Made by a program: the position numbers and the translations under genes. A stretch of 64,000 nucleotides of DNA from Centroscyllium fabricii (taxonomy: Eukaryota). Below are positions 1 through 64,000 of this stretch, piece after piece. Within the stretch, counting starts at the first letter, position 1. Each line of letters opens with the position of its first letter. A model generated the notes under the pieces. It searched no databases and had not been told where the DNA came from. It saw only the letters and a list, made by a program, of their open reading frames with translations. The stretch is from NCBI GenBank assembly GCA_051313645.2, contig JBNRSN020000003.1, positions 501,456,001 to 501,520,000 of the forward strand, written 5' to 3'.

Positions 1-569
1 GCATTGGGCACAAGAGGTCAGCACGCCTCACAGATTGTAATGGATGGAAAATCCTGTTGAGTCCAATGACCTCCATACCCAGATTCCTGATTCGCCACCT
101 TGATACACAAAGCTGTGTATCGTGAGTGCGAATTGATAAAATCCTGCAATTTGTTCATTTTATTAATCACATCACAGCGGGTTATCTCAGTGTAACAGAT
201 TGGTGCAATAGACTTGCATGTTTTTTTGAAAGAAGCTATGACTGATCATTTACAATGGCCTGGAAAAAAATCTACGTACTTACCTGAGGGCTCCCGAGGT
301 TCGGACACATCTGCTGCTGGGCCTGGCCACAGTCGAAATGCGCAGGGCCCACGTATCCCAGGGGCGCAGGCAGTTCGCAAGCATCCCTGCGATCACGTGG
401 GCCAGGCGAACCAATGAAAGAAGGGAATCCCTCTTCATACTTTTGACAAATATTAAAATATTGCCATTAAATTATTATGGTTATAAACACATCTGAATTA
501 TTCATAATATTGATGTTGCGTCATTAATGGATCAACTTAGAAAACGAGCGAAAGCTGACCAATGTTTTA

Positions 570-2127
570 AAAAAAAACTCCCACACCACCGGAAGACCAG
601 CCACTAACACTGTCCTCTTCCGACGTAAGAGGTGCTCTACGTGGAGTGAACGCACAGAAGGCCGCGGGTCCTGACGGCATCCCCGGCCGGGCATTCAAAG
701 ATGGTGCTGACCAACTGGCTGAGGTCTTCACCGACATCTTCAACCTGTCACTGGCGAAGGCAGCTGTCCCTACCTGCTTCAAGACCGCCACCATCATCCC
801 TGTGCCCAAGAAAACGACCGTGACATGCCTGAACGACTACCGCCCTGTCGCACTCACACCCATAATCATGAAGTGTTTCGAGCGGCTGGTCCTGGCCCAC
901 ATCAAAGCCAGCGTTCCCGCCGCCCTGGACCAATACCAGTTTGCCTATCGAGGAAACAGATCAACGGAAGATGCAATCACTACGGCTCTTCACTCTGCAC
1001 TAAACCACCTGGATAGCAAAGACACATATATCAGAATGCTATTTATTGACTACAGCTCAGCATTCAACACTATCATCCCCAGCAAGTTGTCTACCAAACT
1101 CCTCTCCCTCGGCCTGAACACCTCCCTCTGCAACTGGACCCTGGACTTCCTAACCAACAGGCCACAGTCTGTGAAGTTAGGCAACCTCACCTCCCCCCCC
1201 TTACCCTGAACACGGGGGCCCCACAAGGCTGTGTGCTGAGCTCCCTCTTCACTCACGACTGTGTGGCTGTCCATGGCTCCAACACGATCATTAAGTTTGC
1301 GGACGACACCACGGTGGTTGGCCAGATCACCAACAACGATGAGTCAGCCTACAGGGATGAGATTCAATGCCTTGTGGGATGGTGTGCCGGTAACAACCTG
1401 GCACTGAACACCAAGAAAACCAAGGAGATCATAGTGGACTTCTGGAAGACTAAAAGCAGAAGACACACCCCCATCTTCATCCAAGGGGCTGAGGTGGAAA
1501 GGGTGTCCAGCTTCAAGTTCCTCGGGGTCCACATCTCAGAAGACCTCTCCTGGTCACTAAACACCTCCTCTCTGATTAAGAAGGCCCAACAGCGCCTGTT
1601 CTTCCTAAGGAAGCTGAAAAAAGCCAAGCTGTCATCCGGCATCCTCACCAACTTCTACCGCTGCACAATCGAAAGCATACTGACAAACTGCATCACAGTC
1701 TGGTATGGGAACTGCACCATCTCGGACCAGATGGCCCTGTAGTGGGTAGTCAAAACTGCCCAACGAATCACCGGCACCCAGCTACCGTCAATCGAACGCA
1801 CCTACCTCAAACATTGCCTATGGAGGTCTCTGCACATTATTAAAGACCCCACACACCCCAGCCACAGTCTGTTCGCCCCCCTGCCCTCCGGGAGACGCTA
1901 CAGATCAATCCGCACCCGCACGACCAGATTCAAGAACAGCTTCTTCCCCAGGGCTGTCAGTCTCCTGAACTCTAACAAAAAACTCCAGTATCTGCACACC
2001 TGAAATGTACTTTATTGTATGAAATTGTATGTTACTTATTTGCACTACTCTCGGGAGTGGCGAGTCTTCGTTTCGTTGTATTGTACTTGTACTCTGCAAT
2101 GACAATAAAACTTGAATTGAATTGAAT
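570..2127 (+). mobile_element. 5'-truncated Rex1/Babar-type LINE (RT pseudogene)
   Basis: ORFs 646-1209 and 1233-1742 carry [29 protein letters not shown] and KFADDTT motifs, split by a frameshift; 3' end GACAATAAAA followed by a (TTGAA)n tail at ~2101-2127. The 5' boundary is approximate. Confidence 0.9.
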
Positions 2128-2779
2128 ACTCGCTCTCGAGTCAGTAGAAAGAAGGTTCACTCGGTTAATCCCAGGGATGAGGGGTTGGACATATGAGGAG
2201 AGGTTGAGTAGATTGGGACTCTACTCATTGGAGTTCAGAAGAATGAGGGGAGATCTTATTGAAACATATAAGTTTGTGAAGGGGCTGGATCGGGTGGATG
2301 CGGGGAACATGTTCCCAATAATGGGTGAAACTAGAACTAGGGGGCATAAACTTAGAATAAAGGGCTGTTCTTTCAAAACTGAGATGAGGAGAAACTACTT
2401 CACTCAGAGGGTAGTAGGTCCATGGAACATGCTGCCCCAAAAAGCTGTAGAAGCTACATCATTACATAAATTTAAAACAGAAATAGACAGTTTCCTAGTA
2501 GTAAAAGGGATTAAGGGTTACGGGGAGCGGGCAGGAATTTGGACATGAGTCTAGGTTCAGATCGGTCATGGCCCTGTGGGTAGTGGAGCGGGCCCAGGGA
2601 CCGTGTAGCCTGATCCTGCTCCTATTTCATGTGTCTAATGCTGTTAGATTCAGGAGATGCTTCTGTGATAGTAGGTTGGTTGTTAGGATCAGATCAGCCA
2701 TGATCTTATTGAATGGCGGAGCAGGCTCTAGGGGCCGATTGGCCTACTCCTGCTCCTATTTCTTATGTTCTTATGTTCT
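2128..2779 (+). mobile_element. CR1 LINE 3' fragment(s) with two successive 3' tails
   Basis: ORF 2177-2548 (YEERLSRLGLYSLEFRRMRGDLIETYK, the CR1 ORF2 C-terminus); a divergent tail at ~2555-2640, then a canonical tail GATCAGCCATGATC...GGAGCAGG...CCTGCTCC plus (TTCTTATG)n at ~2685-2779. Confidence 0.85.
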
Positions 2780-3582
2780 GATAGATTTATTGGCATGTGA
2801 GAAGGGGGAGGTTTTAGCACAGTCCCCTCGCCAGAACATTGTATTTTGGTACATTTTCCATGCATGTTAGATTCTACAATGAACTTGGGCATTGCAATTT
2901 TTAAATCCATAAATTGAAGGAACGTTTGCTCAATTTTATCCAAAACAAGTGTATTTGCCATTGGGGAATTCATTAGAGAGGAGATCTTCCTCATATCAGA
3001 ATACTGCATACCTCCAACTTGTAATTTTAGGACAATTAAATAAGTAAGTGCTGGGACTCTTCGCTCTCAATTCATGTCGCCATCCTCCTATTTCTCCCCG
3101 ACCCCACCTAGTACACATAGGCCTACTCCTCGTCTCCCATTTTTCAGTGCTGTTTTGGAGGTTCCAACTTCCCAGCATCACCCTTGGGCTCCCTCCTCTT
3201 CTTCCCTTCCCTACTTTCTGAGAATTGCTCTTGCGCTATCTGTCCTTCTTTCCCCCCAAGACATGCTTACTTTTAATTTCCCCTGTTTTCTTATTTCTCT
3301 TTTTCTATTTGGTAATTTTTTTTCAAAGAGTATCTTATTCCCCTTAATTTGCTGTTGAGAGGGCCAGCCGCCTGTTCAGCATTGGCCGGTTGCTAAGAGA
3401 CATGAGCTACTGTCGGCCTCGGGTACTCTTGTTCCTCTATCCTCCCTCTGCCAGGAGAGTCTCTATCCAGAACTCCCCCCCATCTCTTGATGCAACTCGA
3501 ATCTTGCCGTTCTATGACACTGAACATGAATGCTGCAATATACTGAGCCAATGTGCTGCCCCCCTCCGCCCGCCCACCCTCT

Positions 3583-4470
3583 CATAAGAACATAAGAACA
3601 TAAGAAATAGGAGCAGGAGTAGGCCAATCGGCCCCTCGAGCCTGCTCCGCCATTCAACAAGATCATGGCTGATCTGATCCCAACCTCAATTTTATTTTAA
3701 CTTTCCATCCCCCCCAAAACACATGTGATCACCCTGGAGAGGCGAAAAACCAGATAAAAAACCCAGTAGCCAATTTGGGAGAAAAAATCTGGGAAATTCC
3801 TCTCCGACCCATCTAAGCGATCGAAAACTAGTCCAGGAGATCACATTACCGATCTGAACTTATCCTCATGTCCACTTGCCTGCCCGCTCACCATAACCCT
3901 TAATTCCCTTTTCTTCCAGGAAACTGTCTATCTCTGTTTTAAATTTATTCAAAGTAGTAGCTTCCACAGCTCTCTGGGGCAGCAAATTCCACAGCCCCAC
4001 CACCCTCTGGCTGAAGAAATTCCTCCTCATCTCCGTCCTAAATGAGTCACCCCTTATCCTTAGACTATGACCCCTGGTTCTGGACTCTCCTACCATCGGG
4101 AACATTCTTCCTGCATCAAGTCTGTCCAGACCAGTTAGAATTTTATACGTTTCGATGAGATCCCCTCTCAATCTTCTAAACTCCAGAGAGTACAAACCCA
4201 GTCTACCCAGTCTCTCCCCATACGTCAATCCTGCCATCCCAGGTATCAGCCTGGTGAATCTCCTCTGCACTCCCTCCATGGCAAGAACGTCCTTCCTTAG
4301 ATAAGGAGACCAAAACTGCACACAGTACTCAAGGCTTGGTCTCACCAAAGCCTTGTACAACTGCAGCAAGACCTCCCTATTCCTGTACTCAAAACCTCTC
4401 GCTATGAAGGCCAACATACCATTTGCCTTCTTAACCGCCTGCTGCACCTGCAAGCTCACCTTTAGCGACC
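3583..4470 (-). mobile_element. CR1 LINE 3' fragment with long 3' UTR
   Basis: ORF 3866-4459 ([19 protein letters not shown]...); (CATAAGAA)n tail at 3583-3607; the UTR segment at 3720-3845 recurs at 58615-58745. Confidence 0.9.
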
Positions 4471-4943
4471 CTTGCTTACCCCTCCTCCCCCACCTTTTTA
4501 TTTTTAGATTGCTATCGTTACTTTAGGCTTTCAGCATTCGGTTACTAGATGTAGCTTCAACCCTTCCTTTAAGTTTTTTCTAATGTTTTCAATCTGTAGC
4601 TTTCAAATCCCTAAGTGTGTGTGTGCATTTTTCTGCTTTTAAATCTTTTAGCTTTTAACATCCTCTTTCGCGTTGTAATTTGTAGTTTTTGGGATCATAG
4701 GTTCTCGCATACCCAAAGGCATCAGTAGGCCTGACGTATCGTCAATAGTCTAATAAAACTAAAGACGCGTAGTTACCTTAACTAAAGGCTTTCATTAGCT
4801 TACAAAGGAGCTACGCTCCGATCGAACATCAGGTACAGAATGAATGGGGGCAGGTCAGTCCCCACCTATAAGGCACTCACCTGAGGGGAGGAGTTAGAGG
4901 TGTGGCTGACCTGACCCCGCGACAGTGTCGCAATACAAGGCAG

Positions 4944-7900
4944 TGTAGCGGCACACCCGCTGGGAGATCGAATCCGCCAACGGGGCTCCGCGGAGCGCAG
5001 CCCGCTCATCCGGGTGATGCGACTACGTCACCACGTCGGCGGACGTGATGACGTCACCAACGGCGGGACTGTTTTAAATATGTTTGTACCGCGTGGTTCT
5101 GTCTCTTCCATGTTGAAACTAGTTGAGTAAAGACGTGTTTTTCCTTAGCTCTGGCTCTGTGTGATTACTGAAGTCCTGCAGCACAACAGTGGTGACCCTC
5201 GACGACTGGAACGAATTCCAGTAAAGAAAAAAAAAAGCTGCTACAGGATTTGGGAACTCCAGCCAAGGACTTTTAAATAAAACATGTCCAACACAAGGAA
5301 CCAAGCTCCACGATCACAGGGAGCTGGACGGAGCACCGGGCGCGGACTTGTTTTGCCCGAGTTCTGGGAGCAACGGCCAGCGGCCTGGTTCAGCTGCATA
5401 GAAGCCAGCTGCCGTTCAAATGGCATCAACGGGGACGACCGCTACGACTTGGTGTTCACAGCCCTGCCACAAACGACCGTCGATAGGATGTGGTCAACGA
5501 TCCAGCGCGTGCCCTCTGCAGACAGGTATGAAACGCTTAAGGCCGCGCTAATTAAGAAGTTTACCCCTTCCCAGTTTGAGCGCAACTGCCAGCTCCTCGA
5601 CCTCCCCGAACTCGGGGACGCAGACCCATCGGACCTCCTAGGTCAGATGCAGGCGCTCACTCCCAATCCTGCCACCCTATTCCGCACAGTCTTCCTCCTC
5701 AAATTGCCCCGCGCCATCAGACCGGCCTTGGCGGCCCTAGCCCATCGTAGCGACGATGAACTCGGCGAGGAAGCCGACAGGCTGATGGCAGCGCAGCGCA
5801 CCAGCTCCACCACGTGCACCCCTAACTCGGCATCGGTAGAGCGCAACGATCTTTTCTAAGATCGACCTGGTGCGTGGCTACCACCAGGTGCCCGTACACT
5901 CGGCGGACATTCCCAAAACGGCCGTGATTACCCCCTTCGGGCTCTTCGAATTCCTGAGCATGCCCTTCGGCCTTAAAAATGCGGCCCAGGCCTTCCAGCG
6001 GCTCATGGACTCAGTCCTACGGGACTTGAAGTTCATTTTCGTCTATTTAGACGACATTCTCGTGTCCAGCACCTCCCCTCAGGAACACCTCCTGCACCTC
6101 AGGACCCTGTTCCAGCGCCTCACCGAACACGGCCTTATCCTTAGCCCCATCAAATGCAAATTCGGCCTCGAGACCATCGACTTCCTCGGCCACCGCATTT
6201 CCCAAGCAGGGGCCATACCCCTACCCTCTAAGGCACAGGCGGTACAGGAATTTCCCCGCCCGCACTCCATTAAGGGGCTGCAGGAATTTTTAGGCATGGT
6301 CAACTTTTATAATCGCTTCATCCCGGGAGCAGCCGCTCTCATGGCCCCCTTATACCAGGCCACCCGCGGGCAGTCCAACAAGGCTGCAGTCGAGTGGACG
6401 GCCGAAGCCGCCACCGCATTCACCGCAACCAAAACCGCCCTGGCAAACGCCACCCTCCTAGCCCACCCTAGGCCCAACGCCAGAGTAGCCCTCACCACCG
6501 ACGCCTCCGACTACGCCGTCGGGGCCATTTTTGAGCAGTGGACCGGCAACGCGTGGCAACCCCTGGCCTTTTTCAGCCGGCAACTCCGGCCCCCAGAGGT
6601 AAAATACAGCGCCTTCGATAGGGAGCTACTAGCTCTCCATCTGGCGGTGCGACACTTTCGTTTCCTCCTGGAGGGCCGACACTTTACAGCCTTCACCGAC
6701 CACAAGCCACTCACGTTTGCGATGGCTAAGGCCGCTGAACCCTGGTCGGCCAGGCAGCAGCGCCAAATCACGGCCGTGTCGGAATTTACAACCGACATTC
6801 AACATATTTCCGGCCGCGACAATGTGGTCGCTGACTGCCTTTCACGCCCCACTATCAACGCCGCCCAAATGGCAGTTGATTACGCCCAGCTGGCCGCGGA
6901 CCAGCTGGCCGATCCCGACCTACTCAACGCAGCCACTAAACTTCCCGGCCTACGCTTGGCCAATGTCGCGCACGGCCCCGCTGCCACCGTCGTTTGCTGC
7001 GACGTTTCGTTATCGCAACCCAGGCCCGTCGTACCCCCCGCTTGGAGGGAACGAATCTTTACGACCCTCCACGACCTGTCCCACCCCGGCGTCCGCGCGT
7101 CCACTAAACTTATATCGGCCCGGTTTGTATGGCGCGGCCTGCGCAAAGACGTCCGCGCCTGGGCCACTTCCTGCATAGCCTGCCAGCGCTCCAAAGTGCA
7201 CAAGCACATCAGGGCACCGCTGGAAAATTTTAAGGTACCGGCCAGATGCTTTGACCACGTCCATATTGACCTCGTCGGGCCACTACCAGCATCCCGCGGA
7301 CACACGCACCTACTGACCATGGTCGACCGCAACACTCGCTGGCCTGAAGCAGTTCCCCTTACTGCCACCAACACCACGGACCTGGCCAGGGCGTTCATCG
7401 CCACATGGGTCGCCCGATTCGGCGTGCCCACAGACATCACCTCCGACAGAGGACCCCAGTTCACGTCGACATTATGGGCGGCCATCGCCCGCGACCTTGG
7501 GGTGACACTACACAGGACCACCGCATACCATCCACAGGCGAACGGCCTATGCGAACGGTTCCACCGCTCAATGAAGGCATCACTTTGGGCCACACTGAAA
7601 GACGCTTCATGGACCGACCGCCTTCCATGGGTTCTCCTCGGGCTGCGGTCGGCAGTTAAAGAGGACCTCAACGCCTCAGCAGCAGAGCTCGTCTACGGCC
7701 AGGCTTTAACGGTACCGGGCGAATTTTTGGCTGAGGCCAACGCCCCCTGGTCAGCAGACCAGTATTTAAAGGACTGGGCAAACCCGGCACGAGCTTTTCA
7801 ACCACTACCAGTGGCCCGGCATGGAGAGCCGGCAGCTCGGGTGCCAGAAGACATCAAAAACGCCAAATGGGTGTTCATCTGACGAGACGGGCACCGAGCC

Positions 7901-8458
7901 CCTTTACAGCCACCTTACGATGGCCCTTATAGAGTGCTTCGGGCGGGAAACAAGACTTTTGAATTGCAAATGGGCAAAAGGACTGAAACGGTAACAATAG
8001 ACCGGCTCAAGCCGGCACATGTGACAGCGGGCGAGACCACGGTCCCCGCACAACCACCACAACGCAGTCGCCCTCCCGCACCAAAACCCGTCCACACTCC
8101 AACGCAGAACCACCAACAGCTAGCAACACGGTCCGGCCGCATCATCCGACCGCCCCAACGGCACACATAGACACTTTAATCTATTTCTCCCGGACGGATT
8201 CTGGGGGGAGCTGTGTAGCGGCACACCCGCTGGGAGATCGAATCCGCCAACGGGGCTCCGCGGAGCGCAGCCCGCTCATCCGGGTGATGCGACTACGTCA
8301 CCACGTCGGCGGACGTGATGACGTCACCAACGGCGGGACTGTTTTAAATATGTTTGTACCGCGTGGTTCTGTCTCTTCCATGTTGAAACTAGTTGAGTAA
8401 AGACGTGTTTTTCCTTAGCTCTGGCTCTGTGTGATTACTGAAGTCCTGCAGCACAACA
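4944..8458 (+). mobile_element. Gypsy element A, CsRn1-like, internally deleted
   Basis: Identical 245-bp LTRs 4944-5188 and 8214-8458; TSD GCAG; PBS TGGTGACCC (tRNA-Trp type) at 5190; PPT GGGGGGAG at 8203-8210. Confidence 0.95.
5284..8170 (+). pseudogene. gag (truncated) plus RT(partial)-RNaseH-integrase of element A
   Basis: gag ORF 5284-5859; pol ORF 5870-7882 with YLDD, TDAS, HHCC zinc finger and DDE core; protease and RT N-terminus missing relative to B; premature TGA at 7880-7882 before the GPY/F tail. Confidence 0.9.
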
Positions 8459-9194
8459 GCAGTGTATTATGCACCCGGCCGCTATACATACAATACAATA
8501 TTGGCCACAATATTGAGGTGGTAAAAGAGTAAATATAACGGTTACCACAAGGCCATAACCCGGCAATGTGTTGATAGGGAAAATACTCCAGAGCAACTAG
8601 CATCCTTATTGGTGAGTTCAAAATCATGAATCTGTTAGTGGGGTGTACGGAACCTGGTCCACAGTATCTTGACATGATATTGAATTTACCTTGCAGCTGC
8701 TAAGTTAAAAAGAACATCATAGAGGAATTAAAGCTACAGCAGGTGATTTTAAGTTTAGACTCTACTCACTATTGTGGAAGCAAAATAAAGGCAGAAATAA
8801 TGAAGATAATGAGATAATTTACCCATGAGTGAATAACTGGATGTACAGGGCCAAGTGCAATGTTACACTAATCTATGAATGTCCATTAGTCAGGAAGGAA
8901 TAGGGCAACTTTAATGAGCACCTCCTGTATGCAAAATGGTAGCCAACAAAGGATAATTGCTTATGGTTCATTATTCTTGCGTGCAGTCTGGATAATTCAA
9001 GGAAAAAAAGAAAAGGATCAGGTGGCACAGAGGGGCTCAGAATGCAAACTGTGTTTTTCACCCCCTGAAGATTTAAACAGGAGTAAAAAATACCTGCTTG
9101 TCTTTTGATTGATTGGATTATTAGAAAACAAGGCGAAGAAACCACTGCGAGAGCAAATTAGGAGAAAGTCCTTTTTGCAGGAAGTTGTAGCGAA

Positions 9195-10150
9195 TGTGGG
9201 GGAGTACAAAACTAAGGGGGCGAAATTGGATGCCTTTGTGCCTCCCGTTAGCATCTCCTGAGGCACTAATGGGGCACAAATGGCTTTACCATCAGGCGTA
9301 GTGCTGACACCGGCTCTCACCATATTTAGCGGGAATTTTGCAACGGTGCTTTGGCGTTGCACCCCGTTCTCCTTTGCCCGGAGATCGTGATGTCATCGCC
9401 GTGCACATCGCCCCGGTAGCCCCCCGGACCCGAAATTGACTTCCGACCCCTGCAGCAACGCCGGTCGAAAACGCCGACAGCTGCAGGAGGCGTGAATCGG
9501 GCTGGCGGGTGGCCACTTCGGGGGCGATGATTAATGGCGAGGTGGCCGAGGTAAGTATTAAAAAACCCTTCCCTTTCTTGTTTGTTTCTTTCGTCGGTTC
9601 CTGCCCGCGATCGATCAGCCCGGCACCCTGCTTGAGTGCCGGGCTGATCGCGGCAGAGCCTGCAGCGATGTCTCTTCCCTTTAAGGGAGGGAAGGAGCCT
9701 TTGAACACGCACGGCCCAGTGTGCAGCGCTGCTGAAGTCTCCACCCCGCCTGCTGCCGATTGCGCTCAAAGAAGGAAGTGGACACTTGATTTAGCGCACC
9801 ACTTCCTTCCTGGAGCGCAAACAGCAAAATTTTCAAAAGTTTTAAATCGTTAGCACCTGGCGCTAACTTTACAAACTTTTAAAAATTAGCGCCCCAAACG
9901 GGCCGATAGTGAGTTTCTCCCCCTAGGGGTCAGAAATATCAAATAGTCACTAATAAAGCCAATAAAGAATTCTGGTGAAACCTCTTTACCCAGAGAGTGG
10001 TTAGAACGTGGAACTCGCTCCCACATCGAGTATTTCAAGTGAAGAGCATAGACGCCTTTGCATAGATGCCTTTTAAGGAGAAACTAGATATGTACGTGAG
10101 AGAGAAAGGAATGGAAGGATATGCTGACAGGGTTAGATGAAGTAGTGTGG
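9195..10150 (+). mobile_element. Old CR1 3' fragment interrupted by a MITE
   Basis: GGGGAGTACAAAACTA|GGGGTCAGAAAT...TTTACCCAGAGAGTGGTTAGAACGTGGAACTCGCT rejoins across the 9216-9923 insertion. Confidence 0.7.
9216..9923. mobile_element. PIF/Harbinger-like non-autonomous element (MITE)
   Basis: Imperfect TIR GGGGGCGAAATT / AGTTTCTCCCCC; 3-bp TSD-like TAA/TAG; cleanly interrupts a CR1 fragment. Confidence 0.75.
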
Positions 10151-10920
10151 GAAGCAATGTGCTCCCTAATTTTTTTGGGGTGCATGGCCTCTTCAAGGGG
10201 CTGCGTAGCCCATTCACAGTTTTATGCATACAATAGAAAAACCGCAGTAGAAAGTTGCTGTATATTGGTAACGGCTTAGTTATAAAAGAACACTTTGAAG
10301 CATAAATGCCTTTGGAACAGTAAATGTAACCTTAGGTGAGAGGACAGATTTTGAGAGTTCTCCAAAAGTGGGATTTTTCCAACTTACGGAGCAAACTGGA
10401 AGCTCAGGTTGGGCAGGGCTGAATTTTGTGTTAGAAATCCCTCCCAATAACCTGAAAAGGCTACTGACGTGTGCAATACTTGGCCTGTACCACACTTAAC
10501 AGGGAATCCAAAATCTGGTGAAGCTGTGGCTCTTTAAAGGCTGCAGCTCACCATTAAAGGGGAAGTGGTGCTGAAGGCAGATAAGTTGATTCATTTTTCA
10601 CAATGATATTCGGTGCTGGCATGTCGAGTGCCTTTGATGTTGGAGAGTTGGAGATACTGCTGCAAAGGTCGGCGTTGCATCTCCTGCCGAAATTGGAGTG
10701 GAAAGTCACCCTCCAGTAAAAAATATGTGAAAGCTGCATGAAGGATGGTTGCCATCAGAATCAATGCAGCCTTACAGGCCCCTCATATCTAGCTACTACC
10801 TGTAGTAAGGAAGAGGTTTACTCGTGTCAGGAGCAAAGTCACCTTGATAAGTGTGCTCCTAACTTTTTAAAATATATTTCTTGTATACCATGCCATCTAG
10901 GAGGTGCAATTTTAAACAAT

Positions 10921-11747
10921 GGGCAGGATTTTTCTGAAGTTGCGCGAAGTTGGCGGGTTCTGGGCGGATCAGCTTTCTGGCCCGCCTGCCCAAGGGCCTG
11001 GGAACTCCACGCAATTTTCACTAAATTGGGCAATTAATTCCCCGCGTGCAGGGAGCCACTTCCAATTGCCTGAATCGAGTCGGAAAGCAACGGGCTGCAG
11101 CTGGGAGCCAGATCGTTGAGTGACTGTTCTAAGGACTGTCTGTTGTCAGTTTCCATGGAAACAGTCCATTGTGACATCACAATGGAGTGCAACTAATTGC
11201 AAAGCCCAAGTGTGTTGAGTGACAGGTGCACGGACGCGCTGGAAATCTTTCAGAGTTAGGGGCTGTCTCTCAATCCCGCATTTCACCATCTGTCAAGGTT
11301 AGTGTTTTAAGGTTTCTCTCCACAGATGGCCCTCAGAAAAGAGAGTCACTTACACCTCCAGGGTGTTGAAGGCCTGGAAAGCATTCTGCTCTAGGTCCTT
11401 CAATGCCTTGAAGGTGAAAGTGACCTAGCCGACTGTGATCCCGCTAGCTTTCACCAGCGGGGTTGCAGAATGGCAGGGTTTGGGTGCGAAAGGGCTTAAA
11501 ATAGGTGAAGGCCCTTAAAATGCGATTATCCTGTCCAATTAAGGGCCCTCAATGAGCTAAACGAGCATCCCCGCCGGCAATGGGCTGGAAAGATTTGGGT
11601 CGGCTGGACACGCCGCCCAAACTTTACAAGCCGGCGCCGATCCGGTGGGGGGGGGGGTGGGGGGTCGGGACCCCCCGGTTTGGCAATTTTAGGCCCCGCC
11701 CACCCTGCCAGAAACCCGCCCTCACGGCCCGAGGAAAATCCCCCCCC
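10921..11747. mobile_element. PIF/Harbinger-like MITE
   Basis: Imperfect TIR GGGCAGGATTTT / AAAATCCCCCCC; flanks AAT/ATT; GC-rich subterminal regions. Confidence 0.6.
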
Positions 11748-11799
11748 ATTGTATACAACCATTGCCCTTTTGCAGAACCATTGTCTTTGTTTCCAAGTT

Positions 11800-12822
11800 G
11801 CAAGGTAAAATTTAAATCAATGGGGCTCAAGGGCGAAACTGCCCAGTGCCTGGAGTCATACCTGGCAAAAACGAAGATGTTTGTAGTTGTTGGAGGGCAA
11901 TCATCTCAGCCCCAGGACATGGCTACAGCAGATCCTCAGGGCAGTGTCCTAGCCCCAACTCTCTTCAGCTGCTTTATCAATGACCTGACCTCCATCATAA
12001 GGTCAAAACCTGCGTTGTTTGCTGATGTTTGTACAACATTTAACTCCATTTGCAATTCCTCAGATAATGAAGCAGTCTATGCTTCGACTGACAGCATCTA
12101 GGCTCAGGCTGATAAGTGGCAAGTAACATGTGTGCCAGACAATGACCATCTCCAACAAGATAGAGCCGAGCCACTTCCCCTTAACACTCAATGTCATTAC
12201 CATCACCAAATCATCCACCATCAATATCCTGGAGTTGCCATTGATTAGAATCTAAGCCAGACCAGCCACATAAATGCTATGGCTACTAGAGCAGGTCAGA
12301 GGTTGGATATTCTGTGGTGAGTGGCTCACCTCCTGACTTCAAATCCTCCCCACCACCCATAGGGCACAAATCAGGAGTATGATGGAATATGCTCCACTTG
12401 CCTAGATGGGTGCAGCCGCAACAATACTCAAGAAGGCCGGTGCCATCAAGGAAAAAGCAATCCGCTTGATAGGCACCTCATCCACCAGCCTAAACATGCA
12501 CCCTCTCCACCACTGGTGTACCGTGGCTGCAGTGTACACAATCTACAGGAAGCATTGCAGGAACTTGCCAAGGCTTCTTTGGCGGCAAATCCCAAACTTG
12601 CAACCTCCATCACCTAGAAGGACAAGCTCAAAGCCACACACCATCCTGACTTGGTTCCTTCATTGTCGCTGTATCAAAATCCTGGAACTTCCTACCTAGC
12701 AGCATTGTGGCTGCAGCAGTTCAAGAAGAATGCCCTTCACCACTTTCTTAGGGCAACTACGGATGGGCAATAAATGCTGGTCATACTAATGACTCCGCAC
12801 CCCAAGAATCAATTCAAAAAAT
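11800..12822 (+). mobile_element. Degenerate LINE 3' fragment (CR1/L2-group family distinct from the main CR1)
   Basis: PQGSVLAPTLFSCFINDL and FAD motifs in ORF 11580-12101; downstream degraded coding sequence; tail GGGCAATAAATGCTGG...AAAAA. Confidence 0.8.
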
Positions 12823-12944
12823 TCAGTTAAAATGTAAAAATGTTCAAACTATAAAAAATACAAGAGGTAATTCTCCAAACATCAGCTTCCCTTGGGGAAC
12901 AAGACTCACAGGGGGTACAGATTAGAGGTAGGGCGACAACATAA

Positions 12945-13065
12945 ACACGTAAGAAATAAGAACAGGAGTAGACCATTCGGACGTTCAAGCCTGCTCCGCC
13001 ATTCAATAAGATCATGGCTGATCTTCTGCCTCAACTCCACCTTACCCGCACTATCCCCTTGATGG
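12945..13065 (-). mobile_element. CR1 3' tail fragment
   Basis: CCTGCTCCGCCATTCAATAAGATCATGGCTGATC, the reverse complement of the CR1 tail. Confidence 0.75.
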
Positions 13066-15422
13066 TCCAACCTGCACTCCATGCAAACACAGCTCACTGC
13101 TGAGAATACAGGATCATGATAAGGAAGAAAGAATATGAGGTTGCGGGTTTGGGAGGTGCTGCCGAAGAATCCTTGGCGAGTTGCTGCAGTGCATCTTGCA
13201 GATGGTACACACTGCAGCCGCGGTACGCCGGTGGTGGAGGGAGTGAATGTTTGTTTAAGGTGGAGGATGGGGTGCCAATCAAGCAGGCTGCTTTCTCTTG
13301 GATGGTGTCGAGCTTCTTGAGTGTTGCTGGAGTGCACTCATCCAGGCAAGTGGAGAGTATTCCATCACATTCCTTACTTGTACCTTGTAGGTGGTGGAAA
13401 GGCTTTGGGGAGTCAGGAGTTGAGACACTCGCCACAGAATTCCCATCTTCTGACCTGCTCTATTTGCCACAGTATTTATGTGGCTGGTCCAGTTAAGTTT
13501 CTGGTCAATGGTGACCCCCCAGGATGTTGACTCAGAGAAATGTAGAAATAATAGGGTAATAATAGTAGGGGATTTCAACTTCCCCAATATTAACTGGGAT
13601 AGTTAGAGTGTGAAAGGCTTAGAGGGTGCGGAATTCTTAGAGTGCATCCAGGAGAGCTTTTTGAGCCAGCATGTGGAAAGTCCTACAAGAGAGGGGGTGG
13701 TAATGGACCCAATTCTAGGAAATGTAGCCGCGCAAATGGTAGAAGTATCAGTAGGAGAGCATTTTGGTGACAGTGACCATAATTCGGTGAGATTTAAGGT
13801 GGTCATGGAAAAGGACAAAGATGGACCAGAAATAAAGGTTCTAAATTGGAGGAAGGCCGATTTTAATATGAGAAGGCAGAATCTGGCCAAAGTGGACTGG
13901 GATCAGCTACTTGTCAGAAAGTCCACATCAGAGCAGTGGGAGTCTTTCAGAAAGGAAATAGAGAGAGTACAGTGCCAACATGTTCCCGTAAAGGTCAAGG
14001 GTGGGAACAATAAGTCCAGGGAACCCTGGATGTCAAGGGATATACAAGAATGGATTAGGGAAAAAAGAGAGGCTATTGGCAGATACAAAGGACTAAAAAC
14101 AGTGGAAGCCCTAGAGGAGTATAGAAAGTGCAGGGGGGTACTTAAAAAGGAAATTAGGAGAGCGAAGAGGGAACATGAAAATACACTGGCGGGCAAAATA
14201 AAGGAAAATCCCAAGGTGTTTTATAAGTATATTAAAGGCAAGAGGATAACCAGGGAAAGAGTAGGGCCCATTAGGGACCAAAGTGGCAATCTGTGTGCAG
14301 AGCTGGAAGATTTAGGTGGGGTTTTAAATGAATATTTTGCATCTGTGTTCACTATGGAGAAGGATGATGTAGGCATAGAAATCAGGCAGGGGGATTGTGA
14401 TATACGTGAACAAATTAGTATTGATAGGGAGGAGGTATTAGCGGTTTTAGCAGCCTTAAAAGTGGATAAATCCCCAGGCCCAGACGAGATGTATCCCAGG
14501 CTGCAGTGTGAAGCAAGGGAGGAGATTGCTGGGGCTCTGACACAAATTCTCAGAACCTCTCTGGCCACAGGGGAGGTGCCAGAGGACTGGAGGACAGCTA
14601 ACGTAGTACCATTACTCAAGAAGGGTAGTAGGGATAAACCAGGGAATTACAGACCAGTGAGCCTAACATCAGTGGTAGGAAAATTATTGGAAAAAATTCT
14701 GAGGGACAGAATTAGTCTCCACTAGGAGAGGCAAGGATTAATCAAGAATAGTCAGCGTGGCTTGTCAGGGGGAGATCGTGTCTAACCAATTTGATTAAAT
14801 TTTTCGAGGGGGTGACTAGGTGTGTGGATGAGGGTAGTGCAGTTGATGTAATCTACATGGACTTCAGTAAGGCTCTTGACAAAGTCCCACATGGGAAACT
14901 GGTCAAGAAGGTAAGAGCCCATGGGATCCAGGGCAATTTGACACATTGGATCCAAAATTGGTGTAGTGGCAGGAGGCAGAGGGTAATGGTCGAAGGTTAT
15001 TTTTGTGACTGGAAGCCTGTGTCCAATGGTGTACCGCAGGGATTGGTGCTGGGTCCCTTGCTGTTTGTAGTCAACATTAATGATTTATATATGAATGTAG
15101 GAGGTATGATCAGTAAGTCCGCAGATGACACGAAAATTGGTGGAGTGGTAAATAGCGAGCAGGGAAGCCTCAGGCTACAGGACGATATAGACGGGTTGGT
15201 TAGATGGGCAGAACAGTGGAAAATGCACTTTAATCCTGAAAGGTGTGAGGTGATGCATTTTGGGAGAACTAACAAGGCAAGGGAATACACAATGAATGGT
15301 AGGACTAGAGGGACCTTGGTGTGCAGCAGGATAGGTAGATAAGATGGTTAAAAAGGCATATGGGATACTTACCTTCATTAGCCGAGGCATAGAATATAAG
15401 AGCAGGGAGGTTATGATGGAGC

Positions 15423-18400
15423 TGTGGCGGTACGCCGGCTGGCGAATCCGCCTTGGGAGTACTGCGGGGCATAGCCACGCCCACCGGGTGACGCGATGAC
15501 GTCACCACGTCTCTCGGCGTGATGAGGTCACAAGCGGCGGGTAGTTTAAATAAGCCTGCTCCTCGTGGTTCAGTCTCTTTCTTGCTATGTAGTGTTAATT
15601 AAACAAGTGTTATCTGTCTCTCTGGCTCCTGTGTGGTTCTTGGGTCCTGCAAGCGCTACAGTGGTGACCCCGACTTGGAACGTCTTCCAAGGAGAAAACA
15701 GCAGCTACAGGACTGAAAACCAAGCAGCCTCAGAACACTTTCAAAAACAACATGACTTCCAGAAACCAAGCTTCTCGTTCACAAGGACTTGGCCAGAACC
15801 CCGGGCACAGACTAACTCTACCGGAGTTCTGGGAGCAACGCCCAGCAGCGTGGTTTATGTGTATAGAGACCAGCTGCTGCACACATGGCATCCAGGGGGA
15901 CGACCGCTACGATCTGGTCTTTTCGGCCCTACCGCAATCGACGATCGATCGGATGTGGTCGAAGCTACAGCGCGTGCCCGCAGCAGGCAGGTATGAATTT
16001 ATGAAGGCCGCGCTACTTAAAAAATTCACCCCCTCCCAGTTCGAGCGCGACTGCCAACTCCTTAACCTCCCCGAACTCGGGGACGCAGACCCATCGGACC
16101 TTTGGGGCCAAATGCAAGCGCTCACCGCCGATCCCGCCTCCCTGTTCCGCACCATATTCCTCCTTAAACTGCCCCCCTCCATCAGACCGGCCCTGGCGGC
16201 CTTCTGCCACCGGAGTGGGTACGAGCTAGCCGAGGAAGCCGACAGGCTCATGGCGGCCGAGCGCACCCGCTCCGCTACGTGCGACCTCACTGCCGCGGCA
16301 GTCAAGCCCACCCACTCGCCCCCCAGGTCCAACCCAACGCCTGAACCCAGGCCCCCGCGCCCTCCCAAGCAACCGCGTGCACCAAGCACCGGTCACTGCT
16401 ACTACCACGCGCGGTTCGGCACCAAAGCGCACCGCTGCGTCCTGCCCTGCACGTTCAAGCCACAGCCCGGCCCAGCCCCCACTATGTCTGTAGGACACAC
16501 CGGAGCACTGCTCTACATCACAGACAGCGGCACAGGCCTCCGGTTCCTCTGCGACACAGGCGCACAGCACAGCATCGTGCCAGCCTCCCCTGCAGAAGCC
16601 AAAAAAGGCACCCGGGGCCCGCCACTCGCGGCGGCCAACGGCTCGGACATCAAAACGTACGGCACCCGCAAGCTAACAATCCAGCTTGCCGGCCACACGT
16701 ACCAATGGGAGTTTGTCACGGCCCAGGTCACTTCACCCCTCCTCGGGGCAGATTTCCTCTGCGCCCACGGCCTCCTGGTCGACATGACCCGGCGCCGCCT
16801 GGTTGACATTCAAAATATGTCGACCATCCCATGCTCCACAGGGCCCGCACTCCTGGCCCACGCGGCGGCACAATGCCGCGCCCGGAACTCTGACGCGTAC
16901 GGCTCGCTCCTCGCTGAGTTCCCAGCCCTTACCAATCCCACCTTCACCGCCCGCACGGCCAAACACGGGGTGGAACACTTTATCATCACCACCGGCCCTC
17001 CCGTGCATGCCCATGCCCGCAGGCTGGACCCGGCCAAGCTGGAGATTGCGCGCACCGAGTTCCACACTATGGAGCAACTCGGCATAATCCGCCGCTCCAG
17101 CAGCCCCCTGGGCCTCTCCCCTCCACATCGCCCCCAAGCCGGGCGGGGATTGGCGCCCCTGCGGCGACTACCGCCGCCTCAACAACGCCACCACCCCGGA
17201 TAGGTACCCCGTACCCCACATCCAGGATTTCTCTGCCAGGCTAGCGGGCTGCACAATCTTCTCCAAGATCGACCTGGTGCATGGCTACCACCAGGTCCCG
17301 GTGCACCCGGCGGATGTCCCTAAGACAGCCGTAATTACCCCCTTCGGCCTGTTCGAGTTCCTCAGGATGCCCTTTGGACTCAAAAACGCGGCCCAGGCCT
17401 TTCAGCGCCTAATGGACTCAGTCCTACGGGACTTACAGTTCATTTTCGTCTACTTAGACGACATCCTCGTGGCCAGCACCTCCCCCCAGGAGCACCTCCT
17501 GCATCTCAGGACCCTGTTCCAGCGCCTGACCGAACACGGCCTCATATTAAGCCCCTCTAAATGTAAATTCGGTCTAGATATTATAGACTTCCTGGGCCAC
17601 CGCATTTCCAAAACCGGGGCCATACCCCTGCCCTCCAAAGTGCAGGCAGTTCAGTAATTCCCCCGCCCGCACTCCATTAAGGGCCTGCAGGAGTTCCTCG
17701 GGATGGTTAACTTCTATAACCGCTTCATCCGAGGTGCAGCCGCTCTCATGGCCCCCCTATACCAGGCCACACGCGGCCAGTCCGGCAAAACTGCGGTCGA
17801 GTGGACGGCCGACGCCGCCACCGCGTTTACCGCAACCAAGACCGCCCTGGCCAATGCCACCCTCCTAGCCCACCCCAGGCCCAACGCCAGAGTGGCCCTC
17901 ACCACTGACGCCTCCGACCATGCTGTCGGGGCCGTTTTCGAACAGTGGGCGGGCAACTCCTGGCAGCCCCTGGCCTTTTTCAGCCGGCAACTACGGCCCC
18001 CGGAGGTCAAGTACAGCGCCTCTGACAGGGAGCTCCTCGCTCTCTACCTCGCTGTGCGCCATTTTCGCTTCCTCCTGGAGGGCCGTCCCTTCACAGCTTT
18101 CGTCGATCATAAGCCGCTCATATTTGCAATGGCTAAGATCGCCGAACCCTGGTCGGCCAGGCAGCAGCGCCAACTCGCAGCCGTGTCGGAGTTCACTACC
18201 GACATCCAACACATCTCCGGCCGCGACAACGTGGTTGCTGACTGCCTGTCACGTCCCACCATTAACGCCGAAAAATGGCGGTCGACTACGCCAAGCTGGC
18301 AGCAGACCAGCTGGTAGACCCAGACCTGCTCGACCCAGCAGAAAAACTCCCTGGCCTACGCTTGGCCAACATCGCACATGGCCCCGCGGCTACCGTAGTC

Positions 18401-19852
18401 TGCTGCAACGTATCGTTACCGCAGCCCAGACCCGTCGTCCCCCACGCATGGAGGCGGCGCATTTTCGAGACCCTCCATGGCCTGTCCCACCCCGGCACCC
18501 GCGCCTCCATTAAACTTATTTCGGCCCGTTTCGTGTGGCGTGGCCTACGCAAAGACGTCCGCGCCTGGACCAACGCCTGCATCGCCTGCCAGCGCGCCAA
18601 AGTGCACAAGCACATCAAGGCCCCGCTGGAAACGTTTACCGTGCCGGCCAGGCGCTTCGACCACGTCCATGTCGATCTCGTCGGACCACTGCCGCCATCC
18701 CGGGGCCACACACACGTCATGACCATGGTCGACCGCAACACTTGCTGGCCAGAAGCAGTCCCCCTGGTTGCTACCAACACCACGGACCTGGCCAGGGCGT
18801 TCATCGCGACTTGGGTCGCCCGTTTCGGCGTGCCCACCGAAATCACGTCGGACAGAGGTCCCCAATTTACGTCGGCACTATGGGCGGCCATCGCCTGCGA
18901 CCTCGGGGTGACCCTGCATAGAACCACCGCGTACCACCCACAAGCTGACGGGCTCTGCGAAAGGTTCCACCGCTCCATGAAAGCATCCCTGCGGGCCAGC
19001 CTCAAAGACGCATCATGGACAGACCGTCTTCCTTGGGTACTGCTCGGACTATGCTCGGCGGCCAAAGAAGATTTGTATGCCTCAGCAGCGGAACTCGTCT
19101 ACGGCCAGACTTTAAGAGTGCCGGGCGAGTTTCTCGCTGAATCAAACGCTCCCTGGTCGGCCGACCAGTTCCTCAAGGACTTTGCCAACCCGGCACGAGC
19201 GTTCACACCCTTACCGGTGGCCTGGCACGGAGAGCCGGCGGCACGTGTACCGGACAGCATCAAGCACGCAAAGTACGTGTTCGTCCGGCACGACGCCCAT
19301 CGTTCACCTCTACGGCCACCTTACGACGGCCCCTACAGAGTGCTTCGGGCGGGATCCAAAGCTTTTCAGCTACAGCTGGGCAATCGGACAGAAACTGTCT
19401 CCATCGACCGGCTGAAACCGGCACACGTAATAGCGGGCGACGCGACAGTCCCCGCCCAACCACCTCAACGCGGACGCCCTCCCGCACCAACACCCGCCCA
19501 CACTCCACCACAGCACCAGGAGCAACGCACGACACATGCCGGCCGCATCTTACGGCCACCACGACGCCTCGCATAAGACTCTTTTTCCTCTCGGACGGAT
19601 TCTGTGGGGAGCTGTGTGGCGGTACGCCGGCTGGCGAATCCGCCTCGGGAGTACTGCGGGGCATAGCCCCGCCCACCGGGTGACGCGATGACGTCACCAC
19701 GTCTCTCGGCGTGATGAGGTCACGAGCGGCGGGTAGTTTAAATAAGCCTGCTCCTCGTGGTTCAGTCTCTTTCCTGCTATGTAGTGTTAATTAAACAAGT
19801 GTTATCTGTCTCTCCGGCTCCTGTGTGGTTCTTGGGTCCTGCAAGCACTACA
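15423..19852 (+). mobile_element. Gypsy element B, CsRn1-like, full length
   Basis: 238-bp LTRs 15423-15660 and 19615-19852 (about 6 mismatches); TSD GAGC; PBS TGGTGACCCCGAC (tRNA-Trp) at 15662; PPT at ~19605. Confidence 0.95.
15752..19576 (+). pseudogene. gag-pol of element B (Gag-CHCC, protease, RT, RNaseH, integrase)
   Basis: CYYHARFGTKAHRCVLPC (CHCC), LCDTGA, YLDD, TDAS, HHCC/DDE and GPY motifs; frameshifts near 17105 and 18272, stop at 17655-17657. Confidence 0.92.
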
Positions 19853-20550
19853 GAGCTATACAAAACGTTAATTAGGCCACAGCTGGAGTACTGTGTGCAG
19901 TTCTGGTCACCACACTATAGGAAAGATGTGATTGCATTGGAGAGGGTGCAGAGGAGATTCACCAGGATGTTACCTGGGCTGGAGCGCTTCAGCTATGAAG
20001 AGAGACTGGACAGGCTGGGGTTGTTTTCCTTGGAGCAGAGAAGGCTGAGGGGGGCCTGATTGAGGTGTACAAAATTATGAGGGGCATAGATAGAGTAGAT
20101 AGAAAGGAACTTTTCCCTTTAGTAGAGGGGTCAATAACCAGGGGGCATAGTTTCAAGGTAAGGGGCAGGAGGTTTAGAGGGGATTTGAGGAAAACCTTTT
20201 CACCAAGAGGGTGGTTGAAATCTGGAACTCACTGCCTGAAAGGGTGGTAGAGGCAGGAACCCTCAACATTCAAGAAGCATTTAGATTAGCACTTGAAACC
20301 CAAGGCTACGGACCAAGTGCTGGAAAATGGGAATAGAATAGACAGGGCTTAATGGCCGGTGTGCACACGATAGGCAAAGGGCCTCTTTCTGTGCTGTATA
20401 ACTCTATGACTCGACTCTATGATTCGGTGATGGTAATGCCATTGAATGTCAAGGGGTGATGGTTAGACTCTCGCTTGTTGGAGATAGTCATTGCCTGGCA
20501 CTTGTGTGGCAGGAATGTTACCTGCCACTTATCAGCTCAAGCATGAACGT

Positions 20551-23500
20551 TGTGGGGAACGGTAGTTTCCCACTCTTTAAATATTAAGAAACGGAGGAAA
20601 ACAGCTGAGCAAAATCAAACAAGTCTTTATTCAACTTCATCCACGCAGAACTGCTGGAAAACGGTGCGAAAATGCAAAACACGGTGGGGCTCTTGAGTGA
20701 CAGCCCTTCGGACCAGTCAGGGGCCATAACCGTTGACCTAACTTAACCAATGGGGATACAGGGGGCGGGCCCGTTCGGGAAAGGTGGATTCTGAATCCTA
20801 GAGAGACCGGATGTCTCTCTTGAGTGGCTACGCTACACACGCCCCCCCCAGAATCCTCATACACATGGTACGTCAGCCTCCGAGGAGGCTTGATAAGGCG
20901 GCTGCAACGAGTGCGATAGGCCGCCAGTGCAGGAGAGGACACCGGGGAGTTGTGTACTGGACTAGGGGGTAACTGCGCCGTAGGAGCGAAAGGAAGCAAA
21001 ACCGGGGGCGAAACTGCGACCGGAGCTGTACTCGGGGGCGTAAAGACTTTGGGACCTGCTGGGGGTACGCTCAGAAAAAGTAGGTCTCCTGGGGCGGAGC
21101 CAGGGAAGGTTGTTCCTGTACGGTGGGGTTCAAATGGGCCGGTTTAAGACGGTCGATAGACACGCGGTCCTGTCGACCCCAAACCTCCAGGAGAAAAGAT
21201 TTGTCGCCAGCCTCCAGCACCCTGAAAGGGCCAGTGTATGGTGCCTGCAAGGGGGTTTCTGTGAGCGTCATGACGCACAAAGACAAATTTAACCCCGACG
21301 GAGCTCAGTAGGCATGTGGGACAGACAGGCACCATGCCGAGAGGTGGGCATAGGGAGAAAACGGTGCGCCGCATCGTTAAGCTGGGCGAGTTGCTCGCCG
21401 GCCGACCAAGGGTCGGTGGTGGAGGGAAAGAATTCTCCTGGATCACGCAAGGGCTGTCCAAAAACGAGTTCGGCAACCCCAGCAAAACCCAAGGTAGCCT
21501 GTCCAGCCAATTGGCATCAACCAGGCTAGCTCGGAGTGAAGCCTTAAGGGTGCGGTGGAAGCATTCACAAATGCCATTAGACTGCGGGCGGTATGCAGTT
21601 GTGCGGTGCACTTGCGTACCTTGGCCGGTGGCAATTGCATTCCAGAGTTGAGAGGAAAACTGTGGGCCCCTGTCGGAAGTGATGTCCGACGGTACCCCAA
21701 AACGGGCCACCCAAGAAAAAATGAAGGCGCATGCGACGTCGGCCGCGGTGGTGGAAGAAAGAGGTACAACCTCTGGCCACCTGGTGGTGCTGTCTATGAC
21801 AGTAAGGAGATGTGTGAAACCCTGTGATGGGGGCAATGGGCCCACCAGGTTAACATGGACATGATCAAAGCGCCGCTCGGGCACCGGAAAATCTTGCAAA
21901 GGAGCTTTGGTATGTTGATGGACCTTGGCGTGCTGACAGTCCTGCCAGGTGTTGGTCCAGTCGCGCACGTCTTTATGCAGGCTGGGCCAAACGAATTTGG
22001 CGGACATGAGCTTCTGAGAAGCCCGCATTCCCGGGTGTGAGAGGCCATGTACCAATTGGAAAATGCACCTGTGCCAGGAGGTAGGCACCAATGGCCTAGG
22101 GGTAGGGACGGACACGTCACACAAAAGGGTTGTGCCGGCGTCGTGAAAATGTACGTCTGCCAGGGTCAGGCTGGTGGACGCGGCACGAAGAGCCTGCAGC
22201 TCAGTGTCTGCTCACTGGGCGCGTGCCATTTCAACGTAATCAACACCAACGTGGACTGCATTGAGAGAAGGACGGGACAGGCAGTCCGCAACAACATTAT
22301 CTTTACCGGACACGTGACGAATATCCGTTGTAAATTCGGAAATGAAATTCAGTTGGCGCTGTTGGCGACCTGACCAAGGCTCTGTGACCTTAAACATGGC
22401 AAAAATGAGTGGTTTATGGTCCACGTAGGCCGTAAAAGGACGGCCCTCTAGAAGGAAGCGAAAATGCCGCACCGCGAAAAAAAGAGCTAGCAGTTCTCGA
22501 TCGAACGTGCTATACGAGAGCTCATTTTTCCGCAGCAGGCGGCTAAAAAAGGCAAGGGGCTGCCAGGCACCGTCCACCCACTGCTGCTGAACGGCGCCAA
22601 CGGCATGGTCCGAGGCATCCGTCGTGAGCGACAGTGAAGCTTCCGGATTGGGGTGTGACAAAAGGGTGGCTTCAGCCAAAGCCAACTTAGCGAGGCGAAA
22701 AGCCTCAAGCATATCGGCCGACCATTGAAGGCCATCCTTACTGGTCTTGCCCCTGGTAGCCTCGTACAGGGGGCGCATGATGGAGGCCGCTTGGGGAATG
22801 AATCGGTGGTAAAAATGAACCATTCCAAGAAATTCCTGGAATGCCTTAACCGAGTTAGGCTGGGTATAATCCGCGACCGCTTGCACCTTGGAGCGGTTCA
22901 TTAAGCGTGTGGGCATGTAATCACCGAGAACTGGGAGTTCGAGAAGTTGCCGGGCCCGCACGGCCTCCGGTAGGCCATGGGCTTGTAGCAAGCGCTTCTT
23001 GATGGCAGCGTACCTGTCGGCTGTCAGCGGGTCGCGGAGCAGGTCGACAATGTCGGCGGCGACGTGGCTCGGCAGGGCTGTAACAACGAGGAGATAGCAG
23101 TCCTCATCTTGAGTGATGCGTCGTAATCGAAACTGTGCCTCCGTTTGAATGAACCAAGCGGCTGCTTTGTGTTCCCAAAAGGTAGGGAGACTTGTAGTCG
23201 ACGGCCGGTCAGTCTGATTGGCCGCTGCGGGCGTGTTCGGGTCAGTGTTGTCTGTAGCTAACATTTGGGGTCACCAATTGTGGGGAACGGTAGTTTCCCA
23301 CTCTTTAAATATTAAGAAACGGAGGAAAACAGCGGAGCAAAATCAAACAAGTCTTTATTCAACTTCATCCACACAGAACTGCTGGAAAACGGCACGAAAA
23401 CGCAAAGCACTGTGGGGCTCTTGAGTGACAGCCCTTCGGACCAGTCAGGGGCCGTAACCGTTGACCTAACTTAACCAATGGGGAAACGGGGGCGGGCCCG

Positions 23501-23564
23501 TTCGGGAAAGGTGGATTCTGAGTCCTAGAGAGATCGTATGTCTCTCCTGAGTGGCTACGCTGCA
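20551..23564 (-). mobile_element. Gypsy element E, CsRn1-like, internally deleted
   Basis: LTRs 23279-23564 (5') and 20551-20837 (3'); TSD ACGT; PBS TGGTGACCCC at 23267-23276; G-rich PPT at 20841-20850. Confidence 0.93.
20860..23264 (-). pseudogene. Gag-RNaseH fusion and integrase of element E
   Basis: ORF 22212-23264 joins Gag (LPTFWEHKAAAWF) in frame to SKVQAV...TDAS; integrase ORF 21144-22124 has frameshifts at its 3' end. Confidence 0.88.
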
Positions 23565-23621
23565 ACGTCATCCAGGTCTTGCTACCTGCGGGCATGGACT
23601 CTTCATTACCTGAAGAGTTGG

Positions 23622-23693
23622 CTGTAAAGCGCTTTGCGACATCCTGAGGTCATAAATGGCACTGTATAAATGCAAGTCTTTTTCTTTCTTTTT
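23622..23693 (+). mobile_element. L2-type LINE/SINE 3' tail
   Basis: GTAAAGCGCTTTG...TATAAATGCAAGTCTTT followed by a short T-rich repeat. Confidence 0.6.
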
Positions 23694-24227
23694 AGTTGAA
23701 TCCTGGGACTGTAATTTTTAATGCCCCTGAACCTTTCTATCTATTTTTCGGTTGCCCCTACTTGGTTTACTTTACAAGTTTAAAATTGATTATCCAAACT
23801 GATCCCCCTGTTACAGCAAAACATTCGGCACTTTATTGGAGAAATTCAAAACTAATCGCCACCCCATCACTGCAGCAGAAAACGCAGGGTTCTGGAGATA
23901 TCTTAATTACAAGCTGGATGTTCTGTGTATTCCTGATTTTTGCTTTTGATCAAGAATTTACTAAACCACAATTGACAAAAGAACTAAGGGCATTGATTTA
24001 CAGTTCTCACAGAAACATGGAATAGTGGAATTCAATCCCCAAAAACCGGTAACAATTCTGGAGTTCCGTGTAATAAAAATGGAATTTAATTTATTCAGTC
24101 ACTGGAAACCAATGTGCCTAACTGTAAAAGGGTTGGATCTCAGAATGTGTCTCTAAAACACTGATTTAAAAGAAAATCCCCCCAAAATCCCAATTAAAAC
24201 AGAATTTGACATATTCAGTCACCACGT

Positions 24228-25076
24228 GGGCTGGAGTTTGCCAGCCCTGGGGAGGCGGGTTTGGAGGCGGAACTGCTGGGAAAATGGCAGAATCTGGGGG
24301 TGGGTACCCATCCCGCCCAGAATCTGGGGGTGGGTACCCATCCCGCCCCCAACCCACCTCCGTGCCATCTTCCCAGGAGGCAGGTACCCGACCCACGCCG
24401 GGTCCCGTCGCCTGGAGCCGGGAAGGGGATTACAGCCGCTTAACTGCCTGTTAACAGATAGTTAACAGGCAGTTCAGAGGATTATCCCCATTTTTCCAAC
24501 AGAGGCGCGGGCTTCCCAACATTGGGAAACCTCACCAGGGTCACCGAGGCGAGCAGTGGGACTGCGGGGGTCTGCGGGGTGCAAAAGAGCGCCGGTGAAG
24601 GTTAGTAATGTGTGCAAGTGTGAAGAAGCAAGTATGTGAGGGGAGTGGAAAGTGTTAGAAAAGCTTTACGTACCTTTGTTTCTTCCTGCAGGCTTCAACA
24701 GTTGGGGAACGGGATACTCTGGCATCTCCACAGCAGAGATGACAGAATGGCTGCTGCATTCTCCGATGTAATAGCCATCTATTTTCTGCTCAGCAGATAG
24801 GTTTGATGAGTCTTGAATACAAGGGCTCACCAAACAACAGAGAATGTCAATATTTGACAGCTTCTCAAAGCTGTCAAACGATGACAATTCATCTCTCAAA
24901 ATTTTTGCTCTGCATCTGGCGTCCCCTTAATTGTCTTGCTAAGCCCGCTGGGCGGGCTCAACAAGGTCAATCAAGGGAAAATAGCGTGGGTTGACTCGAC
25001 GCTGATGGAGGTGGGGCTAAAACCCAACAAGCAGCAGTCCTGCCTCCAACGAGCCCCCATTGGCAAAACTACCCCC
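24228..25076. mobile_element. PIF/Harbinger-like MITE
   Basis: Imperfect TIR GGGCTGGAGTTTGCC / GGCAAAACTACCCCC; internal 30-bp tandem duplication at 24288-24347. Confidence 0.6.
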
Positions 25077-25726
25077 GTTAATAGCCCGACTTTCACACAT
25101 AAGAGAAGCAGAGGCATAAAGATTTATACAGCAAGAGGATTAATTCCATTTTCACAGCTTTGCATATATGCCAAGTTTTGTTCTTAATGGTAGCCAAGCA
25201 GGAATCTGTATCTTTTGAACTCAAAAAGCCATCGAACATGTCAGAGTTGGAGTCTTTTGGAAAGAATGCTGTATTACTGACCCGATGAAACTCTGCCATT
25301 TTCATGTTATTCATCTAATTGTATAGAAAGGGCAATCATTTAATGACCGTTAAATACAAGTCTGGTGGCATCCTGACCTTCCACAGCAGTGCCCACTGGA
25401 TAACTGTTATTAATGTATGATGGTTTGAACAAGCCATTCAGTAGTTGAGGGTAGTGCAGTGGATGTGGTATACATGGATTTCAGTAAGGCTTTTGATAAA
25501 GTCCCGCATAGGAGACTGGTCAAGAAGGTAAGAGCCCATGGGATCCAGGGCACAGTGGATCCAAAACTGGCTTAGTGGCAGAAGGCAGAGGGTGATGGTC
25601 GATGGTTGTTTTTGTGACTGGAAGCCTGTGTCCAGCAGGGTACCGCAGGGTCCCTTGTTGTTTGTAGTCTACATTAATGATTTGGATATGAATGTAAAAG
25701 GTATGATCAGCAAGTTCGCAGATGAC

Positions 25727-26317
25727 TCATCAGGGGAAGGCACCAGCAGCCAGACTCATGGCACCATGACTGGCTCTGCTGCAAAGAAGGGCGGGAAAAA
25801 GAGTGGCAGGGCTATAGTGATAGGGGACTCAATCGTAAGGGGAATAGATAGGAGTTTCTGTGGCCGCGACCGAGACTCCAGGATGGTATATTGCCTCCCT
25901 GGTGCAAGGGTCAAGGATGTCTCGGAGAGGGTACAGAAAATTCTGGGGGGGGAGGGGGAACAGCCAGTTGTCGTGGTACATGTTGGTACCAACGATGTAG
26001 CCAAAAAAAGGGAGGAGGTCCTACAAGCAGAATTTAGGGAGCTAGGAGCTAAGCTGAAAAGTAGGACCTCGAAGGTAGTAATCTCTGGATTACTACCAGT
26101 GCCACGTGCTAGTCAGAATACAGAGAGCAGGATAGAGAGGCTGAATACGTGGCTTGAGCAGTGGTGTAAGAGGGAGGGTTTTAAATTTTTGAGGCATTGG
26201 AACCAGTTCTGTGGGAGGTGTGACCTATACAAAAGGGACGGTCTACACCTATGCAGAGATGGAACTGATGTTCTCGGGGTAATATTTGCTAAAGCAGTTC
26301 GGGAGCATTTAAACTAG
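25727..26317 (+). pseudogene. CR1 ORF1 C-terminal SGNH/GDSL esterase domain (N-terminus missing)
   Basis: IGDSIVR, PGA, HVGTND and DGLHL motifs of the SGNH fold typical of CR1 ORF1p. Confidence 0.9.
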
Positions 26318-26364
26318 TATGGCAGGGGGGTAGGAACCTATGTAGTGAAAAAGAGGAAAGCAAA

Positions 26365-29268
26365 ATGCAGCCAGAAATAAATGGTAAAAGGGTGAGAAAC
26401 AAAAAACAAAATACACAAAGGGCCAAAGTAATTCATAAAAAGTGTGAGCAAAAAACAAGCCTGAAGGCTTTATACCTTAATGCAAGAAGCATTAGGAACA
26501 AGGTGGATGAATTAGCAGTAGAAATAGAGGTAAACAAATATGATCTAATTGGGATTACGGAAACATGGCTGCAGGATGGGCAAGGCTGGGAACTTAACAT
26601 ACAGGGGTATTCAATATTTAGGAAGGATCGACAAAAAAGAAAGGGAGGAGGGGTAGCATTGCTGGTAAAAGAGGGGATAAATGCAATTGAAAGGAAGGAT
26701 ATTAACTCGGTTAATACGGAATCTATATGGGTAGAACTAAGAAATAGCAAGGGGCGGAAAACGTTAATAGGAGTGGTATATAGGCCTCCAAATAGTAATA
26801 TGGAGGTAGGGGAGGGCATCAAAAGGGAAATTAGAGAAGCATGCAATAAGAGCTCAGCTGTCATCATAGGTGACTTTAACTTGCATATAGATTGGACTAG
26901 CCAAATTAGTAAAAATAACGAGGAGGAGGAATTCCTTGAGTGTTTAAGGGATGGTTATCTGGATCAATATGTCGAGGAACCAACTCGGGATCAGGCTATC
27001 TTAGACTGGGTACTGTGCAATGAGAAGGGACTAATTAGTAATCTTGTTGTACGGGGACCCTTGGGTCAGAGCGATCATAACATGATCGAATTCTCACTCG
27101 AAATGGAGAGCGAAGAAACTGACTCAGAGACTAAGGTCCTGAATTTAAATAAGGGGAATTATGATGCCATGAGACGGGAATTAAGTAAGTCTGATTGGGC
27201 AGCGTTTCTGGGGGGACTGGCGGTGGATAAACAATGGCAAGCATTTAAAGACAGAATGGCAGAATTGCAGAAATTGTTTATACCAATCTGGCATAAAAAG
27301 AAATCTAAAAAGGTGACTCAACCGTGGATAACAGGGGAAATTAGGGACAGCATAAAATCCAAAGAAAGGGCATATAAAATAGCCAAAAAAAGCACCAGAC
27401 CTGAAGATTGGGAACAGTTTAGGATACAACAAAGGAGGGCAAAGGGATTAATCAGGAGGGGAAAAATAGCGTACGAAAGTAAGCTTGCGGCAAACATAAA
27501 AACTAACTCCAAAAGCTTTTACAAGTATATTAAGAGGAAAAGACTGGTGAAATCCAAAGTCGGTCCATTACAGTCAGATTCTGGGGAATATATAATGGGA
27601 AATAAGGAAATGGCAGACCAATTAAATGCATATTTTGGGTCTGTCTTCACAAAGGAAGACACAAAAAACCTCCCTGAGATATCGGGAACCATAGGGACAA
27701 TTGCAAGGGAGGAACTGACAAAAATCAATATCTCTAAGGATATGGTGTTGGGGAAGCTAAAGGGACTAAAGGCTGACAAATCCCCAGGGCCTGATAACAT
27801 GCATCCTAGGGTACTCAAGGAGGTGGCCCTAGAGATAGCAGATGCGTTAAGGATAATTTTCCAGAATTCGATAGACTCGGGAACAGTGCCCATGGATTGG
27901 AGGGTAGCTAACGTTACCCCACTATTTAAAAAGGGGGGTAGGGAAAAAGCGGGCAATTACAGACCTGTAAGCCTTACATCGGTGGTGGGCAAAATACTAG
28001 AGTCCATCATTAAGGATGTAATAGCAGAGCACTTGGCAAATGGGGACAGGATAGGACAGAGTCAACATGGATTTACAAAAGGTAAATCGTGCTTGACGAA
28101 TCTATTGGAATTCTTTGAGGAAGTAACTGGTGAAATAGATGGGGGAGAGCCAGTAGATGTGGTGTACCTGGACTTCCAAAAAGCCTTCGATAAGGTCCCA
28201 CATAAAAGACTAGCATGTAAAATCAAGGCTCATGGGATAAGGGGAAAAGTATTGACGTGGATAGAGAACTGGCTGGCAGATAGAAAACAGAGAGTTGGAA
28301 TAAACGGCTCATTTTCTGAATGGCAGGCAGTAACAAGTGGGGTACCTCAGGGATCTGTCCTGGGTCCCCAGCTGTTCACAATTTATATTAATGACCTAGA
28401 TAAGGGAATCGGATGCAGCATCTCCAAATTTGCAGACGACACTAAACTAGGAGAGGGGGTAGGCTCAGAGGAGGGGATCAGGAAGCTCCAGAGCGATTTG
28501 GACAAATTGGGGGACTGGGCAGATACATGGCAAATGCACTATAATGTGGACAAGTGTGAAGTTATCCACCTTGGGGGCAAAAATGGGAGGGCAAATTATT
28601 ATTTAAATGGCAATAGATTGGGAGATGGGGAAGTACAGAGAGACCTGGGTGTTCTTGTGCACCAGTCATTGAAGGCGAGCATGCAGGTGCAACAGGCGGT
28701 CAGGAAGGCAAATGGTATGCTGGCCTTCATATCAAAAGGGTTAGAATACAGGAACAAGGACACCTTACTACAGCTGTACAGGGCACTGGTGAGACCACAC
28801 CTCGAGTACTGTGTGCAGTTTTGGTCGCCTCATCTGAGGAAGGATGTTCTTGCCATGGAAGGAGTGCAGCGGCGATTCACCAGGCTGATACCAGGAATGG
28901 CAGGAATGACCTATGAGGAGAGACTATGTAGTTTGGGGATGTACACACTGGAGTTTAGAAGATTGAGAGGGGATCTCATAGAAACATATAAAATTCTGAC
29001 AGGCCTGGACAGACTAGATGCAGAAGGAATGTTTCCGATGGCAGGAGAGTACAGAACTAGGGGACACAGTTTAAGGATAAGGGCTAAACCATTTAGGACA
29101 GAGATGAGGAGGAATTTCTTCACCCAGAGAGTGGTGAACCTGTGGAACTCACTACCACAGAGGGCAGTGGACGCCAGCTCATTGAATATATTTAAGAGGG
29201 AATTAGATATATTTCTGCAGGCAAAAGGGGTTAAAGGTTACGGAGAGAAGGCAGGGACGGGATACTGA
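26365..29268 (+). CDS. CR1 ORF2p: APE endonuclease plus reverse transcriptase, uninterrupted (967 aa)
   Basis: YLNARS, GITETW, GDFN, SDHN (APE); KSPGPD, YRPVSLT, YLDFQKAFD, PQGSVLGP, FADD (RT); no stops or frameshifts. Confidence 0.95.
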   Translation: MQPEINGKRVRNKKQNTQRAKVIHKKCEQKTSLKALYLNARSIRNKVDELAVEIEVNKYDLIGITETWLQDGQGWELNIQGYSIFRKDRQKRKGGGVALLVKEGINAIERKDINSVNTESIWVELRNSKGRKTLIGVVYRPPNSNMEVGEGIKREIREACNKSSAVIIGDFNLHIDWTSQISKNNEEEEFLECLRDGYLDQYVEEPTRDQAILDWVLCNEKGLISNLVVRGPLGQSDHNMIEFSLEMESEETDSETKVLNLNKGNYDAMRRELSKSDWAAFLGGLAVDKQWQAFKDRMAELQKLFIPIWHKKKSKKVTQPWITGEIRDSIKSKERAYKIAKKSTRPEDWEQFRIQQRRAKGLIRRGKIAYESKLAANIKTNSKSFYKYIKRKRLVKSKVGPLQSDSGEYIMGNKEMADQLNAYFGSVFTKEDTKNLPEISGTIGTIAREELTKINISKDMVLGKLKGLKADKSPGPDNMHPRVLKEVALEIADALRIIFQNSIDSGTVPMDWRVANVTPLFKKGGREKAGNYRPVSLTSVVGKILESIIKDVIAEHLANGDRIGQSQHGFTKGKSCLTNLLEFFEEVTGEIDGGEPVDVVYLDFQKAFDKVPHKRLACKIKAHGIRGKVLTWIENWLADRKQRVGINGSFSEWQAVTSGVPQGSVLGPQLFTIYINDLDKGIGCSISKFADDTKLGEGVGSEEGIRKLQSDLDKLGDWADTWQMHYNVDKCEVIHLGGKNGRANYYLNGNRLGDGEVQRDLGVLVHQSLKASMQVQQAVRKANGMLAFISKGLEYRNKDTLLQLYRALVRPHLEYCVQFWSPHLRKDVLAMEGVQRRFTRLIPGMAGMTYEERLCSLGMYTLEFRRLRGDLIETYKILTGLDRLDAEGMFPMAGEYRTRGHSLRIRAKPFRTEMRRNFFTQRVVNLWNSLPQRAVDASSLNIFKRELDIFLQAKGVKGYGEKAGTGY

Positions 29269-29765
29269 ACTGAAGGATCAGCCATGATCTCATTGAATGG
29301 CGGAGCAGGCTCGAAGGGCCGAATGGCCTACTCCTGCTCCTATCATCTATGTATCTATGTATCTATGACACGAAAATTGGTGGGGTGGTAAACAGTGAGG
29401 AGGGAAGCCTCAGTCTGCAGACTGATATAGATGGGTTGGTCAGATGGGCGGAACAGTGGCAAATGGAATTTAACCCTGAAAAGTGTGAGGTGATGCATTT
29501 CGGAAGGACTGACAAGGCAAGGGAATACACAATGAATGGTAAGACCCTAGAAAAGACAGAGGATCAGAGAGACCTTGGTGTGCATGTACATAGATCCCTG
29601 AAGGCAGCAGGACAGGTGGATAAGGTGGTTAAAAAGGCATATGGGATACTTGCCTTCATTAGCCGAGGCATAGAATATAAGAGCAGGGAGGTTATGATGG
29701 AGCTGTACAAAACGCTGGTAAGGCCATAGCTGGAGTACTGTGTGCAGTTCTGGTCGCCACACAAT

Positions 29766-30526
29766 GGGCCCTGTTTTCATGTGCTCCAGAGGAGCTGCAC
29801 ACTCACGAAGGGGGGTCAGAAATGCCCCGTGGGTGTGCAGCACGGGGGATGCCCACGAACGGTAATTTCCTGTGCTGATGGGCAAGGCCCGTCAGCTTCC
29901 AATGCAGGAAGACCTTGCACTGACGATTTCCTGTCAGAACGGTGATTTTTGGAGAGTGATTCCGTGTGCAACTGGCTCACAAGCTGCACATTTAAAAACG
30001 AGTAGTAAACTCATGCGTGAGGGAGAAGATTTAGTTACTGAAGCAGGTAAGTTAATTTTTTAACTTTAATTTAAATTTTTTACAGTTTTTGGGAGTAGTG
30101 TGGCCAGATCGGTAGCGTTAAATTTTTAAGTTAAAGTTTTTAAAAGAAAATTACAAATCCGATTTTAAGTTAATTTACCTGTTTCAAATCGCTAATTTTT
30201 AAAGTTAAGTTTCTGAAATGTTTAACTCTCTAGCTATTAAAAAATCTAAGAGGACAAAATGGGAGACTTACCTTCCGTTTCTTCCTCTGAGAAGCTGCTG
30301 TGCCTGCGCTGCTCCTCTGCCGAGTCTGTGAGTGCAGCTCCCTGCTCTCACAAAGGTCCGACTCGGGATCTGTTTATTTAAATTAGGGATTTGGGAGGCG
30401 TTTTTTATTTAAATTTGGGATCTGTGGGCGGGGCTTACACTGCGCACCTAGCGTGGCTGGAAATTCCTTTTTTTTTAATCATTCTGTGTGTTTTCGCACA
30501 GACAAGAGGACTGCAACATTTGACCC
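29766..30526. mobile_element. Probable Harbinger-like non-autonomous element
   Basis: GGG...CCC termini and an internal AGGTAAGT plus AT-rich core like the 9216-9923 MITE; the TIR match is weak. Confidence 0.35.
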
Positions 30527-30549
30527 TTTGTGACTGTGCCTCATTGATC

Positions 30550-30770
30550 TCAGACTGATGTGTTAAAATATGTTAATACACCTTTGTCTGCTCTGTTTGT
30601 CTCTTTGCTAAGTTGAGATGTGGGAGAGATCAGATTTCTCTCTCCCTTGCATATGTGCGATCTTTGGATCAACTTCTCTTCCACCTGACGGAGGAGCAGC
30701 GCTCCGAAAGCTTGTGATTTAAAATAAAGCTGTTGGACTATAACCTGGTGTTGTGTGACTTCTTGCATGT
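30550..30770 (+). mobile_element. Penelope-like element 3'/pLTR fragment
   Basis: CACCTGACG-GAGGAGCAGCGCTCCGAAAGCTTGTG...AATAAA...TTGGACTATAACCTGGTGTTGTGTGACTT; homologous to 53395-53521 (opposite strand). Confidence 0.8.
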
Positions 30771-33219
30771 GGAGGTATGACTGCTGGTCTGCAAACACCC
30801 TTGCATGGTAAGGTCTCCTGTGAACTTTCCTCTCTGCCCGCCTCCATCTGCCAATGACAGCTGCTTGCTCTTGCCTTCTCTGTCATTGTCTCTGTTACAT
30901 GCCCACATACTGCAGCAGGGCAACATCACCATCCAGGGCAGCTCCCATACTTCCAAATGAGCCACAGCCCAGAAGGGGCAAAGTCGTTGTGTAAACTTTT
31001 AACTTTGACAAAAGCACTTGCCAGGCTAAGGTTTTCAGCATCACCAAAGGACTTGCTAAGTTAAACTTTTAACTGTAACAGAAGCAGCAGCTAAGGTAAA
31101 GGTTTACCTGTGATGTGACTGCTTTTGCACTCTCTCTCTCGCTCTCTCTATCTACTGCCTACCTCCAACAAAATGGCTCCCACACCAAAGGCAGGAAGTG
31201 TGCCCCCTTAAATAGCGCCCCAGCGGCCCCAGCTCACGTCAGCTGCGCTCCTGAAAGCGGGCGCGGGCAGCGCTGGGCATGGGGTAGGCGCGCGCTGCTC
31301 AATTTCTGGCGCAGTCCGCAGGGCGGGTGTCGCACCGGGAAGTCACGACGATATCGGCAAGGATTCAGGCGCGCCAAGTAGCGCGCGCTAACAGTTAGCG
31401 CCGCTTGATGAATTTGGGGCACGGTGGAAAATTTTTAGCGCCCGGCGCTAAAACCTCTCGTGCCGGTTTTCGGGTGCTAATCGGTCGGTGCTAGAGTGCC
31501 AGTTTTTCGGCTTATGACTCTCAATGAGCAACTTGACTTCCCCCAGCTCAGTCACAGCAACAGTCTTATGGCAAACAGTCTCACAATAAGGAGACTAAAC
31601 ATCGTAGCACAAAACAAAATCATTGTAACTGTGATGCAAAGTGCATGAGAATGGTTAATAGTGCTGGGGAACATTGCCATATTTCTTGTTGATTTTCTGT
31701 TTTGGAATTCAATTGGTCAAGAAATTGGATAAAAGTTTTCGTATAGGCCTTTTAAGGACTTGAAGATGGGATGTTAGTCTTTTGACATCTATTCATTAAA
31801 GGATTCAGGGAGCCACTTAAAAATGTCACCTCTGGTTCCTAAACATCCTACAATGTACCAAGGGGAAATCTTAAGTGTGTAAGAAATATGGCTGTGCAGT
31901 TATTCAGAAGGTAGCAGAGCATAAAAAGGCATTATATTCTTTAAGATAGATCTCCTCAAACTATACTGTCAAGAAGATTTACAATTGGCAAGGACATTTC
32001 CTCCCTATATTGAGATGAATTTGGTTCAGGTCAGCGGTATAAGATAGTTGACAAAAACAATCTGACAATTTGAGGATGTCTGATATGACATTGTAGCCAC
32101 CTTCTGAAAACCAGACTTATTTACATTCAGATAGCCAATTTACTGAAGTGTATTCCACAATCACAAGTTACTGTTGCCATTCACATAGATATTGAATGTG
32201 TAAAGTGAATGCTATTTTAATAACCCGAGAAATTAAACAACGCCGTACAAACTTTTTTTTCCTTCCGAAACTGCAAATCTTAAATCAGAAGAAATTGGTG
32301 ATTTTGAAGTTACTGGCTGAGAAGAGAAAAGTTAATTGAATGCAATGAGTTTAGAGGAAAATGCTTGGTTCACTTTTAACCACCTATTGACAGTAGAAGT
32401 TAATGCAGTCCTGTGTGTGATAGAGATTATGGTCTTGATCTTCCCTGAGGTGCGGGGAATTGGCGGGTTTCCGGCGGGTCAGGTTTCCCACACGAATCCT
32501 AAAGGGTCTGGGAGCCCCATGCAATTTTGGCTCAATTGGCCAATTGATTTCCAGCATGTGGGAACCCTTGGCAAGTGAGTATTTCCAATCAGAAAGTCGC
32601 ACAGTATGATGTCATCGTTGCTGGTGCATTTCAGGTCCACAGCAAGCCTTGCTTCTGCTGCCCACTGCCAACCTTTTGCCCTTTCATGCCAGAGGGACCT
32701 GGAGGCAGAATGACCATCGAGAGACCTAGGTCTGCTTCCAGGTTTGATGATGTGGCCCTGCAAGCTTCATTTGAGGGAGCGAGAGCTCATAAAGAGGTGC
32801 TCTTCCCTTCTTCAGGAAGGAAGGAGTATCCCCAGCAGGCTGTGTGGATCCAGGTGGCAGAGGAGGGTATCTCATTATCAATACCCTGCAGAACCTGGAT
32901 TCAGTGCAGGAAGAGAATTCATGACCTTCTTGTGGTAACCGTATATATACTGTAATTACCACCGTAATATTGTTGCCAATATTATCAGTATGTATAGCGG
33001 TTGGGTGCATGATGTGTTGCGACACTGTCGTGGGGCCAGGTCAGCCACACCTCTAACTCCTCCCTCAGGTGAGGCCCTTATAGGTGGGGACTGACCGGAC
33101 CCCGTTCATTCTGTACCTGTTGTTCGTTCGGAGTATAGCTCCGTTGTAAGTCAATAAAAGCCTCTAGTTAAGGTCACTACTCGTCTTTAGTTTTATTAAG
33201 ATTATTGACGATGCGTCAA

Positions 33220-33232
33220 TTTTATTGACTTA
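33220..33232 (+). promoter_or_regulatory. PBS-position sequence complementary to the element's own LTR poly(A)-signal segment (element C)
   Basis: TTTTATTGACTTA is the reverse complement of TAAGTCAATAAAA at 33147-33159. Confidence 0.8.
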
Positions 33233-33658
33233 AAAATTTGAAATGGAGAGCGGCGCTGTAAAACCAGAGAAGCTGGATATCAGTCCACAGGACCCAGCCG
33301 CCGCCACTACCTTCGAACACTGGTTCGGTCTCCTGGAGGCCTACATGGAAGCCGCAGGGGCTGAGACCGATGGGAACAAGCTACAGGTTCTCCGGTCCAG
33401 GATCTCCAGCCGAGTATTCTCCCTCATCCGGGACGCCAAAACTTACTCAGCGGCGGTGGAAAAACTGAGGAAATGCTATGAGCGCCCGGTCCACTCTGTC
33501 TACGCCAGACATGTGCTCGCGACCAGACCACAACTACCGAGTGAGTCTAACGAACAGTTCGAGCAGGCACTCCAAGCCCTGGTACGGGTCTGTGGCTGCC
33601 AACCACGGACGGCAGAGGAGGAGGCGAATCTCCTCGTCCGAGACGCCTATGAAACGGA

Positions 33659-34278
33659 TTCCGGTTCCGGTTCTGGCAGGACGGCCACTATTGGGCGGCT
33701 GCACCTCTACTCCTCTGCGTGGAGTCAATTCGTTCTGGTCGACCGCCATTTGACGTCGGCGGCGCCGGGTGAGAGCCGGTGGGATGCGGGGCACAGTTCA
33801 GCCCCCAGGACGCTGCATCAGTTCGGCCTCGGTCCAGAGTTCGGACTTCCGGGGAGTCGGGACGGCCTTGGCTTGGCGTTCCGGGGAGCCTGCGTCGAGC
33901 GCCTGGAGTTCGGAGCTCAGGGGAGCTGGGATGGGCACTCGGAGAGGGCTAGGCCTCAGGCCTCAGGACGCTGTGCCCGGAGTTCGGAGCTCCGTGGATT
34001 CGGGGAGTCGGACAGAGAGTGGCCACGGAAGGAACAGTGGCAGAGCGAGTTGACTGGGCGAGAGAGGACAATTTACCAACGGTTGAGTGGCCAGAGCAGG
34101 AACGGGATCCACGAGGATGGCGCCGGAGAATGGCTGACGTCTTGCGGGCTCGTTCGTGCCGGGCAGCTTAATTGTTGCGCGGTTGTTGCACGGTGTGTCG
34201 GGTAGCAGTAAGCTTTTCACTGTTTAAATTGTGTTTTAAATATGTGACAATAAAATTTAACTTGAACTTCAACTTGAA
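33659..34278 (+). mobile_element. Non-coding retroposon with a Rex1-like 3' tail, inserted in C gag
   Basis: Absent from the homologous site in D (~42505-42530); begins (TTCCGG)n; ends AAGCTTTTCACTG...GTGACAATAAAA plus (CTTGAA)n, like the tail at 2101-2127. Confidence 0.75.
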
Positions 34279-34808
34279 GGTGCGTAGAGGCCCGCCAGCG
34301 GCTGCTAGAAAAGGACTCCCAAACTCTAGAGGAGGCGATCTCTATCTCTAACTCTGTGGAAGGCGCACGCCGCAAGCTGCAGACGTACGGCGGCATAAAC
34401 CCACAGGTCTACGACGCGTGGGCAGCACCACAACGGGTCCAGGCCTGGGCAGCACCACAACGGGTCGAGACCCCCACGATGGCAGCGGCAGCTGCGAAGA
34501 TGCCGGCGGACAAGAAGTGCTACTTCTGCGGCCAGGGATTACACCCACGGGCGAGATGCCCAGCGAAGACCGCGACCTGCGAGAGGTGCTCTAAGAAGGG
34601 ACACTATGCAAAGGCCTGCAGATCAGCCCCGGCGCCCAGCTCCAGGTACAACAGCGCAGCCTGCGAAAGCTCCACCAGGTCTCAGGTAAGCTGCAATTGC
34701 AGCGCGATCCAGCGACGGTCCGGGGGTAGAGAAAAAGCGCCCCCATCTCCCACCCTGATGCGGCAAAGGCCGGCTGCACCCACGGCACGCCAAACTCAGC
34801 CACGGCCG

Positions 34809-35123
34809 GCCATGCGCGACCCCCCAACGCCGGCATCCCGCCCAGCGCGGCTCGCTGTGTGCGAATCACGGGCACCGCCAACCCAACCGCCGTGGCTCGC
34901 TGCGTGCGAATCACGGGCACCGCCAACCAAGCCACCGCGGACCGCTGCGTGCGAACTACGGGCGCCGCCACCGCGCCCACAGCGGTCAGCCGCGTGTGAA
35001 CCACGGGCGCCGCCATCTTGTCTCCAACGGCCCGCCATGTGCGACCCCCCGGCGCCGCCATCTTGTCTCCAGAGGCCAGCCATGTGCGAACCACGGGCGC
35101 CGCCATCTTGTGTTCGGCCCCAA
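34809..35123 (+). repeat. 45-bp (15-aa) coding tandem repeat in the C Gag-protease linker, about 7 units
   Basis: A(A/M)C(E/D)xRAPP repeats in ORF 34356-35600. Confidence 0.85.
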
Positions 35124-38100
35124 CCAGCGGGGGGCCCCCACACACACACACACACTTCGGCTTCAGCCATCCCAAAAGTCGATCAGGCTAGGCCGCACAC
35201 CCTATCTAATTCAATGATGGCGATCAAAGTTAACGGCCATAACACTAACTGCCTGTCCGACACCGGAAGCACAGAGAGCTTTATTCACCCTGATACAGCG
35301 CGGCGCTACGGACTGCAGATCCTGCCCACGAGCTACGAAGTCTCCCTTGCTTCACAGTCCCACACCGCGGACGTCACCGGATACTGCTCCGTCACGCTCA
35401 CAGTTAAGGGCTGCATGTACCGCAACTTTAAGTTGTACATCCTCAGACAACTGTGCGCCCCAGCCTTACTGGGACTGGATTTCCAGTGCCACCTTAAGAG
35501 CGTGACAATGGAGTTCGGCGGGACCCTGCCCCCCCTCACCATCAGTAGCCGGGACAGTCCCTTCCCAAGCGGAGCCCGGCCTGCGGCCTCTCCACCCTGA
35601 AAATCGACACCCCCTCACTGTTCGCCAATCTCGACCCCAACTGCAAGCCCATTGCTACCAAGGGTCGGCGGTACAGTGTGGGGGATCGGACATTTATCAG
35701 GTCGGAGGTCGGGCGTATGCTGAAGGAGGGGATAATTGAAGCCAGCACCAGCCCCTGGCGGGCCCAGGTTGTAGTGGTGAAGACTGGCGAGAAACAGCGG
35801 CTGGTTATCGATTACAGCCAGACTATTAACCGCTACACCGGGCTCGATGCCTACCCCCTCCCCCGCATCTCGGACATGGTTAACCAGATCGCCCAATACA
35901 AGGTGTTCTCCACAATCGACCTTAAGTCGGCGTATCACCAACTCCCGATCCGGAAAGCCGACCGCCCGTACACCGCCTTTGAGGCGAACGGTCGGCTCTA
36001 CCACTTCCTCCGGGTCCCCTTCGGCGTGACCAACGGAGTGTCGGTATTCCAGCGGGAGATGGACCGCATGGTTGACCAGAACGGGTTGCAGGCCACCTTC
36101 CCCTACCTGGACAACGTGACCATCTGCGGCCATGACCAGCAGGACCACGATGCCAATCTGGCCAAATTCCTTGACACGGCGAAACGGCTTGATCTAACGT
36201 ATAACAAGGACAAGTGTGTCTTTAATACAGATCGGCTCGCCATCCTCGGATACGTGGTGGAGAACGGGGTCCTCGGCCCCGACCCACAGCGTATGCGCCC
36301 ATTACAGGAACTGCCCCTTCCGCACAACCCAAAAGCCCTGAGGAGATGTCTAGGATTTTTCTCCTATTACGCACAATGGGTTCCCCAGTTCGCGGATAAG
36401 GCTAGACCGCTCCTCAAGGCTGCCGCCTTCCCCCTCTCGGTAGAAGCCGAAACGGCATTCGCCCGGATAAAGGAAGACATTATCAAGGCGACCATGCACG
36501 CCGTTGATGAATCCATCCCGTTCCAGGTGGAGAGTGACGCTTCGGACTTTGCCCTTGCCGCCACCCTAAATCAGGCAGGCAGGCCCGTAGCGTTTTTCTC
36601 CCGCACCCTTCAGGGACCCGAAACTCACCACTCCGCAGTGGAAAAGGAGGCCCAGGCCATCGTGGAAGCCGTGCGCTATTGGCGTCATTACCTGGCTGGT
36701 AAGCGTTTTACCCTGCTCACCGACCAACGGTCGGTCGCGTTTATGTTTAATAATAAACAAAAGGGTAAAATCAAGAATGATAAGATCCTGCGGTGGCGGA
36801 TCAAGCTCTCGACTTACGAGTATGACATTCTTTACCGACCAGGCAAACTCAATGAACCCCCGGACGCACTGTCCAGGGGAAAGTGCGGCAGTGCCCAGCT
36901 AGACCGGCTGAAGGAACTCCACGACCGCCTCTGCCACCCGGGTGTCACCAGACTTGCCCACTTCGTTAGATCCCGTAGCCTCCCCTACTCCATCACGGAG
37001 ATCAAGGCTATGACCCGAGAGTGCCCTGTTTGCGCCGAGTGCAAACCTCAATTTTTCAGGCCAGACATGGCGCATCTCATTAAGGCCACCCGCCCCTTTG
37101 AATGTCTAAGCGTGGACTTCAAAGGCCCCCTCCTCACCACCAACCGCAACTCGTACTTCCTCACGGTCGTAGACGAGTTCTCCCGCTTCCCCTTTGCCTT
37201 CCCCTGCCCAGATATGACGAGCGCAATGGTGATCAAACACTTCACCACGCTGTTCGCCATTTTCGGTCTCCCCAGCTACATTCATAGCGACCAGGGGTCA
37301 TCGTTCATGAGCGATGAACTGCGCCAGTTTCTGCTCCAGAAAGGGGTTGCCTCGAGCAGAATGACCAGTTACAACCCCCGGGGGAACAGCCAGGTAGAAA
37401 GGGAAAATGGGATCATCTGGAAGGCGGTCACCCTGGCTCTGAAGTCCAGAGGCCTTCCAGTGTCCCATTGGCAGGCAGTTCTCCCAGACGCGCTGCACTC
37501 GATATGCTCTCTGCTGTGTACGGCCACCAACGCCACCCCTCATGATTTAATGTTTTCCTTCCCCAGGAAGTCGACTTCGGGGACTGCTCTTCCACCGTGG
37601 CTCATGACGCCGGGGCCGGTCTTCCTTAGGAAACACGTCCGCGGCCACAAGACCGACCCCCTGGTGGACAAGGTGCAGCTCCTGCACGCCAACCTGCAGT
37701 ACGCCTACGTGCAGTTCCCGGACGGGCGCGAGGACACCGTCTCCATCAGGGACCTAGCGCCCACCGGGAGCACCGTAGCAGAACCCCTGGCCGGGCAGCA
37801 GCCCGCCCAGCCACTATATTTCGGCCACCCACAGCACCTACATTGGCCGCCATCACCAGGTTATCCAGAGCCCCCGCTGTGGCCAGCTGAGGACCAAGAT
37901 TCGGATGGCTCAGACCAACCACCACCACCATCACCTAAAGTTTCGGCACCAGCGCCGCCGTCACCACCACCGGACCCAACGCCGCCGATGCTGCAGGGAA
38001 CGGATCACGCAGAACTTCTGCCAGAGCCCCGGCGGTCCTCCAGATAGACGCAACCGCCGGATAAACTGATAGTGAACTGCTCTGTCCATTCACACCGCCG

Positions 38101-38672
38101 GACTAAATTTTCAAAGAAGGGGTGAATGTGGTAACCGTATATATACTGTAATTACCACCGTAATATTGTTGCCAATATTATCAGTATGTATGGCGGTCGG
38201 GTGCATGATGTGTTGCGACACTGTCGTGGGGCCAGGTCAGCCACACCTCTAACTCCTCCCTCAGGTGAGGCCCTTATAGGTGGGGACTGACCGGGCCCCG
38301 TTCATTCTGTACCTGTTGTTCGTTCGGAGTATAGCTCCATTGTAAGTCAATAAAAGCCTCTATTTAAGGTCACTACTCTGACGTATCGTCAATTCTCTCA
38401 ATAAAGACTTAGACGAGTAGTTACCTTAACTACGGGCTTTTATTAACTAACTTTGGAGCTATACTCCGAACGAACATCCAGAACAGAATGAGGGAGCCCG
38501 GCCAGTCCTCACCTATAAAGGGCCTCACCTGGGGGAGGAGTTAGAGGTGTGGCTGACCTGGCTCCACACCAGTGTTGCAAACATGATAACAGAACAGCCA
38601 ATATTGGCGACAATATTGCAGTGGTAAAACTATGTATAATAACGGTTATCACATTCACCCCTTCTTGAAAAT

Positions 38673-41600
38673 TTAAGTCCAGCGGGGTGAATGTACAGAG
38701 CAGTTCATTATAAGTTTGTCCGGCAGTCGCGTCTGTCTGGAGGACCGCCGGGGCTCTGGCAGAAGTTCATTATGTTCCGTCCTGCTCGGGTCCGGTGGCG
38801 CTGGTGCCGAAACTTCGGACGCTGGTGGCCTCGGTTGATCTGAGCCATCGGAATGGTGGTCGTGGGCCGGCCACGGCTGGGGCTCTGGATACCTCGGAGG
38901 CCACTGTAGATGCAGGGGGTGTTCAAAATACCGTGGCTGGGCGGACTGCTGCCCGACCAGTGGCTCTGCTGTGGTGCACCCGGCGGGCGCTAGGTCCCAG
39001 ATGGAGACGGTGTCCTCGCGCCCATCCGGGAACTGTACGTAGGCGTATTGGGGATTTGCATGCAGGAGCTGCACCTTGTCCACCAGGGGGTCGGTCTTGT
39101 GGCCACGGACGTGCTTTCTAAGGAAGACCGGCCCCGGTGTCGTGAGCCATGGAGGAAGAGCTGTCCCCGAAGTCGACTTCCTGGGAAAGGAAAACATCAA
39201 GTCATGAGGGGTGGCGTTAGTGGCCGTACATAAAAGAGAGCGTATCGAATGCAGCGCGTCTGGGAGGACTGCCTGCCAATGGGCCACTGGAAGGCCTCTG
39301 GACTTCAGAGCCAGGATGACCGCCTTCCAGATGATCCCATTCTCCCTTTCTACCTGGCCGTTCCCCCGGGGGTTATAAGTGGTCGTTCTGCTCGAGGCAA
39401 CCCGTTTCTGGAGCAGAAACTGACGCAGTTCGTCGCTCATGAACGACGACCCCCGGTCGCTATGGATGTAGCTGGGGAGACCGAAAATGGTGAACAGCGT
39501 GGTGAGGTGTTTTATCACCGTTGCGCTCGTCATATCTGGGCAGGGGAAGGCGAAGGGGAAGCGGGAGAACTCATCTACGACCGTGAGGAAGTATGAGTTG
39601 TGGTCGGTGGTGGGGAGGGGGCCTTTGAAGTCCACGCTTAGACGTTCAAAGGGGCGGGTGGCCTTAATGAGGTGCGCCGTGTCTGGCCGGAAAAATTGGG
39701 GTTTGCACTCGGCGCAGACAGGGCACTCTCGGGTCATAGCCTTGATCTCCGTGATGGAGTAGGGGAGGCTATGGGATCTAACGAAGTGGGCGAGTCTGGT
39801 GACACCCGGGTGACAGAGGCGATCGTGGAGATCCTTCAGCCGGTCTAGCTGGGCACTGGCGCACGTTCCCCTGGACAGTGCGTCCGGGGGTTCATTGAGT
39901 TTACTTGGTCGGTAAAGAATGTCATACTCGTAAGTCGAGAGCTCGATCTGCCACCGCAGGATCTTATCATTCTTGATCTTACCCTTCTGTTTATTATTAA
40001 ACATAAACGCCACCGACCATTGGTCAGTGAGAAGGGTAAAACGCTTACCGGCCAGGTAATGACGCCAGTAGCGCACGGCCTCCACGATGGCCTGGGCCTC
40101 CTTTTCCACTGCAGAGTGGCGAATTTCGGGTCCCTGTAAGGTGCGGGAGAAAAACGCTACGGGCCTGCCTGCCTGATTCAGGGTGGCGGCAAGGGCAAAG
40201 TCCGAAGCGTCACTCTCCACCTGGAAAGGAATGGATTCATCAACGGCGTGCATGGTCGCCTTGATAATATCTTCCTTTATCCGGGCGAATGCCGTTTGGG
40301 CTTCTACCGAGAGGGGGAAGACGGCAGCCTTGAGGAGTGGTCTAGCCTTGTCCGCGAACTGTGGGACCCATTGTGCGTAATAGGAGAAAAATCCTAGGCA
40401 TCTCCTCAAGGCTTTGGGGTTGTGAGGTAGGGGCAGTTCTTGTAGGGGGCGCATACGCTGTGGGTCGGGGCCGAGGACCCCATTCTCCACCACATATTCG
40501 AGGATGGCGAGCCGGTCTGTATTAAAGACACATTTGTCCTTGTTATACGTAAGGTCCAGCTTTTCCGCCGTGTCAAGGAATTTGGCCAGATTGGCATCGT
40601 GGTCCTGCTGGTCATGGCCGCAGATGGTCACGTTGTCCAGGTAAGGGAAGGTGGCCCGCAACCCTTCTGGTCAACCATGCGGTCCATCTCCCGCTGGAAT
40701 ACCGACACTCCATTGGTCACGCCGAAGGGGACCCGGAGGAAGTGGTAGAGCCGACCGTTCGCCTCGAAGGCGGTGTACGGGCAGTCGGCTTTCCGGATCG
40801 GGAGTTGGTGATACGCCGACTTAAGGTCGATCGTGGAGAACACCTTATATTGGGCGATCTGGTGGACCATGTCCGAGATGTGGGGGAGTGGGTAGGCGTC
40901 GAGCCTGGTGTAGCGGTTAATAGTCTGGCTGTAGTCAATAACCAGCCGCTGTTTCTCGCCAGTCTTCACCACTACTACCTGGGCCTGCCAGGGGCTGGTG
41001 CTGGCTTCAATTATCCCCTCCTTCAGCATACGCCCGACCTCCGACCTGATAAACGTGCGATCCCCCACACTGTACTGCCGACTCTTAGTAGCAATAGGCT
41101 TGCAGTTGGGGTCGAGGTTGGCGAACAGTGAAGGGGGGTCGATTTTCAGGGTGGAGAGGCCGCAGGCCGGGCTCCGCTTTGGGAAGGGACTGTCCCGGCT
41201 ACTGACGGTGAGGGGGGGCAAGGTCCCGCCGAACTCCATTGTCACGCTCTTGAGGTGGCACTGGAAATCCAGACCTAGTAAGGCTGGGGCACACAACTGC
41301 TTGAGGGTGTACAACTTAAAGTTACGGTACACACAACCCTTGACTGTGAGCGTGACGGAGCAGTAGCCGGTGACGTCCGCGGTGTGGGACTGTGAAGCAA
41401 GGGAGACTTGGTAGCGCGTGGGCAGGATCTGCAGTCCGTAGCGCTGCGCTGTATCAGGGTGGATAAAGCTCTCTGTGCTTCCAGTGTCGAACAGGCAATT
41501 AGTAACATGGCCGTTAATTTTGATCGGCATGATCGAGTTCGATAGGTTGTGTGGCCTAGCCTGGTCAACTTTAGGTATGGCTGAGGCCGAAGTGTGCCTT

Positions 41601-42931
41601 TGTGTGTGGGGGCCCCTTGCTGGTTGGGGCTGTACACAAGATGGCGGCGCCCGTGGCTCGCACATGGCGGGGCGCTGGAGACAAGATGGCAGCGCCGAGG
41701 GGTCGCACATGGCGGGCCGCTGGAGACAAGGTGGAGGCGCCGAGGGGTCGCAAATGGTGGGCCGCTGGAGACAAGATGGCGGCGCCCGTGGTTCGCACGC
41801 GGCTGACCGCTGTGAGCACGCTGGTGGTGCCCGTGGTTCGCACGCAGCGGGCCGCGGTGGCTGGGTTGGCGGTGCCCGTGGTTCGCACGCAGTGAGCCGC
41901 GGTGGTTGGGTTGGCGGTGCCCGTGATTCGCACGCAGCGGGCCGCGCTGGGTGTGCTGCTGGCATTGGGGGGTCGCGCATGGCCGGCCGTGGCTGAGCTT
42001 GGCGTGCCGTGGGTGCAGCCGGCCTTTGCCGCATCAGGGTGGGAGATGGGGGCGCTTTCCTTCTACCCCCGGACCGTCGCTGGATCGCGCTGCTATTGCA
42101 GCTTACCTGAGGCCTGGCGGAGCTTTCACAGGCTGCGCTGTTGTACCTGGAGTTGGGCGCTGCTGGTGCTGATCTGCAGGCCTTCGCGTAGTGTCCCTTT
42201 TTGGAGCATCTCTCACAGGTCGCGGTCCTCGCTGGGCATCTCGCTCGTGGATGCAGTCCCTGACTGCAGAAGTAACACCGTTTGTCTGCCTTTGTGGCCA
42301 TCGCAGCCATCGTGGGGGTCTCGACCCGTTGTGGTGCTGCCCAGGCCTGGGCCCGTTGTGGCGTGGCCTACGCGTCATAGACCTGCGGGTTTGTGCCGCT
42401 GTACGCCTGCAGCTTGTTGCGTGCCCCTTCTACAGAGTTTGATATAGAGATCGCCTCCTCTAAGGTCAAAGAGTCTTTCTCAAGCAGCCGCTGGCGGGCT
42501 TCAACGCACCTCAGGCCTGTTACGTAGGCATCACGGACGAGGAGATTCGCCTCTTCCTCTGCTGTCCGTGCTTGGCAGCCACAGACCCGTACCAGGGCTT
42601 GGAGTGCTTGTTCAAATTGTTCATTTGTCTCACCCGGTAGTTGCGGTCTGGTCGCGAGCACATGTCTGGCGTAGACCGAGTGGACCGGGCGCTCGTAGCA
42701 TTTCCGCAGTTTCTCCACTGCCGCTGGGTATGTTTTGGCGTCTCGGATGAGGGAGAATACTCGGCTGGAGATCCTAGACTGGAGAACTTGCAGTTTGTTC
42801 CCGTCGGTTGTAGCCTTGGCGGCGTCCATATAGTCCTCCAGGAGACCGAACCAGTGTTCGAACGTAGTGGCGGCGGCTGGGTCCTGTGGACTGGTGTCCA
42901 GCTTCTCTGGCTTTACCGCACCGCTCTCCAT
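38673..42931 (-). pseudogene. gag-pol of element D
   Basis: ORFs 42368-42931 (TGG>TAG stop relative to C), 40628-42310 and 38673-40661 (frameshift near 40660); YLDN motif. Confidence 0.92.
41625..41985 (-). repeat. 45-bp coding tandem repeat in the D Gag-protease linker, about 8 units
   Basis: ACEPRAPP-type repeats in ORF 40628-42310. Confidence 0.85.
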
Positions 42932-42943
42932 TTCAAATTTTTC

Positions 42944-42956
42944 TTAGTTAATAAAA
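42944..42956 (-). promoter_or_regulatory. Self-complementary PBS-position sequence (element D)
   Basis: Sense TTTTATTAACTAA pairs with LTR sense TTAGTTAATAAAA (43017-43029). Confidence 0.8.
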
Positions 42957-45577
42957 TTGACGTATCGTCAATTCTCTCAATAAAGACTTAGACGAGTAGT
43001 TACCTTAACTACGGGCTTTTATTAACTAACTTTGGAGCTATACTCCGAACGAACATCCAGAACAGAATGAGGGAGCCCGGAGAGTCCTCACCTATAAAGG
43101 GCCTCACCTGGGGGAGGAGTTAGAGGTGTGGCTGACCTGGCTCCACGACAGTGTTGCAAACATGATAACAGAACAGCCAATATTGGCGACAATATTGCAG
43201 TGGTAAAACTATGTATAATAACGGTTACCACATACTCGTCTTTAGTTTAATTAAGATTATTGACGATACGTCACTTCTGCACACTGGAAAAGTGAGTATG
43301 AATTTCCCATCACCCTCAATCTGATCCCCATTGCCTTTCCTCACCAGCACTCAGCTTCAGCAATCTCTCCCTCCACATCCCACTTCACACTCACATCCAT
43401 GCACCCTTACCCATCCCCTCTCTCTCTATGCTCACATTCACATAACTATTACACCATGCAGCCCTCACACTCCCTATCACTCTGATGCTTTGAACACAAC
43501 TGACAACACACAGGGAGGGCCCTTGGTCTTGTCACCTCATTCCATCTTTGGCTCCTTCTAAGTATCGATGCTATGGAATCTCTACACTCACTCCTTCATT
43601 CTCACTCAACCTCCACTTGTCTCCCTCATTGCAGGAAAAGAGCGCTCACAATAAGTGAGAAAGAGTGAGGACAGGAGGAGGGCCACCCCCAGTAGCCCAC
43701 CTCGCCCTTTGGGAGGAGGCGGTCCTGGAGATTGCAGGAGTGGAGGAAGAAGCGCAAGTGGGGGAACGGACAGACGGGTGCATCGCAGCAAGCTGGTGAC
43801 AGATTAGTTCTTCATCTCTCTCATTGACATTGCATGAGTCGCTGATAATGATTCTGAAGTTCTAACAGATGGACTTATGATCATCTGCAATATGCAAGAT
43901 GCATGTAACCTTTGCATCACATCTCTGACTCTTCCCTTTACTCCCCCACAGGATCATCACAAGCAGCCATCCCCACTAGACAGGAGGACCAGCCTGAGCA
44001 TCCAGACTCCTCAGAGGAAGCTGCAACCTCTGAGGGTGCAGCATCAGCAGAATTCAGCGCACCCAGCACCAGCGCAGACACTCACACCTCGGGGGGACCT
44101 TCGGGACATAGAATAGTGTTGTCACCTGGTGTATCATCGCTCACAAGTGAGCATCAGCAGATGGTGGAGACATTGGCAGCAGTGAAGAGTCCTAGCTGGA
44201 GGGCCCAGGACTCTGCCAGCTCATCTCAGCTGCATGTCGACCCTCTGCCTCTGGGTCCATCCATAAGATCGGCAGTGCTGGAACTCCAGGAACAGATGCA
44301 GGAGTGGGTGGGTGAGCAGCAGCCTGGCGCTCCTGTTGCTGCTGCTGTTGTTCCTGGTTCTGCTGGTGCCGCGACTGGTGCGGGGGCTCATCTAATGCTC
44401 AGAAAGGAAGGAAATAAATGGCTTCCATGCTTCTGACATATGCCTCCGCTGAGGAAGCGCTGAGTGAATGTGCCAAGAGGGGTTTCTCAGGAGTTCACAC
44501 TGGAGATGTGTGTGAGGCTCCAACCTACCACAGGTGTGCTTAAGACTTCTAAAAGTTGCCCCAATCCTGAAACAAAAAGGTCCTGCCACCTGCATATGAT
44601 GGCTGATTCAATCTCATAATTTATGACTGACTTGCAGCTAAGAGTCAGCAAGCCGAATGTGTCCCCACCAGGTTTCACAGACGGTGTTTCCAGCTGCCGG
44701 GTTTTGTGTGGGAAAAGGCTGAAAATTGCAAGGGCCCCCTAAAATGGCATTATAGATGCCAATCAATGGTGATTAAGGTGCCTAAACACCATTCCCACCG
44801 GTCGTGGGCGGGACTGCAGCGGGCCGACCAGACACGGCAGGGGGAAAATCGCGATGTGTGGGGAATCCAGTGGGAGGAGTCTCGACCCTCCGTTTCTGCT
44901 ATTTTGTCTCCCCGGCCGCCGAAAAGCCCGCCTGATGGCTCAAGGAAAATTAAGGCCTATGTGTAACTGTTAAAATGCATTGTTGGAGTTCACATGATAA
45001 AATTCAGCATGCTCAGTGGAAATCAATGCAAAAAGACAAACTTTTCTTTGGGGGCCTTGACAGAAATCAAAAGAAACTGACCAGAACTCCAGTAAGGTAA
45101 TATCAGTCACTGGAAGCTTAAAGCACTGAAGGTTTAAGGGGCACAATTACTCCCACCCCACCCTCCACCATTCCAATAGCAATAATTAGATTGTTTCCAC
45201 AATGTTCAATCCCTCATTTCAAATCATCTGCTGTCTAGTTTGATATATATAAGAATGATATCAGAGAGGGTCCAGACCCTCGTCGACATGACCTAGCAAG
45301 TGAGGAAGTAAGATTGAAGAAACTGAAGAGAGCCTTCCAATCAGCAATCAGACAATGAAAATATTTAGGTAAATGAGATGGTTTCAACTATCTTTAGAGG
45401 AATCTGAACTAAATTATATATAAAAAGCTACAAAACCTTCCGAGCCTGTTGCAGCAGGCACTCACTCAAGTTGGCAGTCAAATACCAGTGTTGTCCATGC
45501 TACTTGTGTGCCCCAAAGCATTTTGGGTTTGCCACATTATGTTGTCTCACTTCATTATTCTTGACTGGATGCAACAA

Positions 45578-46440
45578 TAACTTGCAATTACATAGCACCT
45601 TCCACAAAGAAAATCTCCCAAGGCCCTTTATGTAGGAAGAATGGAGCGGACACCAAGCCTCTTGGCAAAGTTGAGCGAGGTGACTGAAGGCTTATTCGAA
45701 AAGATAGGTTTCAAGAAGCCATTAAAGGCAGGGAAAGGGGTAGAAAGGCAGAGGGCTTTAGGGATGGAGGTTCAGAGAGCAGGAAAAAGTTGGCTGACGG
45801 TTTTGTTGCCAATTGTGGGACAGAGGAAGGGAGGGATGTATAGAAGGACAGAGTCCGAGGACCAGTAGGCATGAAATGGGATGCAAGATTGGAGGAGTTT
45901 GCAGATTTAAGGTGGAATGAGGCCAAGGAGGGATTTGAAGATGAGCTTGAGAATTTTAAATCTGAATTACTGGGGAACAGGGAGCCAATGTAGGTAAGCG
46001 CGGAGGGGTGACCCAGGCTGAGCTTTCAATACCATATCCTCTCCAGCACAAAAACTGCCTATTTCCACCCCCATAACATTGCCCACCTCAGCCCCAATCT
46101 CAGCCCATCTATTGCTAAAACCCTCATGTGCCTTTGTCATCTCCAGATTCAACTATTCCAATTCTCTTCTGGTTGGCTTCTCATCCTCCACTGTCCATCA
46201 ACTTCAACTTATCCAAAATTCTTTTGCCCATATCTGATCCTGTGCCAAGTCCCGCTCACCCGTCACCCTATATTGTTTCCAAGACCCCAGTATAGCAAAT
46301 TTCAAATTCTCATCCCCATGTTTTAAATCACCTTCACTGTCTCACCCCTCTCTATCTCTGTAACTCCTCCAGCCAAACAGCCACACTAAAATATCTCTTC
46401 CTCTTATTCTGGCTACTTCTGCACCCTCCCCACCTGCACC
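45578..46440. mobile_element. Two old L2 LINE fragments in opposite orientation
   Basis: Minus strand 45578-46010 (LHWLPV and an L2 tail AACTTGCAATTACATAGCACCT); plus strand 46010-46440 with degraded L2 ORF2 C-terminal sequence. Confidence 0.6.
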
Positions 46441-49400
46441 CTTCCCCCCCCCCCCCCCGCCCCCCGCCACCTCCACTTTGTCCCACCCTTAGTGGCTGTG
46501 GGTTTCTGCAGTTACACCCCAGTGATCAGTGTCTGCATCCTGCTTTGGCCGTGATTGTGGGTTGTCCTCCTCCACCACAGCTGGGACTCTTTTTATATAG
46601 CAAAATTATGGAGCATGCAGCAGACGACAATTACTTTGGAAGCCCTAGGTGTGGGTAGGAGGCCTCACTGTATCTGCACTCTGCTTGGGTCTGGCAAAAA
46701 GGCATCAATAAGCATCATTTATTAATTTCTGATGATGACATTTTGATTGTTTTAAAGAAGCCAATGAACATTACACACAATGGTTTTTTTGTAATGATTG
46801 AACAGCATTTCTATAAATTTACTTTCTGCGGTTTATACCTGTAGTCATCTGGCAGTTTTAAACATGTTGAAACCTTACAGTAGACCTCTTTAGTATATTT
46901 AATTCAGAAGAAACCTTCATATTTTTTCAAGGAGCATTGAACTATGGGGGAAATTTATACTCTCCTACTTACACATTGCATATATAATTTTTATCATAAA
47001 AATGTTAGAGCCAACTGATCAATAGTTACGTTCCCACAGGGACTGTGTAAAGTCAAGCCAGAAACCTGTAGGAGGAGGCTAATTTAGAAATATTTTTGAT
47101 CAGGTGAATTTTATTCAGGAGAAACTGCCAGATTGCTACAAGTATAGACCACAGAAACGACATTTATAAAAAAGCACTGTTCAAACATACATAATGCACT
47201 GATTTCAGGTGATCAGGAAAGCAAATCATCCGGTGCAGGCCAGGACTTGAACCTGGGATCTCCTTAAAATCTGTGGTTCATTGCCACATCATGCATTGTA
47301 TTTAGCCACTTGAGTCAAGAATGACTTCCTCATCTATCGATATATTAAAATCAGTGCATATGTTGTGCGCTCCATTTCAAAGAGAGATAACCATCTCCTA
47401 TGGTTTTCCCAGTGTTAATATATCAGTAGTTAATCATCACCATTCCTGTCGTGCCTCGAGGTGTCTCTTTAATCAGATTTCCCATCGTTAAGTGAGCAGG
47501 TATTTAAGTCCCAGTCATGGCATTAGGTCCAGTTCTATTACTAAGGGGAGCTTCCAAAGCTATGGCTATGCATAGATAAGCCAGCATTATACAGCTTCAG
47601 AACCTCCACAGCCTCGGGGCACAGCCAGTATTTCAACCTAACTGCCTGGATAATGGTAAGTTTAGTACAATTACTGAATACGTTATTCTTTCCTCTTCTG
47701 GTTTCTCATTAAAAAAAATTTTTTGAATCTTCAATAACTTTTCTTGGCTTTCTCTTTAAAATAATTTATTGTCAAAATGTTCTAACCTGGACCTCAAGGG
47801 ACCCATCCTTCCCAGTGTTTGGCCTTACCTCACTGTATGTTTTTGACTTCCTGAACCTAAATGTCCTCATTTTCTGACACTCTTCCCTCCTGCCATTTCA
47901 CCCCTGTTGTGGTGTATGTCCACTTTAAGGGAAATGCCAGTTATAGTTATAGTACCGTTATCCACCACCAGAGTATAAAAGGCACTGTTGGCCAGACCTC
48001 CCCAGTTCATCCACCAGGGACTAAAGACCTTAGCCTGCAGACAGCAGTCCAGCGACCTGCAGAGCCCAAAGCTGGAAGAAATGGTTCCAGCATTCGGACG
48101 TCAACCAGCTCCCCACACCTACCCGAGGTTTGCATGTCAGACTTTCGTGGGGCCTTCAACAGAAGGTGGTGTGCGGTCGAGTGGGAATGCAACTGGAAGA
48201 AATACAGGTCAGGTAAACGATCTGCAATCGGGAGGGTGTAAACTCACCAGCGCAGTAGCGCTGAAGGAAGGCCAGATCCCTAAAGAAAAAACAAAAAGGG
48301 AATCTGCACAGCCAGCTGCAATCAAGCAACGAACAGCAGGGAAAGGCTGGGTGAAACGAAACGGACGCTGGCAGTCAGCCACAATGGGTGTGCCTGCACT
48401 GCGAGTCCTGCAGTGAGAGAGAGAGTGGGATTAAGCCAGGAAAACGGCAGAGAGCCAAAAAGGCGGGAAAAACGCCATCTTCACTGTAGCAGACAGGAAG
48501 AGGAGCACAAAAAGGTGGGAAAAACGCCATCTCTTTCTTGTGGAATTATATATGTTGCATCTAAAGCTTATTAAGATGCCCAAACACGGAAATATTACAA
48601 CCTTTGATGAAAATGTTGAAAACTGGGACACATATATCGATCGCTTCGAGATTTACTGTTCAGTAAATGACATGACAGATGAGAGAAAGGTTGCAGTACT
48701 TTTAAATGTTATGGGTGCCAGGACATTCGGGTTGTTAAGGAACCTCCTTCACCTGATAAACCAGCTGAATCAACGTTCCAGCAAATAACTGCTAAACTTA
48801 AGGAACATTTAAACCCAACTCCACTATTTCTCACGGAGAGGTACCGATTTTATCAAAGGGTCCAGCAGCCTGGTGAAACCATTACGGAATACCTTGCAGA
48901 ACCCAGGAAACTTGCAAAGCACTGCCAGTTTGCAAACTTTTTGGGTGAGGCCTTACGAGACAAGTTCGTGTGTGGGTTGCTCAGCGAAGGGCTGCAGCAA
49001 AAATTGTTCGCAGAAAAGGAGCTTTCTCTGGACAAAGCTTTTACGGTTGCCACATTGTGCGAAGCAGCACAAAAACAAAAGGGTGCTGCAACCATACAGC
49101 ACAAACCCCTAGAATTTGACACACACAAAATGCTAGTCAGAAAAGACAAGTGTTATCGTTGTGGAGGAACAACCCATGAACACAGAAACTGCTGGTTCAG
49201 GGACAAAGTTTGCAGAACATGTGTGAAAATGGACCCCATTGCAAGAGTCTGCAGGTCCGAAAAGAAACCACCAAAAGCACCCACGAAAACCAAGACTGCT
49301 GAAAGGAGGATCCACAGAGTTACAGAGAGCAGCACAGAAGACTGCGATAATGACACCGCACCAAAACTTCTGAGCTGCCTTAAATTACACTCCGTGAGTA

Positions 49401-51919
49401 AAGCACAGGACCACGATACTATGTGGACCACACTATCCATAGCTGGGGTCCAATTAAAAATGGAACTGGACACAGGGTCAGCCCTGACGGTAATCAACGA
49501 AAAGTCTTTCGCGCATGTGGCACTGCAAGAGACTAAAGTAATACTGAAAACCTATATGGAACAGAAAGTCTACCCAAAAGGAAGAATCAGAGTGACCATT
49601 ATATATAACGGTAAGAAGACCACAGGACTGTATTTGTACGTCTTACAGGAAGGTGGACCACCATTGCTCGGGCGTGAGTGGATTAGGAAACTCCAGTTTA
49701 ACTGGGCATCCATTCACGCACTAAAAGTTAAAGAAACACGTGACACAAGAATGGCACCGGACCGGTTGACCAGGATACTGGAAAGCACCCCTGAAGTCTT
49801 CCAACTGGGGCTGGGGAAATTGAACGACATCAAAGCGACCATCACAATCGCTGAAGGGGCCACACCAAAATGTTTTATCCGACCAGCAGTAGAAGCAGAG
49901 CTGGATAGCCTGGAACAACTGGGCGTGTTGACAAAAGTGGACTGGAGCGAATGGGCCACGCCCATTGTCCCAGTTATGAAGAAAGCCACTCACAGCACCC
50001 CAGGGGAGCCAAGGAAGGTTCGCATCTGTGGTGACTTCAAGGTCACAATTAACCCAGTGCTACAAACAGCACAGTATCTGCTGCCCAGGATAGACATCTT
50101 TGCCTCGTTAGCGGGCGGTAAAAAATTCTCAAAGATAGATCTCGCGCAGGCGTACCTGCAAATGGAGGTCGAGGAGGAGTCAAGGAGTCTCCTCACAATC
50201 AACACACACAGAGGCCTTTACAGGTACAACCGCCTGGTCTTTGGTGTGGTGTGCGCCCCGGCAATTTGGCAACGAACCATGGAGCAGGTCCTGCAGGGAA
50301 TCCCGGGGACACAGTGTTACCTGGATGACATCTTAGTCATGGGCAACAATGACACGGAACATCTCTCAACATGGGCAACAATGACACGGAACATCTCTCA
50401 AAATTGGAACAAGTGCTTCTCCGATTGCGAAAATATGGCCTCAGGGCCAATAATGATAAATGTGAGTTCTTCAGGGACCAGATAGCGTACTGTGGTCATA
50501 TCATTGACCAGGAGGGACTCCACAAATCCCCAGAGAAGATTGACACAGTTATGAACGCCCCGGCACCAGAAAATGTGTCTCAGCTACAGTCTTTCCTAGG
50601 ATTGATAAACTATTAGCACAAGTTCCTTCCGAACTTGTCCACCATTTTACACCCCATGAACACATTGCTAAAAACAGGGGTCACATGGGAATGGAACAAA
50701 GGGTGCAGGAAAGCCTTCCTGGAGAGCAAACGGTTGCTCACATCCAAGAAAGTGCTGGCACATTTCGACCCATCGGTGCCTATCAAACTGGCATGTGATG
50801 CGTCGCCATACGGAATAGGGATGGTGTTGTCACACCAGTTCTCAGGGGGGCAGACGGCCTATTGCATTCGCTTCGAGGTCATTAACCTCCGCCGAAAAGA
50901 ATTACGCCCAAATAGACAGAGAAGCCCTCAGTCTGGTATGGGGAGTTAAAAAATTCAACCACTACCTACACGGCCAGAGGTTCACATTAATTACGGACCA
51001 CCAACCACTAGTGTCCATTTTCAACCCTAAGAAGGGTGTCCCCCTGATGACTGCTCAGCGCCTGCAGAGATGGTCCTTGTTCCTGGGAGCTCACCAGTAT
51101 CAGATACAGTACAAGGGCACAAAACAGCATGCCAATGCTGACAGTCTCTCACGGCTGCCACTACCAACTGTGGGCAAAGACCCTACGATAGACCCGGTGG
51201 AGCTATATCATGCCTCCATCGTAAAAACACTGCCGGTGACAAACAAAAATATTGAGAAGGAAACCAGGAATGATCCTACATTGTCCAGAGCCTACGACAT
51301 GACGGTAAAGGGAAGGCCAGCCCAGGGCGATTCTCAATTGCCACACTACTCTGCAAGAAGGGAACAGTTGTCCACCTGCAGAGGCACCCTGATGTGTGGA
51401 TCCCGAGTGGTGATTCCAGTGAAACTGCAGAAACAGGTGCTAAAAGAACTCCACGAGGGACACATGGGGTGCGTCAAAATGAAAAGCCTGGCCAGGGCCT
51501 ATGTATGGTGGCCAGGCATCAATAACCAAATAGAGGAATTGACTAAGGACTGCCAAGGATGCCAATTAGTACAGAAGGCACCACCCCAGGCTCCACTACA
51601 TCCGTGGGAATGGCCCTCCACACCTTGGCAAAGGATTCATGTGGACTTCACGGGTCCATTCATGGATGCGATGTTCCTGGTCGTGGTGGATGTGGTAATA
51701 CAGAACAGCTTCTAGCTTGGAGTTTTTGCTTACATCACTTCTGGGGACCTGTGAACTTTGGATGATGTCACTTCCTGTAATTAGCCCAGTATAAATACTG
51801 GGCTACTCAGTATGATTTAGTAAGAGGCATGGTGCAGACCTCTTTTGTGTGTATCACAGTTATAAGTTGATTAAAGCTTACCTTAGGTTTATATCGTGTA
51901 AGTTTCATTCTTACAACAA

Positions 51920-51931
51920 TTTAATCAACTT
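51920..51931 (+). promoter_or_regulatory. Self-complementary PBS-position sequence (element F)
   Basis: TTTAATCAACTT is the reverse complement of AAGTTGATTAAA at 51864-51875 (ATTAAA hexamer). Confidence 0.8.
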
Positions 51932-53394
51932 TGCAAAACTTCTCACTCAACTCGAACGTTTGGACAAAACTCGGAGCTGAGGATCCAGGGAACCGCCCAG
52001 CATGGAGAACCTCCTTAGACCGACTCGTCTCGATTTGGACCCAAACACCTCAGCAGCTGATAAAGTATGGAAACACTGGTATCACTCTTTCGAAAATGTT
52101 CTTGTGTATTGTGAAGCTGATGATGACATGAAGCTCAAGTTACTTATCAACTATGTCACCCCAAGGGTATATGAATGTGTGGATCATTGGACTAATTTTG
52201 ATGAGGCAATCCGGACACTTCAGAGACTATATACTAAGACACCTAATGAGGTCTATGCTAGACATCTACTAGCTACAGCCCGACAAGGGCCAGAGGAATC
52301 AATTGATAAATTCCTTCATGAGCTTCGCAGGCTTAGCATGAATTGTAACTTTCAGGCGGCCTCAACTGAACTGTACCATGAAGAGCTGATTCGTGATGCC
52401 TTCATCTATGGGCTTGCCTCCCCATTTATTCGCCAGCGTTTACTCGAAAGTAAGACACTGGAACTACAAAAAGCTTATGACATGGCTTGTTCTCTGGATT
52501 TGGCAAAAAAAAATGCAGACCTTTATGAGGTACCCAGACCTCGAACTGCTGCTTTAACCACAACCAGACAACTTAAGCGGCCACAGGTGCACTCTATTAG
52601 GGAGGACTTTATTCCTGATGATCAATCTGATGACTTCAGTGATGAAGAAGATGCTGACCCCACTCTGGCAGCCTCTTGGCGATCTAAGAAATGCTTCTTT
52701 TGTGGTGATGAGTTTCATCCTAGGAAATTCTGCCCTGCTCGCAATGCGATTTGCAGTCATTGTGACAAAAAGGGTCATTTTGCGAAGGTTTGCCTATCAC
52801 GAGCCTCTACGAGGGCTTATCGAGCTCAGTCCTATCGAACTGCCCCAATTAGGGCCTATCAAGATATTCCGGCTAAGACTTATCATGCTTCCTCTCGAGG
52901 TTTTTCCCGAAGAAGCACACCTAGAGTTTCAGCCACTCTTTGTGCAACAACATCAATTACAGCTGCTTGTCCTCCAAATCTATTCCATGCAGCTGTGAAG
53001 GCATCAGTTGCTGGACATACTTTAGATGCCTTAATTGACTCAGGCAGCTCTGATAGTTTTATTAGGGAACAGGTTGTTACAAAGTTAAAGTTACATGTTT
53101 TCCCATCCAACCAGGCAATTGCGATGGCTCAGTCGTCGCTCAACACCAGAATCTCCGGCTTTTGTATTGTTGAAATGTCACTTAATGGCCACAGGTATCC
53201 CTCCACCCGGCTTTCGGTGCTCAAGGACCGGTGTAGTGATCTTATCTTAGGGCTGGACTTTCAAAAGCAGCATAAGCAGCTCACTATTGAGTTCGGTGGA
53301 TCCAAACCCGGACTCACTATTTCTAATATCCTGCCTCAATTACCGTTCTGTGCGTTGTCAGCGGCTTCACTGGATGAACCCTCACTATTTACCA

Positions 53395-53521
53395 TAATGC
53401 GGAGGTGCCGGTGTTGGACTGGGGTGGACAAATGCAAAAAGTCACACAACACCAGGTTTAAAGTCCAACGTTTTATTTTAAATCACAAGCTTTCGGAGCT
53501 TTTGCCCCTTCGTCAGGTGAA
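53395..53521 (-). mobile_element. Penelope-like pLTR fragment inserted in F pol
   Basis: 11-bp TSD ACTATTTACCA (53384-53394 / 53522-53532); homologous to 30680-30770. Confidence 0.85.
53483..53521 (-). ncRNA. Minimal type-I hammerhead ribozyme motif (Penelope type)
   Basis: UCAC-CUGACGA-A-GGGGC-AAAA-GCUCC-GAAA-GC-UU-GUGA: stem I, catalytic boxes, stem II, palindromic AGCU stem III and an NUH site. Confidence 0.75.
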
Positions 53522-56500
53522 ACTATTTACCAGTATTCCTCCTCGATGCAAACCAATTATAACGAAATCACGACGTTTCAGTCAGGAAGACCAGTCCTTT
53601 ATTGCGACTGAAATTTCTCGGCTTTTGGCAGAGGGTATCATCGAGCCTTGTTCATCGCCATGGCGGGCCCAAGTTGTTATTGTTAAGAACCCTCTACAGC
53701 CTCACAAGAAACGGCTGTGCATTGACTATTCACAGACCATCAATCAATATACGGACTTGGACGCCTACCCATTGCCGTGCATAGATGATATGGTTAATAG
53801 ATTGGCTGAGTACAGTGTTCTCAACGTATGATCTGAAAAGCGCCTATCATCAAGTACCTTTGAAAGTCTCAGACAAGCAGTATACGGCCTTTGAGGCCAA
53901 TGGACGGCTGTACCAGTTTCGTCGCCTCCCGTTTGGGGTCACTAATGGAGTGGCTGTCTTCCAGCAGGCAATGGATGACTTAGTCAAGCAGGAAAACTTA
54001 AAGGATACTTTTCCTTATCTAGACAATATTACTGTTGTAGGTCGTGATCAACAGGAACACGACGCCAATCTCCAACGATTTCGGGATGCACTCCAGCACC
54101 GTAATCTAACATTGAATGCGTCTAAATCCATTGAGTCGCAACCAACCATCAACATCCTTGGCTATTGTGTGGGCAATGGCATAATTAAACCGGACCCTGA
54201 AAGGCTTCGCCCGCTCCAAGAGCTCCCGCCGCCTAAGAATCCAGCCTCCTTGCGTCGGGCCCTCGGCCTCTTTGCGTATTATGCTAAATGGATTCCTAAC
54301 TTCTCGGACAGAATCCAACCTCTACTGAAGGCCAGAACATTTCCATTAGACACAGCGGCTGTTACAGCCTTTACTCTTCTAAAACAACAGTTGGAGAAAG
54401 CGGCCCTTCACTCTATTGATGAGAATCTGCCCTTCGTCGTCGAATGTGATGCCTCAGAAGTGGCGATCTCGGCTACTCTGAATCAGGAAGGTCGTCCGGT
54501 GGCATTTTTGTCCAGGACCTTTCAAGGTGCCGAACTACATTATCCTCCAGTGGAGAAAGAAGCTACAGCCATTATAGAGGCAGTACGGAAATGGAACCAT
54601 TTCCTAGCTCGGCAACACTTTACATTGATAACAGACCAGCGATCGGTCGCTTTTATGCTTGATAATCGGAAACGAACCAAAATTAAAAATAATAAGATCC
54701 AGCTTTGGCGGATGGAGTTGGCCTCTTTCGGTTACACCATCCACTACCGACCTGGCAAGGACAATGTGGCCCCGGATACCCTCACATGAGCATTCTGCTC
54801 CACCATGTCACCCTCTACTCTCGTGGACATCCATGATGGATTGTGTCATCCTGGCGTTACCCGCATGTTACACTTCGTGCGATCACGGAATCTCCCTTTT
54901 TCTACCGGGGATGTCAAGAAGATGTGCTCGGACTGCAGAGTCTGTGCAGAATTAAAGCCTCAGTTTTTCCGCCCCTCGGGTGGTACGCTCATACATGCGA
55001 CCCAGCCAATGCAACGGCTTAGCATTGATTTTAAGGGCCCGTTGCCCTCTTCAACTCGAAACACTTATCTACTGACCATGGTCGACGAATATTCCCGTTT
55101 TCCGTTTGCCTTTCCCTGCCCCAATATGCTGTCGTCCACGGTTATCAGCTGCCTTGAACAGGTATTTTCTTTCTGTGGCATGGCGTCTTACGTTCACTCG
55201 AATCGGGGTCCTTCCTTCATGTCAGGAGAACTCAAGGCCTATCTCTCGGATCGGGGCGTTGCTACCAGCAAAACGACACCTTATCATCCTGTCGGGAATG
55301 GGCAAATCGAACGGTATAATGGCATCATTTGGAATTCTGTACGTCTAGCTTTGAAATCTCGGGGCCTGCCCATCCAGCAATGGGAAGCAGTACTCCCAGA
55401 TGCATTGCATTCTACACGGTCCCTTCTTTCGACCGCCACGAATATGACTCCCCATGAACGATTCTTTCAATTCCAGCGTTGCTCATCCTGCGGGATCTCT
55501 CTTCCATCGTGGCTGACTACACCAGGACCGGTGTTACTCCGGAGACATGTCCGGGCGTCTAAGAATGACCCCCTTGTAGACGAGGTGGAACTGACTGATA
55601 TCAACCCGACCTATGCATATATCCGATATCCTGACGGTCGGGAATCCACTGTGTCGTTACGAGATCTGGCTCCCTGCCCGCCGAAACTTACTGGGACACC
55701 TGGGGATGGTGTTTTGCCAGGCGCATCTCTGTGCTCGCCAGGTACCCCTCACCAGGATCTGGATCTGACGCCGGCTGGTACTTCACTCCAGGATACAAAC
55801 CTGAGGCAGACCGACGATGAGCCCGTTGGGGCTCGCACACGCAGCCACGATCCACCCCATTCTACACGCCCGGGAACGAATCTGCCACAGACCTACTCAA
55901 CACCCGTTCGGGCTCAAACGCAAAGCCATGATCTCCCAGACCCTTCACAGGGCGGGCCAGACCACACGGACTCTGATCAATGGCCCACGGCATGTAAATG
56001 GGCTAGAGACCCTCTATCACCACGGGAACCCAAACGGGTGCGACTCTCCCTCATTCGACAGATGCGTAATGAAGGGGGGATTCCGGCCTCCTACTCTTTT
56101 GGGAGGGAGGCGGCCTCCTAATCTTTTGGGAGGGAAGAATGTGGTAATACAGAACAGCTTCTAGCTTGGAGTTTTTGCTTACATCACTTCTGGGGACCTA
56201 TGAACTTTGTATGATGTCACTTCCTGTAATTAGCCCAGTATAAATACTGGGCTACTCAGTATGATTTAGTAAGAGGCATGGTGAAGACCTCTTTTGTATG
56301 TATCACAGTTATAATTTGATTAAAGCTTACCTTAAGTTTATATCGTGTAAGTTTCATTCTTACAACAGTGGACGCACACTCCAAATGGTCAGAGGTCATC
56401 AAGATGTTGTCCACCACCTTGGAGAAAACTGTTGCGGTACTGAGGACCATCTTTGCCCACAATGGGGTACCAGAGCAGCTATGTTCCGATAACGGACCTC

Positions 56501-58134
56501 AATTTGTATCAAAAGTTCAACAACTTTCTGAAAATCAACGGAATCAAACATTATACGTCGGCGCCTTACCACCCCGCCAGAAATGGGTTGGCTGAATGGT
56601 TTGTACAAATCTTTAAAAAGTCGATGAAGCCCATGGTGCATGAAAAGGTGTCCCTTCAACACAAATTAGACAGCTTTCTATTCGCATACAGAAATGCCAC
56701 ACATTCTGTGACGAACCAGTCACCGGCTATTATGTTCTACAACTGCCGGTTGAGATCCTGGTTGGACTTGTTAAGAACCAACATAAGACGAGATGTGGAA
56801 GACAAAATCACACCCCTGCTCGACCAACCAGGAGTTTCCAGGTTGGACAACCCGTGTTAGCCCGTGACTACAGAACTCAAAAATGGCAATCCGGGACTAT
56901 CTCTGACAGACAAGGGCCATTAATGTACACCGTGGACACCGATGCGGGCATCATTTGGCGTCACACGGATCAGCTTGTTGGCTCCATGCAACCGGCAAGA
57001 ACCCTACCTCAGGTGCCCCCACGGTAGGAGTCACTGAACCCGCCATTAGACATCACACCATCTGACAATGAGGTTGACGCTGAGGCGGACATTCAAGACA
57101 AAACCCCAGCGACACCAACGCCTCCTCCACCGTCACCGCATGTTGCAGAACGAAGGTTCTCTAGGCGTGTTATTAGACCGCCTCAAAGACTGATCGAGCA
57201 GATCTAATCTATGTATATATACCAATGTTAATAGTTCCCCTTAGTTTTGTTTTGCTACAACATTGTAATGACTTGTAAAAATAGCTAAGTAATTTAAAGG
57301 GGAGGATTGTGGTGTATGTCCCCTTTAAGGGAAATGCTAGTTATAGTTGTAATACCGTTATCCACCACCAGAGTATAAAAGGCACTGTTGGCCAGACCTC
57401 CCCCGTTCATCCTCCAAGCATTGACCAGTAAACATCGTTTGGTTCTAACTCTGTCTCTGAGTGTTCTTTAAGTCTGCACACAACATCCAGACTTAACACC
57501 TGTCTCCCACTATTCTTCACATCATGCTTCCAGCTCCTGTTGTCGCTCCCCCCAGTCACTCCTGATCTGACTTTTGTCTTAACTTTTTAAGCCGAACTTA
57601 ATTTTTTTTTGAAGAAAATACAAATCTTCTTCGCTTTTTACCTTTATTTTGAAATACATTTTTCATTCAATTTTGACAGACTTTTTTCTTGCTTCCATTG
57701 CACGAATGATCGTTTAAATATTTTAATGTGTGAAATTTCATTAATTATCATTGCCATGTAATTAAATACGATAAATTATGATTTTAATATTTCACTGACT
57801 GAGATTGCATAAATAATGATCTCCAAATTTTTCATTTATTATGTATTATAGATGGCACCTTTCATTATTTATATCATTTTATAATGTTCCTAATTAAGTA
57901 AGTTGGTGTGCTTGGGATTGCAAGACAACAGGGGAGCACTGCCGGTGAGTAGCACCATGGTAACAGCAGACGGAACACAATGCGATAGATGGCAACAGCA
58001 CCACCAGCCCCAGCGCATGTCAGGTACATGCGAGTAGTGAGTGTATCCTCTGGCTCATGGGGAGTAGCGGCGACCTCGGGAACAGGCTGCCAGCTAGGGC
58101 AGTGCATGCTGATTCGCTGGAGTCCTTCAAGCAT

Positions 58135-58400
58135 GGGCGGCACGGTGGCACAGTGGTTAGAACTGTTGCCTCACAGCACTGGAGACCCGGGTTCAAATCC
58201 AGCCTCGGGTACTATCTGTGTGGAGTTTGCACATTCTCCCCGTGTCTGCGTGGGTTTCCTCCGGGTGCTCCGGTTTCCTCCCGCAGTCCAAAGATGTGCG
58301 GGTTAGGTTGATTGGCCATGATAAATTGACCCTTAGTGTTAGGGGGATTGAATATGTGGGGTTACGGGGATAGGGTGGGATGTGTGTCGGTGCAGGCTCG
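58135..58400 (+). mobile_element. tRNA-derived V-SINE (HE1-like)
   Basis: A box TGGCACAGTGG, B box GGTTCAAATCC, V-domain TGTGGAGTTTGCACATTCTCCCCGTGTCTGCGTGGGTTTCCTCCGGGTGCTCCGG. Confidence 0.9.
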
Positions 58401-58871
58401 CTAGGGATCGAGGGATATGGGGAGAGGGCAGGGGCGGGATACTGGGTTTGGATGATCAGCCATGATCTCATTGAATGGCGGAGCAGGCTTGAAGGGCCGA
58501 ATGGCCTACTCCTGCTCCTAGTTTCTATGTTTCTAAGAGTAAATTGAGCCTGTTCCTGGCTGGGTTGGAGATCACCTCTTACAGAAGGTAGGTTCTGCAG
58601 GAAATTCAGGGCCAGAGTGATTTCCTGGACGAGTTTCGATCGCCTAGATGGGTCAGAGAGGAATTTCCCAGATTTCTTTTCTCGCAAATTGGCCACTGGC
58701 TTTTTTAATTTGGTTTGTCGCCTCTCCCGGGAGATCACATGGGTTCGGGCGGGATGGAGAGTGAAAGTAGATTCGAGGTTAGGATCAGATCAGCCATGAT
58801 CTTGTTGAATGGCGGAGCAGGCTCGAGGGGCCGAATGGCCGACTCCTGTTCCTAGTTCTTATGTTCTTATG
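58401..58871 (+). mobile_element. CR1 3' ends (short tail to ~58535; long-UTR tail to ~58871)
   Basis: Two GATCAGCCATGATC...GGAGCAGG...CTCCTG tails with octamer repeats; the UTR matches 3720-3845. Confidence 0.8.
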
Positions 58872-59667
58872 CTCACACTGGACAACACCACAGGAGACGG
58901 ACGAGTAGGTTTGAATCCTACCCGAGGGCAATGTGACTGTGGAGGCCGTCAAGCTGGCCGTTTACCAACGTTGGTTTTGGGATTCTTAATTGCATGCAAG
59001 GCATAAGGAATGTAATTCTTTCAAATTCACAACTGAATGTTAGGAAACAAAAATTATTAAAAAAAACACCAAGGTTACAATATTCCTGTGTCTGGTCTAT
59101 TGTTTTAATAACGCCTCTTGTAAATTTAAGAATAGGCCTCTGGCAAGTGAAATAAATGGTCAGTTCAATCCTGCTAATGCCTGTGGGACTGTTCCTATGG
59201 AAATATCTCTCAAGACCAAAGCAACTCAATATTGGAGCAACTGACAGCACATTTGTCAAAATACTGGAGAATGTTACATGATTGATCCAGAAATGTATTA
59301 TCTGACAAACATCTTCCAATAATGAATGATGTAAGGTCACATTGAGTTGAACAGTAAAGTCACTAAGCAGCTGCCACCCAAACATGCTCATAAAACAACA
59401 TTTGTAACACTTTCTTGCATGTTTTATTGACGCCAATGTTCCTTTTGGTTAATCGTACTAACAAGATGCTAACAAACTATTTACACCCCAGGTTACAGCG
59501 CCTTATTTTTAAAGAACCAACCTGAAATCTCTAGACTTGAAAGTTAAATAAATTAATAAATAACGTTAAGTTGTATTTAAATTGTACTTTTGCACGTTGA
59601 TACGCCTCAAATGCTTCACAGAATGAGTTGGGTTTTATTGGAAGTGCGGACTGTTGATATGTTGGTA

Positions 59668-60298
59668 CAGGTACACTGTAGGGAATGGCAGTCCCCTACT
59701 CTTCGAAATCGATAATAACGTCGAGGGATGGGGAGCAAACGTAAACAGGTCTTTATTGGGTTCGATCCAGAAACGGCTGAGTTACAAAAGGTGCAAAAAT
59801 GCAAAGCATGATGGGGCTTTTGACGGACAGCCCGCAGGACCAATCAGGGACCAGAACTGTTGATCCAAGTAACCAATGGGGAAACAGGGGCATGGCCAAC
59901 TCTGGAATGGGGATTCTGACTCTTTGGGGAGATCAGGATGTCTCCCCCTCGTGGCTCTGCTACAACACAATCCTTTATCCAAAAACCTTGGGACTGGACG
60001 GTTCTCGGATTTTGGATATTTTTGAATTTTGGAATGGCTGCATTAACATTAATATTTCTGCAGCGAACCTTGTGAATATTCACAAAAAGTGGGATAAATA
60101 AAGACAAAAGCAGTTTATAAATACTCTAGTAAAGTTTATTTGTAAAAATATCGGAGATCAGCGGTCAGATACTGACGCCTCTCACCTGCGTGGTTCAAGC
60201 GTCGGTTGCGTCGGGTCATGTTTCGCGCGCAACTCGGGTCATTTGTAATTTCGGTTTTTGGAGGTTTTCGGAGTCGCGGATAAAGGATTGTGTACCTG
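59668..60298. mobile_element. Tc1/mariner (Tigger/pogo-like) MITE with its left TIR split by a solo LTR
   Basis: TA TSDs (59666-59667, 60299-60300); TIR CAGGTACAC|AATCCTTTATCC / GGATAAAGGATTGTGTACCTG. Confidence 0.85.
59677..59964 (-). mobile_element. Solo LTR related to element E (CsRn1-like)
   Basis: TG...CA ends, 288 bp, 4-bp TSD ACAC; shares GTCTTTATT, AACCAATGGGGA and GGATTCTGA blocks with the E LTRs. Confidence 0.85.
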
Positions 60299-61009
60299 TA
60301 CAAACAGCAGCCATTTTGCACCAGCACTGTTCCATAAAACAGCCCGATAATCCGCCTTTGGGCAGTGTTGGTTGAGTAAAGAATGTTAGCCAGGACACAG
60401 GGAGAAACCAGCTTGTCTTCTCTGAATAGCGTTGTAGGATCTTTAACATTAGAAGAAGAATAGAAATTACATAGAAGTTATACTCACCAGGAATACCAGA
60501 ACAGGCAGCCAGGACCTTAGTTAAACATCTGATTTGAAGGATTAACATTTGACAACGCTACGTTTGTTAATACGATATTTGAAAAATCTAATTCTTGTGC
60601 ATGAATTTTGACACAATCAGATGGGTAAGAGTGGAACAAAGTAAGAGTAGTCCTGCCAAGCTGGACAATGGAGGAGAGACATTAGAGGAGGATTGACTGT
60701 GTCGAGGGCAACATAGAGATTGAGGAGGGATAATACGTCACAGGCACAGAAAATATGACTTGGATTAGGGCTGTTTTGGTTCTGCTCGAAGGGTCGAAAC
60801 CTAATTGGAGGAATTGAAATGGAGAACTGGGAGAGGTGGATCTGGGAAGCGAATGCTTCAAGGACCATGGAGAGGAAAGGAAGGTTGAAAATGGCACTGC
60901 AGTTAGTAAGGACAGAGGGGTCGGAAGTGTTTTTTTAGAGGAGTGCTGTAGTAATAGTAGTTCTGAAAGGGAGTGGGAAGGTGCCTGAGGCTAAGATACT
61001 TTTTCTGAA

Positions 61010-62000
61010 TGTGGTAAACCGTTATTATTGTTTACCACCAATCTGTACTGTATATAGTTATCCTCTGTATTGTACATAGTTCACTGTATTGTACATGGTC
61101 ACCTCTTGTCTAGTTATCCTCTGATTTGTACATAGTTCACTGCATAGTACATGGTCACCTCTTGTCTAGTTATCCTCTGTATTGTACATAGTTCACTCTT
61201 GTCTAGTTATCCTCTGTATTGTACATAGTTCACTGTATTGTACATGGTCACCTCTTGTCTAGTTATCCTCTGTATTGTACATAGTTCACTGTATTGTACA
61301 TGGTCACCTCTTGTCTAGTTATCCTCTGTATTGTACATAGTTCACTCTTGTCTAGTTATCCTCTGTATTGTACATAGTTCACTGTATTGTACATGGTCAT
61401 CTCTTGTCTAGTTATCCTCTGTATTGTACATAGTTCACTGTATTGTACATGGTCACCTCTTGTCTAGTTATCCTCTGTATTGTACATAGTTCACTCTTGT
61501 CTAGTTATCCTCTGTATTGTACATAGTTCACTGTATTGTACATGGTCATCTCTTGTCTAGTTACCCTCTGTATTGTACATAGTTCACTGTATTGTACATG
61601 GTCACCTCTTGTCTAGTTATCCTCTGTATTGTACATAGTTCACTCTTGTCTAGTTATCCTCTGTATTGTACATAGTTCACTGTATTGTACATGGTCATCT
61701 CTTGTCTAGTTACCCTCTGTATTGTACATAGTTCACTGTATTGTACATGGTCATCTCTTGTCTAGTTATCCTCTGTATTGTACATAGTTCACTGCATAGT
61801 ACATGGTCACCTCTTGTCTACCTGGGATGCCTCAGCCGGCCCCTCCTCCTGGCTCCACCCACATACTCGGGTATAAAGGTGGCAGCCATGTTGACCGCAT
61901 GGCATTTCCAGGACCAAGTACTCCAGTTCTTGCCAATAAAAGCCTCAGTTACCTTTCTCCAAGACTCACAGTAATTGATTGTGCATCAATTTTATTGGCA
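61010..62000 (+). mobile_element. Orphan LTR of the YLDN lineage with expanded U3 and a self-complementary PBS-position sequence
   Basis: TGTGGTAA...CATCA (61010-61988); TATAAA at ~61873; TGCCAATAAAA (61931-61941) is complementary to TTTTATTGGCA (61990-62000). Confidence 0.8.
61057..61820 (+). repeat. Minisatellite of 56-bp and 37-bp units with a 149-bp higher-order period
   Basis: Unit starts at 61057, 61113, 61169, 61206, 61262, 61318, 61355, 61411, 61467, 61504, 61560, 61616, 61653, 61709 and 61765. Confidence 0.95.
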
Positions 62001-62004
62001 CCAT

Positions 62005-62357
62005 TTTGAGGGGTTTTGCTAGAGTAAATAGGGTGAAATTGTTTCTATTGGCAAGAGGGTCTGTAACCAGAGGACACAGATTTAAGTTAATTGGCAAAAA
62101 CTCCAGTGGGGAAATGAGGAGAATTTTTAATTTACACCACGAGTTGTTATGATGTGGAATGCGCTGCCCGAAACGGTGGTGGAAGCAGATTCAATTGTAG
62201 CTTTGGAAAGGGAATTGGATATATACTTAAAAAGGAAAATAAACTACTGGGCTATGGGGAAAGAGCAGGGGATTGGGAATAATTGAATAGCTCTTTTAAA
62301 GAGCCGGCACAGACACGATGGGCTGAATGGCTGCCTTTTATGCTGTATGATTCTATA
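62005..62357 (+). mobile_element. Old CR1 3' fragment
   Basis: ACCAGAGGACACAGATTTAAG...TGGAATGCGCTGCC...GGGCTGAATGGCTGCCTTTTATGCTGTATGATTCTAT. Confidence 0.75.
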
Positions 62358-63295
62358 GGGAGCCACTTACAATATCAGCGAGTGTGGGTGAAGGAAGGGA
62401 AGTTGGGCAGTCAGCAGTTTAGTGGGAATGAGGTCAAGAAAGCAGGAACCAGATCTCATGGGTGAGATGAGCTTGGAGAGGGCATAGGTGGAGTTGGGGG
62501 GTGGAGAAAGGAGAGACACTAGAAAGAGCGATGGGATTTAGGGCTAGGGTAGGGGGACAACTGGGAGGGGAGGTTTGACTTGGTGGCTAGGGGGCAAAGG
62601 GGGGAGCAGCAGAGGCAGCTGAACGGATGGTGCGTATCTGGATGACAAAGAAATGCATGAGCTCCCCCACTTGTTAGAGAAGAGGATGGAGGGGGCAGGA
62701 GAGCAGGGTTTAAGGAGGTGATCATCATGGAACAGTGAACAGCTTTGACAGAAGAGAGAGGCCCAGGAGAGCTTGATGTGGTTGAGCCAGATCTCGTGAA
62801 GCATCGCTTGGCCAGTGGTGCATCAGATAAACTTTTGTTTGTGCTCCTTGAATTTGAAGAAACAAAGTGGGAACCAGACCACAGGGATCAACTGGGATGG
62901 AAGATGAGGCATTCCTCCATGGACCCAGAAGACATTGATTTTAACATGGAGATGTGAATTGGCCCTGATGTGACTTTGGCTGGGAGAGAGGTGGGGAGTC
63001 CTGTACAGAGTGCATCCACTATCCGTGTTGATTTTTCTGTGCAGCAGATGCTCCACAGGAGCCTCAAGCCTAATGTCACCAGAGTGCACATGCTTCACTT
63101 ACTTTTCATTGAAATGAATGTTATCCTGTCTCTGCAATGGAAACCTTCAACCAGCAAATTTGTCCAGTTACAGAGACAGTGAAAGCACAGAGTATAACAT
63201 CTAATGGGGTAATTAAGTACTTTTATAGGAAAGTGTTTACCCATACAGTCTGCTTTAATGGACCTTGGCATAAATTGTTCGAAAGTTACAAATAT

Positions 63296-64000
63296 TGGCG
63301 CAGAATTTGCGGTTGTAATGGCAGCGAAACTGTCAGCGTTTATTGTCATTACAACTGTGAAACTGACAGCAACTTCTGGCATCCGCACTTGCGTAGTTAA
63401 ATGTGGAAGTCCAGAAGTTACTGTCAGTCATTCCCTGATCCTCCACAGGGTGCATTGTTGAACCCCCACAGCGGGCAATCAGTTGAAATCACTGAACTGA
63501 TGAGAACTTCAACTTTTACACTCCACTATTGCTGTTAACCCCCCCACCCCTCAAATGGTTAAGCCCTGTTCACTGAGGTGTAACTGGGTTTTTAATTTCC
63601 TACTGAGTCATAACTACTGCTGAACAACCGTTTTGGCCCTGAAAAACTAATTTTATATTTGCGGAAGGTCACATTTTCCCATTATGATAAAAATTCCATG
63701 GATTTTAAGATATTTTTTTTTTTTGTTTATGATATTTCAGCTTTTACCTTAATCCCATGTGTATGTCCCAATCTTTATTTTGCTCTCTGTAAAATTATTT
63801 AAAAAGTGAAGGATAATCAGTACATTTTGCTTCCTGGCTTGCTGTCTGTGAGAATTCTTCAATGTGATTGGCTGCTAAGCCAGCTTGATCACATCACTGT
63901 TGCTGGACGTTGGAGATCCCCTACAGGGGATGCCAGAGTGAAATTAACATTGGGAGAAGTGAAATAGATGCTACAGAGATCGCTAGACCTTTGTGGGCAG
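63296..64000. mobile_element. Possible Harbinger-like non-autonomous element running off the window end
   Basis: Begins GGCGCAGAATTTGC, resembling the TIRs of other MITEs here; the other end is not visible. Confidence 0.3.

Follow-up and report, generated by a model that had tools for sequence, protein, structure and literature searches.

Self-priming is best described for Tf1/Tf2, Tj1 and the Tf1/sushi chromoviruses. These have no tRNA primer binding site (PBS); a stretch adjoining the 5' LTR is complementary to the R region of the same element, and cleavage is required to yield a 3' end (PMC7175516, PMC10085805, PMC4600332, PMC5341516, as far as the accessible portions go). In Tf1 the primer consists of the transcript's initial 11 bases, cut by RNase H (PMC7175516). 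Within the accessible portions of the literature covered, experimental proof is confined to the fission-yeast Tf1-type chromoviruses. The available part of one paper lists self-priming for Tf1/sushi, Tcn1 (Gypsy) and, as a prediction, TAR/Houba/Osr-1 (Copia) (PMC6317226). Tcn1 and TAR/Houba/Osr-1 resemble the elements described here in that self-priming was predicted from LTR/PBS complementarity, and the trait thus occurs in more than one lineage; they are plant and fungal lineages, for which that part of PMC6317226 gives neither a poly(A) link nor a primer position.

The window analysed here is a stretch of 64,000 nucleotides from the genome of Centroscyllium fabricii. The original prediction was that three Gypsy elements (C, D and F) and an orphan LTR carry, one nucleotide after the terminal CA of the LTR, a complement of their own LTR segment ending in the poly(A) hexamer, in place of a tRNA-type PBS starting with TGG. 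All eight strings making up the four complements are present, at the positions collected in Table 1. The LTR ends of C, D and F were set by comparison of the 5' and 3' LTRs and by the 5-bp target duplications. In the family of the orphan, 11 of 11 other copies run on into a gag start of the same clade.

Table 1. Positions in the window of the self-complementary Gypsy elements and their features.
Feature	Position	Strand	Basis or remark
Element C, Gypsy	32931-43273	+	window self-comparison; D sits within its 3' LTR
5' LTR of C (TG...CA)	32931..33218	+	98% repeat of 38127-38378 plus 43233-43273; TSD CTTCT
TATA-like box of C	33079..33084	+	7/9 own-genome families have it 71-75 nt upstream of the primer core (11 nt)
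Predicted transcription start of C, initiator A, TATA+29	33108..33108	+	motif spacing; 4/14 over-extended copies end 52-53 nt from cut
Small hairpin upstream of primer, candidate pause site limiting re-copying	33130..33142	+	predicted in five C-type families; putative role
Pairing segment of C, putative 3' end of self-primer, includes AATAAA	33147..33159	+	predicted cut after 33159
RCCW...WGGY hairpin	33160..33174	+	starts at first base past predicted cut; motif in 17/34; first pair G·U, A-U or G-C
1-nt spacer after the CA of the LTR in C	33219..33219	+	Watson-Crick in 0/34 families; same register as chromoviruses of this genome
PBS of C	33220..33232	+	complement of 33147-33159
gag-pol of C, PR-RT-RNase H-IN, YLDN	33243..38047	+	interrupted in this copy; without chromodomain
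Polypurine tract of C	38112..38126	+	AA at end, then TG
Element D, nested in 3' LTR of C	38379..43232	-	partner 43017-43029, PBS 42944-42956; TSD TACTC
Element F, nested in Mag-like element	51691..56367	+	partner 51864-51875 (ATTAAA), PBS 51920-51931, TATA 51790; TSD GTGGA
Orphan 5' LTR (61010-61988) with internal tandem array	61010..62000	+	partner 61931-61941, PBS 61990-62000
Solo LTR, C/D group, without PBS	4732-4943 plus 8463-8549	-	interrupted by tRNA-primed CsRn1-like insertion

The sample was enlarged with 200 kb of flanking genome, 80 metagenome loci (55 of which were tested for LTR pairs) and eight contigs from metagenome-assembled genomes (MAGs). A perfect run of at least 10 is present in 43 of the 53 gag starts that had upstream sequence and were scored. 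Of the ten misses, L062, L079 and L099 are contigs lacking a clear duplex, L074, L084, L089 and L093 are single copies that carry mutations, and L101, L105 and L107 are copies with one G·U. Taking one copy per family reduces the 53 rows to 34 families, nine from this genome and 25 environmental, with L101 and L066 placed in register by hand. Read in a fixed register across these families, pairs 1-11 are Watson-Crick at 367 of 374 positions, with one G·U and six mismatches, and yet the core 11-mers are of 30 distinct kinds. The inner end of the helix is sharp. At the other end pairing runs past 11 bp and drops off gradually: pairs 12-17 are formed in 31, 28, 25, 19, 18 and 13 of the 34 families, and pair 18 in seven. 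None of the 34 families has TGG within 8 nt. Both the predicted lack of a tRNA-type site and the predicted LTR-PBS covariation therefore hold in the larger set.

Several controls were run. When the post-LTR sequence was shuffled, the longest run over 1020 trials was 9. When partners were swapped between families, 8 of 1122 combinations reached at least 11, every one of them between families with near-identical partners. Pairs 4-11 are matched in 269 of 272 cases against 0.535 under family swap, and pairs 12-17 in 134 of 204 against 0.40; these are pair counts and not probabilities, since related families are not independent. Runs are 2-4 in six tRNA-primed CsRn1-like elements from the same region, all with TGG, and 3-7 in three 3'-LTR flanks.

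Judged by sequence, the duplex spans a non-chromoviral Gypsy clade in which the RT motif is mostly YLDN. The nearest named proteins come from sharks and rays (73-83% identity), and there are homologs in cnidarians, in Ciona intestinalis (P0143, which falls inside the clade on RT) and in a nematode; the full-length homologs are single ORFs of about 1200 aa. The usual Ty3/Gypsy traits are present, namely LTRs, target site duplication, polypurine tract and the order PR-RT-RH-IN, and the best solved relative is Ty3. At the second Asp of the YxDD motif, the 120 homologs of window positions 35549-38047 (P0001-P0120) have Asn in 92 cases and Asp in 19, with nine not parsed. Mutants of the last catalytic RT Asp in Ty1 and Ty3 reportedly still polymerise. 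The acidic residues of RNase H, which we take to be catalytic, are invariant in 42 sequences. As predicted, a chromodomain is absent: there is no Chromo match in C, F or three full-length homologs, and none is listed for the other homologs.

A tree on 201 RT columns, with few outgroups and no more than three rows for the chromoviruses, unites 31 members in a single clade (100/99) that excludes those rows of this genome that are CsRn1-like, chromoviral or Mag-like. Constraining the clade and the chromoviruses to be sisters loses 7.35 log units, which is not enough to reject that grouping (p-AU 0.31). The suggestion of a lineage separate from Tf1 is thus borne out to the extent that the clade is its own and is not nested in the chromoviruses; an independent origin does not follow, as a sister grouping is still compatible with the data. 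Two existing names were considered. The clade shares with Mag what we take to be a likeness, a two-knuckle CCHC gag and short LTRs, but identity with the Mag C-clade was dropped because its RT is only about 30% identical to that of the Mag-like element E of the window. Mosquito Mag elements have sites for tRNA-Leu, -Ser or -Arg, according to the accessible part of PMC3286476. The anatomy presumably fits Cigr-1: a short LTR, a single ORF of about 1200 codons, a SURL-like gag and an RT outside Mag. The clade could be Cigr-1, or else MolGy or PolGy. The Cigr-1 clade of Ty3/Gypsy is named in PMC6238403 and PMC8556966, the accessible parts of which say nothing on its PBS. A motif search for the clade in the covered part of the supplements of two papers gave no match, viral contigs held no relative, and the ESM Atlas returned generic names only. 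The animal-type retrotransposon is also encoded by eight contigs in bacterial MAGs (L155-L162, with labels such as Ekhidna and Rubritalea), most probably because of contamination by host DNA. Repbase may hold notes on self-priming palindromes in some Gypsy families. Full-text searches of the literature turned up no report of an internal, hexamer-ended primer in this clade. Nor is self-priming reported for it in the accessible portions of the literature, including PMC6934838, PMC3601003, PMC5006619, PMC3587641, PMC5443660 and PMC2774666.

The duplex is real and clade-wide, and very probably works like that of Tf1, yet by the tests run the clade is no member of Tf1/sushi. It has in common with Tf1/sushi the lack of a tRNA PBS, pairing of its own R next to the 5' LTR, an 11-bp core and the 1-nt spacer after CA. 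It differs in having no chromodomain and an RT only about 31% identical, in a duplex of 11-19 bp as against a fixed 11, in the predicted position of the pairing segment some 40 nt inside R and not at its 5' end (in the own-genome families), in the poly(A) hexamer with which the duplex of 22 of 34 families closes, and in an RCC...GGY hairpin adjoining the predicted cut. A flanking duplex of the pretzel type was looked for in a weak test, in which the clade has a mean run of 6.8 against 7.0 shuffled, and the controls 8-9 against 6.7-6.9.

The position of the pairing segment was compared with six chromodomain loci of the same genome. In three of these (L314, L315, L317) the duplex is exactly 11 bp long and keeps the +2 register of the clade, and AATAAA lies 341-388 nt downstream. 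Of the others, L316 closely duplicates L315, L319 on inspection by eye gives 11 bp that include one G·U, and L318 lacks an LTR pair. In the two chromoviruses with a scored TATA box the duplex starts 29 nt past the box. In seven of the nine own-genome families of the clade, by comparison, an initiator-like motif lies about 29-31 nt past the TATA-like box, and the primer core lies well beyond it (Table 1). The orphan copy has its TATA at -59 and is 15 nt shorter than most in its family; across the 25 environmental families no consistent TATA box was found. The same yardstick thus points to the Tf1 geometry for the chromoviruses and to an internal position for this clade. The earlier placing of the partner inside R is supported to this extent, by the TATA spacing and by overshoot ends 52-53 nt from the cut, in the own-genome families only. 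As a separate observation, the sushi-like chromoviruses L314, L315, L317 and L319 share a conserved TGGGTC/GACCCA-type duplex from U5 to the leader.

From sequences that differ while pairing is kept, the original prediction suggested that an RNA duplex is under selection. The pairing stands, but selection is not the better explanation. An RNA helix maintained by selection tolerates G·U. Of the 368 core positions that pair, one is G·U, whereas the neighbouring stems predicted within the same loops, some of which are spurious, have 50 among 367 pairs; pairs 1-15 of the primer helix have one G·U against 88 G-C. Because G·U is nearly absent relative to these stems, the covariation is better read as a PBS copied from the primer. 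The C group has three abundant PBS variants, each with a matching LTR variant (2,478 and 4,910 exact junctions). Pairing is perfect in 27 of 30 copies of one of two junction sets; in the other it is perfect in 18 of 30 by script and in eight more on reading, the anchor being shifted by an indel, while four have one mismatch. Double changes also separate near-identical copies, as in L085 against L086-L088 and in L140 and L142 against nine sister copies. Compensating LTR changes are missing from all 21 rare PBS singletons, so single-step templating was not caught directly; these singletons look like mutations after insertion.

If the PBS is copied from a primer, longer complements are expected in some copies, because plus-strand strong-stop DNA would copy the primer together with RNA upstream of the helix. 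There are 360 genomic copies with a complement extending past the normal 13-nt site, while the reversed control gives 0. One subfamily has 91 copies that extend at least 52 nt; by hand count, 35 of the 49 of its copies listed do so. Fourteen copies were read, hand-picked from 100 listed of the 360 so as to span subfamilies, with their ends unseen when chosen. The complements measure 28-29, 32, 34, 41, 45, 47, 52, 52, 53, 53 and 65 nt, and three are at least 106 nt. The start at TATA+29, which lies 52 nt from the cut, was predicted before these copies were read, and four of the 14 end within 1 nt of it. Six stop short of it, and four pass it into U3. For assumed ranges of 30 to 85 nt the clustering has a binomial p of 0.01 to 0.0003; counting L322 and L326, which have the same junction, as one event gives three of 13 and p of 0.05 to 0.003. 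Tails are visible in 11 copies. Nine pick up again in sense in the internal sequence of the element, 184 to 3517 nt past the LTR, several of them at short stretches of imperfect homology; of the other two, one continues in U5 and the second is antisense. The sense-tailed copies would fit a failed second (plus-strand) strand transfer. A stop at the cap would also be expected if the plus-strand end annealed to uncut co-packaged RNA. Contigs of four runs aligned to C show no strand-changing joint among the rows listed, a result that carries no weight as evidence. In the flanking genome, at 501578946-501579330, there is a piece consisting of one LTR and a 78-nt inverted copy that runs past the start into U3, with a CA end and a flanking 5-bp duplication, and this is probably an integrated strong-stop product.

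Priming by the element's own RNA, in some form, is in our view very probable. The prediction of tRNA-independent self-priming is supported by a PBS that matches its own LTR and by the lack of TGG. The 15 tRNA loci scanned were Lys and Cys genes only; 30 different sites that each track their own LTR argue against a tRNA-fragment primer. As to the form, we propose, with a probability of roughly 0.7, that the primer is a 5' piece of the RNA some 52 nt long, severed after ...UAAA and copied afresh into the PBS in every cycle. Transcription would begin at the initiator 29 nt past the TATA box, as the motifs and the copies stopping there suggest. Bases from about +40 to +52 would pair with the site 1 nt past the 5' LTR, in keeping with the covariation. 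The RNA would then be cut at the 3' end of the helix, after ...UAAA and before the RCC hairpin, probably by the RNase H of the element, on analogy with Tf1; we infer, as the original prediction did, that the cut falls after the hexamer. A self-cleaving ribozyme would leave a 3' end needing repair. A splice-made primer (AG at -11/-10) was rejected, as pairing and overshoot copies run through unspliced sequence. The 5' fragment of about 52 nt would prime copying of U5 and the rest of R, followed by a jump to the 3' R. Plus-strand strong-stop DNA would then re-copy the primer and the LTR would rewrite the PBS every cycle, which the over-extended copies support. The copy kept would normally be 11-19 nt; in a few percent of cycles it would overshoot, and its end would mis-land inside the element.

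The strongest competitor keeps self-priming but has the primer given by the 3' copy of R, on a circularised RNA or a second packaged genome, cut after its hexamer. It would account for the four of 14 copies, and one in the flanking region, that extend into U3, and in particular for L328/L335, in which the complement runs on across the polypurine tract and reaches the integrase end. L328/L335 fits a 3' R donor, but inverted copies could also have produced it by recombining at the 13-bp match. L323/L334 ends exactly at the first base of the LTR, which fits a DNA fold-back as predicted for plus strong-stop DNA without any RNA primer. A 3' R donor also offers no reason to stop at the transcription start. 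Donation from the 3' R is less favoured than the 5'-fragment route, and we regard it as unlikely.

A plain Tf1 geometry, with the pairing segment itself as the transcription start and roughly the initial 11 bases as the primer, is more doubtful still. It would agree with a shortest intact duplex of 11 bp, with the A at position -11 in 24 of 34 families and the G at -10 in 30 of 34, and with the LTRs of L066 and L095, which are under 100 nt. The TATA box of seven of the nine own-genome families is too far upstream for it, at 71-75 nt; the matching of pairs 12-17 above the family-swap level speaks against it, and overshoots of 28-53 nt require RNA upstream of the pairing segment. It may nevertheless apply to some environmental families.

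The poly(A) signal raises a further question. The poly(A) signal of HIV-1 is masked by a hairpin, and the duplex might here be mainly such a masking hairpin, with a host RNA as primer. The claim that the partner ends at the poly(A) hexamer is correct for all nine own-genome families, but over the whole set for only 22 of 34; in 21 of these 22 the hexamer is the sole A[AT]TAAA nearby. On folding in the 5' context these bases are buried, with an unpaired probability of at most 0.13 in 28 of 34 families, and in the 3' context the same bases are freed to a variable extent. The folding z of the leader is -3.35 for C, -2.18 for D, -1.65 for F and -1.42 for the orphan. These observations agree with masking. 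As the main role of the duplex, with a host RNA priming, masking is nevertheless highly improbable: 12 of the 34 families keep the helix without a canonical hexamer, G·U is nearly absent, there is no other PBS, the 30 site sequences follow their own LTRs, and the +2 register is shared with the chromoviral self-primers. That chance, or an assembly artefact, produced the duplex can be dismissed, for although the motif is A/T-rich this reading is already refuted by the shuffle maximum, the family swap, the short runs of the tRNA-primed elements and the more than 7,000 exact genomic junctions.

Under the 5'-fragment reading the hexamer would in most families be the 3' end of the primer, and would thus lie hidden within the 5' leader. 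That the helix has masking as a genuine second function is plausible, though less likely than not. The overlap may be geometric: for the first jump 15-25 nt of R would have to remain past the cut, which is also the distance of the hexamer from the poly(A) site. In five C-type families the hairpin upstream of the primer is found about 4 nt away from where pairing stops, and it is clear in C-type families only. The hairpin past the cut, searched as a generic stem, is present in 20 of 34 families against 0.41 shuffled, which is weakly significant (p 0.025), and opens with G·U in eight of the 20, the search having allowed G·U. The exact motif of this hairpin alone is notable.

Taken jointly, these proposals would describe a second, independently evolved form of self-priming in an animal-wide Gypsy clade, with a capped 5' primer of about 52 nt, a cut that abuts a stacked hairpin and coincides with the 3' border of the hexamer, a helix that turns off the 5' poly(A) signal, a PBS rewritten each cycle, and fossils of failed cycles that map the start and the primer. 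The combination is put forward tentatively, and is somewhat unlikely to be right in every part. If true, it would provide a fossil read-out of start and primer without RNA data, usable for any self-primed family; the over-extended copies give exact predictions, namely a start at TATA+29, a cut at +52 and a PBS rewritten from the 5' LTR. A second self-priming geometry in a very abundant clade would bear on how often tRNA priming was lost: one group alone accounts for the exact junctions counted above in this genome, and relatives occur in sharks and rays, cnidarians, a tunicate and a nematode. Self-primed elements should also escape silencing by 3' tRNA fragments, and tools requiring a tRNA PBS will miss or misclassify elements of the clade.

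It is worth adding some features of the surrounding sequence. An LTR element at 501401069-501410382 has LTRs that are 100% identical and an RT about 25% identical to that of C, with no TGG past its apparent end. Nesting is common in the window: D is inverted in the 3' LTR of C, a CsRn1-like element (4944-8458) lies in the C-type solo LTR, and F lies in the integrase region of the Mag-like element. The U3 of the orphan LTR (61010-61855) is a tandem array of about 850 nt in which 37- and 19-nt units alternate. A 45-nt in-frame tandem repeat, with a varying copy number, is found in the interval between nucleocapsid and protease of both C and D (41629-41988, 34932-35111).

Follow-up and report, generated by a model that had tools for sequence, protein, structure and literature searches.

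Natural YLDN reverse transcriptase motif in Ty3/Gypsy elements of Centroscyllium fabricii and their animal relatives

LTR elements of the window and their classification

The window analysed in this study, i.e. the whole 64,000-nt stretch of Centroscyllium fabricii DNA, contains three LTR retrotransposons (C, D and F) whose reverse transcriptases (RTs) carry YLDN in motif C. Element C is located on the forward strand. Its 5′ LTR (288 nt; 32931–33218) is followed by a fragmented gag and protease region (33234–35600) and by an open pol frame of 832 aa (35549–38047), which encodes RT, RNase H and integrase. The catalytic Asp of RT motif A is kept in this frame (35918–35920), and the catalytic residues of RNase H (D330, E367, D392, D439) and integrase (D523, D581, E617) are all present. 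A polypurine tract lies just before the 3′ LTR, which is split into a first part (38127–38378) and the last 36 nt (43238–43273), after which comes the 5-bp target duplication of C. The interrupting element D (38379–43232, reverse strand; LTRs at 42958–43232 and 38379–38653) is nested in the opposite orientation to C and flanked by a 5-bp target duplication; owing to a frame change right before its RT motif, the motif and the first half of the RT are in different frames. Element F (51691–56367, forward strand; LTRs at 51691–51918 and 56140–56367) has a perfect 5-bp target duplication and a pol region with one frame change and one stop. All three elements are bounded by TG..CA LTRs, possess a polypurine tract and are flanked by 5-bp target duplications. 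C (34846–35111) and D (41636–41946) contain, in the region that separates the Gag knuckle from the protease, in-frame 45-bp tandem repeats of variable number.

The sequence FPYLDN is found at positions 36104–36115 (+) in C, 40632–40643 (−) in D and 54016–54027 (+) in F, with Asn encoded by AAC in C and D and by AAT in F, exactly as the first-pass annotation had recorded. HMMER aligned the YLDN of the window elements onto the YLDD of Ty3 RT. The remaining three LTR-element RTs of the window with a readable motif carry YLDD (6044, 17451 and 50318); a YIDN at 54621 is a chance match to YxDN, lying out of frame. The LTRs differ at 7 of 288 positions in C (five in the first 252 bases and two in the last 36), 5 of 275 in D and 6 of 228 in F, i.e. 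by 1.8–2.6%, which bears out the divergence of about 2–3% given previously. Stops or frame changes interrupt all three window copies, which are therefore dead members of an active family, and the question of activity concerns the family rather than these particular copies.

Other repeats were also identified in the window. Two Gypsy copies with a DUF7041-type gag carry internal deletions: in one of them (20550–23499, reverse strand) gag continues in frame into RNase H and neither protease nor RT is present, while the other (4940–8464, forward strand) is devoid of the protease and the start of the RT. These may be non-autonomous forms. Element B (15423–19853) is inserted in a LINE fragment, whose flanks match an endonuclease-RT LINE at 26293–29729, and a satellite-like array with periods of 19, 37 and 56 bp is located at ~61000–61855.

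The domain order revealed by Pfam (gag, protease, RT, RNase H, integrase) is that of Ty3/Gypsy elements (Metaviridae). The solved structure nearest in sequence to the RT of C is that of Ty3 (phmmer, E 4.7e-49), and a structure model with a pLDDT of 76, which confirms the fold and has a disordered C-terminus, gave 4ol8 as its top Foldseek match (E 2.5e-28). The YLDN motif departs from the YxDD that is canonical for Ty3/Gypsy, which is no argument against membership, because close sisters carry YLDD. Pfam found the Gypsy-type RVT_1, RT_RNaseH and rve in the window elements instead of Pao-type families, and their Gag has one CCHC-type knuckle region, as opposed to the triple Cys-His of BEL/Pao.

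The elements probably represent the Cigr-1 clade, since the protein XP_026689427.2 of Ciona intestinalis (YLDD) falls inside their clade. The gag-pol of the clade forms a single frame with a median of 1,214 aa (170 proteins). This would fit Cigr-1, with its single frame of 3,630 bp (~1,210 aa) in an element of ~4.2 kb. In the accessible parts of two publications (PMC6238403, PMC8556966), the hosts given for the Cigr-1 clade are tunicates, molluscs and annelids only, and neither YxDN nor the primer site is mentioned for it. The term YLDN is likewise absent from the searchable supplements of PMC6238403, and YxDN from the available text of PMC3601003.

Copy number and selection in the host genome

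Copies in the 7.2-Gb genome were counted by exact matching of a 34-nt pattern that covers the C/D motif; this yielded 50,871 matches for YLDN versus 57 for YLDD. If all of the former were full length, they would amount to ~250 Mb, or 3.5% of the genome. Control A-to-G changes at two neighbouring positions gave 86 matches for Asn to Ser and 194 for the first Asp to Gly, a change expected to be lethal; the YLDD copies do not exceed either number and are thus background mutations. Ten YLDD copies that were examined have their nearest neighbours at a distance of 1.5–7%, in different subfamilies, and three of the ten are nearest to another YLDD copy. For the F family, counted with the form of the sister copies (F itself carries a private change), the exact pattern gave 1,661 YLDN and a single Asp form, and all 30 of 30 copies retrieved with a query downstream of the motif, which excluded the motif, carry YLDN. 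A third YLDN family, with a DNA identity to C of only 71%, contains many open frames of 1,274 aa (L211–L240). At least three families of this genome carry Asn as an inherited state, and the view of YLDN as a lineage trait rather than decay holds. The first-pass annotation had also raised the possibility that intact members carry YLDD. Unbroken members carry YLDN: among 150 scored C-type matches, 12 sit in open frames of 1,386–1,442 aa; 84 of the 150 share complete identity with C over 120 aa. Two of the L211–L240 loci belong to a possible fourth YLDN family.

An origin of the motif by CpG deamination of GAC-GAC, or by assembly error, has practically no probability, although deamination may explain why the swap arises often. 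The codon preceding Asn is GAC in C, D and F, and would have formed a CpG if the next codon had been GAY. However, 99.9% of the copies carry YLDN, and CpG decay is excluded by the GAT that precedes the Asn codon in many F-family copies, in the third family and in 21 of 45 metagenome YxDN motifs. Only marginally less improbable is a restoration of Asp, in which the Asn codon is read or edited back. A-to-I editing of AAC reads as GAC, and deamidation of Asn, here in the folded enzyme, is established chemistry. Edited RNA that had been packaged would nevertheless be copied into new insertions, and Asp copies stand at background. Deamidation is disfavoured by Val or Ile as the next residue, and the motif is followed by one of these in 173 of the 182 YxDN rows compared below.

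In order to trace selection, 40 copies picked by their order of position, and not by intactness (L141–L180), were compared with C and D over the RT–RNase H region. Pairwise dN/dS decreased over rising dS bins from 0.52 through 0.37, 0.24 and 0.19 to 0.15 (43, 27, 104, 241 and 445 pairs, respectively; dS under 0.06 in the lowest bin, 0.25 or more in the highest). For C versus D, it equals 0.12 (0.022/0.193). Variants common to at least five copies are 110 silent versus 24 replacing, whereas private variants (123 silent, 276 replacing) show a neutral pattern. The predominance of silent changes among shared variants, together with the falling dN/dS, indicates that the copying lineages needed their RT while Asn was fixed. 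Thirty-one LTR pairs were initially called, of which five were false (internal repeats) and were removed before the statistics; the true pairs, present in the stretch for 26 of the 40 copies, have a median difference of 2.1% (range 0.4–7.1%), and 13 of the 26 are flanked by a perfect 5-bp duplication by automatic end calling.

These data also bear on the idea that the YLDN RT is dead and that a YxDD element supplies the enzyme for copying these families in trans, which we consider very unlikely. Such help would agree with the block of transposition caused by D211N in Ty1 and with the inactivation of retroviral RT by a change of either Asp, as given in the accessible text of PMC554778, and other YLDD Gypsy families do exist in the window. 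Yet the YLDD elements A and B of the window have a TGG-type primer binding site (PBS) and an RT identity of about 33%, dN/dS over RT–RNase H between subfamilies is 0.12–0.19, YLDD copies are at background, and intact single open frames with Asn are found in many hosts. In a search of the genome with one query, a YLDD relative (150 scored matches), all 30 of the 30 examined loci, the third family being represented among them, proved to be YLDN, and none of them represents a YLDD helper family of the clade. The earlier proposal of a naturally functional YLDN RT gains strong genomic support from purifying selection and from this search. The evidence argues strongly that the RT of these families works in nature; we infer its activity from copy number and selection.

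Exchange of Asp and Asn within the clade and the primer site

Among the best 120 of 1,304 homologs of the C RT, 100 have xxDN, 18 xxDD and two another motif; the best 120 of 981 homologs of the F RT, ten of which are common to the earlier lists, comprise 105 xxDN, 11 xxDD and four with an unread motif. Clustering at 50% gave 150 representatives. The 106 with at least 40% identity are divided almost evenly (52 Asn, 51 Asp, 3 other), and all 42 below 40%, a small and skewed outgroup that is no survey of Gypsy, have Asp; the remaining two did not cover the motif. The named hosts of Asn forms are sharks, rays, corals, sea anemones, Hydra, shrimps, a mantis shrimp and a copepod, the closest named homologs of the C RT being those of catsharks and rays, while Asp forms are named from Ciona, Cydia and Trichuris. 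The nearest relatives of the F family are one protein at 91% and cnidarian and other elements at 73–77%, with C at only about 60%; horizontal transfer of this family is possible.

In a FastTree phylogeny with the motif column masked, 263 rows formed one clade against 17 outgroup rows, with at least 23 Asp/Asn changes. A second tree was built from 85 RT–RNase H rows, thinned at 66% identity with deliberate retention of close Asp/Asn pairs. It places Asp in the deep branches, and contains a crown rich in Asn, into which Asp rows are nested; the minimum is 14 changes, 10 of which are forced by well-supported branches, and the hypothesis that all Asn rows form one clade is rejected (p-AU 1.5e-42). 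Among the nested Asp rows are real YLDD families, in which all readable cluster members agree (12/12, 12/12, 9/9 and 5/5), and one of these families is the sister of the F family. The elements belong to a Ty3/Gypsy clade of old standing in animals, where Asp and Asn have replaced each other at least 10–14 times. The repeated returns suggest that Asp may be the better residue in some settings.

The YxDN rows keep the Asp of motif A (179 of 182), the four RNase H acids and the DDE of integrase. A search for a compensating residue over 686 pol columns, based on 23 independent Asp/Asn pairs, yielded no column that passes (best p 0.03, uncorrected; the test is a weak one). Raw associations with Asn, e.g. 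those of Gly163 (175 of 181 Asn rows versus 55 of 81 Asp rows) and Thr191 (170 of 182 versus 52 of 81), are largely due to kinship.

The primer site of C, D and F has no TGG. It is a stretch of 12–13 nt, located one base after the LTR, that pairs with a stretch 43–59 nt inside the LTR end, and changes in one partner are matched by changes in the other, both from C to D and among subfamilies. The PBS of C (33220–33232) pairs with a 13-nt stretch (33147–33159) ending on an AATAAA signal; that of D (42944–42956, reverse strand) has a 13-nt complement at 43017–43029, with a matched change relative to C, and that of F (51920–51931) a 12-nt complement at 51864–51875. No tRNA genes were found in the window. 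Within the genome, 21 of the 26 true LTR pairs keep at least 11 paired bases, and the primer-site letters vary among the C/D subfamilies together with the LTR complement. In most cases, the last bases of the complement form a hexamer resembling AATAAA/ATTAAA, after which come GCC and a small hairpin (33147–33218 in the window; L051–L123); the 5′ poly(A) signal would also be masked when the complement pairs with the PBS.

The clade is predicted to be self-priming, in a manner resembling Tf1/Tf2/Tj1 and the Tf1/sushi group, whose PBS is likewise complementary to their own LTR and not to a tRNA (PMC4600332, accessible part). In Tf1 the complement is the 5′ end of the transcript, according to the same source. 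The complements of C, D and F lie 67–74 nt after a TATA-like box and thus, unlike in Tf1, are probably not the first bases of the transcript. Moreover, the Tf1/sushi chromoviruses carry a chromodomain on their integrase, while the Pfam scan detected none here.

Enough upstream DNA was available for 46 of 80 metagenome loci. A fold-back of 11–19 nt, counted if its length was not reached in 30 shuffles, is present in 22 of 33 YxDN, 3 of 11 xxDD and 1 of 2 other loci. The YLDD loci concerned are L066 (16 nt), L123 (15 nt) and L113 (16 nt), and L064, with a 12-nt match in its 3′ end, is a probable fourth. A fold-back is lacking in 20 loci; in most of these the 5′ LTR is not readable, and none of them showed a TGG-type PBS at an LTR end. 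The lower share among Asp loci may be caused by truncation or may be a real difference.

The first-pass annotation had linked YLDN to the tRNA-less PBS and proposed that their co-occurrence be scored on an RT phylogeny. This co-occurrence stands as a description of the clade, and fails as a coupling of the two traits, given the repeated swaps inside the clade and the Asp loci that retain the site (three of 11 and a probable fourth). A stricter version, in which Asn is mechanistically tied to tRNA-free self-priming because the polymerase site was re-tuned so that RNase H cuts the RNA-RNA fold-back and frees the primer before extension, is improbable. It would agree with the confinement of Asn to the fold-back clade (0 of the 42 representatives under 40% identity), with the two-thirds of YxDN loci that have the 11–19-nt fold-back (22/33), and with the location of suppressors of Ty1 D211N in RNase H (PMC2148107, accessible text). 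On the other hand, L066, L123, L113 and L064 keep the fold-back with YLDD, the deep branches are Asp, at least 10 swaps of the residue took place, none of the RNase H columns follows the presence of Asn, and YVDN occurs in nematode BEL elements, which belong to another superfamily. Asn is therefore not required for the fold-back, as shown by the YLDD members that have this structure and by the Asp of the deep branches; the fold-back is a separate trait, of greater age and common to the clade as a whole.

Precedents and a possible mode of catalysis with Asn

The closest experimental parallels are Ty1 D211N and the matching Ty3 mutants, with the same substitution at the same position as in YLDN; these are laboratory mutants, unlike the natural, massively amplified families described here. 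According to the accessible text of PMC2148107, Ty1 D211N keeps polymerase activity in vitro, with a 223-fold lower kpol and a preference for Mn, and loses transposition, 5–10% of which is regained through RNase H suppressors; the equivalent Ty3 mutants are cited there as keeping polymerase activity. The earlier background statement that the Ty1 and Ty3 mutants keep polymerase activity is thus accurate for Ty1 in vitro, and omits the fall in kpol and the loss of transposition. It also lacked natural YVDN, which was already known from nematode BEL/Pao.

In the parts of the literature that were accessible (10.1101/2021.11.23.469668; PMC554778), nematode Belpaoviridae (Cer7–Cer12, Tas, Atlas) are described as having YVDN, intact frames and identical LTRs, and the activity of natural YVDN was 'to be determined' as of 2005 (PMC554778). 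These LTR elements belong to another superfamily than the present Gypsy clade, which also differs from them in (i) the absence of env, (ii) its presence in many animal phyla, (iii) more than 50,000 copies in one genome and (iv) Asp/Asn sister families. Natural, working polymerases with Asn in place of the second Asp of motif C are further known from birnaviruses and Mononegavirales (PMC4634563, accessible text); these are RNA-dependent RNA polymerases, not reverse transcriptases. Our literature search, which covered sources other than Repbase Reports and most subscription journals, retrieved no report of YxDN in Gypsy elements. The present clade is the first Gypsy case of natural YxDN found, and the genomic evidence for its activity is far stronger than for the nematode precedent.

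We consider it very probable that the families are autonomous Ty3/Gypsy elements, whose own RT works with Asn in the third active-site place. In such an enzyme, as reasoned from the two-metal mechanism, the Asp of motif A and the first Asp of motif C would hold the metals, and the amide of Asn would fill the weaker third position. This position could be made near neutral by the clade-wide RT background, e.g. TNGV in motif B in place of the VNAP of Ty3; the residue two places after the motif, mostly Thr, is a further candidate feature, and the role of each is conjectural. If it resembles Ty1 D211N, such an RT may have a lower rate or a preference for Mn, to a degree that did not stop amplification. 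The complete loss of transposition in Ty1 D211N, and its need for RNase H suppressors, lead one to expect a compensating change, and none passed the 23-pair test. Since Ty1 D211N fails in vivo yet these families succeed, a permissive background is implied, and with such a background no single compensating change would be needed per swap.

A less likely variant, to which we assign a small though not trivial probability, is that Asn confers an advantage instead of only being tolerated: a site with two carboxylates, adjusted in concert with RNase H, would time the primer-making cut or limit pyrophosphorolysis. Asn would then have helped the family to reach its several percent of the 7.2-Gb genome, and the clade would represent a natural switch between two catalytic modes of RT.

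With autonomous elements and an Asn-tolerant RT as the preferred reading, there is strong genomic evidence that natural YxDN in Gypsy represents a long-doubted RT variant at work, in tens of thousands of copies, and the clade offers the strongest genomic answer found to the question raised in 2005 (PMC554778, accessible text). YxDD is a common test for a live RT, and pipelines relying on it would call these copies dead, even though they are among the most successful elements of the genome. The clade also contains natural Asp/Asn sister enzymes that are ~73% identical, with which the role of the third carboxylate and the failure of Ty1 D211N in vivo become directly testable.
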